From Chitinophagales bacterium (lineage in GTDB: Bacteria > Bacteroidota > Bacteroidia > Chitinophagales > Saprospiraceae): a DNA stretch of 44,586 bases. How positions within the stretch are numbered: position 1 is the first letter of the stretch; every line of letters begins with the position of its first letter. Shown here piece after piece: positions 1 to 44,586 of this stretch. Under the pieces are notes generated by a model. The model was not told the origin of the DNA. It worked only from the letters and a program-made list of their open reading frames with translations, and searched no databases. Location: positions 1 to 44,586 of the forward strand of contig JAAFHO010000001.1 of assembly GCA_013297575.1 (NCBI GenBank), given 5' to 3'. The translations under genes were made by a program, and so were the position numbers.

Positions 1-484
1 ACATTGCACTTCTGCATCCTATGCTCAAAGTGTCTTTAGAGATTGATTTTACAAGTAATCCAGTTTCGCCAAGTGTCCCCAAATATTTCTTTTCGTTGTC
101 TTGTCCTTGGATGCTAAAGATTATTAACCCGATAAAAAAACTTCCAGTTTCGTCAGATATGTTAAAGCCCCCACAACATTCGCTGTAATAAAACTTGAAA
201 TTTCCTGCTTTGTTGATGTTGCAGACTATTGTATCTACTTTGGAATTATTTTTTTGTTTATATAAAATAGTGTCAAGCCTATTATCAGTAGCAATTGCAA
301 TGGGTTTTGAGCCATAATGAAGCGTCTGCCCGTTAATTTCCCATTCGGCTTCCATTATTTTGTCATAAATATCTTTTCTGCTGTCCTTATCTGTATAAAA
401 AAGAGTTGTGTCAGCCGAAAAGGTAGCTGTTTGCCCGAATAGAACGGATGGTAGCATTGTAAATATGAAGAAAATATTTTTCAA
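1..484 (-). CDS. hypothetical secreted protein, partial (C-terminus beyond window edge)
   Basis: Manual minus-strand translation is open from the window edge up to ATG at 457 or in-frame TTG at 484. The N-terminus (L/M)KNIFFIFTMLPSVLFGQ looks like a signal peptide. The ORF is not in the supplied track because it runs off the window. Confidence 0.4.
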   Translation of the reverse strand, partial: MKNIFFIFTMLPSVLFGQTATFSADTTLFYTDKDSRKDIYDKIMEAEWEINGQTLHYGSKPIAIATDNRLDTILYKQKNNSKVDTIVCNINKAGNFKFYYSECCGGFNISDETGSFFIGLIIFSIQGQDNEKKYLGTLGETGLLVKSISKDTLSIGCRSAM

Positions 485-594
485 TTGCTGGTGTGTTTTA
501 AAACACCCACCAATGATTCTCTTATTGGCTATGGTGTTTGGTGGTAGTTTTTCTTCGTTCGTTTAATTTTTGTCTGTCAGGCACAATGATCCTT

Positions 595-1053
595 TTAATA
601 CAAACTAAATTGTCGAAAATGGTGGGTAAAATGTCTGCTATGAAATCTTACCCATTCTTGATAACTCAATTCGCCCATTGTCGGATTTACAGGTTTGTCC
701 AATGGATGATGAATAAAATAAGTATCAAAGTCGCTCAATTCCGTTTTCAAATGATCAATAGCATTTGTTAAATTGGAAAGTTGAAGGATTGGAAGTCCTT
801 CTGTCGGCAAAACAGGAGATTTAAAACCTGGTGGCATATCAATATCTGTTCCAATAACAAATGCCTTGATTTTTTGCTCTTTTTCTATTGAATAATGGTG
901 TTGTTGAGGTTCCCTCCCATTTGAAAAACGAACTACAAAAGCCAAATGCTCCACCATGTGTTGTGGGGTCATTTGTCCAAATTTGGGTTTATCGTCCGCT
1001 TGTAGTTTGCTTAAAATCTCAAACAATTTTGTTCTGTCTAAAATATCAATCAT
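595..1053 (-). CDS. DinB-like / DUF1569-type four-helix-bundle protein
   Basis: 152-aa ORF. His-rich motifs are spaced as in the DinB/DUF1569 family (PQHMVEHL..., C-terminal HSRHFTHHFRQF). Confidence 0.6.
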   Translation of the reverse strand: MIDILDRTKLFEILSKLQADDKPKFGQMTPQHMVEHLAFVVRFSNGREPQQHHYSIEKEQKIKAFVIGTDIDMPPGFKSPVLPTEGLPILQLSNLTNAIDHLKTELSDFDTYFIHHPLDKPVNPTMGELSYQEWVRFHSRHFTHHFRQFSLY

Positions 1054-1227
1054 TGCTCTTTTGTCTTTTTAATAGGTTGTTGCCGTGTAAGCGCACTTTT
1101 TATAGTACAAGGTACAAAAGTAAAGTATTGGATGCTCTTTTGTGATATGGAGGCGTTTGTTTTTTATCCATTGTTCCTCCTCTGTTTATTTTATTCAGAA
1201 ATAATTGGAGGTTTATTAAAACCATTT

Positions 1228-1235
1228 TACCTTTG
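1228..1235 (+). promoter_or_regulatory. Bacteroidota-type -7 promoter box (TAccTTTG)
   Basis: Exact match to the TAnnTTTG consensus, 31 nt upstream of the his leader-peptide ATG. Confidence 0.45.
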
Positions 1236-1266
1236 CGCCGTTAAGTATCCAGACTTAATTACAATT

Positions 1267-1338
1267 ATGACATTTAATAACATACACTGTTTCCATCATC
1301 ATTCCCCCGCCCTCCCGGCAGGCTTTGGTGTTGTATAG
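1267..1338 (+). CDS. putative his operon leader peptide (MTFNNIHCFHHHSPALPAGFGVV)
   Basis: 23-codon ORF with 4 His codons including an HHH run. Its stop lies about 25 nt before an intrinsic terminator that directly precedes hisG. Confidence 0.55.
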   Translation: MTFNNIHCFHHHSPALPAGFGVV

Positions 1339-1363
1339 GTGTATTCAACGATACATTTAACCA

Positions 1364-1403
1364 AAAGCGGTTTGTCGGATTTATTCGGCAAACCGCTTTT
1401 TTT
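1364..1403 (+). terminator. intrinsic terminator / attenuator upstream of hisG
   Basis: The aaagcggtttg ... caaaccgcttt stem (11 bp) is followed by a run of 7 T. It sits between the leader ORF and the hisG ATG at 1426. Confidence 0.65.
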
Positions 1404-1425
1404 ATGTTTAAAATTAAAAATATCC

Positions 1426-2277
1426 ATGTTAAGAATTGCTATTCAAAAATCAGGCCGGCTACACGATGATAGCATTGGGCTACTCAAAGATGCCGGTATC
1501 GGCTTTAGTAATGGCTATGGCCGATTGCGCACCGAATCGTATAATTTTCCGCTAGAAATCTTTTTTCTTCGCGACGATGATATTCCTGAATATGTAGCAG
1601 ATGGTGTAGCCGATATAGGAATTGTTGGCGAAAATATCGTTTTGGAAAAGGGAAAACGAGTAGAAACAGTGTCCCGATTAGGATTTGGTAAATGTCGCCT
1701 GAGCATAGCCGTTCCCAAAAACATAGATTATTTGCCAGGTAAAACACTGGAGGGCAGCAGAATTGCAACAAGTTATCCAAATATTTTATCAAAATACCTA
1801 AAAGAAAAAGGCATACAAGCAACCCTCCATGATATTAGTGGTTCGGTAGAAATTGCGCCGTCTATTGGTTTGGCCGATGCGATATGTGATTTGGTGAGTA
1901 GCGGCAGTACTTTGATGATGAATGGTCTAAAAGAAGTAGAAACCATACTTAAATCGGAGGCAATACTTATTGCTGCGCCACAATTGAATGCAGCAAAGCA
2001 GGGTATCCTGGAGCAACTCAATTTCCGATTCGATGCCTTGTTACGCGCCAAATCGCATAAGTATATCCTGATGAATGCCCCTAATCAAAATATTCCTCAA
2101 ATTATCGAATTGCTACCCGGCATGCGCAGCCCTACGGTGCTACCATTGGCTGAAAGTGGTTGGAGTAGTATTCATACTGTGGTGAGTGAAAGTGAGTTCT
2201 GGTCCATTATTGAACAACTCAAAGCGGCAGGTGCAGAAGGTATTTTAGTTACATCTATTGAAAAAATGATCCTTTAA
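1426..2277 (+). CDS. hisG: ATP phosphoribosyltransferase (long form)
   Basis: The translation from MLRIAIQKSGRLHDDS... has HisG hallmarks (DLVSSGSTL, C-terminal regulatory domain). The upstream extension of the track ORF overlaps the terminator, so the internal ATG at 1426 is preferred. Confidence 0.9.
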   Translation: MLRIAIQKSGRLHDDSIGLLKDAGIGFSNGYGRLRTESYNFPLEIFFLRDDDIPEYVADGVADIGIVGENIVLEKGKRVETVSRLGFGKCRLSIAVPKNIDYLPGKTLEGSRIATSYPNILSKYLKEKGIQATLHDISGSVEIAPSIGLADAICDLVSSGSTLMMNGLKEVETILKSEAILIAAPQLNAAKQGILEQLNFRFDALLRAKSHKYILMNAPNQNIPQIIELLPGMRSPTVLPLAESGWSSIHTVVSESEFWSIIEQLKAAGAEGILVTSIEKMIL

Positions 2278-2278
2278 T

Positions 2279-3592
2279 ATGCAGATTATCACATTTCAAA
2301 ATTTGGAGCAAATTACGCCATTCTTAGAACGGCCTTCAGGTGATTTTGCTGATTTCCGTACGCAGGTAACGCCTATACTTTCGGCTGTTCGGCAAGAAGG
2401 CGATATTGCTGTAAAGCGTTTTACAACACAGTTTGAAGGATATACTCCAGAAACGCTTCAAATTACCAACAAGCAACAAGAAGCCGCTGTCCACCAATTG
2501 ACACCTGCCCTCAAAAATGCCATTGAACGAGCCTACCATAATATTAAACAATTCCATGCGCTCCAAAAAGAATCCCCATTCGAAGTAGAAACCATGCCCG
2601 GTGTGGTGTGCGGACGTAAAAGCCTGCCGATAGAACGGGTAGGTCTTTATATTCCAGGTGGTTCCGCTCCCCTATTTTCTACTGTCCTGATGTTGGGTGT
2701 GCCCGCACAATTGGCCGGTTGCGCACAAGTAGTGTTGTGTACACCTTGTAATAAGGAAGGTGAAGTACATCCAGCGGTACTTTTTGCAGCACAACTCTGT
2801 GGCATCCATCAGATTTTTGGTATTGGGGGCGCACAGGCCATTGCGGCTATGGCTTATGGTACAGAAAGTGTGCCTAAGGTTTGGAAAATTTTTGGGCCTG
2901 GAAACCCATGGGTAACTGCGGCGAAACAGTTGGTTTTTTTGGACGGAGTAGCCATTGATATGCCGGCAGGCCCCTCCGAAGTAGCCGTTATTGCAGATGC
3001 AAGCGCAAATCCTGCTTTTGTTGCAGCAGATTTATTGAGTCAAGCCGAACATGGGACTGATAGCCAAGTCGTTTTAATTTGTACAGATAAAGGTCTTATT
3101 AAAGCCGTATTGGATGCGGTAGAAGAGCAAGTTCAGCAATTGCCCAGACAGGAAATTTCAAGAGGAGCATTGGCCAACAGCAAGGCGATTTGGGTCAAAA
3201 ACGCGCAAGAAGCCATGCTTGTTTCCAATCTTTATGCACCAGAGCATTTGATTTTGCTAGTAGAACAACCAGAAGAATATGCAGTACTAGTCACCAATGC
3301 AGGTTCAGTCTTTCTTGGGCATTTTACGCCTGAAAGTGCGGGCGACTATGCGTCTGGCACCAATCATACTCTACCTACTAATGGGTTTGCACGTGCTTAT
3401 GCGGGCGTTTCTTTGGATAGTTTTATGAAAAAAATTACGTTCCAAAAGATTACCGAAGCAGGACTCATTAATATAGGTCCAACCATTATGGAAATGGCAC
3501 TAGCAGAAGGGTTAACGGCCCACTCTAGGGCAGTTTCTATCCGGATGGACGCTCTAAAAATGTCACATACTGTCAAATTTAGGATTGATTAA
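2279..3592 (+). CDS. hisD: histidinol dehydrogenase
   Basis: 437 aa with HisD motifs (GGAQAIAAMAYGT, SQAEHG, PEHL, DYASGTNHTLPT). It starts 2 nt after the hisG stop. Confidence 0.92.
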   Translation: MQIITFQNLEQITPFLERPSGDFADFRTQVTPILSAVRQEGDIAVKRFTTQFEGYTPETLQITNKQQEAAVHQLTPALKNAIERAYHNIKQFHALQKESPFEVETMPGVVCGRKSLPIERVGLYIPGGSAPLFSTVLMLGVPAQLAGCAQVVLCTPCNKEGEVHPAVLFAAQLCGIHQIFGIGGAQAIAAMAYGTESVPKVWKIFGPGNPWVTAAKQLVFLDGVAIDMPAGPSEVAVIADASANPAFVAADLLSQAEHGTDSQVVLICTDKGLIKAVLDAVEEQVQQLPRQEISRGALANSKAIWVKNAQEAMLVSNLYAPEHLILLVEQPEEYAVLVTNAGSVFLGHFTPESAGDYASGTNHTLPTNGFARAYAGVSLDSFMKKITFQKITEAGLINIGPTIMEMALAEGLTAHSRAVSIRMDALKMSHTVKFRID

Positions 3593-3942
3593 AAAATAAT
3601 ATAATTTTGATTTAAAGAAAAAAAAACCAATGAAACAGTATAAAAAACGTTTATTAATCAATATTAAAAATAATGTTCTTTTTTTGACCTAAAAAACAAA
3701 TCATTCTAACCGAACAAAAATCTCCTTTAAATGGTGATATTTTAATAACATCTTTTTAACACTTATCTTTGCATCGTATAAAAATCGTGTAATTAAGTAT
3801 AAGAATTTTCCAAATTGAATGTATAATTAATTTGCCGTTATCGTGACTTTTTTTACCTATTTGTTTGCAGCCGCAAATTCCTGATTGTATCGTTTTTTTG
3901 GAGAAGGTTTTATACAGTGTAACAATTAAATTTTTTCGTGTT

Positions 3943-4899
3943 ATGAGAAACGTACTACCATCCGTTCTTACTATTATTTGTGTGCATGCAACTGTTTTAT
4001 TAAGTGCTGCGCACCCATTTTTTTCGTATGAATTATTTCATACACCTGCTGATTCTTTTGCTCCTGGAGTTGATCTCCAAAGCAAAGCAGCCATCATGGC
4101 AAAATTTGCCAGTACCCTCAATATGGAAGTATCCCAAAAAGAAACGCCGGTGATTGAGGCGGAGTCTTTTTTCGATGAATCCCCCATTAGCGACAATATG
4201 GCGTGTGTGGAAGGAGGCACATTTGTTATGGGTTGTTTTGAAGGACAAGGGGATTGCTGGGAGACGGAAAAACCTGCCCATGTCGTCATTGTAAAAAACT
4301 TCTACATTAGTAAATATGAAGTAACCCAAAAACAATGGAGACAAATAATGGGTACTAGCCCATCTTTTTTCAAAAACTGCGATGAGTGCCCAGTAGAGCA
4401 GGTTACATGGAATGAAATTCAGGAATTTATTAAAAAACTAAATGCCAAAACTGGTAAAAACTATCGCCTCCCTACCGAGGCAGAATGGGAATTTGCAGCC
4501 AGAGAAGGTGGTAAAAATATCACTTATGCTAATGGAAAAAACACTGCAAATGATAGTGAAATGAATTTCAATGTTGGCGCGGCCCTGAAAAATCAAACTA
4601 CCCCATCCCCTGCTGCTGTCCATGAGTTCCGTCAAAGAACTGCTCCCGTTGGTAAATCTACACCTAACAAGCTAGGTATTTACGACATGAGTGGAAATGT
4701 ATGGGAATGGTGCAGCGACAACTATACTATATATACTACGACAGAAAGTGAACAGTCCAAAGACGCAGAGTCCAATACATCAAAAGTAATGAGGGGCGGT
4801 TCTTGGAAAAATGCAGCACCATTTTGCCGTACCACTAGCCGAAATAAAGAACAACCCAACAAGGGAAATATGCTTGTAGGGTTTAGGCTAGCAAGGTAA
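3943..4899 (+). CDS. formylglycine-generating enzyme (SUMF1/FGE) family protein, secreted
   Basis: FGE-sulfatase domain motifs are present (YISKYEVTQKQW, RLPTEAEWEFAARGG, YDMSGNVWEWC, RGGSW). A signal-like N-terminus starts at MRNVLPSVLTII. Confidence 0.8.
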   Translation: MRNVLPSVLTIICVHATVLLSAAHPFFSYELFHTPADSFAPGVDLQSKAAIMAKFASTLNMEVSQKETPVIEAESFFDESPISDNMACVEGGTFVMGCFEGQGDCWETEKPAHVVIVKNFYISKYEVTQKQWRQIMGTSPSFFKNCDECPVEQVTWNEIQEFIKKLNAKTGKNYRLPTEAEWEFAAREGGKNITYANGKNTANDSEMNFNVGAALKNQTTPSPAAVHEFRQRTAPVGKSTPNKLGIYDMSGNVWEWCSDNYTIYTTTESEQSKDAESNTSKVMRGGSWKNAAPFCRTTSRNKEQPNKGNMLVGFRLAR

Positions 4900-4921
4900 A
4901 CTAAACTATTTTAAAGGTTTT

Positions 4922-4966
4922 TAAGGGCTTTTTCTAGTATAACACTAAAAAAAGCCCTTATTTTTT
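4922..4966. terminator. hairpin terminator between convergent genes
   Basis: A 12-bp perfect stem (taagggcttttt / aaaaagccctta) is followed by TTTTTT on the + strand. It abuts the stop codon of the MFS gene. Confidence 0.6.
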
Positions 4967-6161
4967 AGCCATTTTGCTCTACTTTCACCCTGCTGGCTAA
5001 AAATATAGATACCCCAATTAATGCAATGGAGAAATAACCTACCATTGGATAATTCTCCAAGCGGCCATTATCGCCCTCGTGTACCATAGATCCGGCAATA
5101 GTTACTGCAAGCCCGGATGCTAATTGCTGCAACGAAGAATTAATACTCATAAATCCGCCACGTTGCTGCGGCGAAACTACACCTGATACTAAGGCTTGAG
5201 TAGGAATCATCCTGCCATTGACTGCAATAAAAAAGAATCCAGAAATGGCTAAAACAACCCAAATAGGCATTGCCCAAAGGTTGGTAATCAACCATACCGG
5301 TATCATCGAAATCAAAGCGAAAATACTAAAAACAGGAAATTTGCCGTATTTGTCGGCTAGTTTGCCTACTAATGGTGCAGAAAATATCGTTAGTGCGCCA
5401 CCTACAAGGTAAATCAAAAATATTTGATCTTGTCGAAAACCAACATTACCCACCAAAGAAGGAGCAATAAACGGAATGATACTAAAATGCCCCATCATTA
5501 ATACCGCAGAAAGTGACAATGCACGCATTTGGTTCGGCGACTTCATAATATCCGTAAGTACATATAGTGGATTTCCTTTAGGTTGATCCGAAGCAATATG
5601 CTTCGTCATTGAAGGAATAAACATATAAATGCCAATAGCAACCGCTACCCCAATCAACGCGATGGCCAAAAACGGAATATGCCAACTATATTTCGCTGCC
5701 AACCATAAACCGCTGGGTACCCCTGCCACTGATGCCAACGAGAAAGCAGTCATCAGTACTCCCATGGCGCTTGCCCTACGTTCGTAAGGAAAGGAATCAC
5801 TCACTATGGATAATACTTGCGCTCCAATCATACCGCCAAATAAGCCAGCCAAAACACGCGCTGCCACCAACGCATAATACCCTGGTGCAAAAGCGCAGGC
5901 AAAAGTCCCTAATAAAAAGCCAATATAAGCAGAAAATAGTAGTTTTTTGCGATCAAAACGATCCACAAAAAAAGCAGCAACAAAACCGCTTATTCCCGCG
6001 GTAATACTATAAGCGGATACAGCAAAACCAAACTGTTGTGGGTTAATTTTAAATAATCCCATCAATTGCGGCCCTAATGGCATCATGATCATAAAGTCCA
6101 TGATATGCGTAAAATTAACCGCAGCGAGTATAAATAGTAATAGGCGTTCTTTTGAGGTCAC
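4965..6161 (-). CDS. MFS transporter
   Basis: 398 aa with about 12 hydrophobic segments and an MFS loop motif (DRFDRKKLL). Confidence 0.8.
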   Translation of the reverse strand: MTSKERLLLFILAAVNFTHIMDFMIMMPLGPQLMGLFKINPQQFGFAVSAYSITAGISGFVAAFFVDRFDRKKLLFSAYIGFLLGTFACAFAPGYYALVAARVLAGLFGGMIGAQVLSIVSDSFPYERRASAMGVLMTAFSLASVAGVPSGLWLAAKYSWHIPFLAIALIGVAVAIGIYMFIPSMTKHIASDQPKGNPLYVLTDIMKSPNQMRALSLSAVLMMGHFSIIPFIAPSLVGNVGFRQDQIFLIYLVGGALTIFSAPLVGKLADKYGKFPVFSIFALISMIPVWLITNLWAMPIWVVLAISGFFFIAVNGRMIPTQALVSGVVSPQQRGGFMSINSSLQQLASGLAVTIAGSMVHEGDNGRLENYPMVGYFSIALIGVSIFLASRVKVEQNG

Positions 6162-6251
6162 AAAAAAGAATTTTAGAATGAATTAGATGTATAAAACTAT
6201 TGCATCAAAACACCTTTTTAAGACAATTGTTTTATACATCTAACTCAATGC

Positions 6252-9200
6252 TTATCTAATCAAAGTGACATCGCCTTTATACATTTCGATGGTTCCATCA
6301 ATCAATTCAACTTCTAACAACCAAATATACACCCCAGAATTGGCTGTTTTACTCCGCAAACGGCCATCCCATTGTAAATCAACATCGTCAGGCATTCTAT
6401 TTTCCTTACTATGCATCAAATCCCCCCAACGATCAAATACCTGAAACCGTTTGACACGTTGTACAGAAGCACCAAATCCAGGTGAGAATCTACTATTTTG
6501 GTCATCCGAAGGATTCATTGCAAATACATTTGGGACAAAAACCTGTTTAATCCGTTCAATCATTATGGTCATTTGATCGGATGCAGTACAGCCATGTACA
6601 TCTGTCACTGTTAGCGTATAACGAATGGAATAATGCGGTTGAGTATAAGTGGTTAACGCATTGGAATCCCTCAAAAAATCGGTATTATCCCAAGCATATC
6701 GGACAATATTAGTTGCCGTAGTGAAGATATTGAGTTGCAAAGAGTCCCCAAAGTATAGTGCTGTATCTCGTGGCAAATCCAACAATAGCTGACCGGGTTG
6801 CGACACCCGTAAGTCCGTTGTATCACTACACCCGTAAGTATCAATGGTATAAACAATATAGTTTTTGGCGATCAAACCCAGATATTGGTTTGTTGCTACA
6901 AATGGTGCACCATCAAGGCTATACATCAAACTATTATCGGGCGATTTGATATTGATTTGGCCATTATTTTCACCAAAACACCGTACTGAATCTGCTGTAA
7001 TTTCGGCAATGATCGGCGGATAACCAAATACATTGATATTCCCTGTTTCGGTACAATTGTTTGCATCTGTAATAGTCAATTGATAATTTCCTGGCGGTAA
7101 TTCATCTATATCGGCATCGTTGGGCAAAATAGGCGACCATTTATATAGATACGGAGGCTTACCGCCGTCAACTGTAGCCCTTATACTGCCTGTTGGCTCA
7201 TTGAGGCAAGATGAATCCGAGGTAATTCCAAAAGTAATCAGGGGCTGAACAATCAATTCAACGGTATGCGTTGAATCGCACCCATTTTTTGCTATAAATA
7301 CTTTGGAGTACTTACCTGCCTTATTCTGACTTTGACCAAAAATAATAAAAGAACCTTCGGGGCAAATCGTTTCACTTTGCGCAGTTGCAAAAGTATCCTT
7401 GGCGATAACATTGATATAAATCGTTGAATCACAGCCTTGTATAGTAGATAATGGGAACAACTTTGATGTACCGGGGATGATTACCGTATTGAGTTTGGTG
7501 ACTACATCGCCTTTACACACCAGCGTATCTATTTTTACATAAAACGTATCATTTACGGTCAAAAATAAAGTATCCGTGCTTTTGCAACCGTTGATAAATC
7601 CCGCTTCCAAAATAATATTGCCCGAGTTTTGGCGATAAGCAGTAACAGACGAGCAATTGGTACAATCATATACTGGCCCAGGTTTCCATGCATAATAATC
7701 AAAACCACTTTCGGCGATAGTTACTGTTTCACCCTTGCAAATGGACAAATCAGGACCAAGCACCACCACGGTGCTACTATCTATACCAACAACCAGCGTA
7801 TCCGTTTGCTCCACTCCGCAAATATCTGTGGATTTTACCCAAAAAACACCAGCATCTGGCACCGTGAAATTTGGGCTGGTTGTGCCATTCTGCCAAACAA
7901 AACTGACTAAATCATTCCCTGATGCGTTGAGTGCGATCGTAGCATTATCACAAATCAAGGTATCATTGCCTAAAAACACCGTTTCTGGTTTATAGGCATA
8001 GAAAAACTTAGTAAAATTATTGGTAAAGCCGCATTCACCAAGGCTCGTTATTGGGAATTGGCTCAGATTATAAGGAGCAGGTTCGGAGTGATCGTCATTC
8101 AACGCAATATAAATCGTATCGTTAATTACTAAATCACGCGGTACTTTTATGGTAATGGAATTACACGCCCCCAAAGCAACGGGAAGGCCAATGGGAGCAG
8201 CCCCAACCCAAACTGCCGCTTGCACCAGCGGATTACCCCGATAAACAGAAACTGGCATTTGAGCAGGGAGTATATTATCACCAGTATTACAAACTTCTAA
8301 TGTTATTTGAATAGAATCTTTGATGCAAGTGGCCTTTACAAATGAAATACCACCATCGGGGGAAGGAAAACTGGGGTTAAAAAACTGATTGAGGAAATTA
8401 TTCATTTTCAAACTATCTCCTACAATATGATGGTTTTGTTGGTACTGAGGCACACTCAAATCATCATTGATATTGGTACTAAAATATCCATGTTGGTTCC
8501 AAACCGGACGGGAAGAAATACCCGGCGCGCCCACTGCTTCGTAACAAACCACATGACCAGAAGCACCGCCAGCACCGCATTCAATGACAATTTCAGTTTG
8601 TCCATCCGCATCAACATCCAAAATCAAAGGATTTTCAATATGTGTTGCAGAGGTGCAATTATCTTCCCATTTTATTTGCCCTGTTGCACCTTCCAATATT
8701 TGTAATTTTGCTTGACCACGATACACCACATCGGCAGTGCCATCACCACAAAAATCAAAAATGCTAGAACAAGTAATGGATGACGCGTCAAATGTTTGGC
8801 TTTTCCACATTTGGGTGAAATTATTCTTCAAGGCATACAGCCAAGGATAACACACAAAACTCACCTCCAACTGGCCGTCGCCGTTCAAATCGGCTACATT
8901 GATACGACTTGCTCCCTCTATATAATTGTTCAATAACCTGAATTCGCGCAGAATAGTTGGGGTTTGAATATCCCAGCAATAAGCATAATTCCAATTGTTT
9001 TTTTGGCCTTGTACAATGGCATCTAAATCACCATCCCTGTCAATATCGGCAACACTTGTAAAGCCGTCAGAATATGCAGCAGGCGCAGAAACCACCACTG
9101 TAACCACTCCAGTTACAAGATTAACGGATAAAACCTGGTTACCAGCCACAATTTCAAGCCCTTGGCAATCGGGGCAAAAACTATCCGGTAATACGTCAAT

Positions 9201-9938
9201 TGCGACTGGCATATTAAACGAGAAACCATTATTTTTCCTAAATGGATGCTCGCCAGCCGACATTGTATTGTCACCAGAAGCCAATAATACCCCCGTTTGT
9301 CCACTAAATACTTGATTTCCTACATTGATTTCCGGCCATCCATCGTGGTCAAAATCGGCAATATTGGGTACCGAAAAACGGTATCGTTGGTTATAACCTA
9401 CCTGTATAGCCGAAGCAAATTTTAAAGCACCCAAGTGGGAATAACAGCGTAAAATTCGGTCATTACCGATAATAACAATTTCACCAAAGCCATCCTTATC
9501 CAAATCGGCAATCGCGGGTGCTGTACCACCGGGCAAATCAGTTGGCGATACAATGGTCAATTTAGTAGCACCTGTTTTCCCATCAATAATAAAGATGTTT
9601 TTATTTTCGCAGTGATAGGTTACAATTTCAGGGATTCCATCTTTGTCCATATCTCCCGCAACAAGTGGAGAATAAGTATCCGTTTCGGCGGGACTTGTCC
9701 ATTGTACGCCTAATGAAACCTGACCGCAAGGTGGAATGTAATAACAATCAGCATTACAGGTAGTATAGTAAAAATCATCACATTGCCCCGTACAAGTACA
9801 ATCGGTATCGTAACAATCGATGAGACCATCGCCGTCGTCGTCAATACCATTGGTACAATTTTCAACGACTTGTGCAAAAGAGAGCAATGGGATAAATACA
9901 GATAAAGTGAGGAGCAGTTTTTTAAAACAAATGGTCAT
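6252..9938 (-). CDS. giant cell-surface protein: Cys/Asp-rich Ca-binding N-terminus, FG-GAP/VCBS propeller repeats, SprB repeats, T9SS type-B (gliding motility-associated) C-terminal domain
   Basis: The signal peptide MTICFKKLLLTLSVFIPLLSFAQ fixes the start at 9938. There are seven DxDxDG-type repeats (DMDKDGIPEIV, DLDKDGFGEIV, DFDHDGWPEI ...). SprB-like repeats are present (CFGENNGQINI, CLNEPTGSIRA). The C-terminus VFVPNVF...DRWGDL...GVYIW...KGDVTLIR matches the CHU_C/type-B sorting domain. Confidence 0.85.
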   Translation of the reverse strand: MTICFKKLLLTLSVFIPLLSFAQVVENCTNGIDDDGDGLIDCYDTDCTCTGQCDDFYYTTCNADCYYIPPCGQVSLGVQWTSPAETDTYSPLVAGDMDKDGIPEIVTYHCENKNIFIIDGKTGATKLTIVSPTDLPGGTAPAIADLDKDGFGEIVIIGNDRILRCYSHLGALKFASAIQVGYNQRYRFSVPNIADFDHDGWPEINVGNQVFSGQTGVLLASGDNTMSAGEHPFRKNNGFSFNMPVAIDVLPDSFCPDCQGLEIVAGNQVLSVNLVTGVVTVVVSAPAAYSDGFTSVADIDRDGDLDAIVQGQKNNWNYAYCWDIQTPTILREFRLLNNYIEGASRINVADLNGDGQLEVSFVCYPWLYALKNNFTQMWKSQTFDASSITCSSIFDFCGDGTADVVYRGQAKLQILEGATGQIKWEDNCTSATHIENPLILDVDADGQTEIVIECGAGGASGHVVCYEAVGAPGISSRPVWNQHGYFSTNINDDLSVPQYQQNHHIVGDSLKMNNFLNQFFNPSFPSPDGGISFVKATCIKDSIQITLEVCNTGDNILPAQMPVSVYRGNPLVQAAVWVGAAPIGLPVALGACNSITIKVPRDLVINDTIYIALNDDHSEPAPYNLSQFPITSLGECGFTNNFTKFFYAYKPETVFLGNDTLICDNATIALNASGNDLVSFVWQNGTTSPNFTVPDAGVFWVKSTDICGVEQTDTLVVGIDSSTVVVLGPDLSICKGETVTIAESGFDYYAWKPGPVYDCTNCSSVTAYRQNSGNIILEAGFINGCKSTDTLFLTVNDTFYVKIDTLVCKGDVVTKLNTVIIPGTSKLFPLSTIQGCDSTIYINVIAKDTFATAQSETICPEGSFIIFGQSQNKAGKYSKVFIAKNGCDSTHTVELIVQPLITFGITSDSSCLNEPTGSIRATVDGGKPPYLYKWSPILPNDADIDELPPGNYQLTITDANNCTETGNINVFGYPPIIAEITADSVRCFGENNGQINIKSPDNSLMYSLDGAPFVATNQYLGLIAKNYIVYTIDTYGCSDTTDLRVSQPGQLLLDLPRDTALYFGDSLQLNIFTTATNIVRYAWDNTDFLRDSNALTTYTQPHYSIRYTLTVTDVHGCTASDQMTIMIERIKQVFVPNVFAMNPSDDQNSRFSPGFGASVQRVKRFQVFDRWGDLMHSKENRMPDDVDLQWDGRLRSKTANSGVYIWLLEVELIDGTIEMYKGDVTLIR

Positions 9939-10125
9939 TTGGAAAAAGAAGTGGTATGTTTTGAGCATAGAATGGAAATGGTTATGTTTTGTCCGGCACA
10001 CAAACGACAACGTGATTGATTTCGTGTTCGCTTATGTCCAATTAACAAACAGTTTAGTGTTCTGCTCATGAAAACTTATACAGTAGTGGGAAGTGGATTA
10101 AAAAAAATATAGGAATGTTAATGAA

Positions 10126-10362
10126 TTAATCTTTAGGTTTTTCTTTTTTGGGTACAGGATCTTCGCCAAAACCGCCCCAAGGATGGCAACTTAAAATTCT
10201 TTTTGCTGCTAAATATGAGCCTTTGAAAAAGCCCCACTCATGCAACGCCTCCACCGCATAATGCGAACAAGTAGGCGTATAGCGGCATTTATTGGCTCCT
10301 AACAAGGGCGACAACGTAACTTGGTAAATCTTAATCGGAATAATGAAGAGATATTTCAGCAT
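10126..10362 (-). CDS. yidD: membrane protein insertion efficiency factor YidD
   Basis: 78 aa with the conserved YQ..LSP......CR..P.CS.Y..EA....G pattern and C-terminal CHPWGG. Confidence 0.9.
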
Positions 10363-10447
10363 AATCGCAGCAAAATTAAGGGTTTTAAAGCATATTTTCT
10401 AAGTACTGTTGATCTTTATCGTAACATTGCGGCAAATTTTTTTAATT

Positions 10448-12301
10448 ATGGAAAGAACACTCTTTTTTGCCCTGTTCGGATTGCTTTTTACAGCAACAGT
10501 AACGGCACAACCCGACCGTTGGCAACAGCGCGTCAAATATGTGATGGACATCAATATGGATGTCAAAGCGCATCAGTACCAAGGCTCCATGCAATTGGAA
10601 TACACCAATAATAGCCCTGATACTTTAGACAAAGTCTTTTATCATTTGTATTTTAATGCTTTCCAGCCGGGAAGCATGATGGATGTGCGTTCGCGTACCA
10701 TTTCGGATGCTGATTCTAGGGTAGCCGATCGTATTTCCAAATTAAAACCGGATGAGCAAGGCTATATCAACGTAAAAACGTTGACGATGGAAGGTATCAA
10801 ATGTACGTTTGAAACCAATGAAACGATTTTGGAAGTTACCTTACCCAATGCCATATTACCCGGCAAAACTGTTCGATTCGATATGGTTTGGGATGCACAA
10901 GTTCCAATCCAAATTCGCCGTTCAGGGCGCGACAATAAGGAAGGCGTTGATTATTCTATGGCACAATGGTATCCTAAAATGTGCGAATACGATTACCAAG
11001 GCTGGCATTCCAATCCTTATGTTGCACGTGAATTTTACGGTATTTGGGGCGATTTTGATGTCACGATTCATATCGACAAAAAATACGTGGTAGCAGCGGG
11101 AGGATACCTCCAAAACCCACAAGAAATTGGTTATGGTTATGAATCTGCTGGTTCTACTGCCCAACAACCAGCAGGTAATTTACTTCATTATCATTTTTTA
11201 GCACCCAATGTTCATGATTTTGTGTGGGCAGCCGACACCGAGTATAAACAAGCCGCTATCAAGGCAGAGGATGGTAGTACTATGCGCTTTTTCTGGCTTT
11301 CTGGCAAGCCGTACGAAGAGCAATGGCTCAAACTCCCTGCCATAATGAGTCGTGCGCGTACACACATGAACAACAAATGTGGTAAATATCCCTATAAAGA
11401 ATACGCTTTTATCCAAGGTGGTGATGGAGGTATGGAGTACCCCATGGCTACGCTTATTACTGGCAATAGATCCCTCAACAGCCTTGTGGGTGTGGCCGTT
11501 CACGAACAACTCCACACTTGGTATCAAATGATATTGGGTACCAACGAGTCGCTTTATGGTTGGATGGATGAAGGTTTTACCTCCTGGGCAGAATCTTATG
11601 TTGAAAACGAACTTGCACGAGAAGGATTAATGGGCAACAAAAAAGCGGAAGAACAATATTGGGAAGGTAATTTAAAAGGTTATACGGCCTTGGCTACCAG
11701 CGGCAAAGAAGAACCGCTCACCGTACACGCAGATCACTTTAAGACCAATTACGGCTATTCTTTGGCCGTTTATGTAAAAGGATGCGTGTTTTTGACCCAA
11801 ATGGAGTATATTATTGGTAAGTCTTCCTTTGATAAGAGTATGTTGCGGTATTTCAATACTTGGAAATTTAAACACCCCAATACGAATGATTTGATTCGTA
11901 TTTTTGAAAAAGAAAGTGGTCTCGAACTTGACTGGTACAAAGAAGACTGGGTAAATACCACAAATACTATTGATTATGCCGTAAAATCGGTTGAAAAAGA
12001 AGACCGCAAAACAACAAAAGTGACCATCACACAATCAGATGTATTTGCAATGCCTTTGGATATTGTAGTAACATATAACAATGGTGACAAAGAACTATTT
12101 TATATCCCGTTAGAATCTATGCGGGGCGCAAAACCGGCAGAAAACAATATGGAACGCACCGTTTTGCCAGATCACCGTTGGGTGGATATGGAGTTTTCAT
12201 TTGAAATACCAGAAAAAATGAAAAAGGTAGCAAAAGTTGAAATTGACCCAACAAAACGCTTAGCAGATATTGATTATAGCAATAATTCTTGGGAACAATA
12301 G
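10448..12301 (+). CDS. M1-family zinc metallopeptidase, secreted
   Basis: Contains a GGMEYPM exopeptidase-like motif, the HEQLHTWY zinc motif and a downstream E (WMDEGF). The signal peptide MERTLFFALFGLLFTATVTAQ gives the start at 10448. Confidence 0.85.
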   Translation: MERTLFFALFGLLFTATVTAQPDRWQQRVKYVMDINMDVKAHQYQGSMQLEYTNNSPDTLDKVFYHLYFNAFQPGSMMDVRSRTISDADSRVADRISKLKPDEQGYINVKTLTMEGIKCTFETNETILEVTLPNAILPGKTVRFDMVWDAQVPIQIRRSGRDNKEGVDYSMAQWYPKMCEYDYQGWHSNPYVAREFYGIWGDFDVTIHIDKKYVVAAGGYLQNPQEIGYGYESAGSTAQQPAGNLLHYHFLAPNVHDFVWAADTEYKQAAIKAEDGSTMRFFWLSGKPYEEQWLKLPAIMSRARTHMNNKCGKYPYKEYAFIQGGDGGMEYPMATLITGNRSLNSLVGVAVHEQLHTWYQMILGTNESLYGWMDEGFTSWAESYVENELAREGLMGNKKAEEQYWEGNLKGYTALATSGKEEPLTVHADHFKTNYGYSLAVYVKGCVFLTQMEYIIGKSSFDKSMLRYFNTWKFKHPNTNDLIRIFEKESGLELDWYKEDWVNTTNTIDYAVKSVEKEDRKTTKVTITQSDVFAMPLDIVVTYNNGDKELFYIPLESMRGAKPAENNMERTVLPDHRWVDMEFSFEIPEKMKKVAKVEIDPTKRLADIDYSNNSWEQ

Positions 12302-12334
12302 TCAGAAAAAACGTGTACTAGAAAAACTGAAAAA

Positions 12335-12360
12335 GCCATCCCGCAATTAAGTGGGATGGC
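12335..12360 (+). terminator. hairpin downstream of the M1 peptidase gene (weak terminator)
   Basis: gccatccc / gggatggc 8-bp stem with no clear U-tract. The right arm, aagtgggatggcc, recurs at 12405-12418. Confidence 0.3.
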
Positions 12361-12471
12361 CTATCAAAATGGTGCAATTTGTTTTTCAAAGTTAGGCTAA
12401 AAAATAAGTGGGATGGCCGCTCTCAATGTAGAGAGAAGGCTTTGGATCAAACAATCAGTTTTGGTCATGCG

Positions 12472-12776
12472 GATTAAAAGAAATCAGTTGATGATATTGT
12501 GCATGGGATTAAACAAAAATAACTAGTTTTTGAACTGGAGGCGGGATTAAAAAAAAGACAATCAGTTTTGAGCAATACAGATTTAAAAAAATCGGTTTTT
12601 GATCTGTATCAATGGATTAAAAAAGACAATCAATTATGAGTAATACAAATTAAAAAATCGGTTTTTGATCTGTATCAATGGATTAAAAAAAAGACAATCA
12701 GTTTTGAGCAATACAGATTAAAAAAAATCGGTTTTTGATCTGTATAAAAGTGGATTAAAAGAATCGGAGTATGGGC
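12472..12776. repeat. degenerate tandem repeat array (about 35-bp sub-period; three long units of 66-72 bp)
   Basis: GGATTAAAA seeds occur at 12472, 12506, 12544, 12614, 12680 and 12752. The units 12544-12613, 12614-12679 and 12680-12751 are near-identical, and each contains an atacagat...atctgtat inverted repeat. Confidence 0.85.
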
Positions 12777-15662
12777 TTAATGTACGAGTAATTTCCCGGC
12801 AGCGATCGGCTTACCATCGGCAGCAAGCCGATAGAAAAGTAATCCGGCTGGTAATTGGTCTCTGTACAATTGGAATGTGGCATTGGTGTGTATGCGATTA
12901 AAAACCAAGCGACCTTGAGCATCTACTATCTCCAATAGATAGGAATTTGCTAAAACGCCTGTTACCTCAAAAGTGGTGCTTTCCACGAATGGATTGGGAT
13001 AGACCCGCAGATCAGCACCTGGGAAGTAAATTTCTTTCGATTGTACTGATACTTCCAAAAAGGAATCACATACAGTGTGGAAGGTTTCATTGGTTAAAAT
13101 AGATTCGTTAAAATCGAATCCGATAGCAGCGGTGTTTAGTATTTCGGAACCGCATGGCACGTTCGGTTTTTGGGAAACACGGAACTTGACATACCCTTCA
13201 CTATTGCTGCTACCGGTCGGACCTAGATTAATGTTCGTTAAAGTGAACTGAACAATTCCGTCACCATACACCGAATAAGTGTAAGGGTGGCTCGCGGTGC
13301 CCGGCCTCACGGACGCGGGATCTAGCCAAGGAGATAAGGTGTCCCTGACGAATACTTGGTGAACAGAATCTGTACCGGTGTTTTGGAATCGGATTAAATA
13401 ATCTATATCAGTTTGGGGTTTGATATAGTGTGGATCTTTGTAACCCTTGGGATGGCCTCTCTTTAAAAAATCAGGATTAAAATCAGTTTCGTAAGTTTCT
13501 TGGCAATCAGAAGCCGTAAATGGCTCTGCGTCATCTTCGGGGAATACCGTGTAAAAACCCGTTGTTGTATTCGTAGTTGTATCGGTTTTGCATCCTTCTA
13601 TGGCAGCAGTTGGAATACTCATGCCCGGATAACCGTTGGTTTGCTCTGCTATGATGCGGTATGTTTTACCAGTGGCGGCAATATCATAAACCAGTGTATC
13701 CTCACCTGGGAATAGGGAATCTATGATTCCAATTTCATTATTTGGAGGAATAACCCTCAATACAATCAGGTCTTCAATAATAACATACCCTAACTCATTA
13801 CCATTAACGCCTGTCCCTCTATTAGTCAAAGAAAGTTTGACACGGCCATTTTTACATTTAGCACTGGCCTCAATAATAGCACCATCCCAGCCAGTTACAC
13901 CGCAAAAAGCATCAGGCGTAATGAAGGCACGCATACAATGCGCAGAAGTGAGTGCTACATCGCAATCCAAAAAGGCATCAATTGTAAAATCACCGCAATT
14001 ACCTGCCAATACCAAACCAATATCAAAAATCAAGGAATCGCCTTGTACTGTATAAGGCTTAGAAGCCGAAACAATAGAAAAATCGGGAGACTTTACGACA
14101 ACTACTTTGGTGTTTTGGGAGGCACTGGTGCCAGAGTTACAATAGCGTACAGTATAGGTATTATTGGTACAACGACGTAAGATAGGCGTTTGAATATCCA
14201 CTTCGTTGTAAGGACAAATTTGTTCTCTCCTGATACCTATATTTGTTCTAATGGTGTCGTAAAAGCCCAAAACAGGTACTGTAATACTGCTTTGACAAGG
14301 AGACCAATAGCCATTGGGTGGATAGACTTTTATATCGTAAATACCGCTGTCCACCATTAAAAAATAGTCTCCATTTGGCTGTGTGGCTGTATAACGGGTA
14401 AAATCGGGACTAGAAACCTTAATCAACCAGTTTTTTAACGGTGCTTCATTAGACTGAAGTTCACAGTCATTATTAAGATCATTAAAAATATTGCCCGATA
14501 TATAATTGGTAAACAAATTGCCATCTGCATCTGTCTTAACCATATAGGCATAGCGAGGTGGCTGCAAAGGGCTGGTAGATGTAGACGCATAACCTACTGC
14601 AACAAAACCACCATCTGCGGCACGGCTTACAGCATAACCTTCTGTTAGCCCTGATTTTTTAGCAGAATTCTCCCATACCAGCACCCCCATATCATCCAAT
14701 CGGGCAATATAAGTACTAGATTCTATATCTGCTATCTCAGGCGTGCGGCCAGTAACAACGTAACCACTTTTACCATCAGATTCAATATCATTTAAAACGG
14801 ATGCCTTATTAATAAAGTCCTGAGTTTGTATCCACAATGGTACTGCATCGCCATTGCCTGATATTTTCATTACCAATCCTCTAGAATTCGGATCCCCACC
14901 AGGTAAAATTACATACCCAGCAACTATAAAATCACCATTTTTAGCTCTTGTAATACCCGTACCCTCCTCTTCTCCAATCGGGCTGATCGCATATACTTGC
15001 TCCCAAATTACATCACCTGAACCTGGATTTATTCGGACAACATAAATATCTTTTTGGTTCGGAATCTTACGCCGATAACCAGTTACTACAATATCGCCAT
15101 TTTCGGCTATTACAACATCGCTACCTTTCTCTTCAAAATCTGGAAGGCCAAAAGTTTTAGCCCAAATCAATGTACCATCAGCAGCCGTTTTTACGACCCT
15201 CATTTGTTCTGGACTGTCGCTGTAACCTACTAAAACAACAGAACCATCCGATAATAAAGCAAGATCATTAAATTCATCTACGCCATTTACCCCTAATGAT
15301 TTATTCCAAATTAAATTACCGCTAAAATCGGTTTTGACAAGCATCCCATTTCTTCCTGTTCCTGTTCCTTGCCATCCTGTAATATAATAACTCGTATCCG
15401 GAGCCACTTCTATGGCGAGTGCCTGTGCTGGAGCCGAAACAATATTGATCTTATTCCATTGTAAAAAGCCATCTACATCTACTTTAATCAGGTTCAGATT
15501 ATTGCCGTTGTAGAAACCTGCCAAAATATAACCTCCATCTGGTGTGATTTCCACATCAAATGCTTCATCTTGTCCTCCACCAGAGTAAATACGCTCCCAA
15601 CCCTGTCCGATCAACAGATGGGCAGAGAGTAAAAAAGCAAATGATAAAATATACTTTGACAT
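12777..15662 (-). CDS. large secreted protein with beta-propeller-like repeats and a T9SS type-A (Por) C-terminal sorting domain
   Basis: The signal peptide MSKYILSFAFLLSAHLLIGQ gives the start at 15662. DGG(Y/F)(I/V)xxGY-type repeats recur. The C-terminus LRVYPNPF...LEIVDAQGRLV...GLLFYRL...GKLLVH matches the type-A CTD. Confidence 0.85.
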   Translation of the reverse strand: MSKYILSFAFLLSAHLLIGQGWERIYSGGGQDEAFDVEITPDGGYILAGFYNGNNLNLIKVDVDGFLQWNKINIVSAPAQALAIEVAPDTSYYITGWQGTGTGRNGMLVKTDFSGNLIWNKSLGVNGVDEFNDLALLSDGSVVLVGYSDSPEQMRVVKTAADGTLIWAKTFGLPDFEEKGSDVVIAENGDIVVTGYRRKIPNQKDIYVVRINPGSGDVIWEQVYAISPIGEEEGTGITRAKNGDFIVAGYVILPGGDPNSRGLVMKISGNGDAVPLWIQTQDFINKASVLNDIESDGKSGYVVTGRTPEIADIESSTYIARLDDMGVLVWENSAKKSGLTEGYAVSRAADGGFVAVGYASTSTSPLQPPRYAYMVKTDADGNLFTNYISGNIFNDLNNDCELQSNEAPLKNWLIKVSSPDFTRYTATQPNGDYFLMVDSGIYDIKVYPPNGYWSPCQSSITVPVLGFYDTIRTNIGIRREQICPYNEVDIQTPILRRCTNNTYTVRYCNSGTSASQNTKVVVVKSPDFSIVSASKPYTVQGDSLIFDIGLVLAGNCGDFTIDAFLDCDVALTSAHCMRAFITPDAFCGVTGWDGAIIEASAKCKNGRVKLSLTNRGTGVNGNELGYVIIEDLIVLRVIPPNNEIGIIDSLFPGEDTLVYDIAATGKTYRIIAEQTNGYPGMSIPTAAIEGCKTDTTTNTTTGFYTVFPEDDAEPFTASDCQETYETDFNPDFLKRGHPKGYKDPHYIKPQTDIDYLIRFQNTGTDSVHQVFVRDTLSPWLDPASVRPGTASHPYTYSVYGDGIVQFTLTNINLGPTGSSNSEGYVKFRVSQKPNVPCGSEILNTAAIGFDFNESILTNETFHTVCDSFLEVSVQSKEIYFPGADLRVYPNPFVESTTFEVTGVLANSYLLEIVDAQGRLVFNRIHTNATFQLYRDQLPAGLLFYRLAADGKPIAAGKLLVH

Positions 15663-15886
15663 GAGATAATGGATAAATAAGTTTTCTTTGACGATACAAA
15701 AGTGCGGCAAGACTTTTTGGTACTGAAAGGCAATTTTTGTCATTTGTTGAAATAAATTTATTACAGATTTTGAAAAGAATGGAGACAAAATTAATAAATA
15801 TTGTTAATTTTCGCAAAAATTATACTTATTTGACGAATAATAGCGTTTAAAGGTTGGGTATTTGACAATAATTTGTTGAATAGAAT

Positions 15887-15894
15887 TACCTTTG
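15887..15894 (+). promoter_or_regulatory. -7 promoter box (TAccTTTG)
   Basis: Exact TAnnTTTG match, 26 nt upstream of the ATG at 15921. Confidence 0.45.
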
Positions 15895-15920
15895 CCCGTA
15901 GGAAAAAATAAATCTAAACT

Positions 15921-17330
15921 ATGCAAAAAAGTGTTTTAAGTGAGGTTATCTTATCTCTAAACGACAAAGAGATAAGAGAACTCCATAAATGGCTGAACTC
16001 TCCGGCGCATAATCACCGCGAAGATGCGGTTGATTTATTTGACTTCTTGGTAAAAAGTAAAAATCTGCCGGATAAAGAAGTAATTTGGAAGGCTATTTTC
16101 CCCAAAGAGCCTTTCGATGATGCCTTTTTAAGACAAGTGATGTATTTCTTGCTTAAAGCGATTGAAGATTATTTGGTTTTTAAAGAGTACAAAAAAGAGC
16201 CCGTTCGCCCCGTACTTTCACTGGCCAGCATTTATCGTCGGAGGCATTTAGATAAACCTTACCGCCAAGCCTTAGAAACAGCGAAGAGAAAACTTACAGA
16301 AACTCCTTTTAGAAATAGCGAATACCATTTTGACAAATTTAATGTAGAGCAGGAGCAATATTTCTACTCAGCAGCGGCAAAATCGGTAGGAGATATGAAC
16401 CTACAATTGGTATCTAATGAATTAGATATGGCTTTTGTGGCCAACAAACTCCGAATTGCATGCCGTATGCTTTCGCATCAAACAATTGACAAAAAAGCAA
16501 CGTACGATATTGGTCTTTTAGAACCTATGCTAAAAATGGCAGAAGAAAAAAGTATGCTCGATGAAGTAGGGGTTGCTGTTTATTATTACGGCTATCGTGC
16601 TATTACGGACAGGAACGAACCCGCCCATTTCGAAAACTTAACGCGTATATTAAATGAGCATAGCGCTTCCTTTCCTAAAGCAGAACTAAGGGAACTTTAC
16701 TTATTGTCTATTAACTACTGTGTCAGCAGGATCAATATCGGTCAAGAAATTTTCTTTTCTAAGGCATTTGATCTCTACAAAAAAGGTTTTGATTTAGAAG
16801 TATTAGTAGATGAACAGGATACAGTGTCCAAGTTTATCTTTACTAACACAGTATATTCAGCAATAAAAACAAAAAATTACGAATGGGCAGAACGTTTTAT
16901 TGAAAAATTTAGCAGCCGTTTAGAGGACAAACACCGCCATAGCACCGTTCAGTTTAACTTATCACGCCTATATTATGAACGGAGTGATTACGATAAAGCA
17001 CAAATCCTTCTGAGAGAATTTGAATACGATGACATGCTGATGAATGTAGTCGCAAAAATTATGTTGCTCAAAATTTACTATAAAACAGGTGAGTACGACG
17101 CTTTGGAGTCGCTCATTGAGGCTGTCCGCTCTTACCTACAAAGAAAAGAGGTGATGAGTCAAAGTCACAAAAATGTATTCAAGAACATCATCATGCTGAT
17201 GAAAAAATTATTACACCTCAATACCTACTCCAAACCACAGGTAGAGAAGTTTAGAAAAGCAGTAATGGAAACAAATCCGATCCAAGAACAAGAAAGGGAA
17301 TGGTTTTTGCAGCAGATAAATGGGAAATAG
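15921..17330 (+). CDS. conserved hypothetical all-helical (TPR-like) protein
   Basis: 469-aa ORF with good coding appearance and helical-repeat character. No catalytic motif was recognised. Confidence 0.7.
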   Translation: MQKSVLSEVILSLNDKEIRELHKWLNSPAHNHREDAVDLFDFLVKSKNLPDKEVIWKAIFPKEPFDDAFLRQVMYFLLKAIEDYLVFKEYKKEPVRPVLSLASIYRRRHLDKPYRQALETAKRKLTETPFRNSEYHFDKFNVEQEQYFYSAAAKSVGDMNLQLVSNELDMAFVANKLRIACRMLSHQTIDKKATYDIGLLEPMLKMAEEKSMLDEVGVAVYYYGYRAITDRNEPAHFENLTRILNEHSASFPKAELRELYLLSINYCVSRINIGQEIFFSKAFDLYKKGFDLEVLVDEQDTVSKFIFTNTVYSAIKTKNYEWAERFIEKFSSRLEDKHRHSTVQFNLSRLYYERSDYDKAQILLREFEYDDMLMNVVAKIMLLKIYYKTGEYDALESLIEAVRSYLQRKEVMSQSHKNVFKNIIMLMKKLLHLNTYSKPQVEKFRKAVMETNPIQEQEREWFLQQINGK

Positions 17331-17455
17331 GCAGACGAGGGAAAACCTAGATATAGAACATACCGCAAAACAAATTGAGTATGTATATTTTTCAGTAAAT
17401 CTTCGTCATTTTAAAAACAATTACCGCCTAGTTCAGAAATATCGAACAACATGAT

Positions 17456-17463
17456 TACCTTTG
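17456..17463 (+). promoter_or_regulatory. -7 promoter box (TAccTTTG)
   Basis: Exact TAnnTTTG match, 27 nt upstream of the deoC GTG start. Confidence 0.45.
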
Positions 17464-17490
17464 CATTTCAAAACAATTGAATAGATTTAC

Positions 17491-18141
17491 GTGGAGCAAA
17501 TTCAACAATATTTAGAATACACCATACTAAAGGCAGATACCTCCATCTCTGATGTGAGAAAACTTTGTGAAGTTGCGGTAGAGCATCACTTTGCAGGTGT
17601 TTGCGTGCCGCCATTATTTGTACGTGAAGCCAAACGTATAGTCGGTGATGATGGCAAAATAAAAGTAGCAACTGTAGTAGGTTTCCCAATGGGATACTCT
17701 GCATTGGCTGCAAAAACAGAAGAAATTAAACGAGCCATCGATGAAGGTGCCGATGAAATAGACGGTGTCGTCAATATTGCCGCCATAAAAAGCAATAACT
17801 GGAACCACGTCGAAAATGATATCGAAGGAATGGCTTTGGCTACCAATATGCGTGGAAAATGGCTAAAACTGATATTGGAAATGGGGCTTTTAACCACGGA
17901 GGAAATCCAGCGCGTTGCAGACCAAGCCATTAAATCAAGGGTAAAATTTCTTAAAACAGGAACAGGTATGCACGGCTTTGATGCGACACCAGAAATGGTA
18001 GCGCTGTTGAAAAAAATTGCAGATCCATCTTTGAAAATCAAGGCTTCGGGCGGTATAAAAACCCATGCACAAGCAGTAGCCCTTATTAAGGCCGGAGCAG
18101 ATCGCATTGGAAGTTCCGCAGGATTAGATTTGTTGAAATAA
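17491..18141 (+). CDS. deoC: deoxyribose-phosphate aldolase
   Basis: 216 aa matching the DeoC pattern (TILKADTS, VCVPP, VATVVGFPMG, LKLILE, VKFLKTGTG, KASGGI). GTG start. Confidence 0.9.
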   Translation: MEQIQQYLEYTILKADTSISDVRKLCEVAVEHHFAGVCVPPLFVREAKRIVGDDGKIKVATVVGFPMGYSALAAKTEEIKRAIDEGADEIDGVVNIAAIKSNNWNHVENDIEGMALATNMRGKWLKLILEMGLLTTEEIQRVADQAIKSRVKFLKTGTGMHGFDATPEMVALLKKIADPSLKIKASGGIKTHAQAVALIKAGADRIGSSAGLDLLK

Positions 18142-18161
18142 TTTACTTTTAGCCTATTTAT

Positions 18162-18569
18162 ATGCCCTTTTACCGATTTTTTACTGCTGTTTGCCTGCTC
18201 TTTTGTACCTTTTGTGGTATATTTGCACAAGAGATACAGATCAATGAAGGCCCTAAAGTAGCTGACATCATGAGTGTATGGACTACTTTTAACCAAAAAA
18301 ACCAGAAAATAGAGGGCTGGCGCGTGCAAGTACTCTCTACCACCGACCGACAACAGGTAGAGGCAGCAAGGGCTAAAGTTGCATTAGAGTTTCCTGATCA
18401 ATATGTTGATTGGATCAACGAAAAGCCTTATTACAAGTTACGGGTTGGGGCATGCCGTACCCGCACAGAGGCACTCGGTTTGGTCTCCATTTTAAAAGAT
18501 TTCTATCCCAACGCATATCCAGCGAAAGAATCTAATATTCATCCACGCGATTTTTTGAGTAAGCAATGA
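18162..18569 (+). CDS. SPOR domain-containing protein
   Basis: Signal/anchor N-terminus. The C-terminal SPOR-like segment reads GWRVQVLSTTDRQQVEAARAKV...YYKLRVGACRTRTEA. Confidence 0.7.
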   Translation: MPFYRFFTAVCLLFCTFCGIFAQEIQINEGPKVADIMSVWTTFNQKNQKIEGWRVQVLSTTDRQQVEAARAKVALEFPDQYVDWINEKPYYKLRVGACRTRTEALGLVSILKDFYPNAYPAKESNIHPRDFLSKQ

Positions 18570-18642
18570 GCATTTCCAAAATGCATCCTCCACCATTCAG
18601 ATCAAGGACATAGACCGCCAGGCACTAAGTCTTTTTATTGCT

Positions 18643-20049
18643 TTGGTGAGTTGCGGTTGGCTGATGATCTATGCAGTCAATCGCGATCCAAATGATCCAT
18701 ACTCATTTATTTCATTAAGCACAGTTCAAGGCAAACAACTATTTTTCATTGTAGTTTGCATGGTACTTATGTTTGTCATAATGATGGTAGATTGGGTCAT
18801 TTGGCGCACTTTTGCTTTTGTAATTTATCTCATTTCCTTGGTGCTGATGTTTGGCACTATATTTTTGGGTCGGGAAATCAATGGTGCTCTTGCGTGGTAT
18901 TCGATAGGAGGTTTTACCATTCAACCCAGCGAAATTGGTAAATTTGGCACATGTTTGGCCATGGCTGCTTACTTGAGTAGTACGGGTGCAAATATGAAAA
19001 ACCTAAAAAGCCGCCTCACCGCCTTTTCTATCTTTTTGCTCCCTGTCTTAATTATTCTTTTGCAAAAAGATACGGGATCGGCACTTGTTTTTTTCTCTTT
19101 TATGTTGGTGCTATACCGCGAAGGGCTTGCTCCTAGTTGGTATGTACTTGGATTTGGAACCGCTTTTTTGGTCATATTAGGGCTTATTTTTGATCCACCG
19201 TATGTTGTAGCGCATTTATTTATGTTTGTTAGTGCGGCATTAATCATGAGATTTAAGCAATATACTAATATTTGGTGGGGTGCTTGGTGTGTTGTATTGC
19301 CTTCTATATGGTATTGGCAACCTTTGCTTAAATGGCTCATGGCTACTGCCGATAACTCCAGCGTCGTTTTACCATCCAATATTGATTTATGGGTAATAGC
19401 CGCGCCTTTAGTATTATTTATAGCCACTTTTTTGCCCAATTACCTGCGAAAAAACAATGTTATTCAAACACAATTACAGTTTTGGGGTATATTATTGGTA
19501 CTATCCAGCATATTGGTGTTTACCGCTAATTTTGCTTGCTACAAAATCCTTGCACCACACCAACAAATAAGGATCAAAATTTGGTTACGCCCGTGGGAAA
19601 TCACAGATACACGTGGCGCAGCATATAACCTACTCCATTCAAAAATGGCAATTGGATCTGGTGGATTAACCGGAAAAGGGCTATTTGAAGGCAATATGAC
19701 AAAGTTGAAATTCGTACCAGAACAAAGTACGGATTTTATATTTTGTACCGTTGGAGAAGAACACGGGTTTGCGGGTACATTTGCTGTTATTGCCCTATTT
19801 GCATGGCTACTAGTTCGGTTAACGGTCATGGCAGAGCGACAACGGAGTCCATTTTCTAGGCTGTATATTTATGGTGTAACAGGCGTTCTTTTTGTACACT
19901 TTATCGTCAATATTGGTATGACGATGGGCTTATTCCCAATTATCGGAATTCCGTTGCCATTTATTAGTGCTGGAGGATCGTCTTTAATTGGCTTTACGCT
20001 CATGCTGGGACTGGCCTTAAAATTAGATTTACACCGTTTCCAAGCATAG
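18643..20049 (+). CDS. rodA: rod shape-determining protein RodA (SEDS family); 5' end uncertain or frameshifted
   Basis: FtsW/RodA motifs are present (QPSEIGK, LQKDTGSAL, PEQSTDFIF, EEHGF, PLPFISAGGSS). The frame is open from 18559 with no ATG/GTG before the TTG at 18643. An ATG at 18566 in another frame overlaps the upstream stop. Confidence 0.85.
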   Translation: MVSCGWLMIYAVNRDPNDPYSFISLSTVQGKQLFFIVVCMVLMFVIMMVDWVIWRTFAFVIYLISLVLMFGTIFLGREINGALAWYSIGGFTIQPSEIGKFGTCLAMAAYLSSTGANMKNLKSRLTAFSIFLLPVLIILLQKDTGSALVFFSFMLVLYREGLAPSWYVLGFGTAFLVILGLIFDPPYVVAHLFMFVSAALIMRFKQYTNIWWGAWCVVLPSIWYWQPLLKWLMATADNSSVVLPSNIDLWVIAAPLVLFIATFLPNYLRKNNVIQTQLQFWGILLVLSSILVFTANFACYKILAPHQQIRIKIWLRPWEITDTRGAAYNLLHSKMAIGSGGLTGKGLFEGNMTKLKFVPEQSTDFIFCTVGEEHGFAGTFAVIALFAWLLVRLTVMAERQRSPFSRLYIYGVTGVLFVHFIVNIGMTMGLFPIIGIPLPFISAGGSSLIGFTLMLGLALKLDLHRFQA

Positions 20050-20079
20050 ATTACCGACAAAACGACCATATTATTCTAT

Positions 20080-20343
20080 ATGCTTTACCGCTTATTTAGT
20101 GCCGCCAACTCAGCCACTTCTTTGGAAGAACTGCTCGATCTTACTTTTACAGAAAGTGAACGCGCAAAAATAATTGAACGTTGGCGGATTTATGACGCTT
20201 GCGATCGCGGTTTATCACAACGCGAGATAGCCAAAGAAGTACCCTGTAGCATAGTAACTGCAACACGAGGTGCCAAGAACTTTAGGGAAAACAAAGAAAC
20301 CATTCGTAGGTTTCTCATTGCTTTTCGGGCTGAGGAACTGTAA
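20080..20343 (+). CDS. TrpR-like YerC/YecD-family helix-turn-helix protein
   Basis: 87 aa matching the pattern LTFTESERAKIIERWRI...GLSQREIAKEVPCSIVTATRGAKNF typical of Trp-repressor-related proteins. Confidence 0.65.
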   Translation: MLYRLFSAANSATSLEELLDLTFTESERAKIIERWRIYDACDRGLSQREIAKEVPCSIVTATRGAKNFRENKETIRRFLIAFRAEEL

Positions 20344-20363
20344 TTAAGTATTTGGACACATAA

Positions 20364-21764
20364 TTAATGTTGGAACAAACCCAACTCTTTAATCAGTTCG
20401 GCCACCTTTTCAGGCACTGAAGACTCCCAACCGGGTTGTTTTGCTTGAACGGCCTTCAGCACATCTTTATGAAAAATGTGTAATACCGCTGGATCATACG
20501 TTTTGATATCCACAATATTACTGTTTTCCAAAAGATAATCATACAAACTATGAATAGCGTAAGGAACATTTACCTTTTTTGCTGTAATAATCTCTTTACT
20601 AATGTCCTGTAATGCAGGATAAATATAAAAACGAACGTTACGCGGGAATAACTCACCAAAAGCAGCCAATAAATTATCCGAATGCTGTTCACAGGTCTCT
20701 TTTACAATAATTTCCAGTTTTCGGACACCCATTGCCATGCCAATACGAGGGACTTTATAATCCAAAAAATATTTTATTAAACGTTTGTGCTCCATACAAT
20801 CTGAAACAATAACAGTTTGCCCCATTGCGCATAAAAGCGTTGCTCTATCTATAAAATCGCGTTCATCTACTTCATTGGTACCATTCTTTAGGTTATCTAA
20901 GGTAATTTCAGTCAGAAAGTCGGCTTTTTCGCGATCCACATCTGGTTCATCTAAGAACTGTTCGTACGCATGCCTAATCATATCCTGCTGCACTAAAGTT
21001 GGTGGGCGATAACTACCGCGAGCAATCAATATCGAATGTCGATACAGAAATTCACCTGCGTGCATACTATTGCCATCTTTACCAAAAATTGCAACAGGCG
21101 ACAAACCATTTTTCACCATCCAAAGACAAACCAAACGATTATCAACCGTCGGGAAATCGGGGCCAGTAAGCCGTACCATATCAATAGATGCACGCCCTCG
21201 AAGATTGTCCATCAAACTGGTTACTAGCGTCTCTGGGTCATTAAAGTACCTAAAAACCGCATAAACCATATTTACCCCCAAAATACCGATAGCTTGTTGC
21301 TGTAATCGGTTATCTTGGTCTAACATACGTACATGGACGATCAAATCGTTTGGTGCGGCACTGGGTTGTAATTGAAATCGAATACCTAGCCAACCATCAC
21401 CTTTGATTGTTTTTGTATAATTAATGGCGGTCACTGTATCGGCAAAAGCAAAAAAGGTATGACTTGGTCGCTCTTCCCGCAGACGATGCTCCATAAGCCC
21501 ATATTCATGGTCGAGCATTTTATAAAGTCTGCTTTCGCAAACGTAGCGCCCCTTCCCTACTAGTTCGGGGCCATATATTTCATCGGAAACAGTTTTGTCA
21601 TAAGCGCTCATTGATTTGGCAATTGTACCTGCCGCAGCACCTACTTGAAAGAAATAGCGGGCTACTTCTTGCCCAGCACCTATCTCGGCAAAAGCCCCGT
21701 AAATGGGTTCGTCTAAATTAACCTCAAGTGCCTTTTGTTCAGTTTCTAATACTCTGCGTGTCAT
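20364..21764 (-). CDS. conserved protein of unknown function
   Basis: 466-aa ORF with a conserved-looking N-terminus (IYGAFAEIGAGQEVARYFFQVGAAAGTIAKSMSAYDK). I do not recognise a catalytic family with confidence. Confidence 0.7.
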   Translation of the reverse strand: MTRRVLETEQKALEVNLDEPIYGAFAEIGAGQEVARYFFQVGAAAGTIAKSMSAYDKTVSDEIYGPELVGKGRYVCESRLYKMLDHEYGLMEHRLREERPSHTFFAFADTVTAINYTKTIKGDGWLGIRFQLQPSAAPNDLIVHVRMLDQDNRLQQQAIGILGVNMVYAVFRYFNDPETLVTSLMDNLRGRASIDMVRLTGPDFPTVDNRLVCLWMVKNGLSPVAIFGKDGNSMHAGEFLYRHSILIARGSYRPPTLVQQDMIRHAYEQFLDEPDVDREKADFLTEITLDNLKNGTNEVDERDFIDRATLLCAMGQTVIVSDCMEHKRLIKYFLDYKVPRIGMAMGVRKLEIIVKETCEQHSDNLLAAFGELFPRNVRFYIYPALQDISKEIITAKKVNVPYAIHSLYDYLLENSNIVDIKTYDPAVLHIFHKDVLKAVQAKQPGWESSVPEKVAELIKELGLFQH

Positions 21765-21786
21765 AGCGCAAATTTATTTAAAATAA

Positions 21787-22596
21787 TTAATACATAGACA
21801 TAGGGTCTTCTCCTGAAACCCGGAAGCCTTCGTCAAAACCATCCATTAGTGCTATATCTTCTGCTGATATAGAGAAATTTAACACCTCAAAGTTTTCCAA
21901 TAGTCTTTCTTTTGATGATGATTTGGGAATGGTAGAAAATTTATGATCTAACCCCCATCTAATGAGCATTTGAGCGGGTGATTTACCGTATTTTCGGGCA
22001 ATTTCAAGCAGTTTCGGGTCATCGAAACGTTTGCCCCTGACAATAGGAGACCAAGCCTGCATCAGTATATTTTTAGCAATACATGCTTCTACTAAATCCT
22101 TTTGGTATAGATAAGGGCTCAATTCACATTGGTTCACCATCGGTATGATATTAGCGTAACCTTCCATTTCTTGTAAAAAAGGAAGCGCAAAATTACACAC
22201 TCCAATAGCCCGAACGGCCCCTTCTTCATATAACCGCTCCATTGCACGCCAAGTTTCGGCGCGCGTACCTTTAATTGGCCAATGCATGAGGTACAAATCA
22301 ACGTAATCTAGCCCCATAAGCGTACAACTCTTTTCGTACGCGCGCAAGGTACTTTCATAACCCTGATCGTCATTGGCCACTTTTGTGGTGACAAAAACAT
22401 CATTTCTAGCAATACCCGATGCAGCAATGCCTGCACCAACTGCGGCTTCGTTCTGATACATAGACGCAGTATCAATAAGTCGATACCCTATTTCGAGTGC
22501 ATTTTCTACTGTTTTTTGTGCTTCTTCATCCCACATTGCCCAACAGCCCAAGCCGAGTAAAGGCATTTCGATGCCATTGTGTAATTGATAAACCAT
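21787..22596 (-). CDS. aldo/keto reductase (2,5-diketo-D-gluconate reductase-like)
   Basis: 269 aa with AKR motifs (GLGCW, YRLIDTA..Y.NE, LDYVDLYLMHWP, IPKS...R..EN). Confidence 0.88.
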   Translation of the reverse strand: MVYQLHNGIEMPLLGLGCWAMWDEEAQKTVENALEIGYRLIDTASMYQNEAAVGAGIAASGIARNDVFVTTKVANDDQGYESTLRAYEKSCTLMGLDYVDLYLMHWPIKGTRAETWRAMERLYEEGAVRAIGVCNFALPFLQEMEGYANIIPMVNQCELSPYLYQKDLVEACIAKNILMQAWSPIVRGKRFDDPKLLEIARKYGKSPAQMLIRWGLDHKFSTIPKSSSKERLLENFEVLNFSISAEDIALMDGFDEGFRVSGEDPMSMY

Positions 22597-22623
22597 AGTT
22601 ATTTTTAAATTAAAAATAAAAAT

Positions 22624-23211
22624 TTAGGCTTCGAGCAAATCAAAGATCTCCTCTACCTCATCAAAAGATTTTACCCCTACAGCCTCTTCATCCCCACCAG
22701 TAAGGCTAATACCATACGGCAAAACGTACCTCAAAATATCTGGTAGCGCACCAGGATCTGCATCAAACTGTAGAATAATTGGGATAGAGGTATGTGCGAG
22801 CAAGTCTTGCATATCCAACCAAGATACGCTAGCATCGTTCAGTTCTAGTAAAAGTGCTGTAATATTTTCAGTATTTGGCGGTTCAATAGTATTTGTTTGT
22901 TCGCGGAGGAGTATTATTTTGACGATAATTTCGGGCGCTTCTATTTGTGCATGTCGCAGGGTATCAGGAACAATAACAGCACCTAAATTATAAAACCGTA
23001 CCGCCTCGTTAATGATCTCTACGGGAGTGCCTTCGTTAAATTCGCCAGTAATGATAGGGCCTTCAACCCACTCGCGCATGGCCTGCATGTACATTGGATC
23101 AAGATACCCTTCCGTTCCAACCTCCATATTAAAAGCGAGGTATGCTACGTCTTTTGCTGCAAAATAACGAGCATCGGTAAGGTTAGTGATTCGGCGTGCG
23201 AGTACTTCCAT
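22624..23211 (-). CDS. hypothetical protein, weakly TrpF (phosphoribosylanthranilate isomerase)-like
   Basis: The 195-aa ORF has an N-terminus, RITNLTDARYFAAKDVAYLAFNM, that loosely resembles the PRAI pattern GIT..eDa..a...Ga..lGf.f. The functional call is tentative. Confidence 0.35.
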   Translation of the reverse strand: MEVLARRITNLTDARYFAAKDVAYLAFNMEVGTEGYLDPMYMQAMREWVEGPIITGEFNEGTPVEIINEAVRFYNLGAVIVPDTLRHAQIEAPEIIVKIILLREQTNTIEPPNTENITALLLELNDASVSWLDMQDLLAHTSIPIILQFDADPGALPDILRYVLPYGISLTGGDEEAVGVKSFDEVEEIFDLLEA

Positions 23212-23224
23212 CTTTTAGTTTTAT

Positions 23225-23400
23225 AGTTTTTAGTAAAAACTTAGCCGCTCCCATTTCGGCCAAAAAAGGTCAGTTTTTGCCCATGCTTCACCGTTTTTTT
23301 CGTCCGATGCGCTGCATCGAACTCAAAAAAGCGACTCGCCTGACCAAAAACTGTCTGCTTTTTTGATCCGAAACCGCTGGCTAAGTTTTTACAGTTTTTA
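23225..23400. mobile_element. MITE-like element: 160-bp imperfect palindrome with 14-bp perfect terminal inverted repeats, flanked by 8-bp direct repeats
   Basis: The terminal repeat gtaaaaacttagcc (23233-23246) is the reverse complement of ggctaagtttttac (23379-23392). A central hairpin cgatgc-gct-gcatcg sits at 23305-23319. The direct repeat agttttta abuts both ends (23225-23232 and 23393-23400). Confidence 0.45.
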
Positions 23401-23496
23401 ATAGATGTAGCCTATGTTCAGCATAAATACATTCCTAAAAAACATATTCACGAGGCGACAAAAAGGCCACCGCGTGAATATGAAAAAAAGCGATCA

Positions 23497-25056
23497 TTAT
23501 CCATTCATCCGAATTTCGTCTTCACTTCCGTCAAAGAACCGGTATTGATTGATGTGAAAATCGGATTGTGGAATAATTTTAATCCACTTATGGAACTGCA
23601 AGAACCATTTGAATTGTTTGCTTTTAAAGAAGCCTCCTTTTTTCAAAAATGCTTCAATATAAGGATGAACATGGATCCGAATATCAGATTTTGGTCTAGA
23701 TTGAATGATAAACTGAAGATCGCGGTCAATATCATCTGTGAGCAATATAGTAGGGTTGATCTTACCCGTACCGTTACAGGACGGGCACTCCTCAGCGGTA
23801 TTCATCTCGATTTCTGGCCTTGTCCGCTCCCGTGTGATTTGCATCAAACCAAACTTCGACAAAGGTAGCACGGTGTGTTGTGCACGATCTTTGCGCATGA
23901 AATCTTCCATCGCTTTGGCGATCTGTCTCTTATGCTCTGCGTTTTTCATATCGATAAAATCGATAACAATAAGTCCCCCAATATCACGCAATCGAATTTG
24001 CCGGGCTATTTCCTGCACCGCTTCAAGGTTAACAGAAAAAATCGTCTGTTCCACATCATTAGAGGTGATTTTGTGTCCGCTATTCACATCAATGACGTGC
24101 ATCGCTTCCGTTTTATCAATCACCAAATAGGCCCCACTACCCATAGTAGCCGTTTTACCAAAGGATGCTTTAATTTGTTTTGTAACGGAGTATTGTTCAA
24201 AAATAGGCTTAGTACCGGTATAATGCTGAACAATTTTCACCTGATCTGGGCTAATATTGGCGAGATAATCTCTAATATCAGCGTACATTTCCTTTTCGTT
24301 TACTACAATTTTACTAAACGAATCGGTGAGCAAATCTCTTAAAACGCTACTTGCTTTATCTATTTCGCTAAGTAATCTTTCGGGGGGGGTTACCGTTTTT
24401 AATTGCTTGTAAATTTCCTCCCAACGCGCCATTGTATGGACGACTTCTTCGTGCAACTCTTGCGTTTTTTTGCCTTCGGCTGCAGTACGCATAATGATAC
24501 CAAACCCTTTTGGCCGAATGCTTTCGGCCAGGGTATGCAAGCGTTTACGTTCTTCAGGATTGGCTATTTTTTTTGAAACCGAAACAATGTCGTTAAAAGG
24601 AGTCAGGACAATACTTCTACCGGGAAGCGTTAATTCGCACGAAAGCCTAGGGCCTTTTGTAGAAATAGGTTCTTTTAAGATCTGAATAAGGATTGGATTG
24701 CGCTTATTCAAGACCTGATCTACTTTTCCGGTCTTTACGATTTCCTCTTCTAACTTAAAATTATCTAGTTTGTGGGTATTGATTGATCCATTTACGACAC
24801 CATTTGACCATTTGACCACAGATTTTAATTTTGGGCCAAGATCAGTATAGTGCAAAAAAGCGTCTTTCCGATGTCCAATATCAATAAAAGCGGCATTTAA
24901 TCCGGGCATCATTTTGCGGATTTTGCCGACAAAAATATCACCTACCGAAAAAGTATTATCGTTTTTCTGGTAGTGAATTTCAACGAGTTTCCCTGCTTCC
25001 AGCAAGGCCATCTCTATACCTTTTTCGGAGGCATTAATAATAAGTTCTTTTTCCAC
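23497..25056 (-). CDS. rng: ribonuclease G/E family (Rne/Rng)
   Basis: S1 domain and catalytic core motifs are present (FVGKIRKMMPGLNAAFIDIG, VIDVNSG, IGGLIVIDFIDM, CPSCNGTG). The GTG at 25056 (VEKELIIN...) is preferred over the TTG at 25092. Confidence 0.88.
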   Translation of the reverse strand: MEKELIINASEKGIEMALLEAGKLVEIHYQKNDNTFSVGDIFVGKIRKMMPGLNAAFIDIGHRKDAFLHYTDLGPKLKSVVKWSNGVVNGSINTHKLDNFKLEEEIVKTGKVDQVLNKRNPILIQILKEPISTKGPRLSCELTLPGRSIVLTPFNDIVSVSKKIANPEERKRLHTLAESIRPKGFGIIMRTAAEGKKTQELHEEVVHTMARWEEIYKQLKTVTPPERLLSEIDKASSVLRDLLTDSFSKIVVNEKEMYADIRDYLANISPDQVKIVQHYTGTKPIFEQYSVTKQIKASFGKTATMGSGAYLVIDKTEAMHVIDVNSGHKITSNDVEQTIFSVNLEAVQEIARQIRLRDIGGLIVIDFIDMKNAEHKRQIAKAMEDFMRKDRAQHTVLPLSKFGLMQITRERTRPEIEMNTAEECPSCNGTGKINPTILLTDDIDRDLQFIIQSRPKSDIRIHVHPYIEAFLKKGGFFKSKQFKWFLQFHKWIKIIPQSDFHINQYRFFDGSEDEIRMNG

Positions 25057-25413
25057 TAAGGAATAAATGATTTGCAGGCAAGTTACCCCCAAAGAGTGCC
25101 GGAAGCTGATTCGATCATGTTTTGTCGAAAAACAAGAATGCAGAGGTAGTAATAAATCAAGGAGGAGTAGTCAAATTTCGCAATAATTTGGTCAAATGGT
25201 AGAAGGCAATTGGTATTGGGAGCGAAAAATCTACAAAAGGAGGCTTCGAAAGGGAAGAAGCCCAAAAAACTTGATAGATACTAAAAACTGCACAAGGGGG
25301 CTTACATTGGCCCTATGGAGCGGGAAAAGTGGTGCCGTCTGATGCGAAAAGTACCTAAAAGAAAGGGTTAGGGAAATAACAAGAGATTGATCGGAAACCA
25401 CTTGAAAACCGCG

Positions 25414-25452
25414 AAAAAGGAATTTCCTGGCACTTTGTACCAAGGAAATTCC
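25414..25452 (-). terminator. intrinsic terminator downstream of the small basic-protein gene
   Basis: On the minus strand a ggaatttcc / ggaaattcc 9-bp stem is followed by TTTTT. Confidence 0.55.
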
Positions 25453-25531
25453 CTGCAATTCGACGAAAGTAATCTGTGCTGTCCCGGCAAATATTACATC
25501 AGGTGATGTACCATTGCCCTGTGTTCAGGCA

Positions 25532-25627
25532 CTAGCGATTCTTCTTCTTATGACGGTTCTTACGAAGGCGCTTTTTGCGCTTGTGTGTTGCAATTTTGTG
25601 ACGTTTACGTTTTTTTCCGCAAGGCAT
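25532..25627 (-). CDS. 31-aa Lys/Arg-rich mini-protein (AURKAIP1/COX24-like, bS22-type ribosomal protein candidate)
   Basis: Manual translation gives MPCGKKRKRHKIATHKRKKRLRKNRHKKKNR*. It is too short for the ORF track. The sequence matches the conserved MP.GKKRKRHK.ATHKRKKRLRKNRHK family seen in Bacteroidota. Confidence 0.75.
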   Translation of the reverse strand: MPCGKKRKRHKIATHKRKKRLRKNRHKKKNR

Positions 25628-25768
25628 ACTGCTACTTTAATGTTTGTAAGGAGTGTCTTGGAGACTTTAGACAGAAGACATATAATATAAGACCCAAGGA
25701 TCTTAATGATATTATGTACTTTTGACTTTTATCGTTTCTTAACTCCTAAGTTATGAATTAATGATATA

Positions 25769-26551
25769 TTATTTTTGGCATTTTACTGCCATTTCTTGTG
25801 CTTTTTGCATATTTCCAGCCCCTTCATACGCTTTTGATAAAAGGCAAGGCGTATTAGAATTATTTGGATCGAGGGTCATTGCTTTTTCTAGTCTTTGAAT
25901 TGCGCGATCCCACTGATTTGTTTTAATCGCCAATCTACCCAAGGCATTATAGACAGCCGGTTCATTTGGGTATTTTGTTTCTAGATCTTTCAACATTAAT
26001 ACCGCTTGCATTGGATTATCAGGAGGCGGGTTTTCAGCGTAAACTAAGGCTAAATTTACCCGATGCTCTGGCTTTTCTGGTGCAAGTGAAGCCGCACTTT
26101 CAAATGCTGTGACTGCTTTAGCAGCGGTATAAGCACGAATTAGTTGATTATCTTTAGCGGCTACCAATCCTTGATAGTATGTTCCTCCGGCAACAGACCA
26201 TGCTTGAGGGGTATTTTCTAATATCGCTACGGAATCAGCATAACCACCAGCAATAGGTATATTGCCAAAACGATACCAAAAACCAGATAATGATTTAAGC
26301 GCTTCTGATTTCTCTTTATCCTGCTTGGCATTTTGACTAGATAATTCTAGTGCTTCTAATTGCGATACTTGTGTGCCGGACAAGTGCTCTTTTGCATCTG
26401 CCAGCAAAGTAGAAAAACTAGTTGCTTCGCCTTGGATACTCCTTGAACGATCTGTCGTTTTTTGTTCCTTATTTTTTGTCTCAAACCCTAGCCAAAGCGT
26501 AAAAAATAATGCAACCGAAACGCCGACAACAATCCACTGTAGTTTGTTCAT
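25769..26551 (-). CDS. tetratricopeptide repeat (TPR) protein with N-terminal membrane anchor
   Basis: The anchor MNKLQWIVVGVSVALFFTLWLGF gives the start at 26551. The C-terminal half contains TPR-like repeats (AVYNALGRLAIKTNQWDRAIQRLEKAMTLDPNN). Confidence 0.75.
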   Translation of the reverse strand: MNKLQWIVVGVSVALFFTLWLGFETKNKEQKTTDRSRSIQGEATSFSTLLADAKEHLSGTQVSQLEALELSSQNAKQDKEKSEALKSLSGFWYRFGNIPIAGGYADSVAILENTPQAWSVAGGTYYQGLVAAKDNQLIRAYTAAKAVTAFESAASLAPEKPEHRVNLALVYAENPPPDNPMQAVLMLKDLETKYPNEPAVYNALGRLAIKTNQWDRAIQRLEKAMTLDPNNSNTPCLLSKAYEGAGNMQKAQEMAVKCQK

Positions 26552-26598
26552 AGTGTTTATTTTCAATATCGCTGCTTTAGCGATCAAAATCGGAGAAA

Positions 26599-26910
26599 TT
26601 AATCATCCGACTCATCTTTTGGAAGAGAATGCACTCTTTGCTTCACTTCTTCTGTAAATACCTTAGCCGGTTTAAAGGCGGGTATGTAATGTTCGGGAAT
26701 ATTAATAGATTTCCCCCTTTTAATATTACGACCCACCTTAGCAGCGCGTTTTTTGATTATAAAAGAGCCGAATCCACGGACATAAACATTTTCTCCATGC
26801 TCCATGGTATTCTTGATTTCTTTAAAAAGAGCCTCGACTGTAACCAGTACATCAACTTTTGAAATGCCAGTCTTCTCCGATATGGCATTTACAAGGTCAG
26901 CCTTTCTCAT
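26599..26910 (-). CDS. HU/IHF-family DNA-binding protein
   Basis: 103 aa with the HU fold pattern (MRKADLVNAISEKTGISK...VRGFGSF...R.GRN..T...I.IP....P.FKP). Confidence 0.88.
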   Translation of the reverse strand: MRKADLVNAISEKTGISKVDVLVTVEALFKEIKNTMEHGENVYVRGFGSFIIKKRAAKVGRNIKRGKSINIPEHYIPAFKPAKVFTEEVKQRVHSLPKDESDD

Positions 26911-27166
26911 GATTTATCGTGTTGATTTTGAATAAACTATAAACAAATAAGATAGTCCCGAAAAACGAGGCACAAAGTTCCGATAATTTTTCGGTCTAGC
27001 AAGCATTTTGTTAAAAAAATCATACTAAACTTTAAAAAAAAATAATTCATGGCTTCATCGTTCGTTATATCCCGTGAAATTCGTGTGCAAACTCCGTTGA
27101 CTTTATGAATCTACCAAACTTTCTACGATTTTTTTTTTATTTAGGGTATATTTTATTACATCTTAG

Positions 27167-27174
27167 TACATTTG
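27167..27174 (+). promoter_or_regulatory. -7 promoter box (TAcaTTTG)
   Basis: Exact TAnnTTTG match, 48 nt upstream of the yicC start. Confidence 0.4.
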
Positions 27175-27222
27175 CCCCATAATAAATACCAACTTTTTAA
27201 CGCATCTTAATCCAAACTATGT

Positions 27223-28098
27223 ATGCTTTTATCCATGACCGGCTACGGACGGGCTATTGGTTCTTTTGGCGATAAATCCATCGTTGTTGAACTCCGATCA
27301 CTCAACAGTAAAGTTACAGATATAAAAATCCGGATTCCAGGCGAGTATCGGGACAAAGAATCTGAAATCAGAAAACTCATTACCGACCATGCTGAACGTG
27401 GCAAGGTTGACATCAATATAGACCTACAAAATTCGGATGGCGCTGCACCTGTTAGCCTTAACGAACCGCTTTTTAGGGGTTATTATTTGGCTATTTCAAA
27501 ATTGGCCGATGAATTAGGTTTAGAGAAAAAAGACATTCTTTCCTCAATTATGCGTATTCCGAGTGTCATGGGGTCGCAGGGCAACGAAACCGATGAAGAA
27601 GAATGGTTTGTTCTCCGTTCTATTATATCAGAAGCATTGGAGGCGCTAAAACTTTTCCGTCAAGAAGAAGGAAAAGTAATTGAACAAGACCTGCGCCTAC
27701 GCATTAAAACGATTACAGATATACTGGATACGGTTACTCCTTTTGAGCAAGAACGTTTCGTGCGTATGCGGGAACGCATGCGCAACAATATGGAAGAAGT
27801 GTTTGGCAGAGAAAATCTAGACTCTAATCGCTTTGAACAAGAAGTATTATACTATCTTGAAAAGATGGATATGAGTGAAGAAAAAGTCCGACTGGCACAA
27901 CATTGTAAATATTTTTTAGAGCAAGTCGATGACAGTAAACTATCTGCTGGCCGTACTTTGGGCTTTATTACCCAAGAAATGGGTAGAGAGATCAACACAT
28001 TGGGCGCTAAAGCTTATGATGCCAATATCCAAAGATTTGTAGTACAAATGAAAGATGAGTTGGAAAAAATAAAGGAACAGATCGCGAATGTGCTCTAA
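27223..28098 (+). CDS. yicC: YicC-family stress-induced protein
   Basis: N-terminal SMTGYGRA and C-terminal EMGREINTLGAK...Q..VV.MK.ELEKIKEQ..N are YicC N- and C-domain hallmarks. Confidence 0.88.
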   Translation: MLLSMTGYGRAIGSFGDKSIVVELRSLNSKVTDIKIRIPGEYRDKESEIRKLITDHAERGKVDINIDLQNSDGAAPVSLNEPLFRGYYLAISKLADELGLEKKDILSSIMRIPSVMGSQGNETDEEEWFVLRSIISEALEALKLFRQEEGKVIEQDLRLRIKTITDILDTVTPFEQERFVRMRERMRNNMEEVFGRENLDSNRFEQEVLYYLEKMDMSEEKVRLAQHCKYFLEQVDDSKLSAGRTLGFITQEMGREINTLGAKAYDANIQRFVVQMKDELEKIKEQIANVL

Positions 28099-28105
28099 AA
28101 TCTTG

Positions 28106-29074
28106 TTATGCTGACTTAGGATTAAGGACAATTAGCCCCCATTTTATACGATTGCTCCATCGTGCCATATCACAAACTAGTTCCTTTTGGGAAAAAGCCT
28201 GTACATCAAACAGGTCTTTATTTTTAATTTGTAGATCGAGTAGTTGTGCTAATGCGACCTTACCTAAGGCGTATAGTAGAACTATTAATGCCTTTAATTG
28301 CTTTTTATTACGTGTACCAACAGGGATATCGGCTAAGGAGTCCTGTAATTGATGATAGAACATATCATGAACCTGGGTCAAACGTCGAATATCATTGCAT
28401 TGTGTCACTAATGTAGTAATATCGGAGACGCGGTCGTAATAAACATCGTAAATGTCATTAATAATTTGTGCATAAGCCCCTAATTCGTAAGCAGCCTTTG
28501 CAATAGCCGCCCCGCCATACTCTTGAGTGATGATATGCCATCCAAATACGACTGAAATACCTCCTTTTTCCCGCGTTAGGGTAAGTAGGTCATCTTCTGA
28601 TAGCCCTTTTGCCTTTTGGTGAATACTTTCGGTTTGAACGGCCAGGGTATGCCCCCAGTAATGATTCCATTCAAATCCGCCCTCTTTATAAAAATGAATT
28701 GCACACTTGGATTCAGGCTCAATAGGAAAGGTTTCGCCCCGTACTAATGGCATAATTTGTTCTGTAGTATAATCATATTCATCTATCATATCATCAAATG
28801 TAGGGGTAATGCCACATAATAAGGTAGAACGCTTGATCTGCTTTTGATCCATCTTAATACCCGTAAGTAGTATGTAAAAATATTCAATAACCAAAAAAAC
28901 GGGTATGTATTTCCTCAATCGTTTATGTATATTAGCGGGTATTTTACGCGTTTGGAGCGCTTCACAGGATAACTGGGTTAAATACTTTTCCCTAGTTTTA
29001 TAGTACCGAAATACATAAAACGTTGCACCAATTAACCCTGTAATTGTGAGCCAATATCTGTAAATATGGCTCAT
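28106..29074 (-). CDS. membrane-anchored protein with squalene/phytoene-synthase-like Asp-rich motifs (tentative class I isoprenoid-synthase fold)
   Basis: 322 aa with two N-terminal hydrophobic helices. It carries FDDMIDEYD (res 93-101) and LGAYAQIINDIYDVYYD (res 198-214). The latter resembles the LG.A.Q..N..RDV..D motif. The start ATG overlaps the upstream stop (TAATG). Confidence 0.4.
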   Translation of the reverse strand: MSHIYRYWLTITGLIGATFYVFRYYKTREKYLTQLSCEALQTRKIPANIHKRLRKYIPVFLVIEYFYILLTGIKMDQKQIKRSTLLCGITPTFDDMIDEYDYTTEQIMPLVRGETFPIEPESKCAIHFYKEGGFEWNHYWGHTLAVQTESIHQKAKGLSEDDLLTLTREKGGISVVFGWHIITQEYGGAAIAKAAYELGAYAQIINDIYDVYYDRVSDITTLVTQCNDIRRLTQVHDMFYHQLQDSLADIPVGTRNKKQLKALIVLLYALGKVALAQLLDLQIKNKDLFDVQAFSQKELVCDMARWSNRIKWGLIVLNPKSA

Positions 29075-30396
29075 TAACTCCGAAAATTTATAAATCGCAC
29101 CAATACAGAACGGCTTATGGACAATAAAGCGGCAATGGCCAAAAACACCACAGAATCCGTAGTTTGCATTGTTATTGGCACTTTATTGGCCAAAAGAGAG
29201 GCAAACCATACCAATGTTTGAACACTAAAAATAATAACGAGTGCGATTGTCCGATCGCTCCAAGACGCTACACGATCATTGAGTAAAAGTCCTACGCCTG
29301 CTCCTGCAACTTGAATACTTACCCACAACATACCCCAACTCAACGCAAAGCCAGTGAGTATAACAGGGACAGACCAAATGACAATTGAAGATTTCAAACT
29401 GAACTTTGGTCGCATAATTAAAGGTATCAAATAAATAGGTAGTAGCAAAGGGACAGCATTTCCCAAATAATGACAAACTGAAATCAATACCAATATCCCT
29501 ATAATAATAGCCAACAATTGTGCAAGATTTTTCCAACCAATCAATATTTCAGGTTGATACAATAAGAGCCACCCCAATAAACTCATAAATGCCACACAAC
29601 AAAACAACAAATAACCCAATATCTCCTTCCACTCATCACCATTTTGGTAACTACGAGACAAAGAATCCAATTGAAGTATGACTGATTCATCTACTTTTTC
29701 ACCCTTTTTGATAATAATTGTACCTTTTTTGGTCAAACCAACTGAAGATCTGCTTCCACTACCCAACAAGGAGGTTAGGGAGTCGGAAAAGAATACATTC
29801 GGAGAGAGGGATTTTTCGATCATTGGTAATAGGAGTTCTGGTTGGCGGAGTGTACTAAATGGAAGCGAATCCGTTGCCATATCGACGGCATCACTCATGC
29901 TCAATATACTACCAACTGGAATTTGTGTATTCGTATGGCCCACAAAAGCAATTGCATCGCTATTTTTCGGTTTTACCTCAATTATTCCCTTACGATAAAT
30001 GGCATCTAACATACTCATGCCCAATGCTCTATATGCCCCCACATTAGCAATCATATCTTCATACTCGGTATCCTGTTTACTTAATTTAATTTGATTTTGG
30101 ATCAAATTACTCAGCATTGTTTTTTTCTCTCTCACAATATTTTGATCCATTACGTAATAAGGTGTAGTGGTATTAATATCGTTAGAAGAAGGATCATCAG
30201 AGATCACAAAATCAAACGGTGCTGTTAAATCTTCGTAATTCCAAGTTCGGCCAACCGAATATCGGTACTCAAAAGCAGTAGCCCGAGGTAGAATAAAAGC
30301 GGCAAGCAAAGACGCGAGCAAGCCCATTGTCCAAACAAAAGAGTTCCCTTTCATTAAAAAAGGAACAGGAAAAATATCTTGCTTCTCTGGCAGCAT
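29074..30396 (-). CDS. PgpH-like 7TM receptor module (7TMR-HDED extracellular domain + 7 TM) lacking the HD phosphohydrolase domain
   Basis: 440 aa. The N-terminal anchor is followed by the motif FEYRYSVGRTWNYEDLTAPFDFVI, typical of 7TM-HD proteins. An extracellular region and seven hydrophobic helices follow. The ORF stops right after TM7. Confidence 0.6.
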   Translation of the reverse strand: MLPEKQDIFPVPFLMKGNSFVWTMGLLASLLAAFILPRATAFEYRYSVGRTWNYEDLTAPFDFVISDDPSSNDINTTTPYYVMDQNIVREKKTMLSNLIQNQIKLSKQDTEYEDMIANVGAYRALGMSMLDAIYRKGIIEVKPKNSDAIAFVGHTNTQIPVGSILSMSDAVDMATDSLPFSTLRQPELLLPMIEKSLSPNVFFSDSLTSLLGSGSRSSVGLTKKGTIIIKKGEKVDESVILQLDSLSRSYQNGDEWKEILGYLLFCCVAFMSLLGWLLLYQPEILIGWKNLAQLLAIIIGILVLISVCHYLGNAVPLLLPIYLIPLIMRPKFSLKSSIVIWSVPVILTGFALSWGMLWVSIQVAGAGVGLLLNDRVASWSDRTIALVIIFSVQTLVWFASLLANKVPITMQTTDSVVFLAIAALLSISRSVLVRFINFRS

Positions 30397-30951
30397 TTAT
30401 ACAGGTCTTTTAGTCCAAATTACCTCATTTGCGCCCAAATCTTTCCCTAAGAAACGAGATAACACAAAGAAATAATCAGAAAGTCGATTGAGATATTGTA
30501 AAGCAATTGGATCTACTGGGCTTTCATGGCGCAAAGCAACCACGGAACGTTCAGATCTTCGAGCCACTGTCCGGCAAACATGGCAAATAGAAACAGTTGG
30601 ATGCCCACCTGGCAATATAAAATTGCGCAATTCAGGGAGCACCTCATCCATTTCATCCATTGCTTGTTCTAACAAAACAAGATCATTTTCGCGCAAGTCG
30701 TGCTCCATTTTACAATCGCCATCTGGATCAGCCGCGAGGTGTGCCCCCAAACTAAAAAGTCGGCGTTGTACCTCAACAAGTAATCGGTGCGTTATGGGTT
30801 GGTGTTCTAACGCATCTATTAATAATCCAACAAAAGCGTTGAGTTCATCCACGGTGCCATAAGCGTCCACGCGCGCATCATCTTTGGAGACCCTTTTGCC
30901 TCCAAAGAGACTAGTTTCTCCTAAATCTCCTGTTTTGGTATAGATTTTCAT
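30397..30951 (-). CDS. PduO-type ATP:cob(I)alamin adenosyltransferase
   Basis: 184 aa with the MKIYTKTGD.G.TSL..G.RV.KD..RV.AYG.VDELN pattern and downstream PduO/MMAB-type helices. Confidence 0.88.
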   Translation of the reverse strand: MKIYTKTGDLGETSLFGGKRVSKDDARVDAYGTVDELNAFVGLLIDALEHQPITHRLLVEVQRRLFSLGAHLAADPDGDCKMEHDLRENDLVLLEQAMDEMDEVLPELRNFILPGGHPTVSICHVCRTVARRSERSVVALRHESPVDPIALQYLNRLSDYFFVLSRFLGKDLGANEVIWTKRPV

Positions 30952-31505
30952 TATTTTTTTTGTGGTATAGATTCGGGCTTGATCCCTTTTATCTTAGCCA
31001 ACGAATCAATTTTGAGGACATTACTCCGTACTCCAATGCTATCCTTTACTATAGGTTGAACAGGAGCAGACAAAGCAGAATAAGTTGCATTTGCCCAATT
31101 GATTAATGGTTGCTTTAATTCTTCCTTTTTAGTTCGGGTTTGAGCAAGCACGAGACGCTCCAAAATTAATTTTTTCATACCCGGTTTAAAATTATTGCAA
31201 GCTTGTCCTACCTTATCATCTTTAGCAAATGGGATCAATTCTAAGCAAGTTTGGCCATGTTCAAAACCTTCAATGCCATCAGCGAAACGGTGGAATTCAA
31301 AAAAAGTCCTGATCGCATCGACATCACCCGTTTTTGCTTTTTCTAAAAGCGGCAGATAATCTACCCCCATAACTTTTGCGGTTTTCAAAACATCATCAGA
31401 AACCGAGATTTCGGGTTCTACTTTACAACCCATTGGGATCAACAGACAAAGGCCAAACATGGCCAAAAAAGAAATAAAAGATTTATGCATAATGTTATTC
31501 TTCAT
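30951..31505 (-). CDS. hypothetical lipoprotein
   Basis: Signal peptide with a lipobox-like LLIPMGC. Start at ATG 31505 (alternative 31490). The stop overlaps the PduO start (TAATG). Confidence 0.6.
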   Translation of the reverse strand: MKNNIMHKSFISFLAMFGLCLLIPMGCKVEPEISVSDDVLKTAKVMGVDYLPLLEKAKTGDVDAIRTFFEFHRFADGIEGFEHGQTCLELIPFAKDDKVGQACNNFKPGMKKLILERLVLAQTRTKKEELKQPLINWANATYSALSAPVQPIVKDSIGVRSNVLKIDSLAKIKGIKPESIPQKK

Positions 31506-31600
31506 AAAATGAGTGCAAAGGTGGCACATTTTTGTTATTCTGTCTCCAATTTATCCTATTTTAAATGAAAAATAAACGCATTGATTTGGCGAATGCATCG

Positions 31601-31608
31601 TACATTTG
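31601..31608 (+). promoter_or_regulatory. -7 promoter box (TAcaTTTG)
   Basis: Exact TAnnTTTG match, 44 nt upstream of the yebC-family gene. Confidence 0.4.
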
Positions 31609-31652
31609 CGCCGCCAAAATTAAAATTATAATTAAAATAGAAATAAAAAAAC

Positions 31653-32369
31653 ATGGGACGCGCGTTTGAATTTAGAAAAGAGCGTAAAATGAAACGCTGG
31701 GCTGGTATGGCCAAAACCTTTACCCGTATCGGTCGCGAAATCGCTTTGGCGGTAAAATCTGGAGGAGAAAACCCTGATTACAACCCACGGCTCCGCATAG
31801 CAGTAAACAATGCGAAGGCGGCAAATATGCCAAAAACCAACGTAGAAAACGCGATTAAAAAAGCATCCAGTAAAGATGCCGAAAACTTCCAAGAAGTAAT
31901 TTACGAGGGTTATGCCGCCCATGGCATAGCGGTCTTAGTAGAAACTGCTACCGATAACCCAACCCGTACAGTTGCCAATGTACGCATGTATTTTGATCGT
32001 TGTAAGGGCGCATTGGGTACTTCTGATAGCGTTAAATTTATGTTTAACCGTAAAAGTATTTTCAAAGTAAAAGCAGCAGGCCATAACTGGGAAGAACTCG
32101 AACTTGAATTGATCGATGCTGGGCTGGAGGAAATGAAACCAGAGGAAGATGAAGTAGTGCTTTATGCTGATTTCAAAGATTTTGGTACAATGCAAAAAGC
32201 ATTAGAAGACCTAAAAATTGAACCAACCAGCGCACAGGTGGAGTGGTTACCTACTACAATAAAAAAACTCAATGATGATGAAGTAGATCAGGTCATCAAA
32301 TTAATTGACCGCTTGGAAGAAGATGACGATGTGCTCAACGTCTTCCATACCATGGACATGTCTGAATAA
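31653..32369 (+). CDS. YebC/PmpR-family transcriptional regulator
   Basis: 238 aa with the MGRAFEFRKERKMKRW... and YEGY...G.A..VE..TDN..RT motifs. Confidence 0.9.
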   Translation: MGRAFEFRKERKMKRWAGMAKTFTRIGREIALAVKSGGENPDYNPRLRIAVNNAKAANMPKTNVENAIKKASSKDAENFQEVIYEGYAAHGIAVLVETATDNPTRTVANVRMYFDRCKGALGTSDSVKFMFNRKSIFKVKAAGHNWEELELELIDAGLEEMKPEEDEVVLYADFKDFGTMQKALEDLKIEPTSAQVEWLPTTIKKLNDDEVDQVIKLIDRLEEDDDVLNVFHTMDMSE

Positions 32370-32373
32370 TCTG

Positions 32374-32976
32374 ATGACGATAGAATCAGCAGATTTCATA
32401 GCCAGTTACCCACGGCAAAGCCAATGCCCGAAAAATGGCAAACCCGAATTTGCCTTCATTGGTCGCTCCAATGTAGGCAAATCTTCGTTAATAAACATGC
32501 TTACCAACCGAAAGGGCTTGGCTAAAGTATCTCAAACACCGGGTAAAACACAGTTGTTGAATTTTTTCCTCATCAACAACCGTTGGCACTTAGTTGATTT
32601 GCCGGGTTATGGTTATGCCAAACTCTCCAAATCGAAACAGAAAGAACTTTCCAAGATGATTAATGGGTATATGCAAAATCGCGAAGAACTCGTGCTTGCA
32701 TTCGTACTCATTGACGTTAATATTACCCCCCCTTCAAAAAACGATCTTGATTTTATCAATGGTTTGGGTGAACTTGGCGTACCTTTCGCTTTAGTTTTTA
32801 CCAAGTGCGATAGAATAGGTGCTACCACGGTTCAGCATAATGTAGATGCCTTTATGGCTGCATTGTCCGAAACATGGGAAACTTTACCCAAGCACTTTCT
32901 TTCCTCTTCTGAAAAAGCAAGGGGCAGAGACGAAATATTGGAATATATCGCTTTTTTGGTAAAAAAACATAAGTAA
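32374..32976 (+). CDS. engB: ribosome biogenesis GTP-binding protein YihA/EngB
   Basis: G1 motif GRSNVGKSSLIN, G3 motif DLPGYG and G4 motif TKCD. The start at MTIESADFIAS (32374) avoids overlap with the yebC-family gene. Confidence 0.88.
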   Translation: MTIESADFIASYPRQSQCPKNGKPEFAFIGRSNVGKSSLINMLTNRKGLAKVSQTPGKTQLLNFFLINNRWHLVDLPGYGYAKLSKSKQKELSKMINGYMQNREELVLAFVLIDVNITPPSKNDLDFINGLGELGVPFALVFTKCDRIGATTVQHNVDAFMAALSETWETLPKHFLSSSEKARGRDEILEYIAFLVKKHK

Positions 32977-32998
32977 TTATTTCAAACACCTGCGAGAA

Positions 32999-34711
32999 TT
33001 GAGTTACAAAGGCACCACATACCCACGCGTTATCCCCGATTCCTCCGACTGGCCAATATATAGGCTAAGCCAAGACAGGTCTAATTTCATTAAAGAAATT
33101 GATGACTTCACATCCGAACGCATCAAATCTAAAAATCGCAAAGATTTATCGGATATTCTAGTTAAAACACTGTATCAGGAGCGTATTAGGATCAAAGAAT
33201 CACCGTGGAAGGTAGATCCGCCTAATGAGCGTGTTTTTTGGAATAAGATCAGTAAACAATTGATCAAAAAGTCGTTGGATCGTCAAGATGAAACAGCCAA
33301 ACAGACCAATGAGCGGGTATTGGAGAAAATAGTTCACCGCTATTCCGAAGAGATTGTAGGTACATTTCAGTTATCTACCCACCGTTTTGCTGTACGTTTT
33401 CTGACATTTTTATTCAATCGGTTGTTTAATGCTGCCGTTGAAAAAAGTATTAGTTCATTGTGGCGTGGGCGGCGGCAATTATACGAGCAACTCAATATTG
33501 TAGGTGAAGTAGAAAGTGTACGCGAGTTGTTCAAACATGGTACAGTCGTTGTGGTGCCAACGCATTTTAGTAATTTGGACTCCATTTTGGTGGGTTATGC
33601 TATGGATCAGATTATGGGCTTGCCCTCCTTTAGTTATGGTGCAGGGTTGAACCTTTATAATTCCGGCCCTGCTGCCTATTTTATGAACCGATTGGGGGCA
33701 TATCGGGTGGATAGGCGGAAGAAAAACGCTATTTACTTGGAAACGCTCAAAGCCATGTCCAATTTGAGTATCCAGCGTGGTGTCAATAGTCTTTTTTTCC
33801 CAGGTGGTACACGCTCCCGCTCAGGCGCCTTAGAAACAGATGTTAAAATGGGGCTTTTGGGTACGGCTGTAGAAGCACAACGCGCTATGTGTCAAAGCGG
33901 ATCGGGCAAAAAAGTGTTTATTGTGCCAATGGTTATTGGGTATAATTTTGTATTAGAAGCACCTTATTTGATCGAACAACACCTTCAGAGCACAGGAAAA
34001 GAGCAATATATCCGGCTTCGCGACGCAAGTGGCAGTATTCGCGCTTGGTTTCGTTATATTTGGCAGTTTTTTTCAACAACTAATGATATCACCCTATCCA
34101 TCGGCAAACCCTTAGATGTATTGGGTAATTTTGTGGATGATAAAGGTCGTTCTTTTGATCATTATGGCAATGAATTGGATATCAATGATTATTTTAAATC
34201 TGCTAAAGGCCATTTAAACGAAGACCGCCAACGCGAAGAAGAATATACCAAAATTATTGCAGAGCGCTTGGTGGAACGTTACTTTATTGAAAACGTCGTT
34301 TTATCCAGCCATTTGATTCCTTTTGCAGTGTTTGAAATATTAGCGCACCAACATCCAAAACTGGATTTGTACGGGCTTTTACGTCTTCCACCCGACGAAT
34401 ACATCTTTCCGATTCATTCTGTGGAAGAAGTAATTGAACAAATGCAGGATATTTTGTTTAGTATGGAACAGAAAGGTAAATTGCAATTAGCACCTGAAAT
34501 TCATTTGCCTGCTGTTGAATTGATTCGGGATGGTGTTAGTAAACTTGGCATTTTCCACCGCGAAAAGCCACTTAAATTTAATAAAGATGGCAATATCGTT
34601 TCCGACGATTTCAGGGTACTCTATTATTATCATAACCGTCTGGAAAATTACGGTTTGGCACAAAAAGTGAACTGGAAAACAGAGGAAATTGAAGTCCTTA
34701 AAGAAGAATAA
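32999..34711 (+). CDS. glycerolipid acyltransferase (PlsB/PlsC-like, HX4D family)
   Basis: 570 aa with the motifs PTHFSNLD (HX4D), GAYRVDR and FFPGGTRSRSG. TTG start. Confidence 0.75.
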   Translation: MSYKGTTYPRVIPDSSDWPIYRLSQDRSNFIKEIDDFTSERIKSKNRKDLSDILVKTLYQERIRIKESPWKVDPPNERVFWNKISKQLIKKSLDRQDETAKQTNERVLEKIVHRYSEEIVGTFQLSTHRFAVRFLTFLFNRLFNAAVEKSISSLWRGRRQLYEQLNIVGEVESVRELFKHGTVVVVPTHFSNLDSILVGYAMDQIMGLPSFSYGAGLNLYNSGPAAYFMNRLGAYRVDRRKKNAIYLETLKAMSNLSIQRGVNSLFFPGGTRSRSGALETDVKMGLLGTAVEAQRAMCQSGSGKKVFIVPMVIGYNFVLEAPYLIEQHLQSTGKEQYIRLRDASGSIRAWFRYIWQFFSTTNDITLSIGKPLDVLGNFVDDKGRSFDHYGNELDINDYFKSAKGHLNEDRQREEEYTKIIAERLVERYFIENVVLSSHLIPFAVFEILAHQHPKLDLYGLLRLPPDEYIFPIHSVEEVIEQMQDILFSMEQKGKLQLAPEIHLPAVELIRDGVSKLGIFHREKPLKFNKDGNIVSDDFRVLYYYHNRLENYGLAQKVNWKTEEIEVLKEE

Positions 34712-34713
34712 TT

Positions 34714-35499
34714 ATGATGGAATACCAAAACATTATCGTCACCGTCACCAATGGTATTGCCTTGCTGACCATGAACCGCGAAAAGGCACTCAATGCCTTA
34801 AACCGCCAAACTATTTCAGAACTGATCGCTTTTTTTGAAACAGACGCGTATAAAATAGAGGGATTAAAAGGTGTGATTCTTACCGGTGCAGGCGAAAAAG
34901 CCTTTGTCGCGGGTGCGGACATCACAGAATTTCAAGGGTTTAGCGCACAAGAAGGCAAGATGTTAGCACAGCGCGGGCATGATCTTTTTTTTACGATTGA
35001 ACGGTTTCCTAAGCCCGTAGTCGCAGCATTAAATGGCTTTACTCTGGGCGCAGGTTGCGAATTAGCGATGGCTTGTCATTTGCGTATTGCGGGAGAAAAA
35101 GCGAAATTTGGTCAACCAGAAGTAAATCTTGGATTGATTCCTGGCTATGGCGGCACACAACGATTAATCCAATGTATAGGCAAAACCAAAGCATTTGAAC
35201 TGTTGATGACCGCCGATATGATTGGGGCAGAAGAGGCGCTAAGGTTAGGTTTGGTGAATTATGTTGTTCCTGCGGGCAATGAAATAGAAAAAGCAACAGA
35301 ATTGATCGAAAAAATTGCTACTAAAGCACCTTATGCCATTGCAAAAATCATCCAATCGGTGGCGGCTTACTATGAAGATGGTGTAGATGGTTTTGCAAAA
35401 GAGGTCGAATTTTTTGGTGATTGCTGTGGCACAAGCGATTTCAGGGAAGGTGCTGCGGCTTTTGTAGAGAAACGCAAAGCAAATTTCACAGGTGCATAA
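34714..35499 (+). CDS. enoyl-CoA hydratase/isomerase (crotonase family)
   Basis: 261 aa with the crotonase motifs GAGEKAFVAGADI, NGFTLGAGCELAMACH and GQPEVNLGLIPGYGGTQRL. Confidence 0.88.
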   Translation: MMEYQNIIVTVTNGIALLTMNREKALNALNRQTISELIAFFETDAYKIEGLKGVILTGAGEKAFVAGADITEFQGFSAQEGKMLAQRGHDLFFTIERFPKPVVAALNGFTLGAGCELAMACHLRIAGEKAKFGQPEVNLGLIPGYGGTQRLIQCIGKTKAFELLMTADMIGAEEALRLGLVNYVVPAGNEIEKATELIEKIATKAPYAIAKIIQSVAAYYEDGVDGFAKEVEFFGDCCGTSDFREGAAAFVEKRKANFTGA

Positions 35500-35508
35500 G
35501 ATTCAATA

Positions 35509-36531
35509 ATGACAAATACAACCATAGAAACAGATATAATTATTATCGGTGCAGGGCCAGTTGGCTTGTTTGCCGTTTTTGAAGCAGGTTTACTCAAGTT
35601 AAGGTGTCATATTATTGATATTTTGCCACAACCTGGTGGTCAATTGACGGAGATTTATCCTAAAAAACCGATTTACGATATACCCGGTTATCCATCGGTA
35701 CTGGCATCGGAATTGGTGGATAACCTGATGCAACAAATTGCGCCCTTTAACCCTGGTTTTACCCTTGGCGATTCGGCGGAAATAGTGGAAAAACAAGCCG
35801 ATGGGCGTTGGTTGGTGACTACTGGCCGCGGTCAGCAGCATTTAGCACCTGTTATATTTATTGCAGGGGGATTGGGTTGTTTTGAGCCTCGCAAGCCCCC
35901 TATTGACAATATTGCTCAATTTGAGGACAACGGTGTGGACTATTTTGTACGCAACCCCGATCAGTATAAAGATAAGCGTATTGTGATTGCTGGCGGCGGC
36001 GACTCGGCATTAGACTGGACTATATTCCTAGCCGATGTGGCCAAAGAAGTGACCCTAATACACCGTAGAACGGAATTTCGTGGCGCACCAGATTCTGTGG
36101 AAAAAATGTATGAATTGAGCCATCAGGGCCGTATCAAATTGGTGACCAATGCACAGGTAACTGGCTTGAATGGTAATGGTCATTTGCAAAGTGTGGTGAT
36201 CGAACACGATACAGAGGGTACATCTGTGGTAGATGCGGATTATTTTGTACCATTGTTTGGTCTTACTCCGAAACTAGGCCCTATTGCCAACTGGAATTTG
36301 AATTTGGATAAAGGTGCTATTGAGGTAAACACCTTTGATTACGCCACAAATGTGGAAGGCATATTCGCTATCGGGGACATCAATACCTATCCCGGCAAAC
36401 TAAAACTGATCCTTTGTGGATTCCACGAGGCTACTTTGGCTTGCCAATCGGCGTATAAAATTGTTTTTCCTGGGAAGAAACTGTCGTTTAAATATACTAC
36501 TGTGACGGGTATTGAAGGATTGGGTGCATAA
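35509..36531 (+). CDS. ferredoxin-NADP+ reductase, thioredoxin-reductase-like type
   Basis: 340 aa with the motifs IIIGAGPVGLFA (FAD), GGGDSALDW (NADPH) and GDI..YPGKLKLI..GF.EA, typical of YumC-type FNR. Confidence 0.85.
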   Translation: MTNTTIETDIIIIGAGPVGLFAVFEAGLLKLRCHIIDILPQPGGQLTEIYPKKPIYDIPGYPSVLASELVDNLMQQIAPFNPGFTLGDSAEIVEKQADGRWLVTTGRGQQHLAPVIFIAGGLGCFEPRKPPIDNIAQFEDNGVDYFVRNPDQYKDKRIVIAGGGDSALDWTIFLADVAKEVTLIHRRTEFRGAPDSVEKMYELSHQGRIKLVTNAQVTGLNGNGHLQSVVIEHDTEGTSVVDADYFVPLFGLTPKLGPIANWNLNLDKGAIEVNTFDYATNVEGIFAIGDINTYPGKLKLILCGFHEATLACQSAYKIVFPGKKLSFKYTTVTGIEGLGA

Positions 36532-36582
36532 ATATTGGATACTCTGCCGTAACATTGCTGCGAAATAATACATCTGCAAAAA

Positions 36583-38001
36583 ATGAAGATACAAATTAGT
36601 AATTTTGGGCCAATTGATTTTTTGGAATTTGACATAGATAAAGGATTACACCTTATTTATGGAAAAAACGCTGTGGGAAAATCTTATGCAGCCAACTGTA
36701 TCTATTGTTTGTTGAAAAACCTGAGTCCAATAGTAACCAATAATATCCAACATGGTGATTTTTCAATAGAACTTCAAAAATTAACTCATACTGCTATTGC
36801 TGATCTGTCTAATGGGGAAACAGTAGATTTAAGTGTCCAATATACTAGTTTTATCAATGAAAAATTAAAATTACATATTGCGCAAGGTTTTGAAATATCG
36901 TTAAATAATACGTTCCCATCACTGACTAATTTAAGTAATAAATACTCAAATAATCCATTCAAAATTGAAGTATTTTCGACTTCCAGTGAAAGTATTAGTT
37001 TTGAACCTAAAGGAAACGACCTGCTTGCTTCCTATCATAATCGTAACCAAGAATTAATAATCGCAAAAAAAGGAAGTGATGGAACGTACGAACTTAGGAG
37101 TATGGAAACGATCATTGGGACTACAATATCAACCCCCAAACTTGTCTTAGACCTAGTCATAGAGCATGCTTTGCTTAAAGTTCAAAGTATGGCATTCAAA
37201 CTATCTGCAAGCATTAAAGATATTTATTTCATTCCCGCAGGCAGATCGGGGCTTCATCAAACAATAAATGCTTGGGGACCAATCATCGCAGAGATTTCTC
37301 AATATCGGTTTCAATTAAAAAATAAAAAACTAGAAATACCCGCACTTACAGAACCCATTTCTGATTATTTCCTCGATTTATCTACAATTAATGCTGCCGT
37401 ATCAAACTCTAATTTTGATACAATTATACAGAAAATTGAAGAAAATGTATTAAAAGGTACTGTGTTTTATGATGAGCACTCGCAACAGATTTACTTCCGA
37501 CCCAAAGGGTTAGATTTGAATCTGAGTCTTTCGGAAACATCCTCCATGGCCGCGGAAATTGCTCCAATTGTTATCTTTTTAAAACACATACTAAATAATA
37601 GGCACTCAAATAATAATACCGCTCATCAAGTCCAAGAGTACGCTCCTAATTATGGTGTAACCCAATCAAAACAAGATATAATTTTCATCGAAGAGCCCGA
37701 AGCACACTTACATCCTGAAACACAGGTTGCCTTACTAGAAATACTTGCGGAACTATCTACAATGGACATAAAGATATTTATGACATCACATAGTAATTAC
37801 ATGTTCAACAAAATGAATAATATGCTTTTGGATGGCCGGCTTAATAAAGATAATGTGGCCGTTTGTCACCTAATCGATGGGGCGGGGGGAAGTATCAAGA
37901 ACGCAGATATGACCGTGACAGCAGATGGTGTTAATGATGATAATTTCCAAAATATTTCCAAAATGTTGTACAACGAACGTATGAATATATACGAAAAGTA
38001 A
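36583..38001 (+). CDS. ABC-type (AAA_15/AAA_21-like) ATPase; candidate sensor/motor of a defence module
   Basis: 472 aa. Walker A is GKNAVGKS (res 27-34). There is a roughly 330-aa insert containing FIPAGRSG. The signature-like segment is LSLSETSSMAAE. Walker B plus D-loop reads DIIFIEEPEAHLHP (365-378). The H-loop is TSHS (401-404). No Toprim or nuclease domain is visible. Confidence 0.8.
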   Translation: MKIQISNFGPIDFLEFDIDKGLHLIYGKNAVGKSYAANCIYCLLKNLSPIVTNNIQHGDFSIELQKLTHTAIADLSNGETVDLSVQYTSFINEKLKLHIAQGFEISLNNTFPSLTNLSNKYSNNPFKIEVFSTSSESISFEPKGNDLLASYHNRNQELIIAKKGSDGTYELRSMETIIGTTISTPKLVLDLVIEHALLKVQSMAFKLSASIKDIYFIPAGRSGLHQTINAWGPIIAEISQYRFQLKNKKLEIPALTEPISDYFLDLSTINAAVSNSNFDTIIQKIEENVLKGTVFYDEHSQQIYFRPKGLDLNLSLSETSSMAAEIAPIVIFLKHILNNRHSNNNTAHQVQEYAPNYGVTQSKQDIIFIEEPEAHLHPETQVALLEILAELSTMDIKIFMTSHSNYMFNKMNNMLLDGRLNKDNVAVCHLIDGAGGSIKNADMTVTADGVNDDNFQNISKMLYNERMNIYEK

Positions 38002-38008
38002 AACGGAT

Positions 38009-38521
38009 ATGTTAGACAAGATCTATAAAACAGAAGCCCTTTTACCTTTTCTGAAAGAAGAATGCTGCGAAAATGAAGTTTGTATTTCATTCGATGCTGG
38101 GATTAATAAAGAGGATTATGTCGTTATTAAAGTAGATGACTATTATAATACCTTAAAACTGGATAAAACTCCACCATCCCCAGATTGCTTAATTATTCGT
38201 AAATGTGAATATTCTGGCTACGGATTAACGATTGTAGAACTTAAGAATATTAAATCAGCAGATGGTTTCAAAATAGATAACATGATCGGTAAATTCAATA
38301 CTTGCATCAATGATTTTATTATGGTGCGCTTCAAGGATTTGCTGTTTAGAGATTATGTGGACATTAAACTATATTTTGTTTCCAAAATCAATAGCTATGA
38401 TAATGATAGAGACCTAGGGCTGAAGTTGGAAACCCTCATAGAGACAAAATTTCACTATAATGGCAAAAAACACATGATACGTGCTACTTTGCCAAATCCA
38501 ACCATAAAAAAATGCTATTAA
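38009..38521 (+). CDS. short PD-(D/E)xK-type nuclease-fold protein; candidate effector
   Basis: 170 aa. The motif SPD59-CLIIRK ... LTIVE77-L-K79-N has 17-residue spacing, with a hydrophobic strand after the D and before the ExK. It starts 7 nt after the ATPase stop. Confidence 0.65.
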   Translation: MLDKIYKTEALLPFLKEECCENEVCISFDAGINKEDYVVIKVDDYYNTLKLDKTPPSPDCLIIRKCEYSGYGLTIVELKNIKSADGFKIDNMIGKFNTCINDFIMVRFKDLLFRDYVDIKLYFVSKINSYDNDRDLGLKLETLIETKFHYNGKKHMIRATLPNPTIKKCY

Positions 38522-38841
38522 ACACCATAATTATAAGCATCACCGACCGCGAAAATCAAGTCCATGAACTCGAAACACCCACCGATATGGGTTTGAGTAT
38601 CATGGAATTGTGCAAATCATATGAATTACCCGTAGAAGGTACTTGCGGAGGAATGGCACTTTGCGCTAGTTGCCATGTCTATGTGCTTTCTGAACACGAT
38701 CTGCATGAACCATCAGACGATGAACTTGCCATGTTGGATTCAGCATTTTTTGTAAAGCCGAACTCTCGTTTGGGTTGCCAAATTAAAATCACCGAAGCAT
38801 TGGATGGCTTGAAATTGAAATTAGCCCCTGTAAGTACATAA
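38512..38841 (+). CDS. 2Fe-2S ferredoxin (adrenodoxin/Fdx type)
   Basis: 109 aa with the cluster ligand pattern C-x5-C-x2-C (GTCGGMALCASCHV) plus a distal C (RLGCQI). Its ATG overlaps the last 10 nt of the preceding gene. Confidence 0.85.
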   Translation: MLLNTIIISITDRENQVHELETPTDMGLSIMELCKSYELPVEGTCGGMALCASCHVYVLSEHDLHEPSDDELAMLDSAFFVKPNSRLGCQIKITEALDGLKLKLAPVST

Positions 38842-38882
38842 AAAAAATCGGATTAATAGATACTAATCCCTGCGTGTTGCCT

Positions 38883-38890
38883 ACTTTTGT
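38883..38890 (+). promoter_or_regulatory. -7 promoter box (TActTTTG)
   Basis: Exact TAnnTTTG match, 20 nt upstream of the ATG at 38911. Confidence 0.4.
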
Positions 38891-38910
38891 CCTGATTATC
38901 CGACAACATT

Positions 38911-39516
38911 ATGGCAAAAAAAAATAAAAATCCCCTTCACACCTCCAGACGTACGTTTTTTAAGCAAAGTGCGGTGCTGGCAGCGGTAGCAGTTACGCCT
39001 TCAACTGTATTGGAAGCGGCAGAAAATCGCACTTTTGATAAAGCGGCATACGCATTGGAGCAAGTACCCATTACGCTCTCCATTAACGGAAAAGTGCAAA
39101 AAGTGATGGTGGAACCTCGTGTAACACTTTTAGATTTGTTGCGCGAACAACTGGGTTTAACTGGTACTAAAAAAGGCTGTGATCACGGACAATGCGGTGC
39201 TTGTACCATTCATATTGATGGAAGACGTGTAAACTCCTGTCTTACTTTGGCCATTATGCAAGAAGGTCGCGAAATAACGACGATAGAAGGTTTGGCCAAT
39301 GGCGAAGAACTTCACCCAATGCAAGCAGCATTTATTAAACACGATGGCCTACAATGCGGCTATTGTACCCCAGGACAAATCATGTCGGCAGTAGCCTGTG
39401 TCAATGAAGGCCATACCAATAATGATTTTGAAATACGGGAATTTATGAGTGGCAATTTGTGCCGTTGTGGCGCTTACCCCAATATCGTTAACGCCATAAA
39501 AGAAGTTGCTCAATGA
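38911..39516 (+). CDS. molybdoenzyme [2Fe-2S]-binding small subunit with Tat signal (PaoA/YagT-like)
   Basis: Twin-arginine signal SRRTFFKQSAVLAAVA. Two 2Fe-2S motifs are present (CDHGQCGACT and CGYCTPGQ...CRCGAY). Confidence 0.85.
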   Translation: MAKKNKNPLHTSRRTFFKQSAVLAAVAVTPSTVLEAAENRTFDKAAYALEQVPITLSINGKVQKVMVEPRVTLLDLLREQLGLTGTKKGCDHGQCGACTIHIDGRRVNSCLTLAIMQEGREITTIEGLANGEELHPMQAAFIKHDGLQCGYCTPGQIMSAVACVNEGHTNNDFEIREFMSGNLCRCGAYPNIVNAIKEVAQ

Positions 39517-40490
39517 AACTATTTCAGTACCACAGACCCACAGATACACAATCGGCACTTGATTTATTCCAAAAGAATGAAGGTGCACAGTATATAGCAG
39601 GTGCGACGAACCTACTCGATCTAATGAAAAAGGATATCGTAGCACCTGATCATTTGATCGATATTAGCCGTTTGCCTTTAAATAGTATCCAAAATGGCCC
39701 TTTAGGTGTTACTATTGGAGCATTGGCATTGAATAGTGATGTGGCTATGCACCAAATCATAACGCAACAATACCCACTTGTAGCCCAAGCATTATTGGCA
39801 GGTGCATCCCCGCAATTGCGGAATATGGCTACCGTTGGCGGCAATATTTTACAAAGAACCCGCTGCCCCTATTTTTATGATATTGCCATGCCTTGTAACA
39901 AACGCCAACCCGGTTCTGGTTGCGGCGCTAAAGAAGGCTTTAATCGTATGTCCGCTATTTTTGGTGCCAGCGATAGTTGTGTGGCCGTGCACCCTAGCGA
40001 TTTATGTGTCGCATTAGCCGCCTTGGACGCAACAATTACTGTAAAATCGGCTAAACAAGAGCGCATTATTGATTTTAAGGACTTCCACCGCTTGCCTGGC
40101 AATACACCTGAAAAGGATAATATTTTGGAAAAAGGGGAATTGATAACGAGCATTACTATTCCTAAAAACAATTTCACAAAGTTCCATAACTATATGAAAG
40201 TGAGGGATCGTGCTTCTTACGCATTTGCGTTGGTTTCGGTTGCTGTGGCATTTGAAATAAAAGACAGCGTAATTCTTGATGCACGCATTGCGCTTGGCGG
40301 TGTAGCGCATAAGCCTTGGCGTGCCTACGAAGCAGAAGCCTACTTAAAAGGCAAATCAGACTCTGAAAACTCTTTTAAAGCAGCAGCTGCTCTTGTAGTA
40401 AAAGAGGCTAAACCATTGACGCATAATGCCTTTAAAGTAAAAATGGCCGAACAAACCGTACTTGCGGCAATGTTGGCAATATTTAACTAA
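39513..40490 (+). CDS. molybdoenzyme FAD-binding subunit (PaoB/YagS-like)
   Basis: 325 aa with FAD_binding_5/CO-dehydrogenase flavoprotein motifs (AGATNLLDLMK, ATVGGN). There is a 4-nt overlap with the upstream gene. Confidence 0.85.
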   Translation: MKLFQYHRPTDTQSALDLFQKNEGAQYIAGATNLLDLMKKDIVAPDHLIDISRLPLNSIQNGPLGVTIGALALNSDVAMHQIITQQYPLVAQALLAGASPQLRNMATVGGNILQRTRCPYFYDIAMPCNKRQPGSGCGAKEGFNRMSAIFGASDSCVAVHPSDLCVALAALDATITVKSAKQERIIDFKDFHRLPGNTPEKDNILEKGELITSITIPKNNFTKFHNYMKVRDRASYAFALVSVAVAFEIKDSVILDARIALGGVAHKPWRAYEAEAYLKGKSDSENSFKAAAALVVKEAKPLTHNAFKVKMAEQTVLAAMLAIFN

Positions 40491-40509
40491 TTCAAATCCT
40501 CTAACAGCA

Positions 40510-42723
40510 ATGAATCATACAAATACTATTTCTGGTGACTCAACTGACCGTGTTGACGGGCGCGACAAAGTAACTGGAACAGCAAAATATACAGCCGAAA
40601 TACCATTACCAAACTTAGTTTATGGTGTATTGGTAGGAAGTACCATTGCAAAAGGTGTCATTAAAAAAATAGATACCTCCGCAGCAGAGAAAGCCGCAGG
40701 GGTCATATCAGTGATTACCCATAAAAATAGCACAAAACTCTTTGGTCTTAAAAAATCAAAGACTGCTAAAAAACTAGACCTAGGTCTTCGTGTTTTTCAT
40801 AGCAAAGACATTGTTTTCAACGGTCAACCCATCGCTTTAGTCGTCGCAGATCGCTTAGAACAAGCACAATATGCCGCTTCTTTGGTCAAATGCACCTACG
40901 AACAAGCACCACATACCACCGATTTTGGCACTCATCTCGATCAGGCACGCCCTTCTTCCAGTAAATGGCTTTCCGATACAAAACGAGGCGATGTAACCGC
41001 TTGGAGCAATGCACCTTTTAAAGTGGATCAAGCATATACTACCCCACAAGAGGTACACAACCCAATGGAGATGCACAGTACCACTGCTATTTGGGAAGGA
41101 GATGAAAAACTGACTGTTTACGACAAAAACCACGCAGTACAAGATATTAGGGATACGCTCGCCAAAGCCCTAAAATTAGAAAAAGAACAAGTTGTTGTTA
41201 ATTCAGAATTTATCGGCGGTGGATTTGGTTCCGGTTTGCGCGTATGGCCACACACTTTTGCGGCTATTATCGCAGCAAAAATGCTCAAACGCCCAGTAAA
41301 GGTGAGTGTTACGCGCCCACAAATGTTTACTATGACGGGTTATCGCCCCGCAACTGCTCAAAAAGTAAGTATTGGTGCCACAAAAGATGGTAAGATTGTT
41401 GGGATAAAACACGAAGCAATTGGGCAAACATCAGAGTATGAAGAGTTCGCAGAGAGCGTTACAGGCATCACCAAAATGCTGTATGCTTGCCCCAATCTGG
41501 AAACCAATTATAAGGTGCTTCCACTTACTTACAGCACACCGATTTGGATGCGTGCACCAGGAGAAGCAACAGGATCATTTGCATTAGAAACGGCTATGGA
41601 CGAATTGGCATATTCATTAAACATGGATCCTGTCCAATTGCGCAAAAAAAACTACGCTGAAACACACCCCGATGACAACAAGCCTTGGTCGAGCAACCAT
41701 TTGACTGAATGCTTAATTAAGGCAGCAAGACAATTTGATTGGGAGGCGCGAAAACCTGAACCTCGCTCTTCCAGCGATAGGGACTGGTGGGTAGGTACGG
41801 GTATGGCGGTAGGCTCTTGGGGTGCTTGGCGTGCACCAGCCACTGCAAGAGCGGTATTAGATTCAAAAGGAAATTTATTGATACAAAGTGCGACGAGCGA
41901 TATGGGACCAGGCACCTCCACCACTATGGTAAAAATCGCATCTGATGCTAGTGGAATCCCAATGGGGAAAATACGTTTTGAGTTGGGTAAATCAAATCTC
42001 CCCCCTTCACCTGGCCAAGGAGGAAGCGTTACTGTCGCCTCGGTTGGATCTGCGGTTTATGATATTTGTACTGAAATCAAGCAAAAATTATTAGATATAG
42101 CCGTTGAGACGCTTGGGGAAACATACAAAGAGGCCAAAATAGAAGATGTATTTCTTATCAATGGCAAAATGGGGATCAAAGGGAAGCCCGCATCGTTAGT
42201 TACGTTTGCTGATTTGATGGAGAAAAAAAATATTACCGAAGTAGAAGCGACAAAAACATCTTCCAGTGGAGAAGAAGGCGGAAAATATGCCTTTTATTCC
42301 TTTGGAGCGCACTTTGCAGAAGTATATGTACACAAATATACGGGTGCTGTACGCGTCACGCGCTTTGTATCGTGTGTAGATGCAGGTAGAATCATGAATA
42401 ACAAAACGGCATCCAGCCAAATTAGCGGTGCTGTGGTGATGGGAATCGGAATGGCACTCATGGAGGAGCAACATATGGATCATCAACATGGTAGGTTGGT
42501 CGCTAATGATTTTGCAGGTTACCATATACCGGTACAAGCAGATGTTCCCAATATCGAAGTAATTTTTGTGGATAAAGCAGATCCGTACCTCAATAAGATG
42601 GGCGCAAAAGGACTTGGTGAAATTGGTTTGATTGGTGCCGCAGCAGCCATTGGTAATGCCGTTTTTCATGCAACAGGCAAACGTGTACGAAATTTACCTA
42701 TCACACCTGATAAATTAATTTAG
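40510..42723 (+). CDS. molybdopterin-binding large subunit of the xanthine dehydrogenase/aldehyde oxidase family (PaoC/YagR-like)
   Basis: Start at MNHTNTISGDSTDRVDGRDKVTGTAKY. Family motifs are present (GGGFGS, MGPGTST, GLGE..L). Confidence 0.88.
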   Translation: MNHTNTISGDSTDRVDGRDKVTGTAKYTAEIPLPNLVYGVLVGSTIAKGVIKKIDTSAAEKAAGVISVITHKNSTKLFGLKKSKTAKKLDLGLRVFHSKDIVFNGQPIALVVADRLEQAQYAASLVKCTYEQAPHTTDFGTHLDQARPSSSKWLSDTKRGDVTAWSNAPFKVDQAYTTPQEVHNPMEMHSTTAIWEGDEKLTVYDKNHAVQDIRDTLAKALKLEKEQVVVNSEFIGGGFGSGLRVWPHTFAAIIAAKMLKRPVKVSVTRPQMFTMTGYRPATAQKVSIGATKDGKIVGIKHEAIGQTSEYEEFAESVTGITKMLYACPNLETNYKVLPLTYSTPIWMRAPGEATGSFALETAMDELAYSLNMDPVQLRKKNYAETHPDDNKPWSSNHLTECLIKAARQFDWEARKPEPRSSSDRDWWVGTGMAVGSWGAWRAPATARAVLDSKGNLLIQSATSDMGPGTSTTMVKIASDASGIPMGKIRFELGKSNLPPSPGQGGSVTVASVGSAVYDICTEIKQKLLDIAVETLGETYKEAKIEDVFLINGKMGIKGKPASLVTFADLMEKKNITEVEATKTSSSGEEGGKYAFYSFGAHFAEVYVHKYTGAVRVTRFVSCVDAGRIMNNKTASSQISGAVVMGIGMALMEEQHMDHQHGRLVANDFAGYHIPVQADVPNIEVIFVDKADPYLNKMGAKGLGEIGLIGAAAAIGNAVFHATGKRVRNLPITPDKLI

Positions 42724-42731
42724 GAAACTAT

Positions 42732-42772
42732 AAGGTATAACGTATCACTGAGGCGCAGGTACGTTATACCTT
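42732..42772. terminator. bidirectional hairpin between convergent genes
   Basis: 13-bp perfect stem aaggtataacgta / tacgttatacctt with a 15-nt loop. A T/A-rich tract follows. Confidence 0.55.
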
Positions 42773-42808
42773 ATTATTATACTAAGCGTCGTTAGGTTTC
42801 GTATATAT

Positions 42809-44017
42809 TCAGCGGTTGCGTTCCATACGCCTAAATCCCAGCAATGCCAACAAAGCGAAGCCGCAAGTGACTACCCATAAAGTATTGAAACCCCATGTGG
42901 CAATGATTTGTGTACCTAACAAGGGCGCAAAAATATTGGCAAAAGAGTAAGACAAACCATAAGCCGCCATATATCCGCCTTTATTGGCACGTTCATTGGC
43001 TATAGAGTAGGCCAAATTACCACTAAATGGCATGACCAGCATTTCGCCAAAGGAAATAAAAATCATGTACAAAACTGCTGCGAATACGCCTGCTACCGGC
43101 ATTAAAAAGGCAGAATAAGCCACAATATACAAGAAAATCCCGATTTGGACATACACAAATGGTGGCCTTCTTTTTTCAATATAAAAAATAAAAGGCATTT
43201 CAATTAAGAAAACCAATGCGCCATTTAAAGCCATAATCCATCCAATTTTATCTTCCTGCCAACCAAAACTGTCCTTAAAATAAACAGGTACCGTCCATAA
43301 CATTTGCATAAATGCCATCGCTCCTAAAAAAGTGCAGAATAGAAAAGGCATAAAGGTTTTGTCCAAATAAGGTTTTATTTTGGGTAAATCTTTACTTTCC
43401 TCGGTTGCCACCTCCAATTCAGTTTTCTTTACTGGTTTCAATAACAAACGCAACCCAACAGCCGCAGCAATACAAGTCAATCCATCGGCCCAAAACAGCC
43501 AATGCCAGCCAAAATTACCCGCAATGATACCACCCAAAGCAGGTGCAATCGTAAATCCAAGGTTATATGCCAACCTCAATACCGAAATAGAACGCGTCCT
43601 ATTCGTTGTATTGGTATAAAGTGCCATTGCAACTTGGTTGGCTGGTCGAAATGATTCCGAAATAACACTTACCGAAAAAACGGCTAAGCACATGGGCCAA
43701 AAATTATGTACCAAAAGCATGGATAATAACAATAAGCCGTTGAGCAATAAAGAGAGCAATTGTACAGGATAATAACCCACTTTATCTGTCAATCTGCCGC
43801 CAATCCATGTTCCAACCAAGGCACCAATACCAAACATAGTCATCACATAACCAGCCTCAACAATAGAAAATCCTAGGTGTTTGGTGAGATAAACAGATAA
43901 AAAAATGAGTACCATACCGCCACAGCGGTTGATAAAATTAACAAAAGACAATAACCAAACCGCTCGAGGGATGCCTTTAAATGAATTGGTCCAATGGGTG
44001 TAAAAGGTTAAAAGCAT
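42809..44017 (-). CDS. MFS transporter
   Basis: 402 aa with about 12 hydrophobic segments and the MFS motif GGRLTDKVG. Confidence 0.8.
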   Translation of the reverse strand: MLLTFYTHWTNSFKGIPRAVWLLSFVNFINRCGGMVLIFLSVYLTKHLGFSIVEAGYVMTMFGIGALVGTWIGGRLTDKVGYYPVQLLSLLLNGLLLLSMLLVHNFWPMCLAVFSVSVISESFRPANQVAMALYTNTTNRTRSISVLRLAYNLGFTIAPALGGIIAGNFGWHWLFWADGLTCIAAAVGLRLLLKPVKKTELEVATEESKDLPKIKPYLDKTFMPFLFCTFLGAMAFMQMLWTVPVYFKDSFGWQEDKIGWIMALNGALVFLIEMPFIFYIEKRRPPFVYVQIGIFLYIVAYSAFLMPVAGVFAAVLYMIFISFGEMLVMPFSGNLAYSIANERANKGGYMAAYGLSYSFANIFAPLLGTQIIATWGFNTLWVVTCGFALLALLGFRRMERNR

Positions 44018-44100
44018 ATTTTAAGAAGGCTAGTATAAAAAGCATTAAAGTATTAGGAACGATAAAACACACAAAAAGATTCCAATGTTGGTAATTTTTG

Positions 44101-44173
44101 CAGGAGCAGTAGGTCTCGAACCTACAACCTTCAGTTTTGGAGACTGACACTCTACCTATTGAGCTATACTCCT
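44101..44173 (-). tRNA. tRNA-Trp (anticodon CCA)
   Basis: Manual cloverleaf: acceptor AGGAGTA/TGCTCCT (one G-U), D-stem GCTC/GAGT, anticodon arm TCAGT-CTCCAAA-ACTGA, T-arm GTAGG-TTCGAGA-CCTAC, discriminator G. 73 nt. Confidence 0.85.
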
Positions 44174-44190
44174 GAATGATGGAGAGTGCG

Positions 44191-44263
44191 TAGCAGTGGA
44201 GAGACTCGAACTCCCGACCTCCGGTATGTAAAACCGTTGCGCTTGCCGCTGCGCCACACTGCT
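44191..44263 (-). tRNA. tRNA-Val (anticodon TAC)
   Basis: Manual cloverleaf: acceptor AGCAGTG/CACTGCT, D-stem GCGC/GCGC, anticodon loop TTTACAT, T-arm GGGAG-TTCGAGT-CTCTC, discriminator A. 73 nt. Confidence 0.85.
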
Positions 44264-44269
44264 ATTAAG

Positions 44270-44377
44270 AGCCGACAATAGGAATCGAACCTATCTAAGT
44301 ACTTGGACACAATTAATTGTGTCCAAGTACTTATCCTGTTTACAAGACAGGTGCATCACCATGTATGCTTTGTTGGC
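44270..44377 (-). tRNA. tRNA-Thr(TGT)-like gene with a 36-38 nt perfect palindrome inserted in the variable loop (functional status unknown)
   Basis: Acceptor GCCAACA/TGTCGGC (one A-C mismatch), A8 instead of U8, D-arm GCAT-ACATGGTG-ATGC, anticodon arm CCTGT-CTTGTAA-ACAGG, 40-nt variable region, T-arm ATAGG-TTCGATT-CCTAT. 108 nt. Confidence 0.55.
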
Positions 44378-44384
44378 TAATTTT

Positions 44385-44459
44385 TGGCTGGCCTAATAGG
44401 ATTCGAACCTATATCCATTGGGTTAACAACCCACCGCTCCACCGTTGAGCTATAAGCCA
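44385..44459 (-). tRNA. tRNA-Asn (anticodon GTT), CCA encoded
   Basis: Acceptor TGGCTTA/TAGGCCA (U1-A72, one G-U), D-arm GCTC-AACGGTG-GAGC, anticodon loop TTGTTAA, T-arm ATAGG-TTCGAAT-CCTAT, discriminator G followed by CCA. Confidence 0.85.
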
Positions 44460-44485
44460 GTTTGTAACAAGTATTATGTTTGTAG

Positions 44486-44560
44486 TGGAGGCTATGGGTA
44501 TCGAACCCACCTCACGCTGCATGCAAAGCAGCATCGCCATGCCTTGGAACATTTACCCCC
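44486..44560 (-). tRNA. tRNA-Ala(TGC)-like gene with a non-canonical D-arm (possible pseudogene)
   Basis: Acceptor GGGGGTA/AGCCTCC with G3-U70. The anticodon arm GCTGC-TTTGCAT-GCAGC is perfect, and the T-arm is GTGGG-TTCGATA-CCCAT. The 21 nt between the acceptor and anticodon stems (AATGTTCCAAGGCATGGCGAT) do not fold into a normal 4-bp D-stem. Confidence 0.45.
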
Positions 44561-44573
44561 GAATAGTATGTTA

Positions 44574-44586
44574 TGGGTGCGCACGG
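44574..44586 (-). tRNA. possible 3' end of a further tRNA gene (partial at window edge)
   Basis: The minus strand reads ...CCGTGCGCA-C-CCA, consistent with a 3' acceptor strand, discriminator and CCA. The rest lies outside the window. Confidence 0.2.

Follow-up and report, generated by a model that had tools for sequence, protein, structure and literature searches.

Why do an ABC-type ATPase gene and a gene for a small predicted nuclease stand between two redox genes of a Chitinophagales bacterium (Saprospiraceae), and what might the two proteins do? The pair is found in a 44,586-nucleotide stretch of contig JAAFHO010000001.1 (assembly GCA_013297575.1), which was analysed as a whole and is referred to here as the window. 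The original prediction, made from the sequence alone, described the pair as a candidate anti-phage or abortive-infection system and possibly an uncatalogued variant. By analogy with related systems, the pair is probably a horizontally acquired two-gene defence module, in which an OLD-family ABC ATPase (A) would be the sensor and regulator and a separate PD-(D/E)xK nuclease (B) the effector.

The features of the locus are given in Table 1. The two co-directional reading frames are as originally predicted, and the 7-nt spacer between them indicates an operon with translational coupling.

Table 1. Positions of the cassette, its motifs and its flanking genes in the window.
Feature	Position	Strand	Evidence or conservation
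Left flank, host gene outside the cassette: TrxR-like ferredoxin-NADP reductase (FNR)	35509..36531	+	Pfam Pyr_redox_2 8e-28
51-nt leader, FNR stop to A start; left edge of inserted DNA	36532..36582	+	
Gene A: 472-aa OLD/PtuA-like ABC ATPase	36583..38001	+	AAA_15, AAA_21, PADLOC, AF2, Foldseek
A Walker A, G27-KNAVGK-S34 (K33)	36661..36684	+	G27, N29, G32, K33, S34 invariant, 38 homologues
A P218-AGRSG-223 motif (R221)	37234..37251	+	P218, R221, S222, G223 invariant, 38 homologues
A degenerate ABC signature region, S320-SMAAE-325	37540..37557	+	S320, S321, M322, E325 invariant, 38 homologues
A Walker B and D-loop, D365-IIFIEEPEAHLHP-378	37675..37716	+	Conserved in 38 homologues
A H-loop, T401-SHS-404	37783..37794	+	T401, H403, S404 invariant, 38 homologues
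A-B spacer, 7 nt	38002..38008	+	
Gene B: 170-aa single-domain predicted PD-(D/E)xK protein	38009..38521	+	AF2 fold order, Foldseek, hhalign
B D43, invariant acidic residue, first core helix	38135..38137	+	73/73; helix H42-48 in model
B D59 of PSPD motif, start of second core strand	38183..38185	+	73/73; strand E60-65
B E77-L-K79, ExK motif, end of third core strand	38237..38245	+	E77 73/73; strand E71-78
Right flank, host gene: 2Fe-2S ferredoxin	38512..38841	+	Fer2 3.4e-6

A belongs to the OLD/PtuA-like ABC ATPases, and its Walker A, Walker B/D-loop and H-loop motifs are intact. As read from the translation, Walker A is followed by about 330 residues and then by the Walker B/D-loop and the H-loop, and the protein ends 68 residues past the H-loop. 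Within this C-terminal extension (residues about 405-472), G449, D452, N454 and F455 are invariant. This is the split layout that had been predicted, and its motif positions are invariant in 38 homologues; in the Walker B/D-loop segment the invariant residues are F368, E370, E371, P372, E373, A374, H375, H377 and P378. Pfam matched only AAA_15 (5.5e-24, 85.9 bits, cut-off 32.1), AAA_21 (2.1e-12, 48.2 bits, cut-off 27) and AAA_23, and no Toprim, HNH or other nuclease domain, in agreement with the earlier view that A carries no fused nuclease. An assignment of A to the OLD-family nucleases proper (class 1/2 OLD, GajA) was rejected because the fused Toprim domain is missing. In PADLOC searches, run without curated cut-offs, the best match of A was PD-T4-4_A (2.3e-27, 94.3 bits, in two stretches). 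AriA, a generic AAA_15-type model, scored 89.9 bits and HEC-02A 6.9e-22, and the GajA and Old models cover just the ATPase motifs. The AF2 model of A has a pLDDT of 81.8. Foldseek places PtuA, GajA and Rad50 at the top of its matches (prob 1.0, E 1e-10 to 1e-8), and PtuA and GajA are the closest solved structures.

B has no match by sequence in Pfam, PADLOC (0 families at E <= 1), NCBIfam, PHROGs or PDB sequences, and no record was returned when the exact B sequence of the window was looked up. The D...ExK signature that had been read from B is borne out by its homologues. D43, S57, D59, E77 and K95 are 100% conserved in 73 of them; at position 79, 67 carry K and 6 carry R. The motif context is PSPD59C...VE77LK79, and B also has a conserved set of cysteines. 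In the AF2 model (pLDDT 92.2) the core elements come in the order alpha-beta-beta-beta-alpha-beta, with D59 just ahead of strand E60-65 and with H89-107 and then E118-124 after the ExK strand. The top Foldseek matches in PDB and BFVD are nearly all restriction-enzyme-fold nucleases; the structural neighbours include N.BspD6I, EcoO109I, FokI, Card1, Cap4, EndoMS and Shedu. None of these matches is significant (all E > 1e-3 in PDB, where the best is E 0.069 with prob 0.80, and a best of E 0.007 in BFVD). Sequence and model together suggest that B is a minimal PD-(D/E)xK-type protein with the canonical motif and a restriction-enzyme-type fold.

The two genes belong together. In 78/78 informative genomes the gene immediately upstream of B is an A homologue, in line with the proposed linkage, and the pairs are invariably adjacent and co-directional, mostly overlapping or a few nt apart (nearly all related loci have a gap of -32 to +15 nt). 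Pairwise identities of A and of B are correlated (r = 0.79 over 1431 pairs), which indicates co-divergence. When 459 neighbouring genes were clustered no conserved third gene was found, just lineage-specific synteny. The B family is rare, with 290 clusters among 1.84 billion, and the pair is found in at least 8 phyla with identities that follow no taxonomic pattern. Its members come from Bacteroidota, Acidobacteriota, Spirochaetales, Gamma- and Deltaproteobacteria, Campylobacterota, Clostridia, Armatimonadota and Ignavibacteria. The two genes are transferred together from phylum to phylum.

Comparison with characterized systems shows where the pair may belong. Vassallo et al. (2022) validated PD-T4-4 of E. 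coli ECOR58 as a two-gene 'ATPase, nuclease' system, and it is now a PADLOC and DefenseFinder family. PD-T4-4 and the pair in the window both consist of an ABC/P-loop ATPase and a PD-(D/E)xK nuclease, and the ORF spans are similar (1973 bp in ECOR58 and 1939 bp here). The PD-T4-4_A alignment crosses the insert region of A, with residues 1-338 aligned to profile positions 1-324 of 460. However, in this comparison by profile the PD-T4-4_A score of A (94 bits) is barely above the generic AAA_15 score (86 bits), and the window's B has no match to the PD-T4-4_B model at E <= 1. The genomic settings also differ, as PD-T4-4 lies in an ICE-like element and the window pair is a bare chromosomal insert.

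WonAB is a second system of this type. Adams et al. (2025) described it from the Vibrio cholerae WASA-1 prophage as an OLD-ABC ATPase with a small restriction-enzyme-fold nuclease. Their mutants WonA K34A, R182A, E300A and H333A and WonB K71A each abolish defence, and the toxicity of overproduced WonB depends on active WonA. The system works through abortive infection, in which genomic DNA is not degraded and translation collapses. The likeness to the window pair extends from the overall plan, an OLD-type ABC ATPase with a restriction-enzyme-fold nuclease of roughly 140-165 aa, to the catalytic layout, since C9, D44, D55 and E70-L-K72 of the WonB homologues run parallel to C19, D43, D59 and E77-L-K79 of B. 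In the WonA homologues that were available, the IPA.R, EEPE.HL.P and T(S/T)HS motifs of A are also present. An hhalign comparison of 73 B sequences with 14 WonB homologues gave a probability of 60% (E 8.5e-5, 93 columns), and the catalytic residues fell in register; with a smaller set (32 vs 10 sequences) the probability was 37%, and hmmsearch gave no more than 12 bits, which is marginal. These alignments suggest a moderate link between B and WonB.

The ATPases of the two systems are more distant. On five WonA homologues of the available set the A-family HMM reaches 34-56 bits, with matches confined to the Walker A and Walker B/H-loop segments, and BLASTP of A against WonA homologues gives 25-28% identity in the C-terminal half. 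Five complete WonA homologues from that set have about 330-400 aa, compared with 472 aa for A. The segments IPAERN, IPASRS and IPAGRS of the available WonA homologues resemble, by eye, the P218-AGRSG-223 motif of A. We infer from this visual and unaligned match that R221 may be the counterpart of WonA R182. A region that seems to match S320-SMAAE-325 of A, again judged by eye and not aligned, reads ASSG(Q/I)Q(E/S) in the same homologues. WonAB is also prophage-borne, unlike the window pair. The available part of the WonAB matches of Adams et al. (2025) has no Elizabethkingia entry, although that genus carries the pair. In the same part of that source, F. psychrophilum is the one species shared with the B family, and its 'Novel REase' there is a different protein from the F. 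psychrophilum member of the B family.

HEC-02, a Hma-embedded candidate described by Payne et al. (2024), consists of an ABC ATPase and a NERD nuclease; it is protective and needs both genes. It shares with the window pair an ABC ATPase and a separate nuclease of the PD-(D/E)xK superfamily, and HEC-02A is among the PADLOC matches of A. However, B matches neither NERD in Pfam nor HEC-02B in PADLOC, and HEC-02 sits within Hachiman loci whereas the A-B pair is solitary. Septu (PtuAB), the retron type I-A effectors, PARIS (AriAB) and Gabija (GajAB) share the ABC ATPase fold and the principle of an ATPase sensor with a nuclease effector. Their effector parts are HNH in PtuB, Toprim/DUF4435 in AriB, and in Gabija an ATPase-fused Toprim with a helicase (GajA/GajB), and none of these is present here. 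Rfam detected no RNA family at the cassette or close to it, therefore there is no retron-like ncRNA, and a reverse transcriptase is absent at the cassette.

By analogy with these systems, the pair is most likely a branch of the known anti-phage class that includes PD-T4-4, WonAB and HEC-02, and not a new kind of system. The suggestion that a separate PD-(D/E)xK partner makes the pair an uncatalogued variant finds no support, as this architecture has already been validated in those three systems. What is new here is the protein family of B only, which current models do not cover. No housekeeping pathway and no named defence family claims both genes.

How would such a module work? The following steps are modelled on WonAB, PtuAB and PARIS. 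A would dimerise head-to-head around two ATP sites, and its C-terminal extension would keep B inactive in a complex. A phage-derived cue may be detected by the large variable insert of A (residues about 45-360), and ATP binding or hydrolysis by A could then license or release B. B would cut nucleic acid and halt phage production, and the infected cell would probably be lost by abortive infection. RNA is a possible target of B because WonAB spares genomic DNA while translation collapses. Should the pair prove to work as a defence, the growing class of ABC-ATPase-plus-nuclease immune sensors would gain a rare branch that is centred mostly on Bacteroidota. This branch escapes PADLOC, Pfam and NCBIfam and is therefore missing from defensome censuses. 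At 170 aa, B is about as small as regulated PD-(D/E)xK effectors get, and it could serve as a model for the licensing of a separate nuclease by ABC ATPases and for the question whether such effectors cut DNA or RNA.

Several points count against a defence module. B matches no named defence model, and its link to WonB has a probability that ranges between the two hhalign values given above. Known defence genes are not significantly enriched near the pair. Within three genes about 7/149 neighbours are defence genes compared with 3/149 in the matched control (Fisher p = 0.34), where both numbers are estimates since family counts and not member counts were reported. The PADLOC matches among the neighbours are a handful (AbiLi, PD-Lambda-1, PsyrT, PDC-S02, PDC-S31, PDC-S39 and mad3), and the 149 control neighbours gave just housekeeping-type cross-matches (SspA, DndA, mad2, mad3 and mad8). 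The 'defence islet' that had been seen in the surroundings of the cassette is therefore a weak description. No B homologue was found in IMG/VR viral contigs, INPHARED phages or PLSDB plasmids, thus carriage by phages or plasmids is without evidence, unlike the prophage-borne WonAB and the ICE-borne PD-T4-4.

That defence neighbours are not enriched would also fit a pair that is mainly a selfish, self-maintaining mobile unit, similar in its addiction to restriction-modification or toxin-antitoxin systems. Its loss would be harmful, it would spread by inserting itself, perhaps through breaks made by the nuclease, and defence would be secondary or absent. This alternative survives best, and we regard it as unlikely. 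It gains from the settings of the pair, which stands by itself as two inserted genes among unrelated housekeeping genes without any conserved neighbour, and from the toxicity of overproduced WonB. In five genomes the local target is directly duplicated on both sides of the pair (60 nt in L020, 34 nt in L035, 59 nt in L043, 51 nt in L067 and 196 nt in L081), as inferred from the occupied sites, without an empty-site comparison for those genomes. With 400-nt flanks, such duplications were found at 3/64 loci and in 0/323 control segments (p = 0.004). In a further locus (L008) the pair and a tyrosine integrase lie together between 92-nt repeats. Restriction-modification gene units insert with long target duplication in a like manner (Furuta, Abe and Kobayashi 2010), and the related loci suggest the same mode of mobility for the pair, which is flanked elsewhere by duplications of 34-196 nt without another mobility gene or is linked to an integrase. 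To our knowledge this mode has been described for restriction-modification systems only. However, the pair has no methyltransferase or antitoxin-like partner, and the ATPase of WonAB is needed for toxicity and does not neutralise it. The frameshifted A genes in L006 and L035 and the truncated B in L079 are pseudogenised copies, therefore loss of the pair is tolerated. The window itself has no terminal inverted repeats or target duplications at the cassette flanks, where there are short chance-level repeats only. Selfish maintenance and defence are also compatible, as restriction-modification systems show.

The preferred reading, an abortive defence module, has a second competitor in direct, non-abortive restriction, which is quite unlikely. 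In that case the A-B complex would recognise and cleave invading DNA, modified or structured, in the manner of Type IV or ATP-dependent restriction, and the cell would survive. Type II/IIS restriction enzymes and nickases come out as the best structural neighbours of B, A is structurally similar to PtuA, GajA and Rad50, which are DNA-binding ABC ATPases, and a preprint groups PD-T4-4 with the nuclease-NTPase systems as candidate nucleic-acid-targeting defences. However, WonAB is the sole relative that has been studied mechanistically, and its abortive infection proceeds without degradation of genomic DNA. No methyltransferase or specificity subunit is linked to the pair, and no DNA-recognition domain is obvious in the AF2 model of B beyond the 170-aa core.

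A more far-reaching idea, which is very unlikely, is that the pair is an autonomous mobile element that needs no recombinase. Its own nuclease, with the ATPase, would make or provoke the breaks for the insertion of about 2 kb and would leave the long duplications of variable length. If true, this would explain the bare cassettes in tight intergenic or 5'-gene positions across many phyla and would extend restriction-modification-style insertion with long target duplication to ABC-ATPase defence pairs.

The cassette came into the window as foreign DNA, by horizontal acquisition, at a tight FNR-ferredoxin junction with a spacer of 0-10 nt. The position inside housekeeping redox genes was described correctly: FNR lies upstream and ferredoxin downstream, and the two adjoin without the cassette in related loci. 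In about 55 of 80 FNR relatives ferredoxin follows directly and both A and B are absent. The closest of the relatives that lack the cassette have only -11 to +9 nt between the FNR stop and the ferredoxin ATG. One cassette-free locus (L082) has the same order of acyltransferase, enoyl-CoA hydratase, FNR and ferredoxin as the window. The composition is also foreign, as had been claimed. The cassette has a GC of 0.337 compared with 0.418 and 0.427 in the 5-kb flanks, and no other 1.94-kb segment of the 44.6-kb stretch is as low (mean 0.402, sd 0.019). Compared with the 91%-identical locus L001, the only one that shares the FNR-ferredoxin context, dN/dS is 0.17 for A, 0.18 for B and 0.016-0.07 for the flanking genes, with similar dS. 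Purifying selection acts on both A and B, but the flanking genes are under 3-10 times stronger constraint. A shared FNR context was also considered for L026 (Pyrinomonadaceae) and rejected, as by tblastn its 340-aa upstream gene is not FNR.

That the pair serves housekeeping DNA repair or recombination of the RecF/RecN/SbcCD type, or is a functional part of the redox operon, is hardly credible and is effectively refuted by its distribution: the N-terminus of A has a weak similarity to SMC_N, RecF and RecN (E 0.006-0.04), its model matches Rad50 and the pair is co-oriented with FNR and ferredoxin, but the SMC_N, RecF and RecN matches are far under their cut-offs (RecF and RecN by an order of magnitude under the curated values), the pair is missing from the empty-site relatives, its few clusters are patchy across phyla, its neighbours differ in every lineage, and its composition is foreign and its evolution 3-10 times faster than that of the flanks.

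The horizontally acquired pair has probably become part of the host transcription unit, without damage to its neighbours. The FNR C-terminus is intact, with a tail of ...TGIEGLGA* compared with ...TGIEGL* in relatives. On the other side there is a 10-nt overlap, in which the ferredoxin start codon lies inside the last codons of B (AAA AAA TGC TAT TAA). The ferredoxin 5' end reads ATG CTA TTA AAC ACC ATA in the window, where the native sequence in L082 is ATG GAA AAC ACC ATT. The leader upstream of A has no recognisable promoter or terminator. A sigma-70 scan of 34.5-39.2 kb, a scope that does not include Bacteroidota promoters, gave fewer sites than shuffled sequences, and 0 terminators were found. 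The cassette is probably co-transcribed with the host redox operon: neither promoter nor terminator could be detected, and translation of ferredoxin is now coupled to that of B. The locus is a clean natural case of a translationally coupled gene pair that took up a cassette and stayed intact. Further 3', ferredoxin is followed by a cluster of three ORFs, and the first product, named from the translations alone, reads as a xanthine-dehydrogenase-type [2Fe-2S] subunit.

The two adjacent genes are best regarded as a separate family, as yet uncatalogued, inside a known architectural class, in which an ABC ATPase (A) is encoded beside a small PD-(D/E)xK-type protein (B). The original prediction had taken them for a candidate anti-phage or abortive-infection cassette, possibly an uncatalogued variant because the nuclease partner is a separate PD-(D/E)xK protein. 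The two ORFs lie where they had been placed and the defence pair stands as a candidate, but the architecture is not new, as PD-T4-4, HEC-02 and WonAB already have it. The pair is noteworthy because the B family is rare and missing from annotation resources, because the cassette was inserted with surgical precision into a coupled gene pair, and because the pair carries a long-target-duplication signature in other genomes.

Coordinates of the features discussed (L numbers are related loci in other genomes or metagenomes; L082 is a cassette-free locus)
Feature	Sequence	Coordinates	Strand	Remarks
ORF A	window	36583-38001	+	472 aa
ORF B	window	38009-38521	+	170 aa; 7 nt from A
B cysteines C19, C60, C66, C169	window	38063-38065, 38186-38188, 38204-38206, 38513-38515		conserved in 69-70 of 73 homologues
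B end/ferredoxin start junction	window; L001; L082	38505-38525; 8495-8520; 5190-5215		sequences compared
ORFs of 201, 325 and 753 aa	window	38911-42723	+	co-directional, directly after ferredoxin
tRNA cluster	window	44100-44560	-	contig end; ARAGORN: Trp, Val, Asn, Ala
Two very large secreted-type proteins	window	6252-10010; 12777-15788	-	one with FG-GAP, SprB repeats and a CHU_C type IX secretion signal; the other with DUF7619
A, decayed-looking	L006; L035	2008-3457; 6592-7984		split across two frames
B, decayed-looking	L079	2429-2614		truncated to ~98 aa
Repeat	L081 (Elizabethkingia anophelis)	~8218-8413 / 10668-10863		196 nt, 97% identical
Repeat	L020	1434-1493 / 3652-3711		60 nt, direct, just outside pair
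Repeat	L035	6526-6559 / 8586-8619		34 nt, direct, just outside pair
Repeat	L043	3275-3333 / 5178-5236		59 nt, direct; MTase-like 5' fragment
Repeat	L067	6541-6591 / 8604-8654		51 nt, direct, just outside pair
Repeat	L008 (Bacteroidetes bacterium UKL13-3)	5196-5287 / 8509-8600		92 nt, direct, 95% identity
Tyrosine integrase	L008	5364-6173	-	269 aa; PHROG 216, E 3e-39

The split ABC layout predicted for A is real. The Walker A motif (G27-KNAVGK-S34) is followed some 330 residues on by D365-IIFIEEPEAHLHP378 and T401-SHS404, and all of these positions are invariant across an alignment of 38 homologues. Pfam finds AAA_15 (5.5e-24), AAA_21 and AAA_23 only and no nuclease domain, in agreement with the view that no nuclease is fused to A. 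The AlphaFold model (pLDDT 81.8, pTM 0.83) has Foldseek matches at probability 1.0 (E values 1e-10 to 1e-8) to GajA, Rad50 and the PtuA of Septu and of type I-A retron complexes; A is thus an OLD/PtuA-type ABC ATPase whose insert is large and whose C-terminal extension is short. The top PADLOC model is PD-T4-4_A (2.3e-27, 94 bits), whose alignment covers the insert, followed by the generic AAA_15-type AriA and then by PDC-M47A, HEC-02A, NsnB and GajA. Some A homologues carry misleading public labels, 'energy-coupling factor transporter ATP-binding protein EcfA2' or 'YajQ' (proteins P0072, P0106, P0166).

B has no match in Pfam, PADLOC, NCBIfam, PHROGs or PDB sequences. Its nuclease signature, D59...E77-x-K79, is nevertheless conserved: D43, S57, D59, E77, K95 and F103 are present in 100% of 73 homologues, and position 79 is Lys in 67 and Arg in 6. 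In the confident AlphaFold model (pLDDT 92.2, pTM 0.89) a helix with D43 precedes a strand starting at D59, a strand ending with E77 and K79, a long helix with K95 and a fourth strand. This order is, in the model, that of the canonical PD-(D/E)xK core. Foldseek returned no significant match for the model; the top of both lists (PDB and BFVD) is nearly all restriction-enzyme-fold nucleases, with N.BspD6I (prob 0.80), EcoO109I, FokI, Bse634I, Card1, Can2, Cap4, EndoMS, Shedu, herpesvirus UL24 and phage PD-(D/E)xK proteins among the entries. In three Firmicutes loci (L069, L073, L074) the cysteines C19, C60 and C169 are jointly replaced by Ile, Phe and Ile/Met. This pattern suggests that the cysteines form one structural or metal site holding the catalytic strand together with the hairpin at the N terminus and the C-terminal tail.

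Three known systems bear on the pair. PD-T4-4 from E. coli ECOR58 (1973 bp), validated and described by its discoverers as 'ATPase, nuclease' (Vassallo et al. 2022), has been classed by others as a PD-(D/E)xK nuclease with a Walker-A NTPase and also as an ABC ATPase system. HEC-02 is made up of an ABC ATPase and a NERD (PD-(D/E)xK) protein, and both genes are needed (Payne et al. 2024). WonAB from V. cholerae consists of an OLD-type ABC ATPase and a small 'variant PD-(D/E)xK' protein and works through abortive infection; WonB toxicity requires active WonA, and translation stops while genomic DNA is not degraded (Adams et al. 2025). In the WonB homologues taken from the supplementary table of Adams et al., C9, D44, D55 and E70-L-K72-G parallel C19, D43, D59 and E77-L-K79 of B. 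Profile-profile alignment with these homologues places the residues in register, with a probability of 37% for small alignments and of 60% (E 8.5e-5, 93 columns) for 73 against 14 sequences, which suggests but does not prove that B and WonB are remotely homologous. The WonA homologues from the same table score 34-56 bits with the A-family HMM, over the motifs only, which rules out A as a close WonA relative. An Anaerovibrio-type 'OLD-ABC ATPase' is further still (10-13 bits). The 'Novel REase' given by Adams et al. for Flavobacterium psychrophilum differs from the B-family member in that species.

A profile scan for B relatives, with one genome per species, gave 80 loci. The predicted linkage of the two genes holds throughout: 78 of the loci extend far enough upstream, and in every one an A homologue lies directly before B on the same strand; with few exceptions the two are spaced by -32 to +15 nt. 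The linkage is obligate. Pairwise identities of A and B are correlated over loci (r = 0.79, 1431 pairs). Clustering of 459 neighbouring ORFs revealed no conserved third gene, and synteny is found within genera only. The hosts are mainly Bacteroidota, together with Acidobacteriota, Spirochaetales, Beggiatoa, Thiomargarita, Methylococcaceae, Deltaproteobacteria, Campylobacterota, Clostridia, Armatimonadota and Ignavibacteria. B identities are discordant with taxonomy, a Pyrinomonadaceae copy, for example, being 54% identical to the B of the window and Saprospiraceae copies 33-35%. Out of 1.84 billion cluster representatives just 290 match the family at E <= 1e-3, and no fusions occur among the 150 matches listed of these 290, since all measure 111-202 aa. 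One pair filed as Agrobacterium tumefaciens is ~40-51% identical to Bacteroidota copies, and could be contamination or horizontal transfer. Given its decayed-looking copies (L006, L035, L079), the pair could be open to loss or inactivation; assembly errors are another possible source.

What does the pair do? It is probably a defence or abortive-infection system, with A as ATP-dependent sensor or regulator and B as nuclease effector. That A and B form a complex is inferred, as are the trigger, whether DNA or RNA is the substrate, and the fate of the infected cell. The defence claim is tempered by three observations. The neighbours are mostly housekeeping genes. No copies were found on phages or plasmids in IMG/VR, INPHARED or PLSDB. 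PADLOC matches in 149 neighbours, AbiLi, PD-Lambda-1, PsyrT, PDC-S02, PDC-S31, PDC-S39 and mad3 among them, outnumber those in 149 matched FNR neighbours, but not significantly (~7 against 3 members, numbers estimated from family counts; p = 0.34).

The pair is horizontally mobile. In five loci it is flanked by target-derived repeats of 94-98% identity with no mobility gene inside (L020, L035, L043, L067, L081). In Elizabethkingia anophelis it lies between a 70-aa fragment and an intact copy of one acetyltransferase gene, and the direct duplication bracketing the insert corresponds to the first 65 codons of the downstream copy. With 400-nt flanks, bracketing repeats were found in 3 of 64 cassette loci, and 323 random 2-kb segments taken from the contigs of these loci had none (p = 0.004). 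These repeats resemble the 'insertion with long target duplication' described for restriction-modification systems (Furuta, Abe and Kobayashi 2010), and the pattern supports the view that the pair is a mobile unit, complete in itself, for defence or addiction. It also prompts the suggestion, of low probability, that the B nuclease participates in inserting itself. In L008 the repeat encloses the integrase and the A-B pair, making a mini integrative element of ~3.3 kb.

The window is a stretch of ordinary Bacteroidota chromosome, with T9SS cargo proteins, HisD, RNase G, RodA, an MFS transporter and a tRNA cluster. The cassette is foreign to it, as its composition had suggested: its GC content of 0.337 is the lowest of all same-sized windows across these 44.6 kb (mean 0.402, sd 0.019). 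No direct repeat survives around it. In metagenomic relatives of the adjacent ferredoxin-NADP reductase (FNR) gene, the ferredoxin gene directly follows FNR, without A or B, in ~55 of 80 loci, and in L082 the order is still acyltransferase, enoyl-CoA hydratase, FNR, ferredoxin. The distance from FNR stop to ferredoxin ATG is -11 to +9 nt in the nearest relatives, which indicates that the ~1.98-kb cassette entered an almost absent spacer. At the left edge the cassette contributed a 51-nt leader. At the right edge the ferredoxin ATG now lies within the last codons of B (AAA AAA TGC TAT TAA), in place of the native ATG GAA, and the insertion has left ferredoxin translationally coupled. No promoter or terminator signal stands out around the cassette, and Rfam finds no RNA family in or near it; the simplest reading is that it would be co-transcribed with the host operon.

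The closest relative, L001, has an identical gene order, with flanking proteins 93-99% identical, A 86% and B 91%. There a CAA replaces the B stop, and B is 3 aa longer (KKCYQTP) and runs into the ferredoxin gene. Between the two loci dS is alike across the region (0.28-0.62), which, with the shared order, implies that the pair has been vertically inherited since these lineages parted. A and B are under purifying selection (dN/dS 0.17-0.18), but evolve 3-10 times faster than the neighbouring housekeeping genes (0.016-0.07).

Judged by their translations, the three ORFs after ferredoxin resemble the subunits of a xanthine-dehydrogenase-family enzyme: the small [2Fe-2S] one, the FAD-binding one and the molybdopterin one. 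The cassette breaks into a longer array of redox genes. Both very large proteins of secreted type are surface proteins typical of Bacteroidota, with no relation to the cassette. In the tRNA cluster, Rfam gives an extra 108-nt tRNA-like match (44270-44377) missed by ARAGORN, and the Ala gene called by ARAGORN (44485-44560) is absent from the Rfam results.
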